A stretch of 50,358 bases of DNA from a virus (taxonomy: Duplodnaviria; Caudoviricetes). The DNA lies in IMG/VR virus record IMGVR_UViG_3300030106_006546, positions 1 to 50,358 of that record; one strand, written 5' to 3'. A program made the translations under genes and the position numbers. The notes below the pieces were generated by a model. The model was not told where the DNA came from and ran no database searches. It worked only from the letters and a program-made list of their open reading frames with translations. This document shows, piece by piece, positions 1 through 50,358 of this stretch. Numbering within the stretch: position 1 is the stretch's first letter; the number at the start of each line of letters is the position of its first letter.

Positions 1-99
1 CACCTTGGGTGTCAAATATATTTTTTCAAGAGCGGCTAGGGAAGGCTATGACGGCGTCGCTTTTGCCCCAGGGGAAGTGCATGAAAAACGATGGAAAAG
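1..99. repeat. Terminal direct repeat, left copy (assembly circularisation overlap)
   Basis: Bases 1-99 are identical to 50260-50358, and an ORF reads in frame across the junction. Confidence 0.97.
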
Positions 100-925
100 A
101 CCGGGGTTGATTGATGCCTACAATCAAACGATACCTTTTGCTATCAGTAAAGCTTTTAGCCCCGTTGAGAGCACGTTAAAGAAACCTAAAGACAAAACAA
201 TCACTGTTTCGGGGGAGCCAGGGAGCGACGAGGCTGGTGATTATACGAGCCGTGTGTATCTTTTGAATGAAAAAACCAAAGACGGTAAAACTATAGACGA
301 TAAAGCAAAGTCTCGACGCGGTATGTATACCATCCCCCCCGCAGGAATACTTGCTCTATCTCTCACGCCTTCTGAAGAGGCGGAGGCTCAAGAACAAAAG
401 CGTCAATCTCAAGAATTGCAGCGCACCTTTCCAGATCCCGAGGTGCGAGAAAGTGCAGGTATTTTAGGTGCTCTACGTGGTGCGGGTGAGGTCGCGTATG
501 AGGGACTATCAGATTTACTGATTGAGCCTTTTGTTGGTATGAGTGGCGCAGAGTTAGCATTTGAGTCAGGCGCAACCCCACAAGAGGCAGAGGCGGCAAA
601 GCGTCGTGCCATGCGTTTAGTAGACTTTGAGACGACCTCTCCTACAGGCCTACGTTACAAAGAAGCCGTGAAAAGCGGACTAGGTGACTTGGGCGAATAT
701 TTGATGAGTGAAGGTGAAAGAGGTCGCACAAGATCAGGTATGACGTTGCCGCCTAGTCGCGATGCTCTGCAATTACTTTTTCAAGAAGTGATTGATCCAG
801 CGGCAGAAGCAGTTACGGAAGGTGCGTTGGGTATATTGGGTTTGGACCCTAGAGACACAGAAGAAATGCAAAGGGTGCGACAAGAGGCTGCGCGGCCAGT
901 GATAGAAGCAATTCAGCCAATCTAA
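1..925 (+). CDS. C-terminal part of the origin-spanning ~1019-aa protein that starts at 48125
   Basis: The track ORF 5..925 is in frame with the open frame from 48125 through the 99-bp overlap. Contains the AAREGYDGVAF motif. Confidence 0.9.
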   Translation, partial: TLGVKYIFSRAAREGYDGVAFAPGEVHEKRWKRPGLIDAYNQTIPFAISKAFSPVESTLKKPKDKTITVSGEPGSDEAGDYTSRVYLLNEKTKDGKTIDDKAKSRRGMYTIPPAGILALSLTPSEEAEAQEQKRQSQELQRTFPDPEVRESAGILGALRGAGEVAYEGLSDLLIEPFVGMSGAELAFESGATPQEAEAAKRRAMRLVDFETTSPTGLRYKEAVKSGLGDLGEYLMSEGERGRTRSGMTLPPSRDALQLLFQEVIDPAAEAVTEGALGILGLDPRDTEEMQRVRQEAARPVIEAIQPI

Positions 926-927
926 AT

Positions 928-1128
928 TCATAGCTCCTCCAACCAAGACTGAAGCTTGCCCGCCTCAAATTTTTCGAAGGCAGTTTTCACCAGCTCAGGC
1001 TGACCCAGTCGCTCTGCTTCCGCATGAATGTCTGCTCGCTGACGTTTGCCACGTTCAAACACACGATGATCATCGCTGTACACAAAATACCAATCGTGAT
1101 CACGTAGCATTTGTTTCAGTTTATCCAT
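928..1128 (-). CDS. Small phage hypothetical protein (HDWYxxYSDD motif)
   Basis: 66-aa ORF with a GAGG RBS, overlapping the upstream gene; last gene of the leftward operon. Confidence 0.75.
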   Translation of the reverse strand: MDKLKQMLRDHDWYFVYSDDHRVFERGKRQRADIHAEAERLGQPELVKTAFEKFEAGKLQSWLEEL

Positions 1129-1342
1129 GAGACGCTACCTCAAACTCACTGAGTTTTTTCTCGATCGAGGTCCACAAACACTTCAGCTTGGATTCCTGGT
1201 CAGGGCTGAAAGCTTCATGTCGGAAACAGGTGCTCTCGATACCCCTCACACGCGGGTCATCAGAGCTCATCCGCATAAGGGTGTTGAGCAGCTCCAACTC
1301 CTCATTGGTAAACTGCAAATACTGTGTGCTAAGTAACGTCAT
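1121..1342 (-). CDS. Hypothetical protein directly downstream of the pentamer array
   Basis: 73-aa ORF with GGAGAG RBS upstream of the ATG. Confidence 0.65.
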   Translation of the reverse strand: MTLLSTQYLQFTNEELELLNTLMRMSSDDPRVRGIESTCFRHEAFSPDQESKLKCLWTSIEKKLSEFEVASHG

Positions 1343-1375
1343 TTTTGCTCTCCAGTCGTTTCTTCATATCAACTT

Positions 1376-1774
1376 TGACCTGCCATACCCAAGCGCACCT
1401 AATCACGCCTCAATGCAACTCGCGACAACCAACCCCACCACACCAGCCCTGCCGAGCCTTCCCCAAACCCATCTTGCCACACCTAACCGGGCCGCAAGGC
1501 ACCCGACAACGCCATGCAACACCTCGCCTGACCTGCCCTGCCTTGCCGTACCGTGACGGACCCCACCGTGCCGATTGCAACCCCGACCCGCCTGACCAGA
1601 CCTGCCCTGCCATAGCCAACCTCGCGCAACCACACGGAGACACGTCGTACCATACCTGCCTTACCGAATCCAAATCGACCTTGCCCTACCACAACAAAAC
1701 GGATCGTGAAGCACCCAACCCAAACATCCCAAAACTCACCTGACCTGCCAAGCCAAGCCTAACCCAACCTAACC
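1376..1774 (-). ncRNA. Phased GGY-NN pentamer array; candidate guide-RNA array (VIPR-like vrRNA)
   Basis: Counted by hand: 75 in-phase pentamers, 46 starting GGY and 72 with a pyrimidine at position 3. Six 4-nt GGC(A/T) phase breaks, each followed by GGT. Lies directly 3' of the RAMP-like operon. Confidence 0.85.
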
Positions 1775-2269
1775 GCCTTTGAGGTGCGTTTTGATTGGGT
1801 CAAGCACACCAGCCAACTCCGTCAGTTGGTCATACTTGTTTACAAATTGCTCAAGCTCTCGTTGTGCGTTTGCCAAAATTTGAGCCCTGAACTCAGGGTC
1901 TTTCATAGCCTCCACCGTTGAGACGTAAGAGCGCACGGTTTTTCCGAGATCGTTAGTGAGTGAAACACTCGTAAATACTCTTAATTTGGTAGGCGTGAAC
2001 GATTCAGGCACGTCAGCACTGGTCACATAAACCAAAGATCGTTTGATCTGTTTCTCAGTTGCCACCCGTTGTTTCTGTGCGGCGATCGAATCATCCCATT
2101 CAAAATCGTCGTGAAGAACAGAGTCGGGGTCGCGAGCGTGTTCGACCAGTTGTCCTGTGGGCGCGACACCACCCCATTGCTCATCGACAGCTCGTATTTC
2201 TTGTAACGCGAGATTGGGGTCTGCCTTGAAGACAGACCCCTTGGCCCACGCTACCGTGGTCACACTCAT
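1769..2269 (-). CDS. Accessory protein of the RAMP/pentamer-array locus (LHxxFEWDDxxAA family)
   Basis: 166 aa; start overlaps the stop of the RAMP-like gene (ATGA), and its stop codon lies within the first pentamers of the array. Confidence 0.8.
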   Translation of the reverse strand: MSVTTVAWAKGSVFKADPNLALQEIRAVDEQWGGVAPTGQLVEHARDPDSVLHDDFEWDDSIAAQKQRVATEKQIKRSLVYVTSADVPESFTPTKLRVFTSVSLTNDLGKTVRSYVSTVEAMKDPEFRAQILANAQRELEQFVNKYDQLTELAGVLDPIKTHLKGG

Positions 2270-2877
2270 GCCGCTTCCTCGAGAATGGCAAATTCACGAT
2301 CGAGTCGGAAGCGACCATACTCACCGCCTTTTTCGGGACGCCACTCACCTAGCCCGATGCCAAACCCGGCACGCTCAATCAAATTGAGAATGGCCGATTG
2401 CGTGAGTGCCTTTGAGTCATATTCGAACTTCAGCGTCATCGCCCACTGCATAAACTCAGGCCGATAGCGCAGGTCAGTCGATCCCGCACCAACCCTCACA
2501 ATGTCCTCGCGCATCTTAGGGTCATCGGTTTCCAGCGCGACAAGGTTTAGCTCAAAATCGTCAGGCCGAATGAACAACGATTTTTTGAGCAAGGTCTTTT
2601 CCAGCCCAATGTCTTTGTGAGCCGCACCGACTAAACAAGCTTTGATACCACCTGCTGGGAACCCGTAGCGCCCGTCACTCAACTTGTAACTGGCGTTACG
2701 GAACTCTTGTGCGGGGTCGCGCACGTCGCGATTCTTAACGCGAATCCCTGCGTGCTTATCCCTCAGCATTTGAAGCGCTTTCTCATCCCACTTGTGCTGA
2801 ATGAAAGGACTGGTGCCCTCGATCCGAACCGTCATCAAAGTTTTTTGAATTGGTTCAAGTGCTATTACATTACCCAT
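2266..2877 (-). CDS. Solitary RAMP/Cas7-like RNA-binding protein (Vipr-like)
   Basis: 203 aa with N-terminal strand plus SP (VRIEGTSPFIQH), a GFPAGGIKACL helix motif, YRPEF, and a C-terminal Gly-rich loop GFGIGLGEWRPEKGGEYGRF typical of RAMPs. AAGGAG RBS; no other cas genes present. Confidence 0.8.
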   Translation of the reverse strand: MGNVIALEPIQKTLMTVRIEGTSPFIQHKWDEKALQMLRDKHAGIRVKNRDVRDPAQEFRNASYKLSDGRYGFPAGGIKACLVGAAHKDIGLEKTLLKKSLFIRPDDFELNLVALETDDPKMREDIVRVGAGSTDLRYRPEFMQWAMTLKFEYDSKALTQSAILNLIERAGFGIGLGEWRPEKGGEYGRFRLDREFAILEEAA

Positions 2878-2955
2878 TTTGTATCTCCTTCGCCCGGGGG
2901 CGTACTGTTAGTTTTTTGCCTGGCAACTCCAGACAAAGCCGAACGTGGCACAGTA

Positions 2956-2972
2956 TGCGTGTCCATGTCAAC
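2956..2972 (-). promoter_or_regulatory. Leftward promoter of the RAMP operon: TTGACA plus phage motif variant (ACATGGACACGC)
   Basis: The minus strand reads GTTGACATGGACACGCA about 80 nt upstream of the start codon. Confidence 0.55.
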
Positions 2973-3016
2973 ACTTTTGCACAAAAAAATATTTCAATGT
3001 TTTTTGTATAAATATA

Positions 3017-3045
3017 TTGTACATCGACACGGAATATGATTTGAT
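3017..3045 (+). promoter_or_regulatory. Rightward promoter with phage motif TTGTACATCGACACGGA
   Basis: Follows an AT-rich tract; the same motif occurs at about 20070-20087 (-) and 39362-39379 (+). Confidence 0.55.
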
Positions 3046-3073
3046 GCGTTATGGAAATCAAACGGGGGTTGTT

Positions 3074-3241
3074 ATGTACATTGAATTGACGGATGACCAG
3101 GCAGACGTGCTGCTGAACCAAGTAGCCGACTGGAAGCACAAAGTCGTGAAAGGTAGTGATCTTCAACGACAGCTTCAGGAAATAGAAAAGGTTTTGGTTT
3201 TGGCTATTTTGCAAAAAGAGGGAGGCATCAATTATGGATAA
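3074..3241 (+). CDS. Hypothetical protein (55 aa)
   Basis: Likely ATG at 3074 after GGGGG, within track ORF 2945..3241. Confidence 0.6.
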   Translation: MYIELTDDQADVLLNQVADWKHKVVKGSDLQRQLQEIEKVLVLAILQKEGGINYG

Positions 3242-3470
3242 AGCAGCATTGAAAAAGCGGTTTTACAATCGTGTGCGTCGCACTTGTCTCAAGCACAACA
3301 TCGATATTGTGTACGATGGTGTGCCAAAGGCGGTATATGGCGTGGAGCTGGTGAAGGATGGTGTCGTGATGTTTGCCGATCGCACAAACGACAACATGCC
3401 GCTCGACATCAACTGGCAACGACTGCATGAAGAGATGACCGACTACGGTTACAAAGGTGGTGTGAAATGA
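3234..3470 (+). CDS. Hypothetical protein
   Basis: 78 aa, GGAGG RBS, overlaps both neighbours. Confidence 0.75.
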   Translation: MDKAALKKRFYNRVRRTCLKHNIDIVYDGVPKAVYGVELVKDGVVMFADRTNDNMPLDINWQRLHEEMTDYGYKGGVK

Positions 3471-3877
3471 GCATTCCAGAAAAACCAGTTTGGCTATCCC
3501 AGAAATTTAAGGTCTCAAAAATGACGCGAGGCTGGCATCCGAGTCTTAGGGGGTGCTTGTTAATTCAGTGCGCCAACGAAGATCACAAGCTAGAGGTCTG
3601 GTACTCCCCCAACGGAGAAACAGCCAGCGATTATGGCTGGTTAGATGTGAGATCCGCAGTCAACCGAGAAAAACCAGTTTGGCTATCCAGCAAATTCAAG
3701 GTCTCAAATTTTACGCAAGGTTGGCAACCAGATCTTGGGGGGTGCTTGGTAAGTGAGTGCGCCAACGAGGATCACAAGCTACAAATCTGGTACTCCCCGA
3801 ACGGAGAAACAGGCAGCAGTTATGGCTGGTTAGAAATTTCTTCCGCAGTCAACGAGAAAGGCATCAAGGACGTGTGA
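3467..3877 (+). CDS. Hypothetical protein made of two tandem 63-aa repeats
   Basis: EKPVWLS...CANEDHKL..WYSPNGET...YGWL...SAVN occurs twice; 189-bp DNA period (3478 and 3667). Confidence 0.75.
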   Translation: MSIPEKPVWLSQKFKVSKMTRGWHPSLRGCLLIQCANEDHKLEVWYSPNGETASDYGWLDVRSAVNREKPVWLSSKFKVSNFTQGWQPDLGGCLVSECANEDHKLQIWYSPNGETGSSYGWLEISSAVNEKGIKDV

Positions 3878-3878
3878 A

Positions 3879-4667
3879 ATGAGTGGACCGTATAAGCAAA
3901 TCAACAACATCTACGGTTACATTCGCGTGTCCACGGATGAGCAGGTCAAGTCGGGCATTTCGCTCGAAACCCAGATGCAACAGATCAGCGAGTTTGTGCG
4001 CGAGAAGTATAACCGTAAGGTCACGCAGTTTTTTGCTGATGAAGGCATCAGTGGTACTCACGCGGTTTTAGATCGTCCCGCAAGCCGTGAAATGACCGAC
4101 GTCATTGATGAGCACGATGTCGTTATTTGCACTAGGCTTGATCGATTAAGCCGATCAAGTTCTGATTTATTATCGCTTATTCCGCAACTCCAAGAGATCG
4201 GAATCACTTTGTTTTTCTGCGAGCAGTTTGGTGAAATGCCGATCGTTTACCCCGATGCTGTCAAAACAAAGGGTTTAGATGCGAAGTTTGACATGAATCA
4301 CATGGCCAATCAGATCATGTTGATGGTACTGTCTGCCGTCGCCGAGATTGAACATGCGACGATTAAAGACCGTTTTTCAGCGGGTAAACTGGACTGGGCG
4401 TCACGCGGGTATGCGATCGGTGGATCACCACCCTACGGATTCCGCCATGTAGAGGTCAAGACGGGAAGCAAAACCCGCAAGCTTTTGGAAGAAGTGCCTG
4501 AAGAGCAAGCTGTCTTGAAAACCATCTACCGTCTGCACAAGCGTGGCTTGGGTCCACGCAAGATAGCAACGCAGGTCAATAGCTTGCACGACATCCCACC
4601 GCTGACACATTCGAAAGTTCAGCGCATTCTCAACCGCAAGTTTCAAGGTTTGCCTAAAGCCGCGTAG
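3879..4667 (+). CDS. Serine recombinase (resolvase/invertase catalytic domain plus short C-terminal DNA-binding region)
   Basis: YGYIRVST catalytic motif, DEGISG, LDRLSRS, GGSPPYGF. Confidence 0.92.
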   Translation: MSGPYKQINNIYGYIRVSTDEQVKSGISLETQMQQISEFVREKYNRKVTQFFADEGISGTHAVLDRPASREMTDVIDEHDVVICTRLDRLSRSSSDLLSLIPQLQEIGITLFFCEQFGEMPIVYPDAVKTKGLDAKFDMNHMANQIMLMVLSAVAEIEHATIKDRFSAGKLDWASRGYAIGGSPPYGFRHVEVKTGSKTRKLLEEVPEEQAVLKTIYRLHKRGLGPRKIATQVNSLHDIPPLTHSKVQRILNRKFQGLPKAA

Positions 4668-4699
4668 CGTCTATGATGGTGGCTCCAAGGGGGCCACCT

Positions 4700-4834
4700 A
4701 TGACACCAGAAGAGCACATCGCTGAAACGATCAAAATCCTCGAGGATTCTCTCGCTACTGATTTCATGACGGATTCAGTGCGCGATATTATGACGCGCGC
4801 TGTCGAACACCTGAAAGCCACACAAGGTAGCTAA
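4700..4834 (+). CDS. Small hypothetical protein (44 aa, MTPEEHIAETIKILEDSLATDF...)
   Basis: Translated by hand; AAGGGGG RBS; TAA overlaps the next ATG. Confidence 0.6.
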   Translation: MTPEEHIAETIKILEDSLATDFMTDSVRDIMTRAVEHLKATQGS

Positions 4835-5490
4835 TGTCAGATGAGACGCTGACAGGCTGGGGTCGCGGCACTTGGGGTGAGGCGGCCTGGGGTACACCGT
4901 TACCCGTAGAGCCCACTGGTCTTGCCGCAACGCTGGGCGTTGGCTCTGTTTCCGTTCTCGCCAAAGCGAATGTTATACCCACAGGCCAAGTCGCAACGGC
5001 TTCACCTGGCTCGATTCAAATAGTCGCCAAAGCGATCACACAAATCAGCACAGGCGTCGGTGCAACCGCCGCAATCGGCTCTGTCACGGCCGTAGCAAAA
5101 GCGACTGCGTCACCCGCGGGCTTGGCCGTCACAACCGGGGTCGGAACTCTCACCACAACGGGTTTGGCAAATATTGTTCTCGATGGGCAACAAACCACCG
5201 CCGCGTTCGGTGAAATACAAACTGTCGCTAAGGCTTTGATCCAGGTGACGGGCAACGGAATCACCACGAATATTGGCAACACGCTAGTTTATGGGGAGAT
5301 AGACACCTCTCAGTCGCCAAACTACACTACGATTGATGATAGCCAGACCGCGAGTTTTGCTGAGATCAGCACAAGTCAAACACCCAGCTTTGTGACGGTG
5401 GATGATAGTCAGTCAGCGAGTTACTCAAACGTCAGCACAAGTCAAACGCCCAATTATCAGGAACTAGATGCTGGGCGATCAGCAGCATAG
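4834..5490 (+). CDS. Putative virion/tail protein, Thr/Gly/Ala-rich
   Basis: WGRGTWGEAAWG N-terminal motif and C-terminal 11-aa SQxxx[YF] repeats; precedes the tail fibre. Confidence 0.7.
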   Translation: MSDETLTGWGRGTWGEAAWGTPLPVEPTGLAATLGVGSVSVLAKANVIPTGQVATASPGSIQIVAKAITQISTGVGATAAIGSVTAVAKATASPAGLAVTTGVGTLTTTGLANIVLDGQQTTAAFGEIQTVAKALIQVTGNGITTNIGNTLVYGEIDTSQSPNYTTIDDSQTASFAEISTSQTPSFVTVDDSQSASYSNVSTSQTPNYQELDAGRSAA

Positions 5491-5505
5491 CAGCGAGGTT
5501 AAGGC

Positions 5506-8292
5506 ATGGCAGTTTACACAAACGATTTACGATTAACAGAACTCGCCACGGGGGAAGGCTCGGGCACATGGGGCACGACAACGAATACCAACCTGTCGCT
5601 CATCGCAGACTCGTTTGGGTTCGGTACAGAGGCGATTACCACAAACGCCGATACTCACACCACTACGATAGCAGACGGCAGCGCCGATGCGGGTCGAGCG
5701 ATTTTTCTAAAATACACAGGCACTCTCGACTCGACCTGCACGATTACGATCGGCCCAAACACCGTCTCAAAGCTTTGGTTTATTGAGAATGCAACGAGCG
5801 GCTCTCAAAGCATCATAATTAAGCAAGGCTCAGGGGCCACAGTCACAATTGCGAATGGTCAGACAAAGGCCATTTATTCAGACGGCGCTGGCTCAGGCGG
5901 TGCGATGATCGATGCGCTGCAAGACCTATCAGTGCCTGATTTGTTTATTGATGATGATCTGACCTTTACATCTGACAGCGCGGTTATCACATTCGGCGCA
6001 GATGGCGACACCACTCTTACGCACACAGACGGCTCTGGCCTCACGCTTAACAGCACCAACAAAATCATGTTCAACGATGCGAGTCAATTCATTCAAGGCT
6101 CGTCTGCCACGGTCTTGTCTTTAGGCGCTACCGATGAGATTGACCTGACAGCCACCGCGATTGATGTAAACGGCACGATGGATGTTAGTGGCGCGTTGAC
6201 GGGCACAACTGCGACCTTTACAACCGCAGACAACTCATCTCAGTTGACCTTAAAATCAACTGATGCTGACTCGTCCATTGGCCCTCGCTTGGATTTAATT
6301 AGAGATAGTGCTTCTCCCGCTGACGGTGATTTTGCTGGGCAAATTCGATTTTTAGGAGATAACGATGCTGGTGAGCAAGTTGACTATGCCTTTATTCGAA
6401 CAAAACTTGTAGATGTCAGTGACGGTTCTGAAGATGGTCAGATGGATATCACTGCAAAACTTAATGGTTCAGATCGAACCCGCATAAGAATTAATAGTTC
6501 AGAATTAATTATAAACGATGATAGTGATGATTTAGATTTCCGCGTTGAGTCGGACGGAAGCACTCATGCTTTATTTTTGCAAGCGTCAGATGGAAATTTC
6601 GGCATCGGCACTAGCGCGCCGACTCAAAAATTACAAGTACAAGGCGGTATTCGAATTGGAGATACCATATCAGATGTTGCAGACGACGGGAGACCAATTA
6701 TATATGCAAGTGATGGTAGTGGGTCGCACACAGGTCACGCCCTTGTAATTCAGGCAAGAGATGGTACAGGTTCAGAGATTGACTTTGTAACTGGGACAAC
6801 ACCCACAACACGCATGCATATCGATTCTAGCGGAAATGTCGGTATCGGCACCACATCACCCTCTACGGCCTTGGACGTAAGTGGTGCGGCAACAATTACA
6901 ACCGCAGGCAACACCGCTCAGTTAGTTTTGAAGTCAACCGACGCTGATGCAAATGTTGGTCCTCGCTTAGATTTAACAAGGGATAGTGCAAGTCCTGCTG
7001 ACGGTGATATTGCTGGGCAAATACGATTTCAAGCAGACAACGACGCGGGGACGGAAACTACTTTTGGTCATATCCGAGCGACACTAGATGATGTTAGTGA
7101 CGGCTCTGAAGATGTCACTTTAGATATACAAACCATCTTGGCTGGGACAATCAGAAGTCGGGTAAAAATAAACTCTACGGAGACGGTTTTAAACGACAAC
7201 TCTCAAGACCTAGATTTCCGTGTTGAGTCTGATACCAAAACTCACATGCTTTTTGTAGACGCTGGCAATGATCGTATTGGTATTGGCTGTGACAGTCCAG
7301 ATGAGGTTGTACATATACAAGGTGGCGGCAATGGAAAAATAATTGTTGAACAGGGTAGCGCCCCTCGTGGAAATTATTTTGGTATCAATGGCGGAGATAA
7401 CATAGAAATAGCCGCTGATGAAGATAACTTAGGTGCTAACAGTACTATACGCTTTAGGGTTGATGCCTCAGAAAAAGTAAGAATTAGTACTGGTGGCGAC
7501 TTGCTGGTTGGTAAGACTTCCTCCTCAACAGGCACCGCAGGCTTTGAAGCAAGAGATGATGGTCAGACTGTTGCAACTATTGATGGTGGAACGGCTCTTA
7601 TTGCTAATCGCTTAACATCGGATGGCGATGTTGTAAAGGTTATGAAAGACGGCACCACGGTCGGCACGCTTGGTAGCTTCTCTGGCTCAAAAGTTTTCAT
7701 TGGTTCACCTTCGTCAGCAGGTGCAGTATTTGCTACCAACGGCGTTATGCCTGTCACAGACGGTTCACTTGCGGACAACGCTCACGATTTAGGACAAAGT
7801 TCTGCACGCTGGAAAGACCTCTACCTGTCAGGCGGTGCATACCTAGGCGGCACAGGTTCAGCCAATCTGTTGAATGACTATGAAGAAGGGTCGTGGACGC
7901 CTGCGGCTGATTTTGCAACTACCTCTCCAACATCAGGCGCTACAACAGGAACAGGCCGTTATATAAAAGTAGGTAATGTAGTTACTGTATGGGCTACTGT
8001 TTCAAACTTTAATGTAACTGGTGCGGCTGGTGATTTAAAAATAACAGGCTTGCCTTTTACTGCCCGCACACTAGACGCTCTACAAAGATACAACGGAGTC
8101 GTCAGGATAACTAATTGCGATTTTTCAGGCTTTACCAGTCCAATTCAAGTAAACAGCCAAGTTCTTGATAGCGCATCAGCAGTGACATTTATGGTCATTA
8201 GAGACAATACAAGCTCAGATAGTATTGGTGCAAACGAATTAAGTAACGGCGTATCAGATGTAAACTTTACGCTTACTTATGAAGCGGCCTAA
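5506..8292 (+). CDS. Tail fibre / receptor-binding protein
   Basis: 928 aa; N-terminal GTWGTTTNTN anchor, GNVGIGTTSP-type repeats, a duplicated SASPADGD...DFRVESD module, and a DYEEGSWTP C-terminal domain. Confidence 0.88.
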   Translation: MAVYTNDLRLTELATGEGSGTWGTTTNTNLSLIADSFGFGTEAITTNADTHTTTIADGSADAGRAIFLKYTGTLDSTCTITIGPNTVSKLWFIENATSGSQSIIIKQGSGATVTIANGQTKAIYSDGAGSGGAMIDALQDLSVPDLFIDDDLTFTSDSAVITFGADGDTTLTHTDGSGLTLNSTNKIMFNDASQFIQGSSATVLSLGATDEIDLTATAIDVNGTMDVSGALTGTTATFTTADNSSQLTLKSTDADSSIGPRLDLIRDSASPADGDFAGQIRFLGDNDAGEQVDYAFIRTKLVDVSDGSEDGQMDITAKLNGSDRTRIRINSSELIINDDSDDLDFRVESDGSTHALFLQASDGNFGIGTSAPTQKLQVQGGIRIGDTISDVADDGRPIIYASDGSGSHTGHALVIQARDGTGSEIDFVTGTTPTTRMHIDSSGNVGIGTTSPSTALDVSGAATITTAGNTAQLVLKSTDADANVGPRLDLTRDSASPADGDIAGQIRFQADNDAGTETTFGHIRATLDDVSDGSEDVTLDIQTILAGTIRSRVKINSTETVLNDNSQDLDFRVESDTKTHMLFVDAGNDRIGIGCDSPDEVVHIQGGGNGKIIVEQGSAPRGNYFGINGGDNIEIAADEDNLGANSTIRFRVDASEKVRISTGGDLLVGKTSSSTGTAGFEARDDGQTVATIDGGTALIANRLTSDGDVVKVMKDGTTVGTLGSFSGSKVFIGSPSSAGAVFATNGVMPVTDGSLADNAHDLGQSSARWKDLYLSGGAYLGGTGSANLLNDYEEGSWTPAADFATTSPTSGATTGTGRYIKVGNVVTVWATVSNFNVTGAAGDLKITGLPFTARTLDALQRYNGVVRITNCDFSGFTSPIQVNSQVLDSASAVTFMVIRDNTSSDSIGANELSNGVSDVNFTLTYEAA

Positions 8293-8334
8293 TTATCTCA
8301 AGTGGATTCTTGAGACGGACTAAAGGAGAAAACA

Positions 8335-8559
8335 ATGGCATTAACTAAAAGCGTAACAGCAGACAAAGTAGAAGTAGTCACAGGACAAGACGAAGACGGC
8401 AACGACGTAACCTCTGTTCAAGTACGGACTGCTACTAAGGTACTCGAAGACGGAGAAGTAATTTCATCAAGCTATCACCGTCATGTAATTCAATCAGGTG
8501 ACGACTGGTCATCTGAACCATCTAACGTGCAGGCTATCTGCAACGCAGTATTTAGCTAA
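8335..8559 (+). CDS. Small tail-fibre-associated protein
   Basis: 74 aa; AGGAG RBS; VQVRTAT...YHRHV motif; follows the fibre gene. Confidence 0.7.
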   Translation: MALTKSVTADKVEVVTGQDEDGNDVTSVQVRTATKVLEDGEVISSSYHRHVIQSGDDWSSEPSNVQAICNAVFS

Positions 8560-8570
8560 GGAGTTAAACA

Positions 8571-8876
8571 ATGGCTACATGGACTATAGCTAACCTTGAG
8601 CGTAACGTGGCAGACGGCGGTGTAACCATTGCACACTGGCGTGTTACTGAATCTGAAACTGTAGGTGAAGATACTTTTACCGCTTCTACTTACGGTACGT
8701 GTGGTTTCACCCCTGACGCTTCTGCTTCTGATTTTGTCGCTTACAACGACCTAACAGAATCTACTGTATTAGGTTGGGTACACGCAGAAGTTGATAAAGA
8801 TGCTACTGAGGCGGCACTCACAGCAAATATTGCAACGCAAAAAAATCCTGTGTCTGCCGAGGGTGTACCGTGGTGA
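8571..8876 (+). CDS. Conserved phage protein, tail-fibre associated
   Basis: 101 aa; AAGGAG RBS; ends GVPW. Confidence 0.7.
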   Translation: MATWTIANLERNVADGGVTIAHWRVTESETVGEDTFTASTYGTCGFTPDASASDFVAYNDLTESTVLGWVHAEVDKDATEAALTANIATQKNPVSAEGVPW

Positions 8877-9043
8877 TACGATTGGATCTCGAAAGTGCAG
8901 AAATAAACGCCATCCTCCAAGTTTTGGGAGATTTGCCTTCAAAGACAGGCGCTTGGCCGCTGATGATAAAAATTAAAGCGCAAGCAGAAGCTCAAACAGA
9001 AAGTGAAGAGATAGAGCCAGTAGAAGAAGATCAACCTGAGTAG
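8873..9043 (+). CDS. Small hypothetical protein (56 aa, MIRLDLESAEINAILQVLGDLP...)
   Basis: Translated by hand; GTG overlaps the previous TGA. Confidence 0.6.
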   Translation: MIRLDLESAEINAILQVLGDLPSKTGAWPLMIKIKAQAEAQTESEEIEPVEEDQPE

Positions 9044-9057
9044 CCTGGCAGGGCTGC

Positions 9058-9243
9058 ATGGAAGCGGTGCTTTTGATTTTGATACTCGAAGGGAGCACTG
9101 TAGCTTATGTAGGGTATAGAGTCGTGCCACACACGGTATGTATATACAAGGAGTCAGAAACGGGGAAAAAGCACACTTACTATGTGCGCTCCGCACTCTA
9201 TCGATGCCCAAAGTGGCTTTGGCTTAAAAATGAAGGGAGATAA
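9058..9243 (+). CDS. Hypothetical protein
   Basis: 61-aa ORF that fills the gap in the operon. Confidence 0.5.
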   Translation: MEAVLLILILEGSTVAYVGYRVVPHTVCIYKESETGKKHTYYVRSALYRCPKWLWLKNEGR

Positions 9244-9245
9244 CG

Positions 9246-9410
9246 ATGGAAACATTAGCTAACGCTTTGATTACGGTGACATCAATTGTGACTGTCGCAA
9301 GCTTGATAGCGGCGAGCACGCCGACGCCCGTCGATGATGGTTGGATCAAAAAGTTGTATGGATATTTGGATCTTTTGGCCCTGAATATTGGACGCGCAAA
9401 AGACAAATAA
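9246..9410 (+). CDS. Small membrane protein, holin-like (TPTPxDD motif)
   Basis: Translated by hand as METLANALITVTSIVTVASLIAASTPTPVDDGW...; GGGAG RBS. Confidence 0.65.
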   Translation: METLANALITVTSIVTVASLIAASTPTPVDDGWIKKLYGYLDLLALNIGRAKDK

Positions 9411-9422
9411 TATGATGTCGTA

Positions 9423-9605
9423 ATGGATACCAGCGAAAAAGCTTTGCAAGAAATACACACTCATGCGCGCGAGTGTGATCTACGGTATCAGCAAATTAAC
9501 TATCAGCTTGAGCGCGGCTCAAAAAGATTCGATCGTTTAGAGGCGATGATCTGGGGCGTTTATGTGACTGTGATTATCGCTGTCGCATTGCCTCAATTTT
9601 TGTAA
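9423..9605 (+). CDS. Coiled-coil protein with C-terminal transmembrane helix (lysis region)
   Basis: 60 aa with a hydrophobic C-terminus. Confidence 0.65.
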   Translation: MDTSEKALQEIHTHARECDLRYQQINYQLERGSKRFDRLEAMIWGVYVTVIIAVALPQFL

Positions 9606-9623
9606 CTAGTACAGGGGGGCCAT

Positions 9624-10076
9624 ATGATAATCGAGTCGATCGTCGCCGCCTCTGCTATTTTGAATCAAATCAACCAGATGGTTGCGACAGCCAATGAAAC
9701 TGGCCAAGGCATACAAAATGTAATGGGCTTGATTTCAGACTTTGGTGAAGGTCTGAATGAATTTGAAGCAAAGCGCAGAGAGTCTACCTTCAAGCCGCTA
9801 TCAAATGATGAGCTATTAAAGCTACAAATGCTCAAGCGTCAGTATGAACGCCACTGGAAATCCGTGCATGACTTGCTGGCTATGGTTGATCCAGAGCTGC
9901 TTCAGCAGTTCCAAGAAGCGAAAGCGCAACAAGAACGCGACCGTAAAGCGCATTTCGAAATGCTTAGAAAAAAACGAAAAGAGCGCGAAGAGTTCATTGA
10001 AGCTACTTTGATTATCAGCCTTGTGGTCGCTTTGGGCGGCGGTGTACTTTTTATGACGTTGTGGCTTATTTTTTAA
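9624..10076 (+). CDS. Membrane-anchored hypothetical protein
   Basis: 150 aa with a C-terminal TM segment. Confidence 0.7.
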   Translation: MIIESIVAASAILNQINQMVATANETGQGIQNVMGLISDFGEGLNEFEAKRRESTFKPLSNDELLKLQMLKRQYERHWKSVHDLLAMVDPELLQQFQEAKAQQERDRKAHFEMLRKKRKEREEFIEATLIISLVVALGGGVLFMTLWLIF

Positions 10077-10108
10077 ACCAGCGCGCAACACTAATTTGAG
10101 GACTTGTT

Positions 10109-10444
10109 ATGGCCGCAAAAAAATTGGAAGAAAACAGTGATTACGCAGAGTATGACTCTGATGGCGACGGGATTGTTACAGATGAGGAGCTGGAGACCAG
10201 CAAAGAGTTGCAAGAGCTGAGGCTCCGACATGAGAGGGCTGATGCTCAAAGAGCGATGAGCTGGTTTGCGCTTTGGGGTATGCTTTTGTATCCCTCGCTG
10301 GTCGTGGCGAGTGAGTTTTTCGGATTGACTCAAGCGGCCGCGATTTTAGGGGCTATGGCCAGTGTATACTTTGTGAGTGTTGCAGGGATACTGGCGGCCT
10401 TCTTCGGCGCCCAGGCGTGGTCTAATCGATCAAACGGGAAATGA
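10109..10444 (+). CDS. Putative holin with an EF-hand-like N-terminal loop
   Basis: DSDGDGIVTDEE loop followed by two TM segments; upstream of the spanins and lysozyme. Confidence 0.6.
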   Translation: MAAKKLEENSDYAEYDSDGDGIVTDEELETSKELQELRLRHERADAQRAMSWFALWGMLLYPSLVVASEFFGLTQAAAILGAMASVYFVSVAGILAAFFGAQAWSNRSNGK

Positions 10445-10445
10445 T

Positions 10446-10844
10446 ATGTGGCAAGTTTCAGGTTTATTGAGCGTGGCTTTGATCGTGACAGGCGGCGCGT
10501 TCAAACTCTACGCTGATAAAACTGAGGCCGAAAAATCACAACTACGCAGTGAGCTGCGAATATCTGCTGACAATCAACTGGTGTTAGAAAGCAGCATTAC
10601 AAACCTGAACTCTCAACTCATCGCTGCCGAAAATCGTTTAGAAAAAATATTAGATCGTGTGAACGATTTGCAGATCGAAAATGCTCAAGCACAAGCAGAA
10701 GTAGAAAGCGTTAGGTCTAAATTTGCAAAACACGACATGAGCGTCCTGTCTTTGAGAAAGCCAGGCTTGATTGAAAATATTATCAACCGGGGAACCAAGG
10801 AGGTCTTACGTGATTTGGAGACTGTTACCGATCCTTCTAATTAG
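10446..10844 (+). CDS. Putative i-spanin (Rz-like)
   Basis: N-terminal TM segment plus coiled coil; overlaps a lipoprotein gene. Confidence 0.65.
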   Translation: MWQVSGLLSVALIVTGGAFKLYADKTEAEKSQLRSELRISADNQLVLESSITNLNSQLIAAENRLEKILDRVNDLQIENAQAQAEVESVRSKFAKHDMSVLSLRKPGLIENIINRGTKEVLRDLETVTDPSN

Positions 10845-11220
10845 TGGTTGTAGTATTTTTGAGCGAACACCATACATTCCTGAGACAAAACCCGTCGAAA
10901 TCGTTACGATCACTGAACCTGCGCCTATCTATCACCCCGCTTTACCAAACGCAATTACGACCAGCCCAGTTGAATGGAAGGTTTTGACACCTGAAACTAT
11001 GCAAGAATATTTGGAAGATCTCGAGGCTGGCAACGCGCCTACAAATGCCTATTACGGACTATCTACAAAAGGCTATGAAAACCTTTCAAGCAACATGGCC
11101 GAGGTCAAACGGTATATCCGTCAAGTATTGAATATTATAGACTACTATAGAAATATAGACTCAGGGACTGACGATGAGAGTGACGAGCAGCGAAGGAATC
11201 GCACTGATAAAGAAATTTGA
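10810..11220 (+). CDS. Putative o-spanin (Rz1-like lipoprotein)
   Basis: Lipobox LLISGC, Pro-rich; likely GTG start at 10810. Confidence 0.65.
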   Translation: MIWRLLPILLISGCSIFERTPYIPETKPVEIVTITEPAPIYHPALPNAITTSPVEWKVLTPETMQEYLEDLEAGNAPTNAYYGLSTKGYENLSSNMAEVKRYIRQVLNIIDYYRNIDSGTDDESDEQRRNRTDKEI

Positions 11221-11620
11221 AGGGTGTGAGCTTGAAGCTTACCAGTGCTCTGCGAATGTTTGGACACTCGGTTATGGACATACTGCTGGCGTGTCAGAGG
11301 GCGATACATGCACAGAGGAAGACGCTGAAACCATGTTGGCTGAAGACCTTCAAGAGTTTGAGAATTATGTCAATGATTTGGTGACTTCTGACTTGTCACA
11401 AAACGAGTTTGATGCCTTAGTCGCGTGGACCTACAACTTGGGCCCGGGCGCTTTGAAAGAATCCACTTTGTTACGCAGACTCAACGACGGCGACTATGAG
11501 GATGTGCCTCATCAGATCAAACGCTGGAATCGCGCGGGCGGCGAGGTACTACCTGGTCTAACTCGCCGTCGAGAAGCAGAGGCTTTATTGTTCCAGGGAG
11601 AGCCTTGGGAGGATGTCTGA
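11174..11620 (+). CDS. Endolysin, phage lysozyme (GH24)
   Basis: FEGC..AYQC...WTLGYGHT and GLTRRREAE motifs. Confidence 0.95.
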   Translation: MRVTSSEGIALIKKFEGCELEAYQCSANVWTLGYGHTAGVSEGDTCTEEDAETMLAEDLQEFENYVNDLVTSDLSQNEFDALVAWTYNLGPGALKESTLLRRLNDGDYEDVPHQIKRWNRAGGEVLPGLTRRREAEALLFQGEPWEDV

Positions 11621-13097
11621 GCTATCGCTCAAAGACTTTGAGATCCTCAGTGAACAGGATCAAAACGAGGCGCTTGCCCTCCTCTCACGTTTCGATCAAA
11701 TGGAGAAACAAGAGAAGTGCCAAGGTGACTTCATCGAGTTTGTCAAACACATGTGGCCTGAGTGTATCCTGGGGCGCCACCACAAAATCATCGGCGACAA
11801 GTTTAATAAGATAGCTCAAGGCAAGCTCAAGCGTTTGATTGTCTGTCTGCCCCCCAGACACTCCAAATCAGAGTTTGCTTCGACGTATTTCCCTGCGTGG
11901 ATGATGGGATTGAAGGGCGATCTGAAGATCATACAAACCACGCACACCGCAGAACTCGCGGTGCGATTCGGTCGTAAGGTTAGAAACTTGATCGACTCTG
12001 ACGATTACTCGCAAGTATTCCCAGAGCTGAAGCTAGAAGCCGATAACAAATCGGCGGGCCGATGGACAACCAACCAAGACGGTGAAAGTTTTTATGCAGG
12101 TGTGGGTGGTGCAATTACGGGTCGAGGTGCTGACCTGCTAATCATTGACGATCCCCACTCGGAGCAAGACGCATTGTCACCGACTGCGATGGAGTCCGCG
12201 TATGAGTGGTACACATCAGGACCACGTCAGCGTTTGCAGCCTGGTGGCATCATCATCATCGTCATGACGCGATGGAGCACAAAAGATTTGGTCGGCAAAG
12301 TCCTGAAAAAGCAAGGCGACGATCATGCAGATCAATGGGAGGTCATTGAGTTCCCAGCGATCATGCCCGAGTCAGATACACCCTTATGGCCTGAGTTTTG
12401 GAAAAAAGACGAGTTGCTTTCAGTAAAAGCTTCACTGCCAGTTAGCAAGTGGAACTCTCAGTGGATGCAAAATCCCACCGCTGAGGCGGGGTCTATCGTC
12501 AAACGCGAGTGGTGGCGGCGTTGGGAGCCTGATTATGTACCAGGGTACGACTACGTCATACAGAGCTACGATACGGCGTTCAGCAAAAAAGAGACCGCCG
12601 ACTACTCCGCTATCACGACTTGGGCGATTTTTCATTCGCCCGATGACGACGTAGAGTCAATTATCTTACTTGATGCAAAACGAGTGCGAATGGATTTTCC
12701 AGAGCTGAAGCGATTGGCTTACGATGAATATAAATACTGGGAGCCCGATTGTATCCTGATTGAAGCAAAAGCTAGTGGTACGCCTTTGACACAAGAGCTG
12801 AGGCGCATGGGTATCCCAGTGACAAGCTATACACCTTCGCGTGGGCAAGATAAGATCGCCAGAATGAACTCTGTTGCTCCGATCTTCGAAAGCGGCATGG
12901 TATGGGCGCCTTGTGAAAGTTTTGCCGATGAGGTGATCGAAGAGATGGCAAGCTTTCCGTTCGGCGATAATGACGATTACTGCGATAGTGCTACTATGGC
13001 TTTGATGCGGTTTCGCCAAGGTGGGTTTTTGGCCTTACAGGACGATTACCCTGAAGAGGTCCAACTGCTCCGTGCAAATAGACAGGTGTATTACTGA
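11613..13097 (+). CDS. terL: Terminase large subunit
   Basis: PPRHSKS Walker A variant, LLIIDDP Walker B, and a C-terminal RNase H-like nuclease (SYDTA, DDYCD). Confidence 0.95.
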   Translation: MSELSLKDFEILSEQDQNEALALLSRFDQMEKQEKCQGDFIEFVKHMWPECILGRHHKIIGDKFNKIAQGKLKRLIVCLPPRHSKSEFASTYFPAWMMGLKGDLKIIQTTHTAELAVRFGRKVRNLIDSDDYSQVFPELKLEADNKSAGRWTTNQDGESFYAGVGGAITGRGADLLIIDDPHSEQDALSPTAMESAYEWYTSGPRQRLQPGGIIIIVMTRWSTKDLVGKVLKKQGDDHADQWEVIEFPAIMPESDTPLWPEFWKKDELLSVKASLPVSKWNSQWMQNPTAEAGSIVKREWWRRWEPDYVPGYDYVIQSYDTAFSKKETADYSAITTWAIFHSPDDDVESIILLDAKRVRMDFPELKRLAYDEYKYWEPDCILIEAKASGTPLTQELRRMGIPVTSYTPSRGQDKIARMNSVAPIFESGMVWAPCESFADEVIEEMASFPFGDNDDYCDSATMALMRFRQGGFLALQDDYPEEVQLLRANRQVYY

Positions 13098-15592
13098 TGG
13101 CGATTGAAAAAAAAGGTTTGGGCACTGAGACAGACCCCGATGTAATGCCAATGGGCAGCGCGATGGAAATCGAGCCTGAAATGACTCGGGCCGATGAAAT
13201 ACGCAACGCCGCAGAAATACTTATCTCAGAAGAAAACATACTCATCGATGATGAGATAGACGCCGTTGACGAGCCTATTGCCACAGATTTTAACGCCAAC
13301 CTCGTTGAATTTATCTCACCATCGGACTTGTCAAAGCTTGCCGATGACGTCCTATCGTCCATCAAATCAGACAAAGAAAGTCGCAGCGAGTGGGAAAAAA
13401 CCTATACGGATGGCCTTAAATATCTTGGCATGAAGTTCGATGATTCTCGCAGCCAACCCTTTGAAGGATCAACCGGGGTTATCCACCCCATCTTGGCGGA
13501 GTCAGTCACGCAGTTTCAAGCTCAAGCATACAAAGAACTTTTGCCCGCTAAAGGCCCGGTGAAGACAGAGGTGGTTGGCGTTCGCACACCTGAGATCGAA
13601 ATGCAAGCGGGCCGTGTTCAAGACTTCATGAACTACTATATTATGAACGTAATGCAGGAGTACGACCCGGAACTCGATATGCTCTTGTTTTACCTGCCGC
13701 TTGCAGGATCTGCGTTCAAAAAAGTGTATTACGACACCAGTATGAATAAAGCGGCGAGTAAATTTATCGAGCCGCAAGACTTGATTGTGCCTTACGAAGC
13801 CGCTGACCTATTTACAGCAGAGCGCGTCACACATGTCTTGAACATGAGCCGTAACGAAATTAAGAAGCAACAGCTCAACGGCTTCTACGCCGACGTAGAC
13901 CTCAAAGGTGGCGCGGTCAATTACATGAGAAGTGAGGTCGAAGAAGAGATTGACGAGATTGAGGGCATGGAGCCCTCGTATCAAGAAAACAGAGATTATG
14001 TTGTCTTCGAGACACACACTATCTTGGACATTCCCGGCTTCGAGGATTTAGGAGCAGACGGTGAGCCAACAGGTCTCAAGCTACCTTACATCGTAACCAT
14101 CGATGAGCAGTCACAAAAAGTGCTGTCCATAAGACGCAACTATCTTGAGCAAGACCCGCGCAAAATGAAGATCAACTATTTTGTGCAGTACAAGTTTTTG
14201 CCGGGGCTCGGTTTTTACGGCCTTGGCCTCAGCCACATGATCGGCGGAATTAGCAAATCAGCAACTTCGATACTCCGACAACTTATTGATGCGGGCACGC
14301 TTGCAAACTTGCCCGCAGGTTTCAAAGCTCGGGGCATGCGTATTCGTGACGAGGACAACCCGCTACAACCTGGTGAGTTCCGTGACATAGATACAACGGG
14401 CGCCTCACTACGAGAAAACTTGATACCACTGCCGATTAAAGAACCCAGCAACGTATTGATGAGTCTGCTCGGGCTTTTGGTCGAGTCAGGCAAACGGTTT
14501 GCCAGCATCGCTGATATGAACGTGGGCGACATGAATCAAGCCATGCCCGTGGGAACTACAGTCGCTTTGCTTGAGCGTGGCACCAAAGTCATGTCAGCCA
14601 TCCACAAGCGGTTGCACTACAGTCAGAAGCTAGAGTTTCAGCTCCTCGCAAAAGTCTTTGCAGAATATTTACCACAGACATACCCATTTGTTGCGCGCAA
14701 CGGCCCACAAGAAATCATGGCGCAGGACTTCGATGGTCGGGTAGACGTTATTCCTGTGTCAGACCCCAACATTTTCAGCCAGTCTCAACGCATCACGATG
14801 GCGCAAGAGTTATTGCAAATGGTGCAATCAAACCCTGAAATACACGGCCCTCAGGGTATGTACGAAGCGTATCGGCGCATGTATTCGGCGCTGGGTGTGG
14901 ACGACGTGGATAGTTTGATTCAGCCACCACCCCCGCCACCGATGCCTCAACCGATAGATGCAGGGATTGAAAACAACGGCTTTTTGATGGGCCAGCCCGC
15001 TCAGGCGTTTGAGCAACAAAACCATCAAGCCCATATCGACGCTCACCGCTCTCTGTTTTTGACCGACGTGGTGAAACAGAATCCTGCGTTGCAAGGAATG
15101 ATTATTGGTCACATGATGCAGCACTTGCAGTTCATGGCAGGTCAAATGGCGCAAGCTCAAATACCACCAGAGCTGGGTCAGCAAATGCAACAGTTACAAC
15201 AAGCTGGGCAAGCGGGGCAAATCCCACCTGATCAAATGCAGATGCAAATGGGTCAGATCCAAATGCAGATAGAGCAATTCTCAGCACCGATCTTGGCACA
15301 GTTGACACAGGAGCTGCTTGAGTCGATTGGCCAGGGTGATGAGACAGATCCATTAGTGCAGATACGACAGCAAGAGCTAGAGTTGCGCGAAAAAGCTATC
15401 GATGTAGACAACGAGCAATTCGAAGCAAAACAAGCGGCTCGGGCCAGAGAAAAATTGCTGGAAAGCGAAATATCAAAACAGCGAATCGACACTCAGAAAG
15501 AGGTCGCAGATGATAAATTAGACGTTGCGTTACGACGTTTGGAACAACAAGCAGAGCTCAAACTGCTTGATATGCAGAACAGGGGAAGATAA
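13097..15592 (+). CDS. Portal protein with a long Q/P/M-rich C-terminal region
   Basis: 831 aa directly after terL; podovirus-type portal motifs (AGSAFKKVYYD, LIDAGTLANLPAGF). Confidence 0.88.
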   Translation: MAIEKKGLGTETDPDVMPMGSAMEIEPEMTRADEIRNAAEILISEENILIDDEIDAVDEPIATDFNANLVEFISPSDLSKLADDVLSSIKSDKESRSEWEKTYTDGLKYLGMKFDDSRSQPFEGSTGVIHPILAESVTQFQAQAYKELLPAKGPVKTEVVGVRTPEIEMQAGRVQDFMNYYIMNVMQEYDPELDMLLFYLPLAGSAFKKVYYDTSMNKAASKFIEPQDLIVPYEAADLFTAERVTHVLNMSRNEIKKQQLNGFYADVDLKGGAVNYMRSEVEEEIDEIEGMEPSYQENRDYVVFETHTILDIPGFEDLGADGEPTGLKLPYIVTIDEQSQKVLSIRRNYLEQDPRKMKINYFVQYKFLPGLGFYGLGLSHMIGGISKSATSILRQLIDAGTLANLPAGFKARGMRIRDEDNPLQPGEFRDIDTTGASLRENLIPLPIKEPSNVLMSLLGLLVESGKRFASIADMNVGDMNQAMPVGTTVALLERGTKVMSAIHKRLHYSQKLEFQLLAKVFAEYLPQTYPFVARNGPQEIMAQDFDGRVDVIPVSDPNIFSQSQRITMAQELLQMVQSNPEIHGPQGMYEAYRRMYSALGVDDVDSLIQPPPPPPMPQPIDAGIENNGFLMGQPAQAFEQQNHQAHIDAHRSLFLTDVVKQNPALQGMIIGHMMQHLQFMAGQMAQAQIPPELGQQMQQLQQAGQAGQIPPDQMQMQMGQIQMQIEQFSAPILAQLTQELLESIGQGDETDPLVQIRQQELELREKAIDVDNEQFEAKQAARAREKLLESEISKQRIDTQKEVADDKLDVALRRLEQQAELKLLDMQNRGR

Positions 15593-15594
15593 CT

Positions 15595-15966
15595 ATGGCA
15601 GGAAAATTTATTGCATCGAATTCCGCGGTGCGTGAAAAAGTAGCTTTGCTCAAAGAAGAGAAGCGGTTGGTGCGCGAGATTGAGGCGAAGATTGTCGAAC
15701 AATCCCTCGCTGACGCGGCACACAGAAAGATGATGAGTGAGCATCGTATTGCTACAAAAATGGCAAAAATACACGGCCATGAACCACCACCACCTATTGT
15801 ATCTGCACCGCCCGAGGTTGTAGTAGAAGTCGCAGCCCCACCTGCTGTAGAGCCTGAGGTCGCGTCAGAGCCGACACCAAAAAAAGCTCCCGCAAAAAAA
15901 GCCCCTGCGAAAAAAGCTACAGCAAAAAAAGCCGCACCGAAAAAATCACCACGGAAAAAGGGATGA
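15595..15966 (+). CDS. Hypothetical protein with histone H1-like PAKK tail
   Basis: KKAPAKKAPAKKATAKKAAPKKSPRKK. Confidence 0.7.
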   Translation: MAGKFIASNSAVREKVALLKEEKRLVREIEAKIVEQSLADAAHRKMMSEHRIATKMAKIHGHEPPPPIVSAPPEVVVEVAAPPAVEPEVASEPTPKKAPAKKAPAKKATAKKAAPKKSPRKKG

Positions 15967-15969
15967 ACC

Positions 15970-16140
15970 ATGAAAGACATGACTCGAATTGAAAAAGTAG
16001 AAACGCCTACAAAAAAAATGAAGACCACGCCGACTATGCCTGACCCTGTGCGGCGCACGGTTGGCGGACCTTATCGTGTGATCAAAGCGCGCGGCTATGG
16101 TGCAGCAACGCGCGGTTACGACTTTCATGAGCGCGATTAG
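15970..16140 (+). CDS. Small basic protein (56 aa, RGYGAATRG motif)
   Basis: Translated by hand; TAG overlaps the next GTG. Confidence 0.65.
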   Translation: MKDMTRIEKVETPTKKMKTTPTMPDPVRRTVGGPYRVIKARGYGAATRGYDFHERD

Positions 16141-16322
16141 TGGACGACATTGATCTAGGCTCCCGCCTTAAACGGATTTTATCTGAGCGTCGAGAGCTGA
16201 TACGCGAAGTGTTGATGGACGGTATGCTCAAAGATATAGAGCACTATAAATCTTTGCAGGGAGAGCTGGTTATTATAAACTTGGTTGAAGACACGATCCG
16301 TGAGTATTATAAGGATGTCTAA
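16140..16322 (+). CDS. Conserved head-region hypothetical protein
   Basis: 60-aa ORF coupled to its neighbours. Confidence 0.65.
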   Translation: MDDIDLGSRLKRILSERRELIREVLMDGMLKDIEHYKSLQGELVIINLVEDTIREYYKDV

Positions 16323-16743
16323 AGTGACAGAATCAACCATTGCCTCCGCCTACGTTCCCGCCACCGAGATGGTCCTTAACCCTGATTTGTTGGAAAAAAG
16401 TGCGCTTGAGCGGTTACCGCAACCCACAGGCTGGCGGATGCTCGTTATGCCGTGGAAAGGGAAAGCAACCACTGAGGGTGGCATTCATCTCCTCAAAGAA
16501 ACCGTAGACCGGGAGGCGCTGGCCACCGTCGTCGCCCTTGTTTTGAAGATGGGGCCGCTTTGTTACGGCGACACTGAAAAGTTCGGGGACACACCCTGGG
16601 TCTCTGAAAACCAGTGGGTGTTGATCGGGCGTTATGCTGGCGCGCGCTTCAAATTGGAGGACGGCGAAGAGGTTCGTATTATCAATGATGACGAGGTCAT
16701 CGGCACAATTCTACACCCCGCAGACATAGTGAGTTTCAAATGA
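16315..16743 (+). CDS. groES: Co-chaperonin GroES (Cpn10)-like protein
   Basis: PQPTGWRMLV...TEGGIHL...RYAG...RIINDDEVIG Cpn10 pattern. Confidence 0.88.
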   Translation: MSKVTESTIASAYVPATEMVLNPDLLEKSALERLPQPTGWRMLVMPWKGKATTEGGIHLLKETVDREALATVVALVLKMGPLCYGDTEKFGDTPWVSENQWVLIGRYAGARFKLEDGEEVRIINDDEVIGTILHPADIVSFK

Positions 16744-17702
16744 TTGAGAATCAAGCAGCAGAGCAACAAGAGGTTATTGAAGAGCAGTTAGAAATTCAGG
16801 TCACTGAAGATCCCGTTGAGTCGCCGTCGTCCTCAGGCGGTGATGATGAGCTAGAAACGTACACAAAGTCGGTCTCGAAGCGCATCAACAAGCTGAACGC
16901 CAAAGCACGCGAGGCCGAGCAGCGCGCTCAACAACTCGAACAGATCGCACTGCAAAAAGAGGCGGAGTTGCAACAATACCGCACGTACTCACAACAGCAG
17001 TCGAACCAGGTGTTGGCTAAAGAAGAGGAAGCCATCACAAGTAAAGAAGCGCAGATTGATGATGTCTATCGCAAAGCCGTTGAGAGCGGAGACGCGGAAC
17101 TCATTACTAAAGCGTCAAAATTACAAAGTGACATCTCCATCCAAAAAGAAAAACTGCGGGTTGCGAAAGCAAGACAACAAGCAGCGGCTCAGGAGCAAGA
17201 ATATATATCCCAGGGCAATGAACAGCCTGTCTATCAACAACCAGAACAGCCCGCAGAACAAGAGATTCAGCCAACCGAGGACGCTTTGGCTTGGCATGAG
17301 CGTAACCCTTGGTATGCAAACAAAGATGATGAAGAGGACATGAAGGCAACGCAGTTTGCGTATTACGTTCATTATAACCTCGCCAACGAAGGTTACGATG
17401 TTGGCTCGGATGAATACTATGAGGAGTTGGACAGTCGCGTAGGCACAGTTTATCCTCACACTAGAACTTCTCAAAATAGAAGTCAGACCGTTAGAAGTGA
17501 AGCGCAACCCGCTGTGCAAAGAGTTGCATCAGCCTCCGCAGGAGGTCGGTCAAAAACACAAGGCAAAAAGAATGGCGTAAGCTTTTCGAAGTCAGAGCTC
17601 GAGCGTCTCAGAGGCCTCAAGCCGCACAATATGTCAGAAGAGGCATGGTTGCAGCGAGTCGCCAAAGAGAAGCAAAAAATCGCACAAAGAGAGGCAAGTT
17701 AA
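16740..17702 (+). CDS. Putative capsid scaffolding protein
   Basis: Acidic coiled coil with a WxxRNPW motif; upstream of the capsid genes. Confidence 0.7.
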   Translation: MIENQAAEQQEVIEEQLEIQVTEDPVESPSSSGGDDELETYTKSVSKRINKLNAKAREAEQRAQQLEQIALQKEAELQQYRTYSQQQSNQVLAKEEEAITSKEAQIDDVYRKAVESGDAELITKASKLQSDISIQKEKLRVAKARQQAAAQEQEYISQGNEQPVYQQPEQPAEQEIQPTEDALAWHERNPWYANKDDEEDMKATQFAYYVHYNLANEGYDVGSDEYYEELDSRVGTVYPHTRTSQNRSQTVRSEAQPAVQRVASASAGGRSKTQGKKNGVSFSKSELERLRGLKPHNMSEEAWLQRVAKEKQKIAQREAS

Positions 17703-18176
17703 ATGGCAGAAACAAAAGCAAGCGCACGTTCATCCCGTGATTCGCAGTCCCACGATAAATCGATGCGACGTAAACCCTGGAAACCTGTTCGTTCACTCGA
17801 AACACCAACACCCCCGGAAGGTTACACCTACCGATGGATTCGGGAGTCGATGCTAGGTCAAGAAGACCGTGCAAACGTGTCACGACGTTTGCGTGAGGGC
17901 TGGGAGTTAGTGCGCGGCACTGAACTGCCACCTGAATGGCGATCTTTGCCTACCCTTGACAATGGACGGCATGAAGGCGTGGTTTACAACGAAGGGTTGC
18001 TTCTTGCGAAGATTCCTAACGAAACGGTGGAAGAGCGGCGTGCGTACTACGCGGACAAATCTCAACAAGCCACGGATGCCTTGGATAATACGATGTTCAA
18101 TGAAACACGGGGCGACAGCCGTTACGTCAAATACGATCCTCAGCGAGATAGCAACGTCACTTTTGGACGCAGATAG
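17703..18176 (+). CDS. Conserved head-module protein
   Basis: 157 aa; YRWIR...REGWE motif. Confidence 0.7.
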   Translation: MAETKASARSSRDSQSHDKSMRRKPWKPVRSLETPTPPEGYTYRWIRESMLGQEDRANVSRRLREGWELVRGTELPPEWRSLPTLDNGRHEGVVYNEGLLLAKIPNETVEERRAYYADKSQQATDALDNTMFNETRGDSRYVKYDPQRDSNVTFGRR

Positions 18177-18190
18177 CGAGGTAATTTCAA

Positions 18191-18775
18191 ATGGCGAATA
18201 AAGACGCTGCATTTGGCATGAAGCCCGTCAGAATGATTGGCGGCGCACCTTACACTGGCGGCACAAGTCGATATCGTATTGCGGCAAATTACGGCACATC
18301 CATCTTTCAAGGCGACATGGTCGCTCAGGTTACAGGTGGTACGGTCGAAGTTCACGCAGACGGCGGGACAGTCCCCATTGTAGGTGTTTTCAACGGTTGT
18401 CAGTTCACCGATCCTACAAGTGGGGAACAGGTGTTCAGCAACTTCTATCCAGCAAGCACAAACGCATCCGACATCATCGCATTCATCATCGATGATCCGA
18501 ATGTTGTTTTTGAGGTCCAAGCGGACGACACGTTCCCAGTTGCTGATCTGTTCGGCAATTTTGATATCGTGTACACCAGCTCGGGCAGCACACTCACTGG
18601 CATTTCAGGTGCTGAGTTGGATGTGACAACGGGAGCAACAAACACCACTCTCCCGATTAAGGCGATTGACATTTCACAAGATCCGAACAACGACGACGTT
18701 GCATCGGCGAACACTAACGTGCTTGTGGTCATTCAAAACTCAATCTACGGCGTCAAAGGCGCTGGCTTAGCATAA
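18191..18775 (+). CDS. Putative capsid decoration/minor capsid protein
   Basis: MANKDAAFGMKP start; immediately before the major capsid gene. Confidence 0.65.
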   Translation: MANKDAAFGMKPVRMIGGAPYTGGTSRYRIAANYGTSIFQGDMVAQVTGGTVEVHADGGTVPIVGVFNGCQFTDPTSGEQVFSNFYPASTNASDIIAFIIDDPNVVFEVQADDTFPVADLFGNFDIVYTSSGSTLTGISGAELDVTTGATNTTLPIKAIDISQDPNNDDVASANTNVLVVIQNSIYGVKGAGLA

Positions 18776-18786
18776 GGAGCTGAACA

Positions 18787-19704
18787 ATGGCTATTTCAAG
18801 AGCCCAGCTCGCTAAAGAGTTGGAACCCGGTCTGAACTCGTTATTCGGCATGTCGTATGATAGTTACGACCGCGAATATGAAGAAATATTCGCAATCGAA
18901 GACTCTCAGCGTGCATTCGAAGAAGAGGTGCTTATCACTGGATTTGGTGGTGCGCCGACCAAAACGGAAGGTCAAGGTGTTGCGTTTGACAATGCAAGTG
19001 AGTCATTCACTGCTAGGTATACGCACGATACGGTGGCTTTAGCATTTGCCCTCACCGACGAAGCTGTGGAGGACAATCTCTACGATTCATTAGGCAAGCG
19101 ATATGTGAAGGCTTTGGCCCGATCTATGGCTAACACCAAAGAGGTCAAAGGTGCGGATGTTTTGAACAATGCGTTCTCATCCAGCTTTACGGGTGGTGAC
19201 GGCGTATCGCTGATCAACACGGCTCATCCGCTGGCGGGTGGTGGCACTGCCGCAAACCGTGCGACCTCAATGGCCGACCTAAATGAGACCTCGTTGGAAG
19301 ATGCGCTGATTGACATCAGCACGTTTACTGACGACAAGGGTCTGACCATTTCGGTCCAAGCAACCAAATTGGTTGTACCGCCTCAACTGGTATTTGTTGC
19401 CGATCGCATCTTGAACTCAACACTGCGTTCAGGAACGGCTGACAACGATATCAACGCGATCCGTAACACGGGCGTGTTGCCAGGTGGGTACACGGTCAAC
19501 CACTACTTGGCTGATCCCGATGCCTTCTTCATCCTGACCAGCGTCACAGATGCGGGTGAAGGCTTGAAGATGTTCCAGCGTACTGCGATGGAGACCAGCA
19601 TGGAGCCTGACTTTACGACAGGCAACATACGCTATAAGGCGCGCGAGAGGTACTCGTTCGGCTTCTCCGACTGGCGGGGCATTTATGGTTCGCAAGGTGC
19701 GTAA
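18787..19704 (+). CDS. Major capsid protein
   Basis: MAISRAQLAKELEPGLN...KARERYSFGFSDWRGIYGS, characteristic of this marine podovirus lineage. Strong RBS and a downstream terminator. Confidence 0.9.
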   Translation: MAISRAQLAKELEPGLNSLFGMSYDSYDREYEEIFAIEDSQRAFEEEVLITGFGGAPTKTEGQGVAFDNASESFTARYTHDTVALAFALTDEAVEDNLYDSLGKRYVKALARSMANTKEVKGADVLNNAFSSSFTGGDGVSLINTAHPLAGGGTAANRATSMADLNETSLEDALIDISTFTDDKGLTISVQATKLVVPPQLVFVADRILNSTLRSGTADNDINAIRNTGVLPGGYTVNHYLADPDAFFILTSVTDAGEGLKMFQRTAMETSMEPDFTTGNIRYKARERYSFGFSDWRGIYGSQGA

Positions 19705-19723
19705 AGCCCTCACAGAGCGATTG

Positions 19724-19745
19724 GGGGGCTTCTAGCCCCCTGTTT
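19724..19745 (+). terminator. Rho-independent terminator after the major capsid gene
   Basis: GGGGGCT-TCT-AGCCCCC followed by TGTTT. Confidence 0.7.
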
Positions 19746-19747
19746 CA

Positions 19748-20053
19748 TCAGGGTTTCACGATAGCAACCACCCAACCTTCAAAATCTTCGGCAAGATCCC
19801 AGAGTAGAGCGACCTCTGCCCCACGGTTTTTGTGAAAATTGTAGACGACCAGAGCCTGAAGATACGCTTCGCTCTCTATCCAAAATAAGCGCAAATCCGC
19901 TTTACTATCGACGTCGTTTACAAAAGGTTTGTAAACGTCCATCCTTTCTTCAATCAATAGACAGGGCATAACACAAGACGTGTGAAACATAAGGTCTATG
20001 TCTTGTGACGTAATTTCAAATGCGAGTTCCATATAAAGTCTCCTTTGTGACAC
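19748..20053 (-). CDS. Moron-like hypothetical gene antisense within the structural module
   Basis: Open frame with its own promoter; probable ATG at 20032 after AAGGAG. Confidence 0.7.
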   Translation of the reverse strand: MSQRRLYMELAFEITSQDIDLMFHTSCVMPCLLIEERMDVYKPFVNDVDSKADLRLFWIESEAYLQALVVYNFHKNRGAEVALLWDLAEDFEGWVVAIVKP

Positions 20054-20057
20054 ACAC

Positions 20058-20087
20058 AGTATAAACTCACTCCGTGTCGATGTGCAA
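20058..20087 (-). promoter_or_regulatory. Sigma70-like promoter containing the phage motif
   Basis: The minus strand reads TTGCAC-ATCGACACGGAGTGAGTT-TATACT. Confidence 0.65.
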
Positions 20088-20224
20088 CTATTTGCACACT
20101 ACTTTTATTACAGGTTATTCATAAGTATTTGACCCCCCTTTTTTTGTTTTACAGGTTCACATACACTGAGAGGGTCAGATGGTGATCAGATGGGCTGATT
20201 ACTGGTTTTCACAGGAGAACTTTC

Positions 20225-20935
20225 ATGACTACTCATTTCACTTCAGGCGTCACTAACGTCACTGCGTCAGGCACTTCTGGCAAACTCAAAATGCCAGCGC
20301 CGCAGAAATATCACACTTACTTCAACGACTTCGATACCTACCTGGCATCAGATTGGACGATCACCACCACAGAAGGTGGATCGGGCAATGCGTCAGAAGC
20401 TTTGGGTGATGGAGACGGCGGTCTATTAGTCATTACAAATGACGACGCCGACAACGACAACGACTTTCTCCAGCTTGTAAAGGAAGGCTTTAAGTTTGAG
20501 TCAACCAAGCAGCTTGCGTTCTCAGCGCGTATGAAGACTAGCGATGCGGATGCCTCTGACGTTGTCATGGGACTGCAGCTCACTGACACGTCACCACTGG
20601 ATGTAACAGATGGCATTTTCTTTTTGCTGACCGATGGCTCGACGACGCTACAATTCATCGTTGAAAAAGATGGCACGCAAAGCACGCTGAACTTGCCGAC
20701 AGTCATGGCTGACGATACCTTCATGACGGTTGGTTTCCTATTTGACCCGAAAGATCAGCTTTTCCATGTGTACCAAAACAACGCTGAAGTCGGCACCGTG
20801 GTCAGTACCAACGCTCCCGATGACGAGGAGCTGACAGTCAGCTTTGGCATCCAAAATGGCGCCGCAGCCGCAAAAGTTTTGACCGTTGACTACATCAGCG
20901 CGATGAAAGAGCGAACAGCCACCACTGAACTCTAA
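20225..20935 (+). CDS. Putative virion protein, beta-rich
   Basis: 236 aa; AGGAG RBS; MTTHFTSGV start. Confidence 0.65.
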   Translation: MTTHFTSGVTNVTASGTSGKLKMPAPQKYHTYFNDFDTYLASDWTITTTEGGSGNASEALGDGDGGLLVITNDDADNDNDFLQLVKEGFKFESTKQLAFSARMKTSDADASDVVMGLQLTDTSPLDVTDGIFFLLTDGSTTLQFIVEKDGTQSTLNLPTVMADDTFMTVGFLFDPKDQLFHVYQNNAEVGTVVSTNAPDDEELTVSFGIQNGAAAAKVLTVDYISAMKERTATTEL

Positions 20936-20947
20936 CGGAGGTGACAC

Positions 20948-21352
20948 ATGGCTGATGCAGTTACGAGCCAAACTATTCAGGATGGTGAACGCAAAGCCGT
21001 TCTGAAGTTTACTAATGCTAGTGATGGCACGGGTGAATCGGCGGTCAAAAAAGTCGATGTATCCGCGTTGACGTCAAACTCGGCTGGGTTGTCGTGCAAC
21101 CGAGTCACCATAAATAAGATTTGGTGGCAGTGTACGGGCATGTCAGTAAAGATCGAGTTCGACGCAACAAGCAACGTGCTCGCCATCGGGCTGAGTGAGG
21201 ATAGCAACGGTTATCATGACTACAGTGATTTCAGTGGTATTCCTAATAACGCTGGGTCTGGCATCACGGGCGATCTTGATTTTACGACGGTAGGCCACTC
21301 AAGCGGGGATACTTACATGATCGTCCTTGAGTTGATCAAATCGTATGGCTGA
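20948..21352 (+). CDS. Putative virion structural protein
   Basis: 134 aa; GGAGG RBS. Confidence 0.65.
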   Translation: MADAVTSQTIQDGERKAVLKFTNASDGTGESAVKKVDVSALTSNSAGLSCNRVTINKIWWQCTGMSVKIEFDATSNVLAIGLSEDSNGYHDYSDFSGIPNNAGSGITGDLDFTTVGHSSGDTYMIVLELIKSYG

Positions 21353-21638
21353 TACGTCTGACGTCAAACGCACAAAATCGGGAAGACTCGTTTATCGTGG
21401 CGAGTCCTTCCCTGGTTACAACAAGCAAAAAAGGACGCCCGGCAAAAACAAAAAGTTTGCCGTGCTTGCCAAAAAGGGCGATCAAGTAAAAATCGTGCGA
21501 TACGGTGACCCCAACATGAAAATCAAAAAGGCAAGCCCAGAAAGGCGCAAAAACTTTCGTGCTCGCCATAATTGCGATGCGGTGGAGAAAAAGAAAGACG
21601 TCTTTGCTGCAAGCTATTGGTCTTGCAAAAATTGGTGA
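21345..21638 (+). CDS. Small basic protein (RRKNFRARHNC...YWSCKNW)
   Basis: 97 aa, Lys/Arg-rich with conserved Cys/His residues. Confidence 0.7.
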   Translation: MADTSDVKRTKSGRLVYRGESFPGYNKQKRTPGKNKKFAVLAKKGDQVKIVRYGDPNMKIKKASPERRKNFRARHNCDAVEKKKDVFAASYWSCKNW

Positions 21639-21643
21639 GATAA

Positions 21644-23233
21644 ATGGATGAAGACAGCGATTTAGCGCGGGCGATAGCAGAGTATTCCAATCCCACAACG
21701 TCGTATTCAGCGTTGGAAGATTACCTCATGCAGCGTCCTGTGTTTGACCGTGGACCACGGGAGGCTGTCAATTTGCCCTCCTTACGACGCCTCGATGCTC
21801 CGATGCCGACAGAAACTCAAGCAGACCGATTCAGCGATCTTATTGCAGAGCAACGCGCCTTGGACACCGCAGATCGTCAAAGCGAAATTGATAATTTGCG
21901 TGATTTGTTACGTGAAGAGCTGGCAAGCTCTGAAGACGCCGCGCGCGCAGAGCGGTCTGACGTCACCAAAGCCCTTGAAGGTCGTATTGATGAGTTGCGA
22001 CGTGGGATCGACGCTGAGACGCTAGATTTGCGACAGGCTGGCCTTGATGAGCGTGCAGCTTTAGCGCGTCAGATCGAGGAAGGCGATAAAATCGTCCGTG
22101 AAGCACAAGAGCTTTCTGTCAGTAATTTGCAAGATCGCCTTTTTTCTCTATCTGATGACTTAGCGAACATTAACTCAGCGATTGATCAAAATTACGAACA
22201 ACTGACAGAGTCTCAAAAAGCAACCGCAGACTCTACACAGACTGAGATTGACGGCCTAAACCAACAGCTTGAAAGCTTATACGACGATGTAGAATCCGGG
22301 CAAGCGGCCGCGTCGGATAGTATTCGCGCAGATACGGCAAAATTAATAGAGGGCTTAGAGAATCGTATTGGCGGTGTTGCTGACAATCTGGCGTCTTTGC
22401 CTATCGAAACAATTCAATCTGAGCTCGCATCAGTCAGCACTCAAGCCGCACAGTTTCAGCAAGCTATGGATGCCGCTACCAGTGAGCGCGCAGAGCTCTC
22501 TTCGCGCATCGCGGCGCTTCAAGATGCGGGCCTCACGCAAGAAGATTTGGCGGCGGCAATAAGTCCTATTGAACAACAACGACAGCAAGCGATTTCGGCC
22601 GCCGTCAGCCCTCTGCAAAAACAAATAGCAGACCTTCAACAGGCGGTCCCGGCTGAGGTGGACACAGACGCTTTGCGTCAGCAAATCAAGGATGAAATCT
22701 TGGCAAGCTTGCCAGAGGCGACGCCAACTACAACGACGCCCGCCGCAAGTCTCCCTGGCGCATCCGTTGCGACGCCTGGTGTGGGTTCAGGCGAAGGTAA
22801 TTTGATGGATTACCAAGGCCCATCATTTGGCGAAACGCCAGACTCTTTCGGCTTCAACGCTCCAGCAAGTTTGAATATGTCCGATGGTAGAGCTGATGCG
22901 CTGGGCGTTTTTGATGATCCGGCCGGGACGGAAGTTGTGGCGGGCGTTCCACTAACTGTCACATTACCCGCGGGAGGATCAAATGATGATCCGGCCGGAC
23001 CGGGCGATCGAGGACCCAATCCCGCGGTAGGAAGACGGCCCGATGGCAGCATCATTACTTTGTTAGATACTCAAACAAATCCTATAGATTTTGAGTTAGC
23101 GTTTGGTAAACCTGCGAATGAAAAAACACCAAGAGCAACTCCGCCCCCGCCTCCAAGTGGTAATGTCGGAATTATGCCTGTCCCAGATGACAGGTTAGTC
23201 GAAGCACCTAGATTACCCGGGGTCATTGATTGA
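21644..23233 (+). CDS. Long coiled-coil protein with Pro/Gly-rich C-terminus
   Basis: 529 aa; heptad-rich and acidic. Confidence 0.75.
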   Translation: MDEDSDLARAIAEYSNPTTSYSALEDYLMQRPVFDRGPREAVNLPSLRRLDAPMPTETQADRFSDLIAEQRALDTADRQSEIDNLRDLLREELASSEDAARAERSDVTKALEGRIDELRRGIDAETLDLRQAGLDERAALARQIEEGDKIVREAQELSVSNLQDRLFSLSDDLANINSAIDQNYEQLTESQKATADSTQTEIDGLNQQLESLYDDVESGQAAASDSIRADTAKLIEGLENRIGGVADNLASLPIETIQSELASVSTQAAQFQQAMDAATSERAELSSRIAALQDAGLTQEDLAAAISPIEQQRQQAISAAVSPLQKQIADLQQAVPAEVDTDALRQQIKDEILASLPEATPTTTTPAASLPGASVATPGVGSGEGNLMDYQGPSFGETPDSFGFNAPASLNMSDGRADALGVFDDPAGTEVVAGVPLTVTLPAGGSNDDPAGPGDRGPNPAVGRRPDGSIITLLDTQTNPIDFELAFGKPANEKTPRATPPPPPSGNVGIMPVPDDRLVEAPRLPGVID

Positions 23234-23274
23234 CCCAGTCGAATTGATCGCAACGTCGCATTCAGGAGATAATT

Positions 23275-23646
23275 ATGGCCAGTGAAGTACCAAAAAACGT
23301 AGCGAACCCCGCCCTTTATCGAAAGGCAAAAGCAAAAGCGAAGCGTAAATTTGATGTTTTTCCCAGCGCTTACGCCAGCGGGTATTTAGTTTCTGAGTAC
23401 AAGCGAATGGGCGGAAAATATAAGGGCGCCAGCGGCGGCGAGGTAACACTTGATCCGGTGAAAAGCGATCTTGATAAAGATGGCAAACTCAGTAAATATG
23501 AAAAAAAACGCGGCACGGCTATTGCCAAGAGCATGGCGAAGCAAGCCAAAGGGATGCGAAATGGGGGCACCGTTATGGTGCAGAGTCGCGGTTGTGGTGC
23601 AATTATGCCGGGCAAACAGAAAATGACGAGAGTACCCCGTGGCTAA
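23275..23646 (+). CDS. Small basic protein with shared C-terminal RGCGA...KMTRVPRG tail
   Basis: 123 aa; PSAYASG..V..YKRMGG motif. Confidence 0.75.
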   Translation: MASEVPKNVANPALYRKAKAKAKRKFDVFPSAYASGYLVSEYKRMGGKYKGASGGEVTLDPVKSDLDKDGKLSKYEKKRGTAIAKSMAKQAKGMRNGGTVMVQSRGCGAIMPGKQKMTRVPRG

Positions 23647-23998
23647 ACCCCAAGGCGGCCTCAAAAAGTGGTTTGGCAAAGGTAAGGGCGGCGATTGGGT
23701 CGATATTGGTGCGCCTAAAAAAGATGGCAAGTTTCAGGCGTGCGGCCGAGCAAAAGCCAAAGGCTCCAAGCGCAAGTATCCAAAATGTGTGCCTCGCTCT
23801 GAAGCCCGACAGATGACTGCTGCCGAAAGAAAAAGTGCGGTCAGAAGAAAACGAGCGAAGCCTCAAGGCGTAGGTGGCAGGCCTACAAACGTCCCTACTT
23901 ACGCACGCGATGGCGGTGCTGTTACGATGATACAGGCGCGCGGTTGTGGCGCTATTTTGCCCAGCAAGCAAAAAATGACGAGGGTGCCGCGTGGGTAA
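23639..23998 (+). CDS. Small basic protein with shared C-terminal RGCGA...KMTRVPRG tail
   Basis: 119 aa; GGLKKWF...YPKCVP motif. Confidence 0.75.
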   Translation: MAKPQGGLKKWFGKGKGGDWVDIGAPKKDGKFQACGRAKAKGSKRKYPKCVPRSEARQMTAAERKSAVRRKRAKPQGVGGRPTNVPTYARDGGAVTMIQARGCGAILPSKQKMTRVPRG

Positions 23999-24110
23999 AA
24001 AATGGAGTGCTGCGCGAAAGCGCAAAATCAACTGTTCCAATCCACGGGGGTTTTCACAGAAAGCCCACTGTGCAGGGCGGAAAAAACGATCTCAAAATAG
24101 GAGTAAGTGA
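23991..24110 (+). CDS. Tiny basic protein (39 aa, KWSAARKRKINCSNPRGFSQKAHC)
   Basis: Translated by hand; overlaps the previous stop. Confidence 0.6.
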   Translation: MGKKWSAARKRKINCSNPRGFSQKAHCAGRKKRSQNRSK

Positions 24111-24112
24111 AA

Positions 24113-24565
24113 ATGGCAGGACACAAGAAAAAAGGTATGAAAGCAAAAGGCATGAAAGCTGGCGGCAAAATGATGGTCAAAGGTAAAGCTGTCGGCGGCT
24201 TGATGAAAGGCATAAAAAAATTGAATTTGGGTAAGGGTATGAAGCCCGCACCCGCCAAACCTACCCCCCCACCAGCGGCGCCCAAACCTAGAAGAAACGC
24301 AAAGCCAGGTACTCGCGCCGCGGGTGCGGGACAAGTCTCGGGAGGCAGAGGCCCGCAACTGAGCAGCAGAGGCACCAGAGCGATGCTCACTAGGATGAAA
24401 AAAGGCGACATGCCGGGGCCGTTGCGTCGGGCCAAAGGCGGCACGATGAAAGCGAAGGGTATGGCGAAAGGTGGCAAGATGGCTACAAAAAGCTATGCCA
24501 AAGGCGGCGCGACAGGTGGCATGAGAAAGCCCTCCAACAAGAATAGCGGGTTGTATGGCCGATAA
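24113..24565 (+). CDS. Lys/Met/Gly-rich basic protein
   Basis: Repeated MKAKG/MAKGG units; AGGAG RBS. Confidence 0.7.
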   Translation: MAGHKKKGMKAKGMKAGGKMMVKGKAVGGLMKGIKKLNLGKGMKPAPAKPTPPPAAPKPRRNAKPGTRAAGAGQVSGGRGPQLSSRGTRAMLTRMKKGDMPGPLRRAKGGTMKAKGMAKGGKMATKSYAKGGATGGMRKPSNKNSGLYGR

Positions 24566-24567
24566 GA

Positions 24568-25266
24568 GTGGCGTATCTACAAAGCAACATACCCTATTTC
24601 AAATGTTGGGTTCGTAGAGAATACACACACAATCACGCGAAGTATCACGGCGAGTTCATCCATGCGATGGCCATCGCCGTGACCACGATGCCGACGCGAT
24701 GTTTGAGCTTTCAAGTCATCTTCACGGGTGCAGAGACCTATGACGATGAAAATGAGCCAAACGTGCATGGCGGCGCGATGTGGGCTCGTATGCCAATCAC
24801 TGCCCTGGTTGGCGATACACCGCTTGAGGAGTGGCCCGAGCCTATGCCTGTGTGGGCTGCACAACCGTGGGATTGCTCGTCGCGAGATCATTCGGTCTAT
24901 GTGCTAGATCGTTGCACGCCTTGTCCGTGGCTGGCCAAAATCGATGGTGAAATGTATCCTGCCAAATATCTTTTCACCGTCGATTACACGAACAACGAAA
25001 TCGCGGACGACCCGGCCCAACACAAGCAAAGCCACGTACTCGAGTTGCTCGATGCTGGCCCGTGGACTGGCAATATCGTTGCACTACCCAACAACCGCGT
25101 GCGCGTCACGCATCCCGCTTGGTTCGAAACGGGCGAGGGCGCCCCAGACTTCCGTCCATCCCAACATATTCATTACAGCAAAAGCGATTTAGACTACACT
25201 CTTGATGTGAACCAGGTGTTCGACAACCTGTACGCGGAGACAGACGATGACGGTGAGCGGGAGTAA
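24568..25266 (+). CDS. Conserved phage hypothetical protein
   Basis: 232 aa, globular composition. Confidence 0.75.
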   Translation: MAYLQSNIPYFKCWVRREYTHNHAKYHGEFIHAMAIAVTTMPTRCLSFQVIFTGAETYDDENEPNVHGGAMWARMPITALVGDTPLEEWPEPMPVWAAQPWDCSSRDHSVYVLDRCTPCPWLAKIDGEMYPAKYLFTVDYTNNEIADDPAQHKQSHVLELLDAGPWTGNIVALPNNRVRVTHPAWFETGEGAPDFRPSQHIHYSKSDLDYTLDVNQVFDNLYAETDDDGERE

Positions 25267-25942
25267 AGATTTTGAGCTTGATGTAGCAGACTACGTCGAA
25301 GAGGCGTTTGAGCGTTGCGGCTTAGAATTACGCACGGGCTATGACCTCAAAACCGCCACTCGCTCGATGAACTTGATGCTGGCAGAGTGGGCAAACCGTG
25401 GTCTGAACCAATGGACCATCAATCAAAAAGTGTTGACGATGGTCAAAGACACGACGGTCTACACTATTGATACCACCACACCCACCGCTACGATTGACGT
25501 GCTCGATGTTTTCATTCGAGAGACGCTCGGCGGGGTATCGACGGACGTGCCCATCACCAGGATGTCACGGTCAGAATATGCCAATATTTCTACGAAAAGC
25601 ACGACGGGCAAGCCGAACCAATATTTGATTGATAAACAGATCAGCCCGACGATTACGGTTTGGCCCGCGCCAGATCAAAACAGCAAATACGAACTTTATT
25701 TGAATACGCTCAGTCGCATCGACGATGCTGATGTCGGCGCCAACACGATGCAAGTCCCATTCCGATTTTATCCTTGTCTCGCGGCTGGACTCGCGTACTA
25801 TTTGGCGCTCAAGCGTGCCCCTGAAAAGGTGGGCATGCTCAAGCAACTCTATGAAGAGGAGTTTGAGCGAGCTTTGAGTCAGGATGAGGACCGCGCTTCA
25901 TTTCGAGTGGCCCCCGATCTGCGCGGCTATAACATAGCGTAA
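25247..25942 (+). CDS. Putative head-tail adaptor / tail tubular protein
   Basis: EEAFERCG...WANRGLNQW...WPAPD pattern. Confidence 0.7.
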   Translation: MTVSGSKDFELDVADYVEEAFERCGLELRTGYDLKTATRSMNLMLAEWANRGLNQWTINQKVLTMVKDTTVYTIDTTTPTATIDVLDVFIRETLGGVSTDVPITRMSRSEYANISTKSTTGKPNQYLIDKQISPTITVWPAPDQNSKYELYLNTLSRIDDADVGANTMQVPFRFYPCLAAGLAYYLALKRAPEKVGMLKQLYEEEFERALSQDEDRASFRVAPDLRGYNIA

Positions 25943-26265
25943 TGGCTTACGCTTCAAACAAAAATGCGTATGGGATCTGTGACATCACAGGGTTTCGCTA
26001 TCGCCTGAAAGACATGAAAAAAACGTGGGACGGGCTGCTTGTTGGACCAGATCAGTATTCCCCGAAACACCCTCAGCTCATGCCCAAGCCGACACCGATT
26101 GATCCTCAGGCTTTACAAATAACCCGGCCCGATCAAGCGGCAGATGGAAATGACAGCACAGTGTTTACCGTGTATACAAATGTAGGCGATGGTAAATTAG
26201 GCACAGTTTTGCAAACATTTGCACTAACTGCTAGTGTCGGCAGTGTGGAGGTTACCACGTCATGA
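25942..26265 (+). CDS. Conserved hypothetical tail-region protein
   Basis: GICDITGFRY...KHPQL motif. Confidence 0.7.
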   Translation: MAYASNKNAYGICDITGFRYRLKDMKKTWDGLLVGPDQYSPKHPQLMPKPTPIDPQALQITRPDQAADGNDSTVFTVYTNVGDGKLGTVLQTFALTASVGSVEVTTS

Positions 26266-26912
26266 GTTTTACTTTAGCAACATTGAAAACGGCCGTGCAG
26301 GACTACCTGCAAGTCTCTGAGACCACGTTTACAAACCAGCTCGACACTTTCATTCAAGAAGCAGAGAGCAGGATTTTCAAAATGGTTCAGCTTCCTGAGC
26401 AGCGTAAAAATGTGCAGGGCACGACAACGTCTGGAAACAGATTCCTTGCGACACCGTCTGATTTTTTTGCACCGTTTTCGCTCGCGATCATCAACAGCAG
26501 TAACAAATACATTTATTTGGACTTCAAACACCCGTCGTTTTTGAAGGAGTTTAGTCCGACATCGACGACGACTGGCACGCCAAAGTATTACAGTCTGTTT
26601 GATGATTCTGCTTTTGAGTTGTCGCCTGTCCCGAACGCCAACTTCACTGTGGAGGTGCATTATTTGCACAAGCCAGCATCGCTTACCGCGGGCGCAACAA
26701 CAGGCACGACAATCCTATCCACAGACCACCCTGATGCGTTGTTATACGGCACATTGGTGGAGGGCGCTGTATTTCTGAAAGAAACACCTGACGTGATAGC
26801 TAACTTCGAGGCACGGTTCAAAGAGGCCGTGGGGAGAATGAAGAATCTGAGCGAGGGTCGCAACACACGCGACGAGTTCAGATACGATCTATTGCGTACA
26901 GGTGTGTCTTAA
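26262..26912 (+). CDS. Putative adaptor/tail tubular protein
   Basis: FIQEAESRI...GTPKYY...PDALLYGTLVE pattern. Confidence 0.7.
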   Translation: MSFTLATLKTAVQDYLQVSETTFTNQLDTFIQEAESRIFKMVQLPEQRKNVQGTTTSGNRFLATPSDFFAPFSLAIINSSNKYIYLDFKHPSFLKEFSPTSTTTGTPKYYSLFDDSAFELSPVPNANFTVEVHYLHKPASLTAGATTGTTILSTDHPDALLYGTLVEGAVFLKETPDVIANFEARFKEAVGRMKNLSEGRNTRDEFRYDLLRTGVS

Positions 26913-27634
26913 TGGAGAAACTGCCAGAACTAAAAGGAAAAAACGTAGCAATTATCGGCCTGGGCGCATCTCAGATCGACTACGTTATTGGCGTGGAAAA
27001 CAGCAAAACCTGGGATGAGGTCTGGACGATTAACTCTGCCTTATCGGTGTTTGATTGCGACAGAGTCTTCATGCTCGACCCCGCCAGCCGCTTTTTGGAC
27101 ACCGACGACGCAGGAAATCAGACTGACGTCATGAGGCGGTGGCTACCTACGTTCCATAAGCCTATTTATACGTGTGAGCTTGATCAGCGCGTGCCCGCTT
27201 TGGTTGAGTACCCCTTGGAAGAAGTCGTCATTGACCAGCGGTGTGCCTATCTAAACACGACTGTGGCCTATTCGCTGGCGTTCGCTGCATACCATGAGGT
27301 TGGCCACGTTGATTTATTTGGCATGGATTTTTCGTACCGCAAAAATCTACACTTTGCAGAGGCGGGGCGTGCATGCGTGGAGTTCTGGATCTGCAAACTG
27401 ATCGCGATGGGTATCACCGTTGGTGTCAGTCCCCGGTCCTCATTGTTGGATCAAAACGTCGATATCCAGGAGCGTTTGTACGGGTATCATCGATTACCCA
27501 ACCCCAAGATCGCCATGCCCAACTCGGAAGGTGAGTGGGTCGTTTGTAACCGATCAGAGCTTGCGAGCATGATTCAAAAACACAACATAGAGACGGTGGA
27601 GCCGCTCACCAGCCCGGAGCCTTACAAGGGATGA
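26912..27634 (+). CDS. Putative glycosyltransferase-like protein (Maf/MptE/sialyltransferase-type fold)
   Basis: VAIIGLGAS, WTIN, TTVAYSLAFA and VDLFGMDF motifs. Confidence 0.55.
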   Translation: MEKLPELKGKNVAIIGLGASQIDYVIGVENSKTWDEVWTINSALSVFDCDRVFMLDPASRFLDTDDAGNQTDVMRRWLPTFHKPIYTCELDQRVPALVEYPLEEVVIDQRCAYLNTTVAYSLAFAAYHEVGHVDLFGMDFSYRKNLHFAEAGRACVEFWICKLIAMGITVGVSPRSSLLDQNVDIQERLYGYHRLPNPKIAMPNSEGEWVVCNRSELASMIQKHNIETVEPLTSPEPYKG

Positions 27635-27921
27635 TAGACGATCAAATTGGCTTTCAACTCGGCCAGGTCATGGTGTCTACGACACACAACAAAGGTCATG
27701 ACGTAGAGTTTTGGGCAGCGCAAACCACCAAAAAAATTGTGGGCATCAGTGAAGAGGCAGACCCCCATATTCGCTTGCAAGCAGAGGCTTTCCGCAATCA
27801 GGTTTATACGTTAATCTTGTTAGGCATGAAGAATGCCATCGCCTCCGATCGCGTCACGATTCGAGGTAAACTTACTGCTCAAGGGCATGAGGACATGGCG
27901 AAAATCATCAAGGAGCTTTGA
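27631..27921 (+). CDS. Conserved hypothetical protein
   Basis: 96 aa, coupled to neighbours. Confidence 0.7.
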   Translation: MIDDQIGFQLGQVMVSTTHNKGHDVEFWAAQTTKKIVGISEEADPHIRLQAEAFRNQVYTLILLGMKNAIASDRVTIRGKLTAQGHEDMAKIIKEL

Positions 27922-27922
27922 C

Positions 27923-28351
27923 ATGGCTATAACCTCGGCAATACCAACCAGCTTCAAGCAAGAGCTCTTGGTCGGCACACATAATTTTACAGCTACGAGC
28001 GGCAACTCATTCAAGTTGGCTTTGTATACCTCAAGTGCGACTTTAGGAGCGTCAACAACCGCCTTTACGACTACGGGCCAAGTGAGTGGGACAAACTATA
28101 CATCTGGGGGGAACACGCTCACCTCCGTGACGCCTACGACTACGGGAACAACCGCTGTATGCGACTTCGCAGACCTCACGTTCGGAACTGCAACCGTCAG
28201 TGCGAGGGGGTGTATGATTTATAATGACACGCAGTCAGATAAGGCGTGTGCGATCATCGATTTTGGCGGCGATAAAACAAGCACGGCGGGTGATTTTACT
28301 GTGGTCTTCCCAAGCCCTACCGCGACAGGCGCAATCATCAGACTGGCTTGA
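27923..28351 (+). CDS. Putative tail protein
   Basis: MAITSAIPTSFKQELL...DFGGDKTST; likely ATG at 27923 after AAGGAG. Confidence 0.75.
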   Translation: MAITSAIPTSFKQELLVGTHNFTATSGNSFKLALYTSSATLGASTTAFTTTGQVSGTNYTSGGNTLTSVTPTTTGTTAVCDFADLTFGTATVSARGCMIYNDTQSDKACAIIDFGGDKTSTAGDFTVVFPSPTATGAIIRLA

Positions 28352-28357
28352 TGCGCT

Positions 28358-30250
28358 ATGCCGCTTACGAAGGTTGAGTTCCGGGCCGGAATCAATAAAG
28401 AAGAAACGCCTTACGCCAACAGCGGCGGCTGGGTTGATGGGAACCTAATTCGTTTCCGTAAAGGTCGCGCTGAAAAGGTTGGCGGTTGGTTCAAGCGTGG
28501 CACTAACACCTTTTTAGGTATCGGCCGGGCGCTGCATTCTTGGATCTCCTTGGGTGCGACGCGCTACATCGGTATTGGCACAACCTTCAAATACTATGTG
28601 GCTGAGGGTGATAACTACTATGACGTCACGCCCATACGCAAAACCTCTACCAATTCCATCACTTTTGCAGCCACGGATGGGTCATCAACTCTGACGGTCA
28701 CAGACTCATCACACGGCGCAGTCAATAACGATTTTGTGACAATCTCAGGCGCCGTCAGTCTGGGCGGGTTGATTACGGCTGATGTGCTTAACCAGGAGTA
28801 TCAAATCTCCCTGGTCACTGGCACCAACACCTATGAAATCACAGCAAAAAATACTTCAGGCGCCATTGTCACCGCCAATAGTAGTGACACAGGCAATGGC
28901 GGTTCTGGTGTGGATGGCGTGTACCAAATCAACGTCGGTTTGGACACTTATGTCCAAGGCACGGGCTGGGGTGTAGGGACGTGGGGTGCAGGAACCTGGG
29001 GTTCTGCCAGTGCCATCTCCGCTGTAAATCAACTCCGAACGTGGACTCATGATAACTTTGGTGAGAATTTGATTATCAACGTCCGTGGCGGCGGCATTTA
29101 CCGATGGGTGGAAAATAGTGGGACTAGCGTTCGAGCGGTCGAGCTGTCAGGAGTAACGGGCGCAAATCTAGTGCCCACACGCGGCCTTCAAGTTTTAACG
29201 TCTGAAACAGATCGTCACCTCATTGTTTTGGGCGCGGACCCGATATCGGGCAGCTCTCGCACAGGCGTTGTCGATCCAATGCTCGTAGCTTTCAGTTCCT
29301 CAGAACAAGATTTGGTCTTCGAGCCGTTGGCGACAAACAGTGCTGGTGACGTCAGGCTTTCCGCTGGATCATTCATTGTGGGTGGCATCAAATCTCGTCA
29401 AGAGATTTTGATTTGGACCGACACCAGTTTATACAGCATGAATTTTATCGGGCCGCCTTTAATTTTTGCAGTCAACCTGATCAATGAAGGATCGGGTCTC
29501 ATCAGCCCCAAAGGAGCTGTCAACGCACCAAACGGTGTCTATTTTGCCAGCAAAACAGGATTCTATTTTTACAGCGGCTCCGTGCAGAAACTGCCATGCA
29601 GTGTCCAAGAATATGTTTTCGACGATTTAGACTTGAGCCAAGCCTTCAAATGCTTCATGGGGCTCAATAGTGAATTTGGTGAAATGTGGTTTTTTTACCC
29701 TAGTATCACAGACGGCACTGGCGAGATTAGTCGTTACGTTATTTACAACTACGAAGAAAACCATTGGTCTATCGGCAACCTTGTGCGCTACTCCTGGCTC
29801 GATGCGGGCATAGAAGATCAACCCATCGCGGGTGTTACCACCAGTAACACACAGTGCCTTTTCAATCATGAAGTCGGGTTTGATGATTACCAAGATCCGA
29901 TGACGGGTGTATTCATTGAATCCGCTGATTTAGACATTTCTGAGGGCGAAAATTTTGCTTTTGTCAAAAGAATTATACCCGACGTCGCGTTTGTCAAATC
30001 ATCTGGACTGACCAACACCCCTGCGATGAATATTGTTGTCAAGCGTCGTGATTTCCCAAATGCGAGCTTAACGACAGACTCTACGTCTCAGGTTACCGAA
30101 AGTAGCACGTTGAGTAACGTCCGCAGTCGCGCACGTCAAGTCGTCTTGCGCTTTGAAAGCGATGATGACGGGACCACTGATAACCAACTCGGCTACAAAT
30201 GGCGACTTGGATCTACACGGCTGGATCTACAACCTAGCGGCAGACGCTAA
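28358..30250 (+). CDS. Putative tail nozzle/stabilisation protein (beta-propeller type)
   Basis: 630 aa, beta-rich; located before the ejection proteins. Confidence 0.7.
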   Translation: MPLTKVEFRAGINKEETPYANSGGWVDGNLIRFRKGRAEKVGGWFKRGTNTFLGIGRALHSWISLGATRYIGIGTTFKYYVAEGDNYYDVTPIRKTSTNSITFAATDGSSTLTVTDSSHGAVNNDFVTISGAVSLGGLITADVLNQEYQISLVTGTNTYEITAKNTSGAIVTANSSDTGNGGSGVDGVYQINVGLDTYVQGTGWGVGTWGAGTWGSASAISAVNQLRTWTHDNFGENLIINVRGGGIYRWVENSGTSVRAVELSGVTGANLVPTRGLQVLTSETDRHLIVLGADPISGSSRTGVVDPMLVAFSSSEQDLVFEPLATNSAGDVRLSAGSFIVGGIKSRQEILIWTDTSLYSMNFIGPPLIFAVNLINEGSGLISPKGAVNAPNGVYFASKTGFYFYSGSVQKLPCSVQEYVFDDLDLSQAFKCFMGLNSEFGEMWFFYPSITDGTGEISRYVIYNYEENHWSIGNLVRYSWLDAGIEDQPIAGVTTSNTQCLFNHEVGFDDYQDPMTGVFIESADLDISEGENFAFVKRIIPDVAFVKSSGLTNTPAMNIVVKRRDFPNASLTTDSTSQVTESSTLSNVRSRARQVVLRFESDDDGTTDNQLGYKWRLGSTRLDLQPSGRR

Positions 30251-30561
30251 TGAGTCGCTTGCTTGAGACAAGACTGCCCTCTGCCTTGAGCGAGACAGTT
30301 GATGCGAATACATTCAACCGCCTGGTGCGCGTGCTGGAATTGAACCTGGGGCGTGTAGATTTCACCGTTTCTCCGCATTTTTCGGCTACCGAAATCAGTG
30401 AGTTACAATTTGCAACAGGCTCGATAATCTTCAATACTACAACTGAAATTCACCAGGCTTTTGATGGCACGCAATTTCGCGATTTGTATAGCCATCAGAC
30501 CTACCCGACTGGGCTGGCGATTACCGCTGGTGTAGGGGCCGTAACAGTGAGTACACCATAA
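30250..30561 (+). CDS. Tail-region hypothetical protein
   Basis: 103 aa, coupled to neighbours. Confidence 0.65.
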   Translation: MSRLLETRLPSALSETVDANTFNRLVRVLELNLGRVDFTVSPHFSATEISELQFATGSIIFNTTTEIHQAFDGTQFRDLYSHQTYPTGLAITAGVGAVTVSTP

Positions 30562-32219
30562 TGGACCAGATGTTACAGAACAGAATTCAAGCACTGCTTG
30601 GACCCGAGATGCCAATGTCGTTTCAAGAGGGTGGTGAAGTTGAGCCAGCCCCTGCAATGATGATGGAAGCCACGCCCTCAACCGACGATTTAGAGCAAGC
30701 CATAAATGTTTTAATGGCGGAGCGCGACGCAACGGATGATCCGTTGGAACGACAGATTTTAGAAAGCACGACTGAAAACCTTGCGACTCAAAGCGCGGCA
30801 CCGATGGCTGAACAAGCCATGATGTTGGCTGAACAAGGAAGAGGGGGAGACACTCGTCTTGCTCATTTGCGTGTTGGCGAGGTCGTCGTGCCACCAGAAG
30901 CTTTTGACGACGCACAGTTCGAAGCCACGGTCGGTGCAAAATTCAAAGAGCTTGATTTAGATCCAGAGGCTTATATTGTCGGAGCGGGCATTGCCAGTCT
31001 CAATCCCATTACTGGCTTAGAAGAATTTGGTTTCTTTAAAAAAGCTTTCAAAAGCATCAAAAAGGTTGTGAAAAAAGTAGCGCCTCTCGCAGTATTTATT
31101 CCGGGAGTTGGAACTGCTTTGGGCGCGGCACTTGGTGGTATCGGCAGTTTGGCAGGGAGTGCGCTATCTGCCGTGCCAGGGCTGAGTGGAGTGGTTAGCA
31201 CCGTTGGCGGTGGATTGACCACTGCGCTGAAGGGTATTGGTAGTTTGGGTATACCAGGCTTATCGCCCGCTGCACAAGGAGCACTTGCTGGCGGCACGGG
31301 GTCAGCACTAAGCACCATAGGTGGCGCTCTTTCAAACCCTTTAGCTGGTGGTGTTTTCGGCGGTCAAGGCTCTACCTACGGCGGTGTTTCAGGAATGGAG
31401 GGAAGTCAAGATTATTTTCGTCGTTTGTTAGATGAATTAGCAGCGACAAGCCCACAAGCAAAAGAAGCGGTCGATCAAGCAAGAGCGTCGGGCGCCACAG
31501 ACGCTGAAATAGCAGAGGAAACAGAAAAAGAGAATCCCGGCCTCTTGGGTCAATTTGCGACTCTCGTTGGTCTAACAAGCAGTGGTACTGGCGGGCTTGG
31601 CACATTGGGCACCTTGGGCGCAATAGGCGCAGCAGGCGCGCTTGGGAAGCTCGCATACGATGAAAGCAAAATGAGGCGTGGCGTACCGCTTACACCTTTA
31701 ACGCAAGAAGGCGCAACGGGTCGGTATAACATCGAGGCAGAGGTAGCCCGTCGTATGGGCAAGCCCGCTCCAAATCCCGTTGAGTTTGGCCTCTTACCAA
31801 CAGGCACAATACCAACCCTAAGTGGCGGTCGAGCAACGCCTGAACTAGCGACGTCGATTGAACCTGTCGAAAATTCAGCCGTCATGACCGCCCGCTATGG
31901 TGGACCCGTTATGGCGTTCAAAGACGGTGGCAATGTGGACATGGCGGAGTTCAAGCGGATGGATGGCAAAATCGCTGGTCCCGGCACAGAGATTAGTGAT
32001 GACATACCTGCGATGTTGTCAGACGGTGAGTTTGTTATGACAGGCCGGGCAGTGCGTGGCGCAGGTGCTTTTGACATGACAAAAGGTGACGGTGGCATTG
32101 TGACGCTAACACCTAACGGTGCTGAAAGCCGCGAGAAAGGCACGAATCTAATGTACGACATGATGAGCCTTTTTGCGGAGTACGCTGATAAGCCGAAAGA
32201 AGCGAGGTCTGCCGCATGA
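30561..32219 (+). CDS. Putative internal virion/ejection protein
   Basis: GRGGDT, NPITGLEEF, a Gly-rich hydrophobic stretch, and GPGTEISDDIPAMLSDGEFV. Confidence 0.7.
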   Translation: MDQMLQNRIQALLGPEMPMSFQEGGEVEPAPAMMMEATPSTDDLEQAINVLMAERDATDDPLERQILESTTENLATQSAAPMAEQAMMLAEQGRGGDTRLAHLRVGEVVVPPEAFDDAQFEATVGAKFKELDLDPEAYIVGAGIASLNPITGLEEFGFFKKAFKSIKKVVKKVAPLAVFIPGVGTALGAALGGIGSLAGSALSAVPGLSGVVSTVGGGLTTALKGIGSLGIPGLSPAAQGALAGGTGSALSTIGGALSNPLAGGVFGGQGSTYGGVSGMEGSQDYFRRLLDELAATSPQAKEAVDQARASGATDAEIAEETEKENPGLLGQFATLVGLTSSGTGGLGTLGTLGAIGAAGALGKLAYDESKMRRGVPLTPLTQEGATGRYNIEAEVARRMGKPAPNPVEFGLLPTGTIPTLSGGRATPELATSIEPVENSAVMTARYGGPVMAFKDGGNVDMAEFKRMDGKIAGPGTEISDDIPAMLSDGEFVMTGRAVRGAGAFDMTKGDGGIVTLTPNGAESREKGTNLMYDMMSLFAEYADKPKEARSAA

Positions 32220-33919
32220 TTATGACACCAGGACAGCTTGCCCGAGTGCGGCGGATGCAAGAGGGAGGTGAAGTTGATGACCCCGTGGTCGAAAGCCCTG
32301 TGGTTGATGACGCGGCTCAACCTTTTGTTGATAGTGTCGTAAAAACTGAAAGTCGTTTAGACCCCATCACCATGCAATTTTTGTTCGGGTTGGATGGTCA
32401 AGGGGGATTCTTGCCCGGCGCCTTCCGTGCGGCGGAGCGCACCTTTTTCGACGAGGAAGGGCGTCCCATTGTCATTCCCACCGAAGTGGCAGGATTTTCA
32501 CCTGACCAAATTGCGGCGATGGAGCTCGCCCGACAAAACATAGGTATTCAACAGCCCTTCATCGATGAAGCAATGGCGTTAGGCCGTGAGGGTATTGGAT
32601 CTATTCGTCAGGGGCTTGCAGATCAAGCCCTCGCTTCCGGTCAGGGATTAGAGGCTATCAAAGAGGGCGCAAGGTTTGCTCTCGATCAACGCGATCTTGG
32701 CTTACAAGATGCCTTGAGCGGTATACAGGAGGGCAGAGGTCGTGCGATTTCCGCAGAGGAAAGGTTACGTGGCGATTTAAGTGATCTTGAAAGGCGCGGT
32801 GTGCGGGACACACAACGGTTTGGAATGGACCTGGGGCGTGCCAGGGACATTGGTCTTGCAGAAACTGCACGTTTACGACGAGGTCTTGGTGAGTCGCGAC
32901 AGCTTTTAGAAGACACGACGGGCGACTTCGATATCATTGGCGCAACGCAAAGACTTCAAGATCCGTTTGAGGACCAGGTGGTCCAGCAGATGATTCAAGA
33001 CGCGACTGAGGGGTTAGCGAAGCAAGACATGGCACAATTTGCCAGAGATGTTGCGACAGGCGGCGAATCGGCTTTCGGTTCGCGCGCGCGTCTTAGCGCG
33101 GCTGAAAGAGCTGAGGCTTTAGGTCGAGGCTTGGCAAAGCAGATCGGCGGACTACGCTCCGAAGGATTTAGAAGAGCACAAGAGACGGCGATCAGTGAAG
33201 ATGAGCGAGAGCGCCAAGCCAAAAGATCAGCGGCCAGTGGGCTGGCCAGTCTACGCGGGCAAGATTTTGCTGCGGGCACGGGCTTCGGTGATTTGATACG
33301 TCAGACAGCCGGAGAGCAGCTTGGCGCTCAAACAGGACTCGGAGAACAGCTTTCACGCTTCGCACAATCGCGCTTTGGCGCAGGAACTGATCTTGGATCT
33401 CGACTCAGCAACCTGGGTCTTGCAGAGGCCGCCGCTCGAGGCACGGCAGGATCGACAGGCATGGACGTTGCTGGGAATCTTGCGAGTCAATTTGGTCAGA
33501 TAGGGCGTGAGACAGCCGCAGGTGGTGCCACACTCGGCGCCGCCCAGTCTGGCTATGGCAGCACATTGGCTGGATTAGGTGGCCAAGCGCAACGAGCTGG
33601 CGCGGCCGACGTTGGAAGTCTTATGGGGATTGGCAGTATGCAACAAGGTCTACGTCAGCGCCAGCTAGACGCCCGGCGTGGCGATTTGGAACAGGCGCGC
33701 ATGGCGCCGTTAGCCCAATATCAAGCTCTAATGCCGTTCGCCAGCATGGTGCCCGCTGGCACAACCCAGTTTACAACCAACTTCGGAATGCCGCCCTCCG
33801 CGTTACAAGCGGGCTTGGGCGTTGGTTTATCTACCTTAGGGGCCATGGGCAACTTTACCGGGCAACCGCAATACAACTATTACGCCCCGCAACAGCAACA
33901 AAGTCAGCCGCAAGGTTAA
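32216..33919 (+). CDS. Putative DNA ejection protein (Gly/Ala/Gln-rich, helical)
   Basis: 567 aa; AFGSRA motif; C-terminal hydrophobic Gly-rich segment. Confidence 0.7.
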   Translation: MIMTPGQLARVRRMQEGGEVDDPVVESPVVDDAAQPFVDSVVKTESRLDPITMQFLFGLDGQGGFLPGAFRAAERTFFDEEGRPIVIPTEVAGFSPDQIAAMELARQNIGIQQPFIDEAMALGREGIGSIRQGLADQALASGQGLEAIKEGARFALDQRDLGLQDALSGIQEGRGRAISAEERLRGDLSDLERRGVRDTQRFGMDLGRARDIGLAETARLRRGLGESRQLLEDTTGDFDIIGATQRLQDPFEDQVVQQMIQDATEGLAKQDMAQFARDVATGGESAFGSRARLSAAERAEALGRGLAKQIGGLRSEGFRRAQETAISEDERERQAKRSAASGLASLRGQDFAAGTGFGDLIRQTAGEQLGAQTGLGEQLSRFAQSRFGAGTDLGSRLSNLGLAEAAARGTAGSTGMDVAGNLASQFGQIGRETAAGGATLGAAQSGYGSTLAGLGGQAQRAGAADVGSLMGIGSMQQGLRQRQLDARRGDLEQARMAPLAQYQALMPFASMVPAGTTQFTTNFGMPPSALQAGLGVGLSTLGAMGNFTGQPQYNYYAPQQQQSQPQG

Positions 33920-33923
33920 TTCG

Positions 33924-35534
33924 ATGGTGATGTCGTCTACAGAATTTATACCGCTGTCTGAGCAGATCAAGCGCCTGGGTGAGCAAACGGATTCGGAAAT
34001 GAATATGGGTGTGGCTTTGCCGCCTATTGAAGTACCACCGATGCCCACAGACCAACGAGAAATTGACGAATTGATAGCAGCCCTTGCTGTACAACAGGCA
34101 CAAATTAAAACTCCACTGCTGGAGGTGCCAGACTTTGATGAAAGTTTTGAGAGATACAAAACTCAACTAGAAAAGTTGTATGGTCCTCAGCCTCGCTCTA
34201 ACTTTTTCGATCTTGCTTCACAAGTAGGTGCTGCAATGCTCGCGGCTGACCCAGCAACGGGCGCTTTTCGATCCGCTGGCATGGGCTTGGCAAAATTCAA
34301 CCAGGAAGAGCGTGCGCGGAGACAACAAGAACAATTACAGCGTCGTCAGATAGGACTGAAGGCTTTTGAGCTTGCAAAGCAAGATGTGGACGCAGCCAAA
34401 AAAATGATCAACGAATATGATTTATTGGCGGCTAAAACAAAGCCCGAAAACAAAGTTAGCGAAATGACGGTAACAGACCCTGCTGGCCTCACAGTGGACG
34501 GGGTATATTATGAGGAAGGCTCACCCGCGTTGCTGACTGACGCAGAAATTTTTAGGTATCGCGGTCGTGTAGCAAAATCACCGAGCGGACAAGGCGGGGT
34601 TAAAGTACCCGCCGCTGGAGCAATCGCTTTTTATCAAAAGAAAGCGGATGCAGAAAAGACAGTAGAAGGTTTAGGCATGAGCCGCGATCATCCATCTTTC
34701 GAGTTGGCAGTGAAACAACTTGTACCAGAAGATGACGCTTTGGTTGGTGAAAGAATAATAAGCGGCGGCAAATATTTGGAGCTCCGCCCCTATGTGATTA
34801 ATGATGAGGTTACAAATATTTTTCTTAGTCCTATCACTGGAGGAGAGACGCGATTTGCGACTTATGCTGACGCAAGACTAAAAGAGATAGCGAAAAAACA
34901 AAGTGATTTTGCTGGTTTACAGCTTTCAACAATACCCCAAGTAGAGCGTGCGCTTGAACTACTATTAGAAACAAAAACCGGGAGATTGACTGAGATCACA
35001 TTTAACGTGCGTAGGTTGTTCAAACAAGTCTTTGGGACGATAGATCCAAGTATTGCAAATCTAGAGTCTTTAGTTGCTATTTCGAATCAGTTAGCTCCAA
35101 AAATGCGACCTGTAGGTTCGGGATCAACCTCAGATATGGAGTTTCAAGCTTACAAAGATGCAATCCTTAGCTTAGGTAATACCCCAGAAGCAAACTACAT
35201 TGCGCTCTACGTTTTTAAACGGATGACAGAAAATTCAATAGCCAACAATCGTGCAGAGCAGGAGGCACTCAGCACCGATCAGTACCGATCTCAAGCTGAA
35301 GTAAATGACTTTCTTGATCAAGAGGTCGATAAGGGAATCTTCGAAAAATTTACGGGCGATTCAGACGACGATAAACAAATTACATCTTTTTTGGAATCGT
35401 TGCCACGGGGAGCTGTTTTTTTAAATCGTGATTCGCAAGGTCGGCCGCTGGCACTGAATGATGCCGATGGTAATGATATAAGTGACCAAATTTATGTTAT
35501 TAAGGGTTTTGATTTCACGGAGTCAAACGATTAA
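33924..35534 (+). CDS. Putative internal virion protein
   Basis: 536 aa; GSGSTSDME motif; located in the ejection cluster. Confidence 0.65.
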   Translation: MVMSSTEFIPLSEQIKRLGEQTDSEMNMGVALPPIEVPPMPTDQREIDELIAALAVQQAQIKTPLLEVPDFDESFERYKTQLEKLYGPQPRSNFFDLASQVGAAMLAADPATGAFRSAGMGLAKFNQEERARRQQEQLQRRQIGLKAFELAKQDVDAAKKMINEYDLLAAKTKPENKVSEMTVTDPAGLTVDGVYYEEGSPALLTDAEIFRYRGRVAKSPSGQGGVKVPAAGAIAFYQKKADAEKTVEGLGMSRDHPSFELAVKQLVPEDDALVGERIISGGKYLELRPYVINDEVTNIFLSPITGGETRFATYADARLKEIAKKQSDFAGLQLSTIPQVERALELLLETKTGRLTEITFNVRRLFKQVFGTIDPSIANLESLVAISNQLAPKMRPVGSGSTSDMEFQAYKDAILSLGNTPEANYIALYVFKRMTENSIANNRAEQEALSTDQYRSQAEVNDFLDQEVDKGIFEKFTGDSDDDKQITSFLESLPRGAVFLNRDSQGRPLALNDADGNDISDQIYVIKGFDFTESND

Positions 35535-38015
35535 ATGCCTTTAGAAAAGTTGCCACAAGGATACAGCACCGCGTCGTCCACACAGAAGACGACTGACGAG
35601 GATATTTTAGCTCAACAAAATCGGCCTGATCCCTCCGTGCTTGAGAGAATCATAAACTTGCCAAAAGAGGCGGCGGATCTTGCTTTAGGTAAAGATCAAC
35701 CGATTGAGTTTCCGCAGCTCCCAGAGCTGACTGAAATGGGTACGAACGCGCCTGGTTTTTTTGAAGCGTTTATACCCAATGTCAAAGCTATGCTTACTCG
35801 AGATGACTACGGTAAGGCAGAAATTATTCATCGCACATTCAAAGATGATCCCCGGTATGGCGGTAAATATCGCGATAAGTTTGGACTGCCAATTATTGTG
35901 TGGAACAACGTGCCGTACTATGTGAATAAGCCCGGTTTTTCAACGCAAGACTTGAATACTGTTTTAGGTGAAATGTTGCGTTACACACCAGCCAGCAAAT
36001 TCACTGCCAAAGGGAAAACTCTTTTCGAAACAGGTGTCAGGGGTTTGGGCGCCTATAGTGCAACGGAGGCGGCATCTTTAGCGGGTGAGTTTCTCTTAAC
36101 ACCAGAAACAACAGCAGAAAAAAAACGGACAGCAGGTGATCTTGCAGAGCAAGTTGGTGTTTCGACCGCGATTGGGGTTGGCGCTGATGTGGCACTACCG
36201 CCAGTGGCAAAAGCAATTGGAAAGGGCATTAGAAAAGGCGCAGAGGCGGTGACGCGGACGGGCTCTACGGTGGGCTCTCGATTGGATGCTATATTCCCAC
36301 GTTTTTCTTTTGACGCTGTTTCTGAATCTAAATATCCGCTGACACAGGGACAAAGAACGGCGCCGCCTCCTCAAGGAGTGACACCTCGGCAAACAGAACA
36401 ATTAGGCCGAGAAGATCAATTACGACAAATGGCATCGTCTGACCCAGCAACAATGGTCATACGAGGTTTTGACGACGCACAATTAAACGCAATTCGAAAT
36501 GACGCGCTTAGTCTGCAAGAAGAGTTCGGGGCTGGCACGGTTGCTCCTCAAGGCATTTACGGAAACATCCCCAGTGCCGCTGCTGAAGAAGCGCAAACAT
36601 TAATAACGGGTGCGGCGGAAAAACTCAAAGAAGAGGCAGGAACTTTATATGAATTAGTCAAAGGCTTGGATACGCCACCTGTGATGACACCCCAGGGTGT
36701 TCAACAAGTCGCACAAGAGCTATTGGACACGATTCCTGAAATAATGGCACCAAGCCAGGTTTTAGAGGGTCCGCTTTATCGAGAAATGACACAGCTCCGT
36801 CGTCTCCGGGAACTAGCGAAAAAACCAAAGTTCAAAGATCAGTCCTTAAAAAATTTACACGGCTATCAAAAAAGGTTGCGAGCAGCGATCGGACAAGTGC
36901 AGCCTGGTTCAACAGAAGAGCTTGTGTTGATACAAATGAAAAACAAGCTCGATAACGCAATCTATGAGGGCGTGGAGCGTGGATTTATTATTGGCGACCA
37001 AGAAGCGTTAGATCAATTGCAACAGGCAACGGGCTTGTACGCAGACTACATGAACACTGTCGGAAGAGGTATTGGCAGGACACGACAAGAGAGGGCTGCC
37101 AATACAATCTTAGAGCAACTTTCGAACACTCAATACACCCCCGTGCAAGTGACAAATTTGTTATTCGGGCAAAATAAATTTGCTCCGAATCAGGCCGTGA
37201 GTCTTACGCTAGACAAGCTTCAAAAATCTCTTGAGCCTACAGATTACGAGCAGTTTATAGCCTTGTTGAAAGATGGCATCATGACCAAAGCCTTCGCTGG
37301 TAAAGGCGGTGAGGTCACACGCAAATCAATCGTGGAAAATTACAATGACGTGTTTGTAAAAAACAGGCGCATCATTGAAAAAATATTTACGCCTGACGAA
37401 CTTGCAAAAATCAAGGAGTTCCGTGCTAACGTCTTACCGACCTTGTGGGCGGAAATCAAACTTAACCCTTCTGCTAGTGGTTACACTTTGATGAGTGCAG
37501 CCATGCGGCTTGGGATGCTTTATTCTCCCAGCGTCATGGGCAGAGCTGCGTTAGCAAAAGGTTTGGACATTGCAGAAAGCACAAAAGCACGGGAAGATGC
37601 TTTTGGAGCGGTAAGCCAAACCTTACAGCGAATGCAAACACCGATGCTCTCTAATGCTGCTCAAGGGGCCATAAGAGCTACTCTTTTTTCACAAGAAGAG
37701 GCGGATAAAGCACCCTCAGAAGGACGAGAAAGAGATCGTTTATTAGAGACCATTGAAAAGCTTGATTTCGAACCAGGAAGCCCCCCACTTACGACTGAGG
37801 ATGTAAGCCCGGCACCGCCTATACCAGAGCCGACGCCCGTATCAATGTTAGAGCGACAGCCATTATTCGATCCCCTCCCAGGCACTGACACCACACCATT
37901 GACGGCGGGATTTGATCCCTCGCAATCGGCGATTGTTTTGCCTCGAGCAGACGATAGAGAGTTGGCGGGTAGGTTACGTGGTCCGCTAGGCGGGATCGCT
38001 TCCCTCGCTGGGTAG
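35535..38015 (+). CDS. Putative large internal virion/ejection protein
   Basis: 826 aa, helical; ends GGIASLAG. Confidence 0.65.
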   Translation: MPLEKLPQGYSTASSTQKTTDEDILAQQNRPDPSVLERIINLPKEAADLALGKDQPIEFPQLPELTEMGTNAPGFFEAFIPNVKAMLTRDDYGKAEIIHRTFKDDPRYGGKYRDKFGLPIIVWNNVPYYVNKPGFSTQDLNTVLGEMLRYTPASKFTAKGKTLFETGVRGLGAYSATEAASLAGEFLLTPETTAEKKRTAGDLAEQVGVSTAIGVGADVALPPVAKAIGKGIRKGAEAVTRTGSTVGSRLDAIFPRFSFDAVSESKYPLTQGQRTAPPPQGVTPRQTEQLGREDQLRQMASSDPATMVIRGFDDAQLNAIRNDALSLQEEFGAGTVAPQGIYGNIPSAAAEEAQTLITGAAEKLKEEAGTLYELVKGLDTPPVMTPQGVQQVAQELLDTIPEIMAPSQVLEGPLYREMTQLRRLRELAKKPKFKDQSLKNLHGYQKRLRAAIGQVQPGSTEELVLIQMKNKLDNAIYEGVERGFIIGDQEALDQLQQATGLYADYMNTVGRGIGRTRQERAANTILEQLSNTQYTPVQVTNLLFGQNKFAPNQAVSLTLDKLQKSLEPTDYEQFIALLKDGIMTKAFAGKGGEVTRKSIVENYNDVFVKNRRIIEKIFTPDELAKIKEFRANVLPTLWAEIKLNPSASGYTLMSAAMRLGMLYSPSVMGRAALAKGLDIAESTKAREDAFGAVSQTLQRMQTPMLSNAAQGAIRATLFSQEEADKAPSEGRERDRLLETIEKLDFEPGSPPLTTEDVSPAPPIPEPTPVSMLERQPLFDPLPGTDTTPLTAGFDPSQSAIVLPRADDRELAGRLRGPLGGIASLAG

Positions 38016-38258
38016 CAACTCCACATCGGAAGGGGTTGCTATGATCATGGCACCTTTAACGTCCCAGTCGAAGTCGTAGCCCATATGAAGCTCCCCGTCC
38101 ACTTGCATCATGAGGTTACGGCTACACAGACGCAACAGTGCGGCTTGTTGATGCAAAGTCATACGGCTGAAAAGATCAATGACTTCGACCGCATCGGCGA
38201 CTGGGCGATAAGATTGTGGCACGCCATCACGCGCCGTTTTACGTTTGAACAGACTCAT
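37986..38258 (-). CDS. Hypothetical protein
   Basis: 90 aa, coupled to the upstream gene. Confidence 0.6.
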   Translation of the reverse strand: MSLFKRKTARDGVPQSYRPVADAVEVIDLFSRMTLHQQAALLRLCSRNLMMQVDGELHMGYDFDWDVKGAMIIATPSDVELLPSEGSDPA

Positions 38259-38464
38259 CAGTAGCGCTCGTCTGGGAACAGCTCGTCGTAGCGATCCTCA
38301 ATCAAGAGCTGAAGCTGCATGATCAATGTGCGACGCTCTTTGGCACAGATTTCTCTGAGCTTCCAATATGTCTTGTCATCGATCGCTAACGACTTGCGCT
38401 TACGGTCGTCACGTTCAATCGTATCCGCCTCAGCGGTATCTTCTTCATACACTGGTTTCACCAT
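38258..38464 (-). CDS. Putative ribbon-helix-helix (Arc/CopG-like) regulator
   Basis: RKSLAIDDKTYWKLREICAKERRTLIMQLQLLI strand-helix-helix pattern; likely ATG at 38464 after GAGGA. Confidence 0.6.
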   Translation of the reverse strand: MVKPVYEEDTAEADTIERDDRKRKSLAIDDKTYWKLREICAKERRTLIMQLQLLIEDRYDELFPDERY

Positions 38465-38518
38465 CTGCAATCCTCGAAAAGATTGATTGATTCTACAATG
38501 GTGCATAAAATAACACAA

Positions 38519-39232
38519 ATGTATGAAATGAAGAACTACATGCTGTCCATGCAGTCGCACTGGTTTATCAACCAACCGCTGTACAAAGCAGTACAAGAGA
38601 CGGTGCCGATGATCGCGGAATACAAAACCCGGGAAGGTGTGGACCGCCTAGCGAAGACGCCTGTCTCGGCACTTTGTAAGCGCATCTACCCCGACGTGTA
38701 TCGAGTGCCATTGTTCCGCAGACAGTTCTGTAAGATGCTGGTTGAAGAGATCGATCACATGAGGGCCGAGGGTCTATTTACACCTAACCCCGATGAAGAT
38801 GAGCTGAGACAGATCCCTGAGGTGGTGTTGCAACAAGAGGTGCCAGAGCTCTATCGCAACATGTGGTTTGTGGTCCAGAACGTGTTGAACCCCATTTTCA
38901 ACGTGCTGTATCAACGAGACTGCAAAGATGTCAATTCGATTCAGCTCGCAAACTATAACCCGCGGGACAAACAGAAAGGCGCCTGGCATCACGATGAGAG
39001 TGCCGATATCAGCGTAGTTGTGCCGCTTAATACAGATGGATATAAAGGTGGTGGCACAGAGTTTCACAACCACGGTGTGTTGAACCCGCTGCCTAGCGGC
39101 CACGCTTTGATCTTCCCATCTTTCACTAATCTGCATCGCGGTCTTGCAGTAGACTCGGGTGATCGATACTTGCTGGTGTTTTGGCTGATGGATAAAAAAC
39201 GCTTGATCGAACGATATGACAGCTTGCGATGA
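38519..39232 (+). CDS. 2OG-Fe(II) oxygenase, lysyl/prolyl hydroxylase-like
   Basis: HHD...GGGTEF...LHRG...GDRY triad; PDVYRVPLF N-terminal motif. Start codon uncertain. Confidence 0.88.
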   Translation: MYEMKNYMLSMQSHWFINQPLYKAVQETVPMIAEYKTREGVDRLAKTPVSALCKRIYPDVYRVPLFRRQFCKMLVEEIDHMRAEGLFTPNPDEDELRQIPEVVLQQEVPELYRNMWFVVQNVLNPIFNVLYQRDCKDVNSIQLANYNPRDKQKGAWHHDESADISVVVPLNTDGYKGGGTEFHNHGVLNPLPSGHALIFPSFTNLHRGLAVDSGDRYLLVFWLMDKKRLIERYDSLR

Positions 39233-39294
39233 TTTGCTGAAGAGCGCATGATCATCTCTTATCGAGTGCATAGCTTCCGCACTCTTTAACCATT

Positions 39295-39321
39295 GGGCTC
39301 CTTTTGGAGCCCTTTTTTTTT
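39295..39321 (+). terminator. Rho-independent terminator
   Basis: GGGCTCC-TTTT-GGAGCCC followed by a T9 run. Confidence 0.85.
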
Positions 39322-39361
39322 GCATTTTTTTCTACTTTTTTACATTTATTTGCATAAAAGT

Positions 39362-39395
39362 GTATACAACGACACGGGATTATGAGACTATATAC
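39362..39395 (+). promoter_or_regulatory. Putative early promoter with phage motif (GTATACAACGACACGGGA)
   Basis: Follows an AT-rich UP-like tract; shares the ACAWCGACACGG core. Confidence 0.55.
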
Positions 39396-39532
39396 ATGTC
39401 GGCGAGGGACGCATCAGACAGACCGACAGCCAGCGGGCAAAGCACTGACAACCGAGAGGCTCAGGGAATCACGACTTACTAGAGTGCACTCAATTCCGAG
39501 TGCGCTGCACTAAGTCAACGAGGAGACAAACA

Positions 39533-39877
39533 ATGAAATTTCGTACTGATTTTGTTTTTGAAGAAGCAACTAGCGTCAATCAGATGAAGAACCTGAAAGA
39601 AGCTGTGCTATTTGACGCCTTCAATCCTAACGGTCTGGTTGCTCGCAAGCGAAAAAACGACGCAGTAATTGCTCAATTGATTGATGACGGTGTTGTGCCT
39701 CAAGGCTGGTTTTTGGCTTATGGCTCTTACGCTGATCATTATGTTGAAAATATGCACAAGCTCGCCAAAAAGAAGCGAGTCAGCGGCAGAGAGCAACGAT
39801 TTGCGCGAAAGTTTTTACTTCGAGACATTGAAAATGTTGAAGCAAAAATTGCCGAGGTTGCAACACAGGCCGCGTAA
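39533..39877 (+). CDS. Hypothetical early protein (114 aa)
   Basis: ATG at 39533 after GAGGAG. Confidence 0.75.
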   Translation: MKFRTDFVFEEATSVNQMKNLKEAVLFDAFNPNGLVARKRKNDAVIAQLIDDGVVPQGWFLAYGSYADHYVENMHKLAKKKRVSGREQRFARKFLLRDIENVEAKIAEVATQAA

Positions 39878-39887
39878 GCGGCCCTAC

Positions 39888-39943
39888 CTTGACTGATGAG
39901 CCTGGTTGGTTACCAGGCGAAACGCTCTTCGGAGCGTCTCAAG
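39888..39943 (+). ncRNA. Hammerhead ribozyme (type I)
   Basis: Stem I CTTGA/TCAAG; CTGATGA core; stem II GCCTGG/CCAGGC; GAAA; stem III ACGCTC-TTCG-GAGCGT; GTC cleavage triplet at 39936-39938. Confidence 0.93.
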
Positions 39944-39971
39944 AAACCAACAACTGACCTAGGAGGTCACC

Positions 39972-40181
39972 ATGAAAACAACTTTCAACGGCTATCGAAT
40001 CACCATGTTGGCGGATGATCCTGCTGTCCGCCGTGTTGACCGGGAGGCACTTAAAAGTGCTGGTCTCGAGCGACGCTCATTTCAAAGTGAGCTGGAGGCA
40101 CAACTTGAGCTTCACATGAGTGACTTGGACGAGTCACGTTTTTACGTGTCCAAGACTTGGGCGGTGTCAGGGGTGCTTTGA
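39972..40181 (+). CDS. Hypothetical early protein
   Basis: 69 aa; AGGAGG RBS; flanked by the two hammerheads. Confidence 0.75.
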   Translation: MKTTFNGYRITMLADDPAVRRVDREALKSAGLERRSFQSELEAQLELHMSDLDESRFYVSKTWAVSGVL

Positions 40182-40192
40182 ACCGTCTTTGA

Positions 40193-40246
40193 ACCCACTG
40201 ATGAGCTGATGAGATTTCAGCGAAACGCCCACAGGGGCGTCTGGGT
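40193..40246 (+). ncRNA. Hammerhead ribozyme (type I)
   Basis: Stem I ACCCA/TGGGT; CTGATGA; stem II GCTGA/TCAGC; GAAA; stem III ACGCCC-ACAG-GGGCGT; GTC at 40239-40241. Confidence 0.93.
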
Positions 40247-40269
40247 ACATCAATTTAAGGAGACAAAAC

Positions 40270-40503
40270 ATGAATAGCACAGATCGTTATTGGAGAATGT
40301 GGTGGTCAAGCGGCGCCACCAAGCCCAGCTTCATCTACTCTGAAAAAGACCTGCGAATCGCCGCAAAAAAGTACAACTTTGATGCGGACACGGTCTTGAA
40401 TTATGGCGAGGACTACATGTGGGATGATGGGGTAACACCAAACAGTGAACCGTCAGACGATGAGATTTGGGGTGGTGTCATCGAAGAGCATGACGACAAG
40501 TGA
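40270..40503 (+). CDS. Hypothetical early protein, acidic C-terminus
   Basis: 77 aa; AAGGAG RBS. Confidence 0.75.
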   Translation: MNSTDRYWRMWWSSGATKPSFIYSEKDLRIAAKKYNFDADTVLNYGEDYMWDDGVTPNSEPSDDEIWGGVIEEHDDK

Positions 40504-40505
40504 TA

Positions 40506-40531
40506 GGGGAGCTACGGCTCCCTCTTTTTTT
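40506..40531 (+). terminator. Rho-independent terminator between convergent units
   Basis: GGGAGC-TACG-GCTCCC followed by TCTTTTTTT. Confidence 0.75.
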
Positions 40532-40718
40532 GTTTCTTCATCCTCTCAACGTACTCCAAGTACGGCTCCCCATACTTCTTCTCAAACCAGATCGCCCATG
40601 AGTATTTGCCGCTTGGCACCGTAGCACGACGCTTGTGCCATATCGCACGGGCGGCATGATACTTGATCTGCTCTGCCCATTCCCGCTCGTCTTCAGGTGA
40701 GGTCTGCAAGCCCATCAT
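40512..40718 (-). CDS. Hypothetical protein
   Basis: 68 aa; AGGA RBS. Confidence 0.6.
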   Translation of the reverse strand: MMGLQTSPEDEREWAEQIKYHAARAIWHKRRATVPSGKYSWAIWFEKKYGEPYLEYVERMKKQKKREP

Positions 40719-40759
40719 TCAATCCTATTTCCGTTTTGGGTAATCGTCGAACCCTTTTA

Positions 40760-41395
40760 TCAAAATAATGTATGCTGTCTTGTAGATTCGTAAATCCGTT
40801 CACACGCCATATAAAAATACTGCTCTTCTCGTTCTATACCGATAAATGATTTTTTGTTTTCTATACAAGCCACGCCCGTTGTACCGCTCCCCATAAAGGG
40901 ATCAACCACTAAGTCAACGTCAGAAGGTAGCTGGCGTAAACAAAAGCTCATAACACCAACGGGCTTCTGTGTTGGGTGCGTCCTAGGAATATGCTTCTCC
41001 ATCCTAATCATTCCGTTCCACAAGTAATCAATCTTGCGTACAGACTTGTTGAGATTAGTCCATGCCAGCTCACAGTCAGCGAAATCGCCGCTGTTTAACT
41101 TGTTCCATACTAGCCAGCACTTTGTCGGCGGCAGGGGATAGTAGTTTCCGCCAAAAATCACCTGGTATTTAGCCAAAGATCGCGCAAGGGCAATAGCCTC
41201 ACCTGCTATCTCGTCATCCCAGCCTAGGTTATCGTGAACGGCTGGAATGCCTTTACGCCTAGGACGCTTATCACCTCGCGTCTCCCCTATGCCATATGGC
41301 GGATCAGTAACTAGGGCATCAAAATGGCCTATGGTTGGTAATATATCTACACAGTCGCCTAGATATAGAGTGGCGCTATCGATGATTTCTTTCAT
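40760..41395 (-). CDS. DNA methyltransferase (N6-A/N4-C, beta class)
   Basis: TDPPY, HPTQKP and DPFMGSGTTG motifs. Confidence 0.93.
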   Translation of the reverse strand: MKEIIDSATLYLGDCVDILPTIGHFDALVTDPPYGIGETRGDKRPRRKGIPAVHDNLGWDDEIAGEAIALARSLAKYQVIFGGNYYPLPPTKCWLVWNKLNSGDFADCELAWTNLNKSVRKIDYLWNGMIRMEKHIPRTHPTQKPVGVMSFCLRQLPSDVDLVVDPFMGSGTTGVACIENKKSFIGIEREEQYFYMACERIYESTRQHTLF

Positions 41396-41451
41396 GTCTT
41401 AGCGCCCTAACGCCATCAATTTTGAAAAAAATCAAAAGACTGTAACATCGG

Positions 41452-42225
41452 CTACCACAAATCATTGATATCGAACTCAGTGACTCCCTCGACATTAAAA
41501 GGTCGATAGATTCCCGCCTCCACACATGCCAACCCTACCGCTAACGCTTGCTCGTTTTGAGCATCACCATACGCAATCGCCTCCTCTGACAACGTATAGA
41601 CGGCGAAGGGGTACGGGTGTGTTTTCTCCTGCGCTAAGAAGTAGAACCGCTCCGTGGGCAAACCGACCGCCCTACACCCTGCCAAGTAGAATGCCGCTTG
41701 TTGGTGGTATCGGAAGGTGTTGATCGCGCCACGGAAGCCACGGGGTGAGGCGTCCCGGCAGGTTTTGAGATCCCAGATGTCGGACCCGGTGTGCCAGTCG
41801 AGCTTCCCTTTACATTGTTGATTGTTCCACATGAAACAAATCGTCAGCTCTACGTGGTGATCAGGCTGGGGAATATGGTCGCGCACAACCTCTCGTCGCT
41901 CCATGCATAAATCGTACAGGTCTTGCTTGACGGGTGTGCGATCACCCACAGTCTCAAGCCACTCAGCGTACTCTGCCTTACCAGCCTTGGTGCGCCGATC
42001 GACGACTGGCTCAATGGCGTACTCATCGAAAAACTTGTGATGCTCCAAGAACACGGAGTGCTGCACACGGCCCTCGAGGAGCGCAGGGGTCTCTTTGAAC
42101 ACGCCGTGCTTCCAAGTGTAAGGACACTTGGCGAGCGATGTCAGGTCATGACTACGCCACGCAGGGATCGATTCATAGGTGGGGTAGTCCAGGTTCTCGT
42201 AAATGCCCGGTTTGAAGTCCATCAT
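41452..42225 (-). CDS. RecE/exonuclease VIII-like PD-(D/E)xK nuclease
   Basis: KGKLDW...WDLKT...YHQQAAFY...AQEK. Confidence 0.85.
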   Translation of the reverse strand: MMDFKPGIYENLDYPTYESIPAWRSHDLTSLAKCPYTWKHGVFKETPALLEGRVQHSVFLEHHKFFDEYAIEPVVDRRTKAGKAEYAEWLETVGDRTPVKQDLYDLCMERREVVRDHIPQPDHHVELTICFMWNNQQCKGKLDWHTGSDIWDLKTCRDASPRGFRGAINTFRYHQQAAFYLAGCRAVGLPTERFYFLAQEKTHPYPFAVYTLSEEAIAYGDAQNEQALAVGLACVEAGIYRPFNVEGVTEFDINDLW

Positions 42226-42482
42226 TTTTTCTTCTTTTTACGTGGGTCATCACCCATGCTGAAACGCAAGTACCAGATGCTCTTTGCCTTGTCTTGATTG
42301 GCATCGCCCTTTTTGCCCGCGCGCCAGACGTATTTGAAGCTTGCAATCTCCGCATACTCTCGAACGCGCTTGAGGCCGTAGGCCGATATCATGGCATCGA
42401 TACACTCCACCTCCCCCGACGCATAATGGGAAGGTGAGTTGATCATGTCGTTGTTCTCGACGGGGGGTTTTTTGGTCATCAT
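42222..42482 (-). CDS. DUF3310-type protein
   Basis: INSPSHY...ECIDAM...KYVWRAGKK...KSIWYL. Confidence 0.85.
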   Translation of the reverse strand: MMTKKPPVENNDMINSPSHYASGEVECIDAMISAYGLKRVREYAEIASFKYVWRAGKKGDANQDKAKSIWYLRFSMGDDPRKKKKK

Positions 42483-42485
42483 AAT

Positions 42486-43172
42486 TTAAAACGGGATGTC
42501 ATCTTCTTCGAAGGGGTCAGCCTCTTCTGGCTCACTCACCACTACCTTATCGCCGCCTTTTGCCTTGGCTGCTTGCACTTCGAAGCATGCAGGTACAGGC
42601 TCTTTACCCACCTCATCGCAACCTGCGATTTGCCATTTCATAAACGCGGGCAGCTCATCGAGGATGTCACACATCGCTTTGCTTTCGGCCGTTGATTCGC
42701 CTGTCCATTCTTTACAATATTCATCCAGGTCGAAAATGACGGCCTTATTTTCTGTCTCGACACGCTTGGGTCCGCCATCGGCGCAAAACACACCTGTGAC
42801 TTTATCGCGTCCACCACTGGTGAGTCCAACCGACACCTTGCAGGTCACACCCAAAATTTTGGTGATGTCAAAGCCCTCGAGCTCTTTGTCGGTGAAGGGT
42901 TTGTTCCGCCAGTTCTGCAAAATGTTTCGCAACGCGGCCCGCTCATGAAGGCTCAACGTGTATTTATGTGAGATGGACATGGGGCGATCGTCATCCATCC
43001 TCAGTTCGGGCAGCTCCCAAAACAACCAGACGCTATGCTGTTTTTTCAGCTCCCCTTGAAACTCATTCATGGTTGTACCCGCATCGACGATTTTGTAACA
43101 GATCGCGTTGTGCGTTCCCTGTGGGACTTGCTGGTAATCACCCGCCCCGGTGTCTGCTGCGACGATTGGCAT
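42486..43172 (-). CDS. Putative ssDNA-binding / replication protein
   Basis: PQGTHNAICYKIVDAGT...YTLSLHERA; acidic EEDDIPF SSB-type tail; ATG at 43172 after AGGAG. Confidence 0.7.
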   Translation of the reverse strand: MPIVAADTGAGDYQQVPQGTHNAICYKIVDAGTTMNEFQGELKKQHSVWLFWELPELRMDDDRPMSISHKYTLSLHERAALRNILQNWRNKPFTDKELEGFDITKILGVTCKVSVGLTSGGRDKVTGVFCADGGPKRVETENKAVIFDLDEYCKEWTGESTAESKAMCDILDELPAFMKWQIAGCDEVGKEPVPACFEVQAAKAKGGDKVVVSEPEEADPFEEDDIPF

Positions 43173-43247
43173 CAAATTGCTCCTTGTGTAAATGTAAAAA
43201 TTTGCAGTAGTATGCACAGCTCTACACTTCTCGTAAAGGAAAAATTG

Positions 43248-45440
43248 ATGGGACTGAAAAACGTAAGGGCTGGGCCAAGCAAAAATATGGCCCGTCCGTT
43301 GTCGCAATCCTTACGCGATGACTTTGTCGATTTTTTAGCCAGCCATCACATGGAGTTTGACCCGAAAGAGGGTTTGGTCGAGCACGGTCGCGGTAAAGCT
43401 TGGAGTGCATACGGGGGCCGCGCACGCAAAGACAAGGGGTGGTATTTATTGTTTTTGCATCAAGAGAGTCCGCTTGGGCTTTGTTTTGATTGGCGTGAGG
43501 GTGATCATCCGATCGCACGCTGGTCTCCCGATGGGCGCGAAGACTTGACCGATGAAGAGCGAGAGCGTGAGCGACAGCTCATAGAGCAAGCGCGCAAGGA
43601 GTACCTCGAGAAGTTGGCCAAACAACACGCAGAGGTCGCCAAAGAGTGTCGCAGAATCTGGAAACAAGCGGCGCCGTGCAAAGACCATCCTTACCTGGAG
43701 CGCAAGAAGGTAGCAAACCACGGACTCAAGGTTTCGCTTGGTCCTGATTTTGATGGCTATCTTATACTGCCCTATCGCGATGAAACCAAGCACATCGTCA
43801 CACTGAGTTACATTCCGCCTGAACCGGGCGAGCAAAAGTGGTGGCATAAGGGTGCGAAGCGCAAAGGCACCTACGCCCTCATCGGTCCTGAGCTTTTACG
43901 CTACGAGCCAGAGCGCATCAATTATGTTGAGGGGTATGCTACGGGCGCCAGTTGGTATGAGCATGTCGGTGAGGCCGAGCCCGTAGTCATCACGGGGGAT
44001 GCCAATGGCATGATCGATGTGCCGAAACTGTTTGCCGCTTGGTATCCTGACGCAACCCATGTATTTATTGCAGACAACGATGAAAATGAGACGGGACAGA
44101 AAGCGGCACAAGCGGGCGCCAATGAGGTCAAGCTTGTGGGTGGTAGTGCCGAGATCATCGTGCCTGGTGAGGTGGGCCAAGACTTCAACGATGTGGTTAA
44201 TCAACCAAGCATCGAGGGTGAGATCATACCCAAAGATCATCGCGCAATGGCTGAGGTCATCGATTACGCCGCGCTACCGAAGGGTAGCCGCCTTATGCAG
44301 AGCAAAGAGAATTATGCGGTGTTGCTTGAGAAAAATGAGATCGACGTGGCGTACAACGTCATCAAAAAAGAGATGGAGATCGACATACCAGGCATGCGCT
44401 TCATCAACGACCTACAAGAGGATGCGATGCTGGCGGAGCTTGAGAACCGTTGCATAAAAGAAATGCTCCCACACGAACGGATGCGGGTGAATTTGCCGCT
44501 TCTGGCAAGGGAACACAACCCGGTCAAAGACTGGATGGAAAGCGTTCCGTGGGATGGCACAAAGCGCATACAGCAGTTGCTTGACACCGTGGACGCAGAA
44601 GACAACCCACTCAAAGAGATGCTGATGCGTAAATGGCTGGCCGGGTGTGCGGCCGTCGCCTGTTTGCCTGAAGGCGCCAACCTGGAGGGCGTGCTGATTT
44701 TTGTTGGAAGACAAGCCATCGGTAAGACGCAATGGATGAAGTCTCTGGCGCCAAACAAAGACTGGCTCCTGGAGGGCGCCACGCTGAACCCTAGCGATAA
44801 GGACAGCGTTAAGCACTGCGTGAGTCATTGGATTGTGGAGCTGGGTGAGCTCGGTAGCACCTTCAAAAAAGCCGACATCGATCAGCTCAAGGCCTTTCTG
44901 ACCAAATCAAAGGATGAGCTGCGACTGCCCTATGGTCGAAGCTTCAGCCGTTATCAGCGCCGCACGGCTTTTTATGGGTCGGTAAACGAGCGTGAGTTCT
45001 TGGTCGATCCCACGGGCAACCGACGCTTTTGGGTGATACATGTCAACAAGATAAATTTTCACCACGGTCTGAACATGCAACAGATTTGGGCGGAGGTTTT
45101 GCATGAGGTGCATCAAGGTGGGGAGACCTGGTTCTTGACCAGTGAGGAGCGTGAGCGGTTACAGGCGAGTAATGAGAACTCGAGGACACAGAGTGTGGTG
45201 GAGGATTTGCTTTTGCAGCAGGTGGACTTCGAGGGAGTAAATACAAAGCCCGTTCAGATGGCCAAGCTGCTCACCGACTTGGGGGTGCGCTCGCCGCGGA
45301 TGAGCGATTACAAAGAGGCGAGTCGTATATTACAGGAGCGTGGGATTAAACCCAGAAAGTCGCATGGCAAGAAAATATACGACGTTCAGTACGAACCTGT
45401 AGATACCCCCACTGTACCCCGCTCTACCCCCGACTGGTGA
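43248..45440 (+). CDS. Primase-helicase (TOPRIM plus VirE/VapE P-loop ATPase)
   Basis: VEGYATG and IADND TOPRIM motifs; GRQAIGKT Walker A; ELGEL; DPTGNRRFW. Likely ATG at 43248. Confidence 0.88.
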   Translation: MGLKNVRAGPSKNMARPLSQSLRDDFVDFLASHHMEFDPKEGLVEHGRGKAWSAYGGRARKDKGWYLLFLHQESPLGLCFDWREGDHPIARWSPDGREDLTDEERERERQLIEQARKEYLEKLAKQHAEVAKECRRIWKQAAPCKDHPYLERKKVANHGLKVSLGPDFDGYLILPYRDETKHIVTLSYIPPEPGEQKWWHKGAKRKGTYALIGPELLRYEPERINYVEGYATGASWYEHVGEAEPVVITGDANGMIDVPKLFAAWYPDATHVFIADNDENETGQKAAQAGANEVKLVGGSAEIIVPGEVGQDFNDVVNQPSIEGEIIPKDHRAMAEVIDYAALPKGSRLMQSKENYAVLLEKNEIDVAYNVIKKEMEIDIPGMRFINDLQEDAMLAELENRCIKEMLPHERMRVNLPLLAREHNPVKDWMESVPWDGTKRIQQLLDTVDAEDNPLKEMLMRKWLAGCAAVACLPEGANLEGVLIFVGRQAIGKTQWMKSLAPNKDWLLEGATLNPSDKDSVKHCVSHWIVELGELGSTFKKADIDQLKAFLTKSKDELRLPYGRSFSRYQRRTAFYGSVNEREFLVDPTGNRRFWVIHVNKINFHHGLNMQQIWAEVLHEVHQGGETWFLTSEERERLQASNENSRTQSVVEDLLLQQVDFEGVNTKPVQMAKLLTDLGVRSPRMSDYKEASRILQERGIKPRKSHGKKIYDVQYEPVDTPTVPRSTPDW

Positions 45441-45654
45441 AGGGGGTGAGGTGCTGTACCCCCTATACCCCATTGCGAAATCTTTGAAAGCTATATTCTA
45501 CGCGGGTCTCGAGCATGGGGGGGGTGGGGTATAGTAGTTCTAATGATTATTGTATTTATATATATACTGTAAAAAAGGGCCATATTTAGCCAAAAAAGAC
45601 GTGTATTTCATATCTCCTAGTATAAGGCCGAAAAAAGGCACCCTACCCCACCCC
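45404..45654. other. Candidate replication origin (TACCCC iterons, inverted repeat, AT-rich core)
   Basis: TACCCC at 45404, 45415, 45425, 45457 and 45466. GGGGTGGGGTA (45521-45531) and TACCCCACCCC (45644-45654) flank an AT-rich stretch. Confidence 0.55.
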
Positions 45655-45696
45655 GTGGTGAAAAAGGATGATGTATTACAATGAAAGGGCAAAGCT

Positions 45697-45879
45697 ATGT
45701 TTTTAAACTTTACTCAATGGCGGTACGAGAATGACTGCGAGCGGGAGGCCTGGGGGCAACCTCGACTGTCTGAGGCAGAGGCGCTGAAATTATTCGAACA
45801 ACTGAAGGTGAGCGGATGGCTGACAAACCAAACGGAACAGCAAAGCGAGGAAGGCCACGCAAAGAGCGAAAAGCGTTAG
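45697..45879 (+). CDS. Small hypothetical protein
   Basis: 60 aa; overlaps the terS start. Confidence 0.45.
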   Translation: MFLNFTQWRYENDCEREAWGQPRLSEAEALKLFEQLKVSGWLTNQTEQQSEEGHAKSEKR

Positions 45880-46352
45880 TCGAGACGCCGCTTCAGTTCG
45901 AGGCGGATGATGAGGCGGGCATCACTGAAATGCAGACGAGCTTTGTGTGGCATTACACGGAGGGTGCATGCGGGCAGACGGAAGCCGCCAGGCGTGCAGG
46001 GTTTGCGTTCCCAGCATCCGCTGCAACCAAGATGCTCGACGGCAAGACGTTCCCGAAAGTCACACGCGCGGTGCGAGTCAAGCAAGATGAACTTCGCGAA
46101 AAGTATGCGGTGACACCACAAAAGACGGGCGCGATGTTATGGAAAATCGCAGAGACTAGCTTTGAGAATGGCGCGTACAACGCCGCGGTGAGTGCGGTCA
46201 AAGAGTTGAACCAGCTCGCCGGGCTGACAATCCATCGCAGTCAGAATCTCAACATCAACGCCGATTTGCAGAAGATGACAAAGGACGACATCAAGCAACG
46301 GCTGAACGAGTTGCTTGGGGTGGACAGCGAGATGCGGGATCGAGACCATTAA
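45816..46352 (+). CDS. terS: Terminase small subunit
   Basis: Q..FV..Y...TEAARRAG HTH, AAVSAVKEL..LAGL, and MTKDDIKQRL. Confidence 0.8.
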   Translation: MADKPNGTAKRGRPRKERKALVETPLQFEADDEAGITEMQTSFVWHYTEGACGQTEAARRAGFAFPASAATKMLDGKTFPKVTRAVRVKQDELREKYAVTPQKTGAMLWKIAETSFENGAYNAAVSAVKELNQLAGLTIHRSQNLNINADLQKMTKDDIKQRLNELLGVDSEMRDRDH

Positions 46353-46467
46353 CCGAGCCGGGTGGGAAGATGTGGGAAATGAACATTGTTTTCGCCCCTC
46401 GCCCGCTGGCCCCGCCAAAACTACAAAAAAAAACAAAAACTTGCACAAAATCCAAAAAGCATAATGA

Positions 46468-46480
46468 AATCAATAACTTA
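46468..46480 (+). promoter_or_regulatory. IHF-binding consensus site
   Basis: AATCAATAACTTA matches WATCAANNNNTTR, with A-tracts upstream. Confidence 0.55.
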
Positions 46481-46836
46481 TGTGCAATATTTTTGTTTGC
46501 GTGACGGTGCGTGTATTGCTTGGCTCTGAGCAGAGGCGATACGGTGGTTTGCCCGGGTGCGCGAACCAATGATCAAGAGCGCGTAGCACGCCCTGTATTG
46601 CCCTGTGTTGCAAAAGCGTGCGTGACCTAAGGAACCCTATGGGGTCAAAAAAACGCCGTCAAATCGCAATACAAAGCGACCCCCGCACCCCCCTAGATCG
46701 CGCCGCCGCATGGCGCTGTAGCTATAGCAAGGTTTGGTACATCCAACCCCCAAAAATCCTCAACGGAATCCATGTTTGACGTCTACCCCCTAGTACGCCA
46801 TCATCAGCTCATAGACGCACTCACGGAAGGCTAATT

Positions 46837-47580
46837 ATGTTTGCTCCAATGAATTCCAGACAGCAATTCCAACAGCCACCCATGCCGCAACAGATGCCGC
46901 AACAGATGCCGCAACAGATGCCGCAACCATTTGGTGGTTTCGGCGGGGGTTTTGGCGGGGGTTTTGGTGGATACGGTAGTCAACAACCCATGCAACAACC
47001 GTTTGGCGGTTTCCGTCCGCAGCCACAGCCTCCACAATTCGGCGGTTTTGGTGGTGGCATGATGCGCCCCATGCCGATGCAACCTCAGCCGATGCCATTT
47101 TTCGGCGGTGGAATGGGCGGTAGGATGATGGATCAGCAACGAATGGGTTCCGCATCTTCTCTTCAGCAAGCATTGCAAGGTACGCTCGGTCAAAGGTTAG
47201 GCTCTCCCTCACCGCAAGCCCCTCAACAGGCTCCGAACACCGCGAGCGAAAGTCAAGCACGACAAGCGTCAGTTGACGCACAAATGCAAGAAGCGCAAGG
47301 CGCAGAACCCGATAGGACTGCGACTATGGCTCGATCCACTGGCGCGCCACCTGGCGGCCCACTACCACCGCGCATGCCTATGCCCATGCCAGTGCGTGGT
47401 GGGCCCGTCATGCCAAGATTTCCGTTTCAACCGCGACGTCCGATGCCTATGCCTATGCGACAGCCTATGCGCCCAACCCTGCGTGGTTTGGGATCAATGG
47501 GTATGCCGATGATGCAATTTAATCGTGGCGGTTTTAATCCGTTTATGAGTCGGCGATTTATGCCTCGAGGATTCTTTTAG
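46837..47580 (+). CDS. Low-complexity Pro/Gln/Met/Gly/Phe-rich disordered protein
   Basis: 247 aa; MPQQ repeats (12-bp tandem at 46882-46927), FGGG repeats, PMPM repeats; GGAAGG RBS. Confidence 0.75.
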   Translation: MFAPMNSRQQFQQPPMPQQMPQQMPQQMPQPFGGFGGGFGGGFGGYGSQQPMQQPFGGFRPQPQPPQFGGFGGGMMRPMPMQPQPMPFFGGGMGGRMMDQQRMGSASSLQQALQGTLGQRLGSPSPQAPQQAPNTASESQARQASVDAQMQEAQGAEPDRTATMARSTGAPPGGPLPPRMPMPMPVRGGPVMPRFPFQPRRPMPMPMRQPMRPTLRGLGSMGMPMMQFNRGGFNPFMSRRFMPRGFF

Positions 47581-47714
47581 GAACCCTGCCCACCCGGTTT
47601 TTGAAGGAGACAACAAAAACAGAGGAGTGAGCGGGCAGGGTGATTCGGTTGGAGAGCCCTAAGGTATCCTTTTTGTCGGTGTATTTCTAATTTTTTTTTG
47701 CTTACACTCGGCCA

Positions 47715-48125
47715 ATGGCAGACTCACGGACAAAAGGCGCCGCGTTTGAACGCGATATCGTGAAGCGAATCAACGCATTCGCCGATGATCATGCCCTGGG
47801 TTTCACGTGTAAGCGCAATCTCGACCAGTACCAAGCTGCCAATCTGTGTGATATTCAAATTCCCGGCTATTCCATTGAGTGTAAGGCGTACAAAAGTGGC
47901 TGGTGGTACGCTTCTGCGTGGTGGGACCAAGTCTGTGAGGCGTGCGGTGACGACATTCCCGTGCTAATTTACAAATTCAACAACAAACCGATCCGCGTTT
48001 GTGTGCCGTTGCACTCGATTAACGCAAAAATCGCGAAAAACAACGCGAGAACCGTGGTTTTAACGCTCGAGGATTGGTTTTTTCTGTTGAAATCATCGTT
48101 TGATGCACAAAAAAAGGCGGCATAG
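47715..48125 (+). CDS. Holliday-junction-resolvase-like PD-(D/E)xK endonuclease
   Basis: SRTKGAAFER...CDI...IECK...WWDQV. Confidence 0.8.
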   Translation: MADSRTKGAAFERDIVKRINAFADDHALGFTCKRNLDQYQAANLCDIQIPGYSIECKAYKSGWWYASAWWDQVCEACGDDIPVLIYKFNNKPIRVCVPLHSINAKIAKNNARTVVLTLEDWFFLLKSSFDAQKKAA

Positions 48126-50358
48126 TGGGTTTTTTACGACGATTGATTAAAAAAGCACAAACTGATGAGTTTGGTTTCTACAGTTTTGCTGAAGAAATAG
48201 CACTGAACGCGCCGCAAAAGAAGATGCGCGGTGATGACGCGCGTCGGATGTTTTTGAACAAGGGCGTGAAGAAAAAAGAGCTTGAAGATTTGGGTTTAGA
48301 TGATCTTTTCAATCAAGATCGCGTGACTCAGGACGAAATTCTTCAGACGATCGATGAAAATCGCATTGAGTTTGAAGCGTTAGAGTATAAAGGCAGCGCC
48401 CCTGCCAATAGGGGTTTTACTCAAGAAACGCTTTCGTTTGAAGAAGCGCACATGGCGCCTACCGTCACGCTTGAGGACGGCACAGTTTTGCGTTATTACC
48501 CCTACACTCAATCGCGTGATGGCAGATTCGGTGAATTTAGACCAGAGGGACCACCCAGAGAGGGCGTGCCAACGGGGGTATTAGACACAGTAGGCGATAC
48601 CACAAATTTTCAGTTTATCGAAGAAATTTATGATGGCTTGCCCGTGTTTGAAGAAGGTAGCACCACTGAGATTGGCCGTGTAAAAAAACAATTTGATGAG
48701 GAATCTGCTGGCATTACTGAGATTTTGGAAGATGAGGATATGCTGCGAGACGTTTTGAACGAGGCCATACTTCGCGACCCAGACATGAAAGACTACATGC
48801 TCGATGAAAAAAACGAGAAAATTCGAGAATTTTTTTATGCAGATCGGCCTTTTGAAACTTTAGATTTTATAGATCGTAAAATTTTGCGGGAAACCGTTTA
48901 CGACCATCAGGAACTTGCGTACAAAGACGACCCTATCGAAAAAATTACAATCATGCTCGACGGGAATCCTACCCCGTATTCTTTGGTCGGCAATGAGAAT
49001 ATAGGCTATAGCTTGCCCGGCACAAGCGACCCGCGCCTGTTAAACGATCCAAGTGCTAACCCAGTGGCTTTTAGCGCAAACGAAGCGGAGGTGTCGCTTT
49101 CAAGCCTTTTGGAGCTATATGAAGACATCACAGACGGCGCCGAGGGCAATCTCAGGTGGGCTGACCGCACGTTACCAGGCGGAGACAACGCCGTAGAAAC
49201 CGTATTTCAACTCAAATTGCCAGAGCTTCGATTTAGCGAAGACATCCATTATCCCGACGCCACAAACCAAGTGTTTCATGTACGCACGAAAGACCGCGTC
49301 GATGACAAAGGCAATCTCATTTTGTATGTAGAGGAGTTTCAATCGGATTGGGGTCAAAAAGCAAGAGAACGAGGCCTAAAAGACCCAGAAACCATAGAAT
49401 ATGCTGAGGCAAAAGCGAAAGAGGAGCTGGATCAGCTGCTTGATTTTGTTCCTTTTCTAGAAAGAGCATATGAAAAAAATCCTCGATTACCACGGTTTGT
49501 GGACCAAATCCGCCGCTCTCTAGTGGAACCGTACAATATCAGCGGTCGCATAGAGGGTACGTTAGAGATTTCACCTGAAGGCAGTGCCAAATTTGGAATC
49601 AGGACCAAATCTATTGACCGCTTAAAAAGCGCGTTGGGAGACTTTAAAGATGATGTGGATGAAGAGGTCAGACAACTGCGACGGGAGATCATCACACGTA
49701 GTTTTTCTTTAGAAGAAAAACAAGCGGCACTCAAAAAAATCTATGCTGGCGCATTCCGCCTCGGCCAAAGAGAACAAAATTTTTATCTTCCCGAGGCGCT
49801 GAAATACAGGTTGTTGCAGATCGATACAGCATCAAAAGATGGTCCTTTTGACGGCAATCGTGAGTCAGCGGCAAAAATTATATCCGATTATGTAGACGAA
49901 GAGGATTTGTTTAGTCTTGATCAAAAGTTGGGTGAGTTTGGCGCTGTGGCTTCACCGACTGGGTTCAATGTACCAGGAGCGGCAGAGTTTAATCGTGAAA
50001 GCTACAAGCGTCTTTTGGCACGCTTGAAGGCCGAAAGTTATGGAGAGATCAACAGGCGCTTACGAGAACTAGCCGAACGAAAAATTGCGCGGAATGCCTT
50101 AGCGCCTTTGGGCTTACCGCCCGACACTATGCAAAGGCTCGGTAGAGCAGTGAAAAATTTTGGAGTCGATGAAAAGGCCAAAACAGGCGCAAAAATGGCA
50201 TCTCCTTACTCGACTTTTATTGAGAGAGCGCCCTTTATCACCGACTCTGAAGGCTGGAACACCTTGGGTGTCAAATATATTTTTTCAAGAGCGGCTAGGG
50301 AAGGCTATGACGGCGTCGCTTTTGCCCCAGGGGAAGTGCATGAAAAACGATGGAAAAG
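48125..50358 (+). CDS. N-terminal part of a ~1019-aa protein spanning the contig ends (putative polyvalent/ejected protein)
   Basis: GTG at 48125 overlaps the previous TAG. Manual translation shows no stop to the end. FYS..E, FHVRTKDR and LYVEEFQSDW motifs; continues to 925. Confidence 0.85.
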   Translation, partial: MGFLRRLIKKAQTDEFGFYSFAEEIALNAPQKKMRGDDARRMFLNKGVKKKELEDLGLDDLFNQDRVTQDEILQTIDENRIEFEALEYKGSAPANRGFTQETLSFEEAHMAPTVTLEDGTVLRYYPYTQSRDGRFGEFRPEGPPREGVPTGVLDTVGDTTNFQFIEEIYDGLPVFEEGSTTEIGRVKKQFDEESAGITEILEDEDMLRDVLNEAILRDPDMKDYMLDEKNEKIREFFYADRPFETLDFIDRKILRETVYDHQELAYKDDPIEKITIMLDGNPTPYSLVGNENIGYSLPGTSDPRLLNDPSANPVAFSANEAEVSLSSLLELYEDITDGAEGNLRWADRTLPGGDNAVETVFQLKLPELRFSEDIHYPDATNQVFHVRTKDRVDDKGNLILYVEEFQSDWGQKARERGLKDPETIEYAEAKAKEELDQLLDFVPFLERAYEKNPRLPRFVDQIRRSLVEPYNISGRIEGTLEISPEGSAKFGIRTKSIDRLKSALGDFKDDVDEEVRQLRREIITRSFSLEEKQAALKKIYAGAFRLGQREQNFYLPEALKYRLLQIDTASKDGPFDGNRESAAKIISDYVDEEDLFSLDQKLGEFGAVASPTGFNVPGAAEFNRESYKRLLARLKAESYGEINRRLRELAERKIARNALAPLGLPPDTMQRLGRAVKNFGVDEKAKTGAKMASPYSTFIERAPFITDSEGWNTLGVKYIFSRAAREGYDGVAFAPGEVHEKRWK
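50260..50358. repeat. Terminal direct repeat, right copy
   Basis: Identical to 1-99. Confidence 0.97.

What the first reader, a model, noticed from the sequence alone, without database searches (positions are those of the whole stretch)
1376..2877. Candidate non-CRISPR RNA-guided system: solitary RAMP/Cas7-like gene, accessory gene and a phased GGY-NN pentamer array
Seen: one minus-strand operon encodes a 203-aa protein with RAMP hallmarks (C-terminal GIGLGEWRPEKGGEYGRF Gly-loop) and a coupled 166-aa protein, followed immediately by 399 nt of non-coding sequence with exact 5-nt periodicity. No cas1/2/3/5/6, nuclease gene or CRISPR repeat-spacer array is present. Established: Cas7-family RAMPs polymerise along RNA with a fixed nucleotide step. 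Inference: one protomer binds each 5-mer, gripping the conserved GGY and exposing the variable NN for pairing, so the guide information is non-contiguous. With no nuclease, the likely output is DNA binding or transcriptional silencing, for example of competing phages or host genes. This resembles what I recall being reported recently as VIPR (Viral Interference Programmable Repeat) systems; that name match is from memory and should be verified.
Basis: partly seen in the sequence, partly recalled or inferred. Interest (0 to 1): 0.97.

Follow-up and report, generated by a model that had tools for sequence, protein, structure and literature searches.

The report
Marine phage VIPR RNA-guided silencing locus

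Summary
The locus is real and is a VIPR (Viral Interference Programmable Repeat) system in a complete 50,358-bp marine tailed phage.

**Vipr protein.** The 203-aa protein is a sequence homologue of the solved SUSP1 Vipr protein (PDB 36pp; E 9e-9 alone, 8e-14 as a profile). The residues that grip GG in SUSP1 are kept.

**Accessory protein.** The overlapping 166-aa gene sits where a vap gene sits. It belongs to a different family from SUSP1 vap1.

**Repeat tract.** The tract (1380-1774, minus strand) is not one exact 5-nt phase. It is a staggered array of six GGYNN blocks of 6, 18, 11, 14, 18 and 13 units. Each block ends in GGCAG (one in GGCTG), and that last G is the first G of the next block. 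Of 80 units, 51 are clean GGY (shuffles 6.8 ± 2.4).

**Relatives.** 69 of 71 related viral loci carry such arrays on the vipr strand, against 1 of 71 on the other strand. 175 of 183 junctions end in GGCAG. Whole blocks are gained and lost between close relatives and in other marine metagenomes.

**Not shown here.** No target was found for any guide. Transcription, RNA binding and the fold could not be tested.

**Verdict.** New member of a known kind, of moderate interest.

The parts
2266..2877 (-). vipr gene, 203 aa. Stand-alone RAMP-family Vipr protein. G-loop at residues about 171-190, thumb arginines R137/R139, and H28.
   Evidence: ORF. phmmer hit to PDB 36pp_D 'SUSP1 Vipr protein' at E 9.2e-9; profile of 45 relatives at E 8.4e-14. 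BLASTP to SUSP1 agp039: 23% identity, E 7e-14. Both proteins fall in phrog_4652. Key residues kept in 40-45 of 45 relatives.
2884..2890 (-). Shine-Dalgarno-like AAGGAGA, 6 nt before the vipr ATG.
   Evidence: Read directly from the sequence. No sigma-70-type promoter was called on this strand. The promoter is not located.
1769..2269 (-). vap-position accessory gene, 166 aa, translationally coupled to vipr (ATGA overlap). Its family is distinct from SUSP1 vap1.
   Evidence: ORF. phrog_15946 at E 1.5e-17, whereas SUSP1 vap1 is phrog_5926. No BLASTP or hhalign similarity to vap1. No Pfam, NCBIfam or PDB relative. A homologue lies downstream of vipr on the same strand in 61 of 71 related loci. It is homologous to Mycobacterium phage Saal gp52 (hhalign 99.5%, E 1.2e-22).
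1380..1774 (-). Staggered vrRNA array: 80 pentamer units in six registers, each register overlapping the next by 1 nt.
   Evidence: The architecture matches the legend of fig. S18 of 10.64898/2026.04.26.720920.
1745..1774 (-). Block 1: 6 units, all GGY, ending in GGCAG. It overlaps the last codon and the stop of vap. It is conserved in relatives whose other blocks differ.
   Evidence: It is 92-97% identical in L002, L003 and L006-L008, while vipr is 76% identical at nucleotide level in L006-L008.
1656..1745 (-). Block 2: 18 units, 9 of them clean GGY, ending in GGCAG.
1602..1656 (-). Block 3: 11 units, 6 of them clean GGY, ending in GGCAG GGCAG. Absent as one 54-nt cassette in L003.
1533..1602 (-). 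Block 4: 14 units, 11 of them clean GGY, ending in GGCAG GGCAG. Absent as one 69-nt cassette in L002 and in contigs of two other marine studies.
   Evidence: The joint 1529->1599 skips 69 nt in runs X4 and X10.
1444..1533 (-). Block 5: 18 units, 12 of them clean GGY, ending in GGCAG GGCTG.
1380..1444 (-). Block 6: 13 units, 7 of them clean GGY, ending in GGCAG. This is the end of the array.
   Evidence: A contig of run X10 skips 1376->1438.
928..1342 (-). Two small co-oriented ORFs (73 and 66 aa) directly after the array. They may be co-transcribed. Their function is unknown and their membership in the system is not shown.
   Evidence: ORFs. The same two ORFs follow the array in L002 and L003. 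No family, apart from a weak phrog_16661 hit.

Best explanation
The minus-strand unit 1380-2890 is a VIPR system of a marine tailed phage.

**Shown here**
- The 203-aa protein is a homologue of the structurally solved SUSP1 Vipr.
- The accessory gene occupies the vap position.
- The downstream tract is a staggered array of six GGYNN blocks.

**Inferred by homology with SUSP1**
- The operon is transcribed through the array.
- Vipr protomers polymerise on the RNA, one per pentamer. H28, R139, E178, W179 and R180 hold the two Gs and the pyrimidine, and the two variable bases are presented.
- Each block yields one guide of 6-18 units that pairs with double-stranded DNA by the rule 'two bases read, one skipped'.
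- Binding blocks transcription of a competing phage, satellite or prophage.

**My own inference**
- The -1 register slip at each GGCAG|G junction ends one filament and starts the next, and so defines the guide boundaries.
- Arrays diversify by loss, gain and replacement of whole blocks through recombination between the repeated junction units.
- The 166-aa protein probably assists at the DNA. Its action is unknown.
For: **Homology to Vipr**
- PDB 36pp_D 'SUSP1 Vipr protein' is the only significant hit: E 9.2e-9 over residues 14-190, and E 8.4e-14 with a 45-sequence profile.
- BLASTP to the SUSP1 gene product gives E 7e-14. Both proteins fall in phrog_4652.

**Contact residues**
- The SUSP1 contacts named in 10.64898/2026.04.26.720927 section 5 (H17, R138, D177, W178, R179) align to H28, R139, E178, W179 and R180.
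- These are kept in 42, 45, 45, 40 and 45 of 45 relatives.

**Locus layout**
- SUSP1 has the same order: vipr, then vap, then an intergenic array.
- My caller recovers SUSP1's one upstream and three downstream arrays, which serves as a positive control.

**The array**
- 51 of 80 units are GGY, against 6.8 ± 2.4 in shuffles.
- All seven minus-strand calls in the window lie within 1380-1774. The only others are two marginal 4-unit runs on the plus strand.

**Linkage in relatives**
- In 71 related viral loci there are 511 calls (3787 units) on the vipr strand, against 12 calls (49 units) on the other strand.
- 69 of 71 loci against 1 of 71 have a call of at least 5 units.
- 175 of 183 one-base-overlap junctions end in GGCAG, a unit that makes up only 129 of 3276 non-terminal units.

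**Cassette behaviour**
- L002 lacks exactly block 4 (69 nt) and L003 lacks block 3 (54 nt).
- Contigs of two other marine studies show the same 69-nt skip. One contig carries about 59 extra nt at the block 2/3 junction.
- All three lengths have the form 5n-1.
- In L006-L008, vipr is 76% and vap 69% identical at nucleotide level, yet blocks 2-6 give alignments of 35 nt or less.

**Context**
- The record is a complete phage with terminase, portal, tail fibre and primase-helicase.
- It has no Cas1, no Cas2 and no CRISPR-like repeats.
Against: - **No target found.** No site in the phage itself or in the 71 related loci exceeded shuffled-guide nulls.
- **Collection scans gave only chance-level hits.** Seed hits from seven viral-contig scans extended no better than chance. 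Two metagenome scans found nothing. These scans needed exact seeds of 16-22 bases, so they were insensitive.
- **Many degenerate units.** 29 of 80 units depart from GGY, far more than in relatives such as L021, L023, L027 and L034, whose blocks are nearly perfect. Parts of the array may be decaying.
- **No NN bias in recent substitutions.** Against the two nearest relatives, substitutions are not concentrated in the NN positions. For L002 they number 4, 4, 9, 3 and 1 at positions 1-5. For L003 they number 8, 7, 8, 12 and 6.
- **Transcription not shown.** The single RNA-library run that holds any of the locus gave one 162-nt contig over the vipr/vap boundary and nothing over the array.
Confidence: 0.9

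Rival explanations
1. The system is a decaying or partly inactive VIPR relic. The genes are intact, but several blocks have drifted too far from GGY to load Vipr. The array is then mostly a fossil and the phage gains little from it.
For: - Only 51 of 80 units are clean GGY. Blocks 2, 3 and 6 have 9/18, 6/11 and 7/13, while several relatives have near-perfect blocks.
- No target was found.
- Substitutions against L002 and L003 fall on G positions as often as on NN positions.
Against: - Both ORFs are intact and all GG-contact residues are kept.
- Within blocks there are no small indels against L002 and L003 despite 21 and 41 substitutions, so the register is preserved.
- Position 3 is a pyrimidine in 77/80 units and position 1 is G in 70/80.
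- The locus is found, with cassette variants, in marine runs from several studies.
Confidence: 0.07
2. The periodic tract is not a guide array but some other G-rich element. Candidates are a DNA-level structure such as an origin, iterons, a recombination site or G-quadruplex DNA, or a glycine-rich coding region. Under this reading its position beside the RAMP-like gene is incidental.
For: - Open frames of 69-132 aa run through the tract on both strands.
- No Rfam family matches.
- No transcript over the tract was seen.
Against: - A 5-nt period with -1 slips is incompatible with one reading frame.
- The tract is strand-specific and tied to vipr in 69 of 71 related loci, against 1 of 71 on the opposite strand. 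These loci include phages of Mycobacterium and Gordonia.
- In SUSP1, tracts of this repeat form were shown by the authors to be transcribed and bound by Vipr.
Confidence: 0.02
3. The locus is a degenerate or minimal CRISPR-Cas remnant: a solitary Cas7 whose CRISPR array and other cas genes were lost.
For: The protein has RAMP-type hallmarks, a glycine-rich loop and a thumb arginine, by alignment to Vipr.
Against: - No PDB Cas5, Cas6 or Cas7 chain is hit by sequence or profile. Only SUSP1 Vipr is hit.
- No Pfam Cas family matches.
- There is no Cas1, no Cas2 and no repeat-spacer array in the complete genome.
- The repeat unit is 5 nt, not 24-48 nt.
Confidence: 0.01

Closest known systems
Type II VIPR of Escherichia phage SUSP1 (vipr agp039, vap1 agp038; PDB 36pp). 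Source: bioRxiv 10.64898/2026.04.26.720920, 10.64898/2026.04.26.720927 and 10.64898/2026.10.15.759431.
   Same: - Homologous Vipr protein with the same GG-contact residues.
- Two-gene operon followed by GGYNN arrays on the same strand.
- Phage-borne, with no cas genes.
   Different: - Vipr is only 23% identical. It has a 4-residue insertion in the G-loop (PEKGGEYGRF here against PRFGRF).
- The accessory protein belongs to another family (phrog_15946 against phrog_5926) with no detectable similarity to vap1.
- SUSP1 has separate vrRNAs of about 100 nt, each with a conserved structured 3' tail, one of them upstream of vipr. Here the blocks abut with a 1-nt overlap, have no tail, and none lies upstream.
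Staggered vrRNA arrays of other VIPR types (legend of fig. S18 in 10.64898/2026.04.26.720920).
   Same: Adjacent vrRNAs share one nucleotide, so the end of one marks the start of the next. That is the arrangement seen here and in 183 junctions of related loci.
   Different: - I saw only the legend. The figure and supplementary data were not seen, so I cannot say which of the seven types this is or whether this clade is the one shown.
- The GGCAG terminal unit and the cassette polymorphism are not mentioned in the main-text passages I read or searched.
Unannotated locus of Mycobacterium phage Saal and its relatives (Cheoctovirus), gp51-gp52, and Gordonia phages such as ODay and UmaThurman.
   Same: - Vipr homologue at 37-41% identity.
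- gp52 belongs to the same accessory family (hhalign 99.5%; tblastn hits in 27 Mycobacterium and 5 Gordonia phages).
- Staggered GGCNN blocks ending in GGCAG.
   Different: - In Saal the array lies upstream of vipr and the blocks are nearly perfect.
- The host is an actinobacterium and the phage is temperate, with the locus beside the immunity genes.
- All these genes are annotated as hypothetical proteins.
Class 1 CRISPR-Cas backbone proteins (Cas7-family RAMPs).
   Same: According to the VIPR papers, the shared features are an RRM core, a G-loop and a thumb, polymerisation along a guide RNA with a fixed step, and periodic unpaired guide positions.
   Different: - The step is 5 nt with 2 read bases, rather than 6 nt with 5 read.
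- The guide information is non-contiguous.
- There is no repeat-spacer array, no Cas1/Cas2 and no other cas gene.
- There is no sequence-level hit to any Cas protein.

Membership tests
VIPR system | A Vipr protein homologous to the founding Vipr proteins. | tested here: met
   PDB 36pp_D SUSP1 Vipr at E 9.2e-9; profile at E 8.4e-14; BLASTP at E 7e-14. Both proteins fall in phrog_4652.
VIPR system | RAMP fold: RRM core, glycine-rich loop and thumb. | not testable with these tools
Support comes from alignment only. The G-loop and the thumb YRP motif align to the solved SUSP1 chain.
VIPR system | Residues that recognise G1, G2 and Y3 of each repeat (SUSP1 H17, R138, D177, W178, R179). | tested here: met
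   They align to H28, R139, E178 (a conservative D->E change), W179 and R180. These are kept in 42, 45, 45, 40 and 45 of 45 relatives.
VIPR system | Adjacent same-strand array of GGY/NN (YNNGG) pentamers with at least 4 units. | tested here: met
   Six blocks of 6-18 units, with 51 of 80 units clean GGY against 6.8 ± 2.4 in shuffles. In relatives, 69 of 71 loci carry such arrays.
VIPR system | Minimal locus of vipr plus one vap gene, without cas genes or a CRISPR array. | tested here: met
   The two ORFs are coupled. No Cas1 or Cas2 match. No spaced repeats. Other cas families were not searched one by one.
VIPR system | Viral or proviral location. | tested here: met
   Complete virus record with direct terminal repeats. 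Terminase, portal and tail fibre are present.
VIPR system | vrRNAs are transcribed and bound by Vipr. | not testable with these tools
   One metatranscriptome run gave a single 162-nt contig at 2130-2291 and nothing over the array.
VIPR system | Guides have natural targets under the 1-nt skip rule (at least 80% NN match). | tested here: inconclusive
   No hit rose above the nulls in the phage itself or in 71 related loci. Seed scans of viral contigs gave only chance-level extensions. Two metagenome scans returned 0. The searches needed exact seeds and the host is unknown.
Type II VIPR (SUSP1 / P. fulva clade) | A vap1 accessory gene. | tested here: not met
   No BLASTP alignment. hhalign probability is 0.1%. 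The two proteins fall in different PHROGs. In the phage collection vap1 occurs only in 118 enterobacterial phage records.
Type II VIPR (SUSP1 / P. fulva clade) | Separate vrRNAs, each with a conserved structured 3' tail. | tested here: not met
   The blocks abut with a 1-nt overlap and there is no non-repeat tail between them.
VIPR with staggered arrays (type number unknown) | Successive vrRNAs overlap by 1 nt. | tested here: met
   The window has five junctions, four of the form GGCAG|G and one GGCTG|G. Relatives have 183 such junctions. The legend of fig. S18 describes this arrangement.
Class 1 CRISPR-Cas | A repeat-spacer array, an adaptation module and several cas genes. | tested here: not met
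   No Cas family was found in Pfam or in the PDB searches.

The most novel reading that the evidence does not exclude
In this Vipr clade the guides are cassettes bounded by a dedicated terminal unit, GGCAG, whose last G starts the next guide.

The repeated junctions would do two jobs:
- set the guide boundaries, through a -1 register break that stops one Vipr filament and starts the next;
- act as recombination sites through which whole guides are lost, gained and exchanged between co-circulating phages.

That would be a Cas1-independent way of renewing an RNA-guided repertoire. The 166-aa partner, found with this clade from marine phages to mycobacteriophages, would be an accessory factor with no known fold or family. 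It may lie outside the described vap1-6.
Probability: 0.3. Interest if true: 0.55.

Novelty: new member of a known kind. Interest (0 to 1): 0.35.

Why it matters
VIPR was described only in 2026. It is presented as a minimal RNA-guided DNA-binding system that may predate CRISPR.

- **Wider range.** This locus extends the family to an uncultured marine phage and shows the staggered-array form in detail.
- **Junction signature.** The conserved GGCAG junction unit (175 of 183 junctions) is a simple sequence signature for calling guide boundaries in this clade.
- **Repertoire change.** Block-wise presence and absence between close relatives and across marine metagenomes gives a first view of how such guide repertoires change in nature.
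- **A bench system.** The accessory family is shared with mycobacteriophages of the Saal group, which grow on the laboratory strain M. smegmatis mc2 155, so this subtype can be studied at the bench.

None of this changes the published picture of how VIPR works.

Tried and rejected
**Target search under the 1-nt skip rule**
- Self plus 71 related loci, 945,164 bases on both strands. The best NN identities for guides 2-6 were 0.58, 0.73, 0.68, 0.61 and 0.65. None was above the 95th percentile of 100 shuffled guides. Guide 1 (12 informative bases) reached 12/12, but so did the null.
- Viral contigs:

| Guide and units | Specified bases | Hits |
|---|---|---|
| Guide 4, 11 units | 22 | 0 |
| Guide 4, units 1-9 | 16 | 6 |
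| Guide 5, units 1-9 | 16 | 7 |
| Guide 5, units 9-16 | 16 | 15 |
| Guide 6 | 16 | 8 |
| Guide 2 | 16 | 2 |
| Guide 3 | 16 | 29 |

- Full-guide rescoring of every hit gave at most 0.68, 0.64, 0.73, 0.67 and 0.86 for guides 4, 5, 6, 2 and 3.
- The 0.86 for guide 3 is 16 seeded bases plus 3 of the 6 remaining. Seven of 29 hits reached it, which is about what chance gives. For five of those seven hits the only open frame of at least 80 aa over the site puts the skipped base at codon position 1. For the other two, overlapping frames leave it ambiguous.
- Metagenome contigs returned 0 and 0.
- The 3' halves of guides 2, 4 and 6 were not scanned, and guide 1 was too short to scan.

**Host**
- The genome-contig scan gave 9 loci in MAGs of many phyla. 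The best was 73% identity on a 31.8-kb contig of a Sphingobacteriales MAG. This is not a reliable host call. The Shine-Dalgarno site before vipr argues mildly against a Bacteroidota host; that point rests on my own knowledge.

**Other checks that led nowhere**
- Megablast of window 1-12000 against the phage collection found no match.
- Rfam found no family in 900-3300.
- The promoter and terminator scan found nothing convincing on the minus strand.
- Tandem Repeats Finder saw only a 10-nt period at 1753-1774.
- Accessory protein: Pfam, NCBIfam, a PDB profile, the ESM Atlas and a 5.8-billion-protein search (199 hits; the 120 listed are unnamed or called 'hypothetical' apart from one named 'prophage DNA circulation protein', and none has a Pfam domain) gave no functional clue.
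- RNA evidence: run X20 held one 162-nt contig at 2130-2291. This is no evidence for or against transcription of the array.
- NN hypervariability among the nearest relatives was not seen.

- Structure prediction, so no fold and no fold search.
- Complex prediction.
- The search of earlier findings.

**Paper supplements**
- These were not opened, as they were stated to be closed. Type assignments, the vap1-6 definitions and the list of 664 loci may already include this clade.
Full report
**What is there**

The window is a complete virus record of 50,358 bp with direct terminal repeats. It encodes a large terminase, a portal, a tail fibre, a virion structural protein, a primase-helicase and a serine recombinase, nearly all on the plus strand.

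Against this orientation, one minus-strand unit holds the following:
- a 203-aa ORF (2266-2877), preceded by an AAGGAGA ribosome-binding site;
- a 166-aa ORF (1769-2269), whose ATG overlaps the first gene's TGA;
- a G-rich tract;
- two small ORFs (1121-1342 and 928-1128).

**The periodic tract**

The period is real: G autocorrelation is 0.35, 0.335, 0.22 and 0.23 at lags 5, 10, 15 and 20. The phase drifts, however, so Fourier power at period 5 over the whole tract is below the shuffle mean.

Written as pentamers, the tract (1774 down to 1380) falls into six registers of 6, 18, 11, 14, 18 and 13 units. Each register ends in GGCAG (one in GGCTG), and that last G is also the first G of the next register.
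- 51 of the 80 units are clean GGY, against 6.8 ± 2.4 (maximum 17) in 5000 shuffles.
- Position 1 is G in 70 units, position 2 is G in 58, and position 3 is a pyrimidine in 77.
- Positions 4 and 5 are close to uniform.
- I chose the segmentation after seeing the sequence, but the excess is far beyond what that choice could produce.

The same caller finds nothing comparable elsewhere in the window on either strand. Only two 4-unit runs turn up. The first unit overlaps the last sense codon and the stop codon of the 166-aa gene.

**The name is real**

A full-text search found three 2026 bioRxiv preprints on Viral Interference Programmable Repeat systems.

From 10.64898/2026.04.26.720920 I read the Results, Discussion and Methods sections 18, 20, 26 and 27, plus several supplementary figure legends printed in the main file. 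It reports:
- a stand-alone RAMP protein, Vipr;
- usually one accessory gene, vap;
- vrRNAs of 9-16 YNNGG repeats in which GGY is conserved and NN specifies the target;
- recognition of double-stranded DNA with one skipped base per unit;
- transcriptional silencing of competing phages and satellites;
- seven types with six vap families;
- array forms that include 'staggered arrays with overlapping vrRNAs'.

The fig. S18 legend says that neighbouring vrRNAs derive from positions overlapping by 1 nt.

From 10.64898/2026.04.26.720927 I read the abstract and section 5. One protomer binds one repeat. H17, R138, D177, W178 and R179 hold the GGY bases.

From 10.64898/2026.10.15.759431 I read the abstract, section 17 and some passages.

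I did not see supplementary tables or data.

**Is the protein a Vipr?**

By sequence, yes.
- The only significant hit among all PDB chains is 36pp_D, 'SUSP1 Vipr protein'. The score is E 9.2e-9 over residues 14-190, rising to 8.4e-14 with a profile of 45 relatives.
- I located the SUSP1 gene in NC_028808. BLASTP gives 23% identity and E 7e-14.
- Both proteins fall in phrog_4652.
- The five SUSP1 contact residues align to H28, R139, E178, W179 and R180. These are kept in 42, 45, 45, 40 and 45 of 45 relatives.
- This clade carries a four-residue insertion in the G-loop.
- Pfam and NCBIfam have no model for it.

**The accessory gene**

SUSP1 has the same order: vipr, then vap1, then an intergenic array. 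The 166-aa protein, however, is not vap1.
- There is no BLASTP alignment.
- hhalign probability is 0.1%.
- The two fall in different PHROGs.
- In the phage collection, vap1 occurs in 118 records, all enterobacterial and all at least 95% identical.
- The window's family occurs in 32 records, 27 Mycobacterium and 5 Gordonia phages. One search counts the same numbers (27 and 5) among the Vipr hits, and its listed Mycobacterium and Gordonia rows have 37-41% identity.
- Saal gp52 matches the family profile at 99.5% probability and E 1.2e-22.

The family has at least 199 members in a 5.8-billion-protein collection. None of the 120 listed has a Pfam domain, and only one carries a name other than 'hypothetical protein' ('prophage DNA circulation protein'). 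It has no solved relative. Its function is unknown. The paper says that vap proteins 'appear to be involved in DNA interaction'.

**Linkage in relatives**

A scan of viral contigs gave 71 loci that encode relatives at 29-100% identity.
- My caller made 511 calls (3787 units) on the vipr strand, against 12 calls (49 units) on the opposite strand.
- 69 of 71 loci have a same-strand run of at least 5 units, against 1 of 71 on the other strand.
- The two exceptions are L031, which ends 135 nt after the gene, and L069.
- A homologue of the 166-aa protein lies downstream on the same strand in 61 of 71 loci.
- As a positive control, the caller recovers SUSP1's one upstream and three downstream arrays.

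Relatives such as L021, L023, L027 and L034 have almost perfect GGCNN blocks, each ending in GGCAG with the 1-nt overlap. Over all loci, 175 of 183 such junctions end in GGCAG. That unit makes up 129 of 3276 non-terminal units.

**Blocks behave as cassettes**

- L002 (Vipr 100% identical) lacks exactly block 4, 69 nt. L003 (99% identical) lacks block 3, 54 nt.
- Contigs from marine metagenomes of other studies show the same 69-nt skip in runs X4 and X10.
- They also show a net 54-nt replacement in X4, loss of the last block in X10, and about 59 extra nt at the block 2/3 junction in X3.
- 54, 59 and 69 all have the form 5n-1, as expected for whole staggered blocks.
- In L006-L008, vipr and vap are 76% and 69% identical at nucleotide level. 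Block 1 is 92-96% identical there, yet blocks 2-6 give alignments of 35 nt or less.

So the guide region turns over faster than the genes, while the first block is unusually conserved.

**What speaks against a fully working system, or was not found**

- 29 of 80 units are degenerate, many more than in several relatives.
- Substitutions against L002 and L003 are not enriched at NN positions.
- I found no target. Nothing exceeded shuffled-guide nulls in the phage itself or in the related loci.
- Seed hits from seven viral-contig scans extended no better than chance.
- Two metagenome scans returned nothing.
- These scans required exact seeds. The paper's own searches tolerated 20% mismatch, so absence here is weak evidence.
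- The host is unknown.
- The phage is marine. Twenty runs from eleven studies labelled marine or seawater metagenome hold the stretch or part of it, and two of them may be the source sample.
- Transcription was not shown.

**How it most likely works**

*Shown:* homology to Vipr, the conserved contact residues, the staggered GGYNN array, and its tight strand-specific linkage to vipr.

*Inferred from SUSP1:*
- The operon transcript is coated by Vipr, one protomer per pentamer.
- NN pairs are displayed and read DNA as two bases on, one base off.
- The bound complex blocks transcription of a competing element.

*My inference:*
- The -1 slip at GGCAG|G breaks the filament register and so sets the guide ends.
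- The repeated junctions serve as recombination points for cassette turnover.

**Verdict**

The system belongs to a kind already in print, so it is a new member rather than a new kind.

The modest additions are:
- the GGCAG junction signature;
- cassette polymorphism in natural populations;
- a conserved first block;
- an accessory family, distinct from vap1, that is shared with cultivable mycobacteriophages.

Noticed in passing
L021:3613-6271 and L072:3445-5313: Some relatives carry very large, nearly perfect staggered arrays. L021 has about 33 blocks in three tracts around the accessory gene, and almost every block ends in GGCAG. That is far larger than the six degenerate blocks of the window.
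   Followed up: partly
L123:2101-2347 (Mycobacterium phage Saal, record 36588-36834): A staggered GGCNN array lies just upstream of the Vipr homologue gp51 and runs into the annotated start of that CDS (locus 2336). The protein match begins only at 2501, so the annotated start is probably too far upstream. The locus sits beside the immunity repressor, the antirepressor and the excisionase.
   Followed up: partly
window 1745-1774: Block 1 overlaps the vap stop codon. It is more conserved between relatives (92-97% identical) than the genes around it (vipr 76% at nucleotide level in L006-L008). It may be a conserved guide, or a leader or nucleation element.
   Followed up: partly
window 3467-3877 (+): A 136-aa ORF made of two tandem copies of a module of about 65 aa, each beginning EKPVWLS.KFKVS. 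It lies just upstream of the serine recombinase gene (3879-4667, phrog_95 / phrog_125).
   Followed up: no
window 4834-5490 (+) and 5506-8292 (+): Both ORFs hold internal repeats. The first has DNA repeats spaced 66-69 nt at 4941-5104. The second is a 928-aa tail-fibre-like protein in which a segment of about 200 aa is duplicated.
   Followed up: no
window 2884-2890 (-): A strong Shine-Dalgarno site lies before vipr. This sits awkwardly with the only binned relative, which is on a Sphingobacteriales MAG contig (L076), and suggests that contig is a phage contig binned by chance.
   Followed up: no
L099, L100, L104, L105, L107-L109, L111: Eight viral contigs from different samples share one conserved site that matches units 9-16 of guide 5 exactly; six of them also match unit 18, and five (L100, L104, L105, L108, L109) match nothing else. 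Full-guide identity is 0.56-0.61, which is below any target threshold.
   Followed up: partly

What the first reader, a model, noticed from the sequence alone, without database searches (positions are those of the whole stretch)
1376..1774. The array is segmented into discrete guide-sized units by 4-nt GGC(A/T) phase breaks
Seen on the minus strand: a 5-pentamer lead (1774-1746), then units of 17 (1745-1657), 10 (1656-1603), 13 (1602-1534), 17 (1533-1445) and 12 (1444-1381) pentamers. Each ends in GGCA (once GGCT) and the next restarts with GGT. The arithmetic closes exactly: 75x5 + 6x4 = 399. Unit edges are the most GGY-perfect and the middles are more degenerate, but position 3 stays a pyrimidine in 72 of 75 pentamers. 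Inference: the GGCA|GGT junctions are processing sites or filament boundaries, giving about five separate guide RNAs of 54-89 nt, analogous to a multi-spacer array.
Basis: partly seen in the sequence, partly recalled or inferred. Interest (0 to 1): 0.9.

Follow-up and report, generated by a model that had tools for sequence, protein, structure and literature searches.

The report
Phage VIPR guide-RNA array, head-to-tail units
This stretch is the guide-RNA array of a recently described phage "VIPR" system, a CRISPR-like relative, in which five guides lie head to tail and are separated only by a repeat that is one base short.

Summary
Window 1376-1774 (minus strand) is 75 GGYNN pentamers interrupted by six 4-nt GGCA/GGCT steps. 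An unbiased tiling recovers the five internal breaks, and position 3 is a pyrimidine in 72 of 75 pentamers.

It is the vrRNA array of a VIPR system (bioRxiv 10.64898/2026.04.26.720920). The upstream 203-aa gene is a Cas7-like RAMP homologous to the SUSP1 Vipr and keeps its GGY-binding residues.

The GGCA step recurs across relatives: 356 of 419 units in 85 sources have GGCA on both sides. Related arrays and marine metagenome contigs differ by whole units of 5n+4 nt.

Unit 3 (1602-1534) and homologous guides in relatives match, under the published "NN-skip-one" code, a conserved HGGxSTGP motif of a small-terminase-like gene in other phages. The match starts at the first pentamer after the junction and does not cross it.

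RNA ends were not observed. The layout matches the "staggered vrRNA arrays" named, but not experimentally confirmed, in that preprint. This is a new member of a known kind. No targets were found for units 1, 2 and 5; unit 4 was not validly tested.

The parts
2266..2877 (-). vipr gene: 203-aa Cas7-like RAMP that is inferred to coat the guide RNA, one protomer per pentamer
   Evidence: AF2 model on a 40-row alignment has pLDDT 87.1. The top PDB fold hits are Csm3/Cmr4/Cas7 chains, E 4e-6, TM about 0.5. hhalign of family alignment A1 against the SUSP1 Vipr ORF gives 98.6% probability, E 8.7e-16, 173 columns. It is the only match in the SUSP1 genome. It matches phrog_4652 at 4.9e-35.
1769..2269 (-). 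candidate vap (VIPR accessory) gene, 166 aa, function unknown
   Evidence: It lies between vipr and the array, and its stop codon lies inside the first pentamers. It matches phrog_15946 (unknown function) at 1.5e-17. There is no Pfam hit. The nearest Atlas clusters are unnamed viral proteins. Seven viral contigs carry relatives at 76-98% identity.
1750..1774 (-). leader: 5 near-perfect pentamers conserved in relatives; it supplies the first junction and is probably not a guide
   Evidence: the same lead sequence, with small changes, sits before the first GGCA in L002, L003, L006 and L008.
1746..1749 (-). junction 1, 4-nt step GGCA
1661..1745 (-). unit 1, 17 pentamers (guide; target not found)
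   Evidence: The NN letters are identical in L002 although three GGY triplets differ. A seed of pentamers 9-16 gave 4 viral hits, all at chance on extension.
1657..1660 (-). junction 2, GGCA; site of a 59-nt (11 pentamers + 4) insertion in a contig of run X3
   Evidence: table 8, record 10.
1607..1656 (-). unit 2, 10 pentamers (guide; target not found); absent as a whole from L003/L005
   Evidence: An exact 9-pentamer seed gave 0 viral hits.
1603..1606 (-). junction 3, GGCA
1538..1602 (-). unit 3, 13 pentamers: guide against the HGGxSTGP motif of a small-terminase-like phage gene; absent as a whole from L002 and from contigs of runs X4 and X13
   Evidence: It matches 22 of 22 NN letters of pentamers 1-11 on L252, L236 and L232, with 20 of those letters imposed by the search. 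Homologous guides match 25 of 26 (L003 guide on L158) and 21 of 22 (L021 guide on L140). Unit loss.
1534..1537 (-). junction 4, GGCA
1449..1533 (-). unit 4, 17 pentamers (guide; target not validly tested)
   Evidence: My search pattern was mistyped (see Tried and rejected).
1445..1448 (-). junction 5, GGCT (the one variant)
   Evidence: GGCT also stands at this junction in L002, L003 and L005.
1385..1444 (-). unit 5, 12 pentamers (guide; target not found)
   Evidence: A consensus seed gave 0 viral hits.
1376..1384 (-). terminal junction GGCA plus closing pentamer GGTCA, comparable to the terminal repeat of an array
   Evidence: Arrays of relatives also end with GGCA plus one or two pentamers.

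Best explanation
The region is the guide-RNA (vrRNA) array of a phage-encoded VIPR system (Viral Interference Programmable Repeat; three 2026 bioRxiv preprints), in its 'staggered' layout.

The operon on the minus strand reads vipr (2877-2266), a candidate vap gene (2269-1769), then the array (1774-1376).

By homology with the solved SUSP1 complex, each Vipr protomer holds one GGY triplet. It leaves the next two bases (NN) free to pair with DNA that reads NNxNNx..., so one target base in three is skipped.

Each run of 10-17 pentamers between two GGCA steps is one guide; there are five of them. The GGCA step puts the next GGY 4 nt instead of 5 nt downstream.

I infer that this breaks the register of the protein filament. 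That would end one ribonucleoprotein and start the next, and would be where the transcript is cut or the filaments part.

Unit 3 is directed at a conserved HGGxSTGP-coding stretch of a small-terminase-like gene of other phages. The skipped base falls on the codon's third position, and the guide has the sense of the coding strand, so it can pair with DNA but not with the mRNA. The likely effect is transcriptional silencing of a competitor's packaging gene.

Shown here: the repeat anatomy, homology of the protein, family-wide conservation of the junction, whole-unit gain and loss, and a target for unit 3. Inferred: transcription, coating by Vipr, cutting at the junction, and silencing.
For: Anatomy and statistics.

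Protein:
- The fold matches Csm3/Cmr4.
- Profile match to the SUSP1 Vipr is 98.6%, E 8.7e-16.
- The SUSP1 residues said to read GGY (H17, R138, D177, W178, R179; section 5 of 10.64898/2026.04.26.720927) align with H28, R139, E178, W179 and R180. These are invariant or nearly invariant in 40 relatives.

Linkage: 74 of the 75 related loci (L002-L076) have a G-rich stretch of period about 5 beside the gene, on the gene's strand, down to about 30% identity.

Junction:
- 356 of 419 units are GGCA-bounded on both sides, and 13 more are GGCA/GGCT.
- All 370 units bounded by GGCA or GGCT on both sides lie on the gene's strand.
- Unit length is 7-18 pentamers, most often 10.

Whole-unit indels: (69-nt skip in runs X4 and X13; 59-nt insertion in X3).

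Target:
- A 15-letter NNx pattern from the shared NN letters of three homologous guides hit 115 viral contigs. Two 16-letter patterns hit only 4 and 10.
- Of the 80 hits listed, the unconstrained sixth codon is Ser in 76 and the H/Q codon is His in 79.
- All 8 ORFs inspected share the Cys-rich context.
- All 6 proteins tested hit phrog_6177, and 2 of them also hit phrog_9231, 'terminase small subunit'.
- In L158 the gene is followed by a 561-aa ORF, then portal and head-morphogenesis genes.
- The guides carry AG or TC at the Ser codon, matching the two Ser codon families.
- All 31 metagenome hits to the window-specific pattern lie on the same motif.
- Matching does not extend past the junction: 0-3 of 6-8 letters at five offsets.
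- The motif is absent from the window and from five related VIPR phages, so there is no self-target.

The RNA folds no better than shuffles (z +0.29), and Rfam finds nothing. Both fit a protein-coated single strand.

Literature: VIPR, the 1-nt skip rule and 'staggered arrays ... 1 nt overlapping positions' (results and figure legends of 10.64898/2026.04.26.720920).
Against: - No RNA evidence for this locus. The one RNA run holds a single 162-nt contig over 2130-2291, not the array. Transcription and ends are therefore unobserved.
- The preprint says the staggered layout, unlike two other layouts, was not confirmed by sRNA-seq.
- Only one of five guides has a target. Units 1, 2 and 5 gave none by exact seeds, and unit 4 was not validly tested.
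- For the window's own unit 3, 20 of the 22 matching letters were imposed by the search. Its last two pentamers match poorly (0-2 of 4).
- Local scans of guides against relatives' flanks and whole genomes showed no preference for the 1-nt skip over 0 or 2.
- The 166-aa gene could not be tied to any named vap family.
- I could not see figure S18 or the supplements, so identity with the published 'staggered' layout rests on its legend.
Confidence: 0.85

Rival explanations
1. It is a VIPR array, but the junctions are not cut. The whole 399-nt tract acts as one RNA carrying several targeting modules. The 4-nt steps serve only as hinges or register resets between adjacent Vipr filaments on the same molecule.
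For: No RNA ends were observed. The tract has no hairpin, tail or ribozyme that would explain cutting. The structural preprint notes natural vrRNAs of up to 30 repeats (discussion passage).
Against: Units are gained and lost as whole cassettes, and each array ends with a terminal junction, as expected if each unit must be flanked by two junctions. The preprint's legend for figure S18 speaks of 'boundaries of individual processed vrRNAs'.
Confidence: 0.12
2. It is a DNA-level element rather than an RNA array. Candidates are a G-rich strand forming two-layer G-quadruplexes or R-loops, a recombination hot spot, or a protein-binding iteron field.
For: The strand is 44% G with GG every 5 nt. Unit turnover suggests recombination at the repeated junctions.
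Against: It does not explain the following:
- Position 3 is kept as a pyrimidine in 95% of 3229 pentamers while positions 4-5 are free.
- The array always lies on the strand of a RAMP gene.
- The free letters spell, with one base skipped, a conserved gene motif of other phages.
Confidence: 0.02
3. It is a chance low-complexity tract or a protein-coding segment.
For: Several ORFs of 69-132 aa overlap it on both strands.
Against: The period-4.9 signal was reached by 0 of 500 shuffles. Period-3 power over the array is low, 0.12-1.13 in the windows listed from 1321 to 1741. The same architecture occurs in relatives from many samples.
Confidence: 0.01

Closest known systems
VIPR 'staggered vrRNA arrays' (bioRxiv 10.64898/2026.04.26.720920, figure S18 legend; I read the results, two methods sections and the legends, not the figures or supplements)
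   Same: It is phage-borne, with a RAMP-like Vipr gene plus a second gene, followed by tandem GGYNN repeats. [quoted passage not shown] That is arithmetically the same as the 4-nt step seen here.
   Different: The held text mentions neither GGCA, marine phages, mycobacteriophages nor terminase. I therefore cannot tell whether the published example has this junction motif, or which of types I-VII this locus belongs to. The preprint did not confirm this layout by sRNA-seq.
Type II VIPR of Escherichia phage SUSP1 (NC_028808.2), the experimentally and structurally characterised system
   Same: The Vipr is homologous (98.6%, E 8.7e-16) with conserved GGY-reading residues. Repeats are GGYNN on the gene's strand. 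The targeting code is NN-skip-one, with the skipped base on the codon's third position.
   Different: In SUSP1 each vrRNA is a repeat tract followed by a non-repeat tail and spacer sequence, and one vrRNA lies upstream of the gene. Here units abut with only GGCA between them, with no tail, and all lie downstream. Protein identity in the profile alignment is 23%.
Class 1 CRISPR arrays and Cas7 backbones (type III Csm3/Cmr4)
   Same: The protein fold is the same. A filament of RAMP subunits measures out a guide. The array holds several guides that are gained and lost as cassettes.
   Different: - The period is 5 nt, not 6.
- The protein reads three bases of every repeat unit, and the guide is discontinuous.
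- There are no 23-50-nt direct repeats between spacers: Tandem Repeats Finder reports only a 10-nt-period row at 1753-1774.
- Of cas genes, only the eight ORFs between 2 and 4667 were scanned against Pfam and PHROGs, and none matched a Cas family. The rest of the window was not searched for cas genes.

Membership tests
VIPR system | A Vipr protein: a minimal RAMP (RRM core, G-loop, thumb) homologous to the published Viprs | tested here: met
   Fold hits to Csm3/Cmr4/Cas7 at E 4e-6. hhalign against the SUSP1 Vipr ORF gives 98.6%, E 8.7e-16. It is the single profile match in the SUSP1 genome, E 9.2e-16.
VIPR system | Residues that read G1, G2 and Y3 (SUSP1 H17, R138, D177, W178, R179) | tested here: met
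   They align with H28, R139, E178, W179 and R180. R139, E178 and R180 are invariant, and H28 and W179 are at least 90% conserved in 40 relatives. D177 is replaced by E.
VIPR system | Tandem GGYNN (YNNGG) repeats, at least 4 units, beside the gene | tested here: met
   75 pentamers, 46 of them perfect GGY and 72 with Y at position 3. The period-4.9 signal has z = 16.
VIPR system | GGY conserved, NN variable | tested here: met
   Window: positions 4 and 5 are near-uniform. In 3229 pentamers of relatives, G1 is 94%, G2 79% and Y3 95%, with NN mixed.
VIPR system | Natural targets that match the NN letters with one base skipped | tested here: met
   Met for unit 3 and its homologues. No target was found for units 1, 2 and 5. 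Unit 4 was not validly tested.
VIPR system | An accessory vap gene (vap1-6) | tested here: inconclusive
   A 166-aa gene lies in the expected place, but it has no Pfam hit, matches a PHROG of unknown function and has unnamed Atlas neighbours. The published vap sequences are in supplements I could not see.
VIPR system | vrRNAs are expressed and bound by Vipr | not testable with these tools
   Only one RNA contig, over 2130-2291, was found.
Staggered vrRNA array (sub-architecture) | Adjacent vrRNAs offset so that they overlap by 1 nt (a 4-nt step), with no tail or ribozyme between them | tested here: met
   Five internal 4-nt steps were recovered blind. Rfam finds no ribozyme. Units abut directly. 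Figure S18 itself was not visible.
CRISPR array | Direct repeats of about 23-50 nt separated by unique spacers | tested here: not met
   Tandem Repeats Finder finds only a 10-nt-period row at 1753-1774. The only recurring element is the junction of about 9-14 nt.

The most novel reading that the evidence does not exclude
The one-base-short repeat (GGCA followed at once by GG) may itself be the punctuation. Because Vipr protomers need GGY every 5 nt, the filament would end at the short step and a new one would start. Guides would then be measured and released by the effector protein alone, without a tail, ribozyme or Cas6-like nuclease. The repeated junctions would also act as recombination points through which whole guides are swapped between phages, a primitive form of array turnover. 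Guides in different arrays that hit the same HGGxSTGP motif but start two codons apart would then reflect repeated acquisition or re-registering of guides.
Probability: 0.3. Interest if true: 0.7.

Novelty: new member of a known kind. Interest (0 to 1): 0.45.

Why it matters
VIPR was first described in 2026 and is proposed as the ancestor of CRISPR effector complexes. Its 'staggered' array layout is the one layout the authors named without confirming by sRNA-seq.

This locus and its relatives supply several things:
- a precise junction rule (GGCA, then GGY);
- its frequency, 356 of 419 units;
- natural cassette gain and loss in marine populations;
- a concrete target, a small-terminase-like gene hit on a conserved motif with the skipped base on the wobble position;
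- tractable cultured carriers, Mycobacterium phage Saal and Gordonia phage ODay.

Together these make the question of how tail-less guides are delimited directly testable. For genome annotation, such arrays lie in gaps annotated as empty, or under spurious ORFs.

Tried and rejected
1. Rfam at gathering thresholds over the whole window gave 0 matches. blastn of 900-2900 against 50,697 phage records gave no match.

2. The single-sequence AF2 model of the 203-aa protein was useless (pLDDT 33.3). It was redone with an alignment.

3. Target searches that failed:
- Unit 2, exact seed of 9 pentamers: 0 viral hits.
- Unit 3, exact seed of 9 pentamers: 0 hits.
- Unit 5, consensus seed of 18 letters: 0 hits.
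- Unit 1, pentamers 9-16: 4 hits, each matching only 21-22 of 34 letters on extension, which is chance.
The pattern was out of register, so its 10 hits (13-17 of 34 letters) mean nothing and the scan was wasted.
- All these scans demand exact matches. Targets with one mismatch in the seed would be missed, so these blanks are weak.

4. Local mismatch-tolerant scans:
- Window guides against the window and 75 loci.
- 303 guides against the same.
- 90 guides against six whole related phage genomes.
- None gave a hit above chance, and skip 1 did not differ from skip 0 or 2. These phages therefore do not visibly target one another or themselves.
- In the scan the database had been selected with a unit-3 pattern, so the excess for skip 1 there is independent only for the L021 guide.

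5. The pair analysis (difference rates 0.03, 0.07 and 0.09 at GGY against 0.49 and 0.50 at NN) is confounded. A 70% identity cut-off admits unrelated units, because GGY makes up 60% of the letters. I do not use it as evidence.

6. Host: the closest genome hit (73%) is a contig binned to a Sphingobacteriales MAG, and other hits are scattered over phyla. I draw no host from this. The runs holding the sequence are marine or seawater metagenomes. Two of them may be the source sample.

7. RNA run X20 holds one contig over 2130-2291 only. This shows nothing about expression of the array.

8. The sigma-70 and terminator scan of 800-3400 gave no more sites than shuffles and none that delimits the array.

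9. The VIPR type (I-VII) could not be assigned. The classification rests on a tree and on supplements that I could not see.

Full report
**What is there**

On the minus strand, window 1774-1376 reads as GGYNN pentamers. There is a lead of 5 pentamers, then units of 17, 10, 13, 17 and 12 pentamers. Each closes with a 4-nt GGCA (GGCT once), and a final GGTCA follows; 75x5 + 6x4 = 399.

Position 3 is a pyrimidine in 72 of 75 pentamers, G1 is present in 65 and G2 in 53. Positions 4 and 5 are close to uniform.

The phase breaks are needed. With any fixed 5-nt frame only 31-37 of 79 pentamers have a pyrimidine at position 3.

Fourier power peaks at 4.9 nt (7.62 against 0.70 +/- 0.43 in 500 dinucleotide-preserving shuffles, none reaching it) and is at background at exactly 5.0. 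That is expected for 81 steps in 399 nt. Nowhere else in the 50,358-base window is there such a signal.

It scores only G, G, Y and charges a penalty for 4- or 6-nt steps. At all three penalties it places 4-nt steps at 1749, 1660, 1606, 1537 and 1448; the lowest penalty added two more inside the vap gene, outside the array. The sixth break lies at the array's end and is supported by relatives, which end the same way.

The tract is not coding. Period-3 power is low there. As RNA it folds no better than shuffles (z +0.29). Rfam finds nothing.

**Context**

The window is a complete virus record with terminal repeats. Runs that hold the sequence are marine or seawater metagenomes.

On the same strand, upstream of the array, lie a 203-aa gene (2877-2266, phrog_4652) and a 166-aa gene (2269-1769, phrog_15946). 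Both PHROG families are of unknown function, and neither protein has a Pfam hit.

Searching viral contigs with the 203-aa protein gave 71 loci down to about 29% identity. Of the 75 related loci scanned (L002-L076), 74 have a G-rich stretch of period about 5 beside the gene. Protein and array therefore form a conserved module.

**Identification**

A literature search found bioRxiv 10.64898/2026.04.26.720920. I read its results, two methods sections and its figure legends. Figures and supplements were not available.

It describes VIPR systems with these features:
- a minimal RAMP protein (Vipr) and an accessory gene (vap);
- vrRNAs of 9-16 YNNGG repeats;
- GGY held by the protein, with the NN letters pairing with double-stranded DNA under a '1 nt skip rule';
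- action against competing phages and satellites.

It names several array layouts. [quoted passage not shown] The text says that the other two non-type-II layouts, but not this one, were confirmed by sRNA-seq.

Two companion preprints were consulted. For 10.64898/2026.04.26.720927 I read the outline, section 5 and some passages. For 10.64898/2026.10.15.759431 I read the outline and some passages. They give the filament structure (one protomer per repeat) and a satellite-phage conflict.

**Membership tests**

With a 40-row alignment the 203-aa protein models at pLDDT 87.1. Its best PDB matches are Csm3/Cmr4/Cas7 chains (E 4e-6, TM about 0.5).

The family profile finds exactly one place in the SUSP1 genome (E 9.2e-16). 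hhalign to that 200-aa ORF gives 98.6% probability over 173 columns.

The SUSP1 residues reported to read G1, G2 and Y3 (H17, R138, D177, W178, R179) align with H28, R139, E178, W179 and R180. These are invariant or nearly invariant in the family.

In SUSP1 itself the vrRNAs are repeat tracts followed by non-repeat tails and spacers. In the window the units abut. This locus therefore belongs to the family but has the other, 'staggered' layout.

The 166-aa gene sits where a vap would, but it could not be tied to a named vap.

**Are the units real modules?** Four lines of evidence say yes.

(i) The junction is conserved across the family. I tiled both strands of 85 sources (84 loci plus the window). 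Of 419 units of at least 7 pentamers between two non-5-nt steps, 356 have GGCA on both sides and 13 have GGCA/GGCT. All 370 units bounded by GGCA or GGCT on both sides lie on the strand of the vipr gene, with lengths of 7-18 pentamers. The fourth letter, A, is not scored by the tiling. The next pentamer starts with G (100%), G (91%) and C/T (68%/32%).

(ii) Edges are better formed than middles. GGY is perfect in 0.89 of the first two pentamers, 0.85 of the last and 0.61-0.72 between. The preprint also mentions 'internal degeneracy'.

(iii) Whole units come and go. L002 (vipr 100%, vap 98% identical) lacks exactly unit 3, and L003/L005 lack exactly unit 2. L006 has 14 units.

Contigs of two independent marine runs (X4, X13) skip 69 nt at 1530-1598, with 10 nt of positional ambiguity. 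That is unit 3 with its GGCA. A contig of run X3 carries 59 extra letters at the junction at 1657-1660. Both lengths are 5n+4.

One further variant replaces 76 nt by 22, a net change of 54 (also 5n+4). Another joint (118 nt) has unknown content.

(iv) Arrays end with a junction plus one or two pentamers, like a terminal repeat.

**A target, and where the match starts and stops**

Exact-seed scans for units 1, 2, 3 and 5 failed, and one for unit 4 was mistyped.

Unit 3 has homologues in L003/L005 and L015/L016 that keep most NN letters while their GGY triplets drift.

A pattern of the 15 letters they share, written NNx, hit 115 viral contigs. Two 16-letter patterns had hit 4 and 10.

The pattern forces x-(H/Q)-G-G-x-x-T-G-P-x when translated, so the motif itself is not evidence. 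The unforced features are:
- The H/Q codon is His in 79 of 80 listed hits.
- The free sixth codon is Ser in 76 of 80.
- All 8 ORFs inspected share a Cys-rich 'C..C...RC.xHGGxSTGP.T.EGK' context.
- All 6 proteins tested hit phrog_6177, and 2 of them also hit phrog_9231, 'terminase small subunit'.
- In L158 the gene is followed by a 561-aa ORF, then portal and head-morphogenesis genes.
- Of 19 phage records with a tblastn match (16 of them Bacillus phages), 7 call it a putative small terminase.

The L003 guide matches L158 at 25 of 26 letters over all 13 pentamers, from junction to junction. That is 10 of the 11 unforced letters. It matches 24 of 26 on four more contigs and 23 of 26 on 17 more.

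The guides carry AG (L003) or TC (window, L015) at the Ser codon, matching the two Ser codon families seen in the targets.

A fourth guide, the first unit of L021, was not used to design any pattern. It matches L140 at 21 of 22 letters on the same motif, starting two codons later.

For the window's own unit 3, a 20-letter pattern hit 31 metagenome contigs, all on this motif. Three of them (L252, L236, L232) match all 22 letters of pentamers 1-11. The last two pentamers (GGCAA GGCAG) match 0-2 of 4.

Within arrays the last pentamer's NN is somewhat conserved (0.49 against about 0.33), so it may be part of a handle.

Upstream of pentamer 1 and downstream of the unit, the neighbouring units' letters match at chance (0-3 of 6-8 at five offsets).

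The guides have the sense of the coding strand, so they could pair with the template DNA strand but not with the mRNA.

The motif is absent from all six frames of the window and of five related VIPR phages.

**Mechanism**

Shown here: the anatomy, the homology, the junction rule, cassette turnover, and a target for one guide.

Inferred from the SUSP1 structures: Vipr protomers bind one per pentamer, sequester GGY and present NN.

My inference: because GGCA is followed at once by GG, the next GGY comes after 4 nt instead of 5. A filament cannot continue in register, so one complex ends and the next begins there. Whether the RNA is cut, and by what, is unknown.

The likely outcome is silencing of a competitor phage's packaging gene.

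**Limits**

- There are no RNA data for this locus.
- Only one of five guides has a target.
- The evidence for the window's own unit 3 is largely imposed by the search.
- Local scans did not discriminate between skip rules.
- The type could not be assigned, and figure S18 and the supplements were not visible.
- The held main text of the first preprint (and, for GGCA, Mycobacterium and marine, also the third) does not contain the words GGCA, Mycobacterium or marine; 'terminase' is absent from the first and occurs in the third only in unrelated methods passages. That does not show these things are absent from figures or supplements.

**Verdict**

The object is a new member of a kind described in 2026 preprints.

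Interest is moderate. It is not a new class. It does document the unconfirmed 'staggered' layout in detail, gives it a junction rule and a natural target, and points to cultured phages (Saal, ODay) where the processing question can be settled.

Noticed in passing
L262 (Mycobacterium phage Saal NC_023580.1, about 36577-36830) and L263 (Gordonia phage ODay MW534375.1, about 10983-11180): Cultured actinophages carry the same GGCA-punctuated arrays in gaps with no annotated feature. Saal has 4 units (11, 11, 11 and 8 pentamers) upstream of gene 51. ODay has 3 units (10, 7 and 9) downstream of gene 19. Both genes are Vipr homologues annotated as hypothetical (41% and 40% identity to the window's protein).
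   Followed up: partly
L252:2826-2865 (metagenome contig): The best match to the window's unit 3 has an in-frame TGA at the W/C codon of HGG(W/C)STGP. This could be TGA recoding, a pseudogene or an assembly error.
   Followed up: no
L021 about 5178-5236, against L140:2021: The first unit of a more distant array (67% Vipr identity) hits the same HGGxSTGP motif at 21 of 22 letters but starts two codons later than the window's unit 3. This suggests truncation or a separate origin of guides against one site.
   Followed up: partly
window 3478-3859: A 189-nt tandem duplication (2.0 copies, 84% matches) lies inside ORF 3467-3877 (136 aa). It gives two copies of a domain of about 63 aa, just upstream of a serine recombinase gene (3879-4667; Resolvase PF00239, 3.1e-27).
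   Followed up: no
window 1403-1743, both strands: ORFs of 69-132 aa overlap the array on both strands. They are by-products of the G-rich repeat and would be false gene calls.
   Followed up: yes
L013 about 5347, against L120:5996: An 8-pentamer guide of a relative matches another viral contig at 15 of 16 letters under the 1-nt skip. This is borderline against chance (about 0.02 expected per guide of that length), and the target gene was not examined.
   Followed up: no
L025, L076, L006: Some relatives carry very long arrays: 26, 17 and 13 distinct GGCA-bounded units. In some loci (for example L028, L029, L033, L074) the array lies upstream of vipr rather than downstream.
   Followed up: no

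Follow-up and report, generated by a model that had tools for sequence, protein, structure and literature searches.

Two predicted type I hammerhead ribozymes in both intercistronic spacers of a small accessory operon of an uncultured marine tailed phage, with a likely role in transcript processing

Introduction

What would two self-cleaving RNA motifs do when they are placed, one after the other, in the spacers between three small genes of a tailed phage? The question arises from a locus in the genome of an uncultured marine tailed phage, whose complete record (50,358 bp, with direct terminal repeats) is the whole stretch of DNA analysed here and is called the window, and it was raised by a sequence-only reading in which two tandem hammerheads were seen to punctuate an operon taken to be an early one. 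Hammerhead cleavage is known to leave 5′-OH and 2′,3′-cyclic phosphate ends, a chemistry that is well established.

As for the role of these motifs, a 2019 review still describes the function of bacterial and phage hammerheads as hypothetical (PMC6765202). According to an earlier report by Perreault et al., published in 2011, three prophage clusters of hammerheads cleaved in vitro and one did so in E. coli, while the identities of the genes lying between clustered ribozymes were not constant, and a processing into single-gene mRNAs was implied (PMC3088659).

Our computational analysis points to a likely answer for the present locus: two functional type I hammerheads would occupy both intercistronic spacers of a three-gene accessory operon of about 1.15 kb, where they would cut the tricistronic RNA. 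In the following sections we describe the operon, the two ribozymes and their relatives, and we then weigh this proposal against other explanations. Viral contigs used for comparison are cited by their numbers (L001 and so on).

Results

A three-gene unit between two terminator-like hairpins

The elements of the locus are the following.

38483-39232: 2OG-Fe(II)-oxygenase-like gene, upstream of the next element
39295-39312, plus strand: intrinsic-terminator-like hairpin and T run (7 pairs, 6 of them GC, T9 tail), closing the oxygenase-like gene unit
39333-39378, plus strand: AT-rich promoter-like region, assigned by eye and position only, ending in a 16-nt motif (39363-39378)
39379-39532, plus strand: conserved leader of about 150 nt, with blocks of 82-94% identity ending at 39518-39538
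39533-39877, plus strand: ORF114, first gene, no family match, homologues of 83-89% identity in L001 and L002
39888-39943, plus strand: HH1, type I hammerhead, canonical core, GUC site, C17 = C39938
39945-39949, plus strand: AACCA, predicted pseudoknot partner (5 bp) of the HH1 loop II UGGUU (39907-39911); the homology of relatives reaches 39949/39950
39972-40181, plus strand: ORF69, conserved small orphan protein of 69 aa, with its SD AGGAGG in a hairpin (39955-39969)
40193-40246, plus strand: HH2, type I hammerhead, loop II UGAGAUU (7 nt), C17 = C40241
40270-40503, plus strand: ORF77, third gene, no family match, homologues 92-100% identical in L005, L006, L138 and L139
40506-40523, plus strand: intrinsic-terminator-like hairpin and T run that ends the unit, with convergent minus-strand genes beyond

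The unit sits between the structural block of the phage and a convergent recombination/replication block. The PHROGs assignments put terminase, portal and virion genes at 11.6-30 kb, followed by large unassigned plus-strand ORFs up to 38015, whereas the minus-strand genes past 40523 comprise a DNA methyltransferase, a RecE-like exonuclease and a kinase. Since it runs from terminator to terminator with a promoter-like region of its own, the unit can be regarded as a self-contained accessory, moron-like operon; the early expression supposed in the sequence-only reading is conjectural. The closest cultured phages, as judged by the terminase, are 023Pt_psg01 (63%) and the Pelagibacter phages HTVC027P and HTVC023P (57-58%).

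Neither Pfam nor PHROGs nor PADLOC gave a family for ORF114, ORF69 or ORF77 (a PADLOC OGG line at E 0.026 and 12 bits was treated as noise), and GenBank phages showed no match by blastn with 39400-40700 or by tblastn with ORF77. The 69-aa gene that the sequence-only reading placed between the ribozymes is nevertheless a real, conserved gene, with 11 proteins at E≤0.001 among 12 candidates, from marine metagenomes; 10 homologues measure 68-69 aa and show 77-86% identity, and no relatives were found in IMG/VR.

With regard to expression, exact copies of the 16-nt motif were found in 12 viral contigs. In most metagenome contigs position 39365 is a G where the window has T, and contig depth in four marine metagenomes is much greater over 39333-39392 than anywhere else in the stretch. 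A consensus promoter scan did not flag 39333-39378. The leader is common to L006, L136, L138 and L139, including contigs with a different first gene, and the whole of 39333-39532 may be a promoter specific to this group of phages followed by a structured 5′ UTR. A looser copy of the motif (three mismatches) is found near 3018-3033 of the window, in similar AT-rich surroundings (about 2990-3035).

Two small hairpins were also observed around the coding regions. The stop codon of ORF114 lies in the loop of a hairpin (39868-39883, GGCCGC-GUAA-GCGGCC) that is kept in L002 and L138; L002 has an ORF114 homologue and no ribozyme, and its homology to the window stops at 39883, the 3′ edge of this hairpin. 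The SD of ORF69, for its part, is found inside a 6-bp hairpin (UGACCU-AGG-AGGUCA) in the predicted folds of both the cleaved and the uncleaved RNA.

Two complete type I hammerhead motifs

Both motifs show the type I topology, in which stems II and III are closed by loops and stem I is formed by the 5′ and 3′ flanks. By direct reading of the sequence, HH1 consists of stem I (CUUGA/UCAAG), the core CUGAUGA, a stem II of 7 bp (39900-39906 with 39912-39918), GAA and a stem III of 6 bp, the first pair of which is A15.1-U16.1. HH2 follows the same order with stem I (ACCCA/UGGGU), CUGAUGA, a stem II of 5 bp, GAA and a stem III of 6 bp. Stems I, II and III therefore measure 5/7/6 bp in HH1 and 5/5/6 bp in HH2, all helices being perfect, and the hammerhead core (C3 U4 G5 A6 N7 G8 A9, G12 A13 A14, A15.1-U16.1, H17) is complete in both. 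Cleavage is predicted after C39938 and C40241, at a spacing of 303 nt, which would leave leaders of 33 nt to the ATG at 39972 and 28 nt to the ATG at 40270; the cut positions, the leaders of about 30 nt and the 303-nt unit given by the sequence-only reading were thus exact on re-reading. Minimum free energy folding (ViennaRNA) returns the three-way junction for HH2 alone and for HH1 and HH2 with their flanks, while the isolated 56-nt HH1 leaves stem I open.

A plain IUPAC pattern of the core does not discriminate (25 matches against 10.5 expected), and a base-pairing descriptor was used instead. Applied to both strands of the whole 50,358-bp genome, this descriptor finds HH1 and HH2 as the only two motifs; when run on 2000 random genomes of equal composition (first-order Markov), it yields 53 motifs with stems of at least 3/3/3 bp, 3 with at least 4/4/4 bp and none with at least 5/5/5 bp.

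A covariance model (R1) was then built from a set of 73 distinct viral type I hammerheads, of which 66 were used; the copies of the window and of its relatives L001, L006 and L136 (five in all) were set aside, as were two that exceed 66 nt. On the genome, with filters off, R1 finds HH2 at 40192-40247 (53.1 bits, E about 1e-15) and HH1 at 39887-39944 (48.8 bits, E about 4e-14), both aligned end to end, the next-best match reaching 9.4 bits. These scores are somewhat inflated, because the pattern used to scan for the seeds had itself been derived from the core and stem III of the window, so that the stem III columns of the model favour it, although the tandem partners of the seeds were free of that constraint. 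Direct reading, descriptor scan and covariance model all bear out the full catalytic core and the three stems that were initially noticed in each motif.

The Rfam hammerhead models, which had been proposed as a check, give a different picture. At gathering score, RF00008, RF00163 and RF03152 return no match in the whole genome, and in E-value mode both motifs fall below the curated cut-offs: the HH2 region is hit by Hammerhead_3 with 26.9 bits (cut-off 48.5) in a permuted register (40161-40231), and by RAGATH-1-hammerhead (RF03152) in the correct register (40193-40246) with 17.9 bits (cut-off 56.3), whereas HH1 scores a sub-threshold 15.2 bits. Over the whole genome, the E-value mode returns only the permuted Hammerhead_3 (E 0.14) and an Atu_C8 match at 39239-39328 (E 0.44), which was regarded as due to chance. 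The permuted type III alignment, which would use an upstream GUC inside the end of ORF69 and has mismatched outer pairs, was rejected as a by-product of the shared core, because L001, L006 and L139, which have another gene upstream, lack the partner strand that it needs there. HH1 and HH2 have in common with RF00163 (clan CL00010) and RF03152 the catalytic core, the three-helix junction, the open stem I and the GUC triplet, but positions 1-25 of RF03152, its 5′ part, have no counterpart in HH2. Clear type I hammerheads of phages are, then, missed by the curated thresholds of Rfam.

Conservation in related contigs

Relatives of the locus were found through the neighbouring proteins or the leader, and not through the ribozyme itself. 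The comparison covered nine distinct copies, which fall into three ribozyme types, namely HH1, HH2 and a third one, HH3, present in L006 and L136. CUGAUGA, A13, A14, A15.1-U16.1 and C17 are invariant in all nine, and G12 in eight. The helices behave in the opposite manner, as 11 of the 16 helix pairs are altered on both sides among the nine copies while 97.9% of the 144 cells are paired, compared with 22-42% in controls with slid partners. The compensatory variation that had been proposed from the different stems of the two window copies is borne out at this larger scale. As judged from the sequence, HH1 and HH2 are real type I hammerheads, conserved and well beyond chance, from which we infer cleavage.

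The exception at G12 is the HH3 copy of L006 (3148-3201), located downstream of ORF77, which reads AAA in place of G12-A13-A14; the copy in L136 (90-143, minus strand) has GAA and is otherwise identical. The change may correspond either to a decayed ribozyme, to a slow variant or to a sequencing error. Another peculiarity concerns L001, where the insert that replaces ORF69 (520-679) has only nine codons open from its SD-ATG and a longer arginine-rich frame one base off, as would be expected of a cassette that has suffered a frameshift or is decaying; the ribozymes on either side of it are intact.

The ribozymes are dispensable, as R1 finds no hammerhead in any of the four closest cultured relatives by terminase, and a match in only one of five viral records that share the promoter; the window genome itself, used as positive control, gives two matches.

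A predicted tertiary contact in HH1

Just one base past stem I of HH1 begins the sequence AACCA, complementary to its loop II. Among 30 viral type I hammerheads with a stem I of 5 bp or less, 12 have a helix of at least 4 bp between loop II and the 3′ tail that starts within 3 nt of stem I, whereas pairing the loops with the tails of other members (1000 permutations) gives 5.4 on average and never more than 11. For helices of at least 5 bp, 6 of the 30 were observed against a permutation mean of 1.7. No enrichment is seen in the 43 members with a stem I of at least 6 bp (3 observed, 3.2 expected). This permutation across sequences replaced a control by flank shuffling, which is too weak because it retains composition. 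The pairs concerned include UGGUU:AACCA (the window), UAGUU:AACUA, UGACU:AGUCA, UUGGC:GCCAA and UGAAU:AUUCA, and such a diversity of paired sequences indicates covariation. A predicted 5-bp loop II pseudoknot probably holds HH1 in its active shape. It agrees with the one that Perreault et al. found to be critical for fast cleavage (PMC3088659).

The loop II of HH2 is UGAGAUU in the window and UGAGAAU in close relatives, and a loop of this type recurs as YGAGAUY in the unrelated contigs L009, L058, L060, L091 and L101. No partner consistent across copies with the same loop was found in either flank, and a pairing with the 5′ flank, seen in the window and in L001, was ruled out since it is absent in L006 with the same loop. 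The speed of HH2 at physiological Mg2+ is for this reason uncertain.

Type I hammerheads in other viral contigs

The descriptor scan of viral contigs found 81 type I hammerheads in 56 of 125 loci, and the set reached 73 distinct sequences after further loci were added. Two to four hammerheads occur in tandem in 13 of 51 locus-strands. An ATG-initiated ORF starts within 90 nt past the cut in 64 of the 73 (median 27.5 nt, interquartile range 22-34), and in 53 the stop codon of an upstream ORF lies within 45 nt of stem I, with a median gap of 1 nt.

Arrays of two to four type I hammerheads, each of them 15-30 nt before an ATG, are present in L027, L031, L043, L067 and L071. Within each array the copies have a near-same stem I of 6-8 bp but differ in stems II and III. 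In arrays of this kind, a ribozyme could be rebuilt from the two ends of an excised unit.

Discussion

The most likely role of both hammerheads, in the order found at this locus (promoter-like region, conserved leader, ORF114, HH1, ORF69, HH2, ORF77, terminator), is transcript processing. Each ribozyme would fold during transcription and cut 3′ of its GUC, so that the tricistronic RNA would be converted into three single-gene RNAs with protected ends. The 3′ terminus of each upstream product would be the compact ribozyme fold, carrying a 2′,3′-cyclic phosphate, and the downstream products would start with a 5′-OH, 33 or 28 nt before their ATG and just ahead of the SD. The probable benefit would be that every gene acquires its own defined mRNA ends, stability and translation context, independently of its neighbours and of host RNases. 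In this scheme we infer the cleavage, the end chemistry and the physiological benefit alike, and a benefit for mRNA stability or translation is a conjecture.

A comparable principle is used in RiboJ, an engineered insulator derived from the ribozyme of a plant satellite RNA, in which a self-cleaving hammerhead just 5′ of the ribosome-binding site removes the upstream RNA context and thereby fixes the 5′ end from which the downstream gene is expressed. RiboJ is engineered, whereas the arrangement in the window is natural and its insulating effect putative.

Could the two motifs be inactive relics, or stabilising hairpins that resemble hammerheads? The Rfam scores below the curated cut-offs, the related copy with a G12-to-A change and the failure to find a tertiary contact of HH2 in either flank would fit that idea. 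We find it very improbable, however, as neither window copy has lost a catalytic position, the relatives keep these positions unchanged (G12 in eight of nine) while their stems vary, hairpins alone would not conserve CUGAUGA, GAAA and GUC, and the independent model R1 recovers both motifs at E values of about 1e-14 or lower. If the ribozymes are active, their cleavage might work, instead of as constitutive processing, as a switch that sets the relative expression of the genes, either because the uncut RNA masks the downstream ribosome-binding site or because termination of upstream translation gates the folding. The minimum free energy fold of 40182-40273 does pair GUCUU (40185-40189) with GAGAC in the SD of ORF77 (40260-40264) through 5 bp that enclose HH2, the predicted unpaired probability of this SD rises from 0.40-0.48 in the uncut RNA to 0.66-0.79 in the cut one, and L001 carries UCUCCU in the corresponding position. 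A complement of 5 bp easily arises by chance, though, and for the SD of ORF69 cleavage has no predicted effect (0.52 vs 0.47-0.53), which leaves the unmasking of the ORF77 SD as a weak lead from modelled folds. On the side of translation, a stop codon that abuts stem I, as occurs in the wider viral set (median gap 1 nt, 53 of 73), means that a terminating ribosome would cover the 5′ strand of the ribozyme, and a coupling between translation and cleavage is possible in viral type I hammerheads; in the window, on the contrary, the stop codons are not adjacent but lie 10-11 nt before stem I. We consider a switch at this locus unlikely on the whole. A different fate for the products would be circularisation, since hammerheads, by reverse ligation, and RtcB-type ligases can both join 5′-OH to 2′,3′-cyclic phosphate ends, and two hammerheads on the same strand would generate precisely these ends. 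The sequence-only reading had envisaged that the excised 303-nt unit from HH1 to HH2 could become a circle, which would then be a viroid-like or retrozyme-like RNA or else a circular mRNA of ORF69. Flanking ribozymes with a common stem I are indeed found in L138 (two HH1 copies), L027, L031, L043 and L071, and the ends could re-pair there. In the window, by contrast, the excised RNA begins with UCAAG while the ACCCA strand of HH2 requires UGGGU, so that the incompatible stem I sequences prevent the ends from rebuilding a hammerhead; moreover, the predicted fold of the 303-nt RNA leaves its first 7 nt unpaired and does not bring the ends together, and the unit has the make-up of an ordinary SD-ORF cassette, the protein of which has conserved homologues, rather than that of a rod-like non-coding RNA. 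Perreault et al. sought circular or spliced products from such clusters and detected none (PMC3088659). The circle thus finds no support in this unit and is a very unlikely fate for it, with circularisation by a protein ligase as a possible route.

The remaining alternative operates at the DNA level and is compatible with processing. The hammerheads would be portable linkers, conserved over about 55-65 bp, between SD-ORF-stop cassettes, and at or next to them small genes would be exchanged, deleted and duplicated among related phages, the ribozyme freeing each newly placed cassette from its context. Breakpoints were mapped by blastn of 39200-40700 against the relatives. In L001, homology covers 39423-39950 and 40192-40700, and what separates the two ribozymes is a different, shorter insert; in L139 it is limited to 39888-39950 (63 nt, 100% identical) and 40189-40670, with other genes on both sides of HH1; L138 has the order HH1-ORF114-HH1-ORF77, with a junction at 39950|40257; and in L006 the leader (to 39518) runs into a different gene, followed by HH2-ORF77 from 40192, with a third hammerhead and extra DNA between ORF77 and the shared terminator. 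Altogether, HH1 is seen after three different genes and before five different sequences. In contigs from four other metagenome runs, all six joints have one end within 3 nt of a module edge (39885/39888, 39949 or 40192), but in four of them the shorter side is below 30 nt, at a likeness cut-off of 85%, and such joints are unreliable. Furthermore, HH2 precedes ORF77 in four of four contigs and may simply be the leader of that gene, the coincidence of breakpoints is partly forced because mosaic junctions favour gene boundaries and ribozymes fill most of the spacers, and the recombination mechanism is only hypothetical. We retain this explanation, which is possible though short of probable, as secondary to transcript processing. 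Its strongest form, that of free-standing portable intercistronic modules or plug-and-play insulators, the DNA of which would supply short homology for the swap, duplication and deletion of cassettes, is doubtful and can be proposed only tentatively from the sequence comparisons. If it were true, any SD-ORF cassette between modules would be expressed from its own fixed mRNA ends, and the clustering of phage hammerheads around variable small genes would be explained. Our literature search found no account of phage hammerheads as mosaic or recombination boundaries, most subscription journals lying outside its reach.

Retrozymes and viroid-like RNAs also have two hammerheads of the same polarity that delimit a unit-length RNA, but their units are repeats with identical ribozymes, the ends of which re-pair, and they propagate as circles (PMC4918200, PMC7761336). 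In the window, a dsDNA phage genome, stem I differs between the two ribozymes, the unit is a cassette that encodes a protein, and nothing points to a circle. A closer parallel is offered by the clusters of Perreault et al. (PMC3088659), described as close same-strand hammerheads around single small genes, with a variable gene content and with stems I and II stabilised by a pseudoknot, as predicted here for HH1. Those cases were prophages, whereas this one is a free, complete genome in which the two predicted ribozymes are both of type I, with the addition that gene swaps in relatives have been mapped to the ribozyme edges. Of the functions suggested initially, mRNA processing agrees with the reading published for such clusters (PMC3088659), while stabilisation would be a further, conjectural benefit. 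The arrangement has been known in phage DNA since 2011, and this locus is a clean further example of it, not a new kind of system.

By itself, this locus leaves existing knowledge unchanged. It is, on the other hand, a compact and well-bounded test case, in which two ribozymes and three small genes lie between a single promoter-like region and a single terminator, and for which natural variants exist with swapped genes, a replaced ribozyme or a mutated core base. It could be used to measure whether cutting affects the mRNA half-life or translation of the flanking genes, and whether recombination favours ribozyme spacers.
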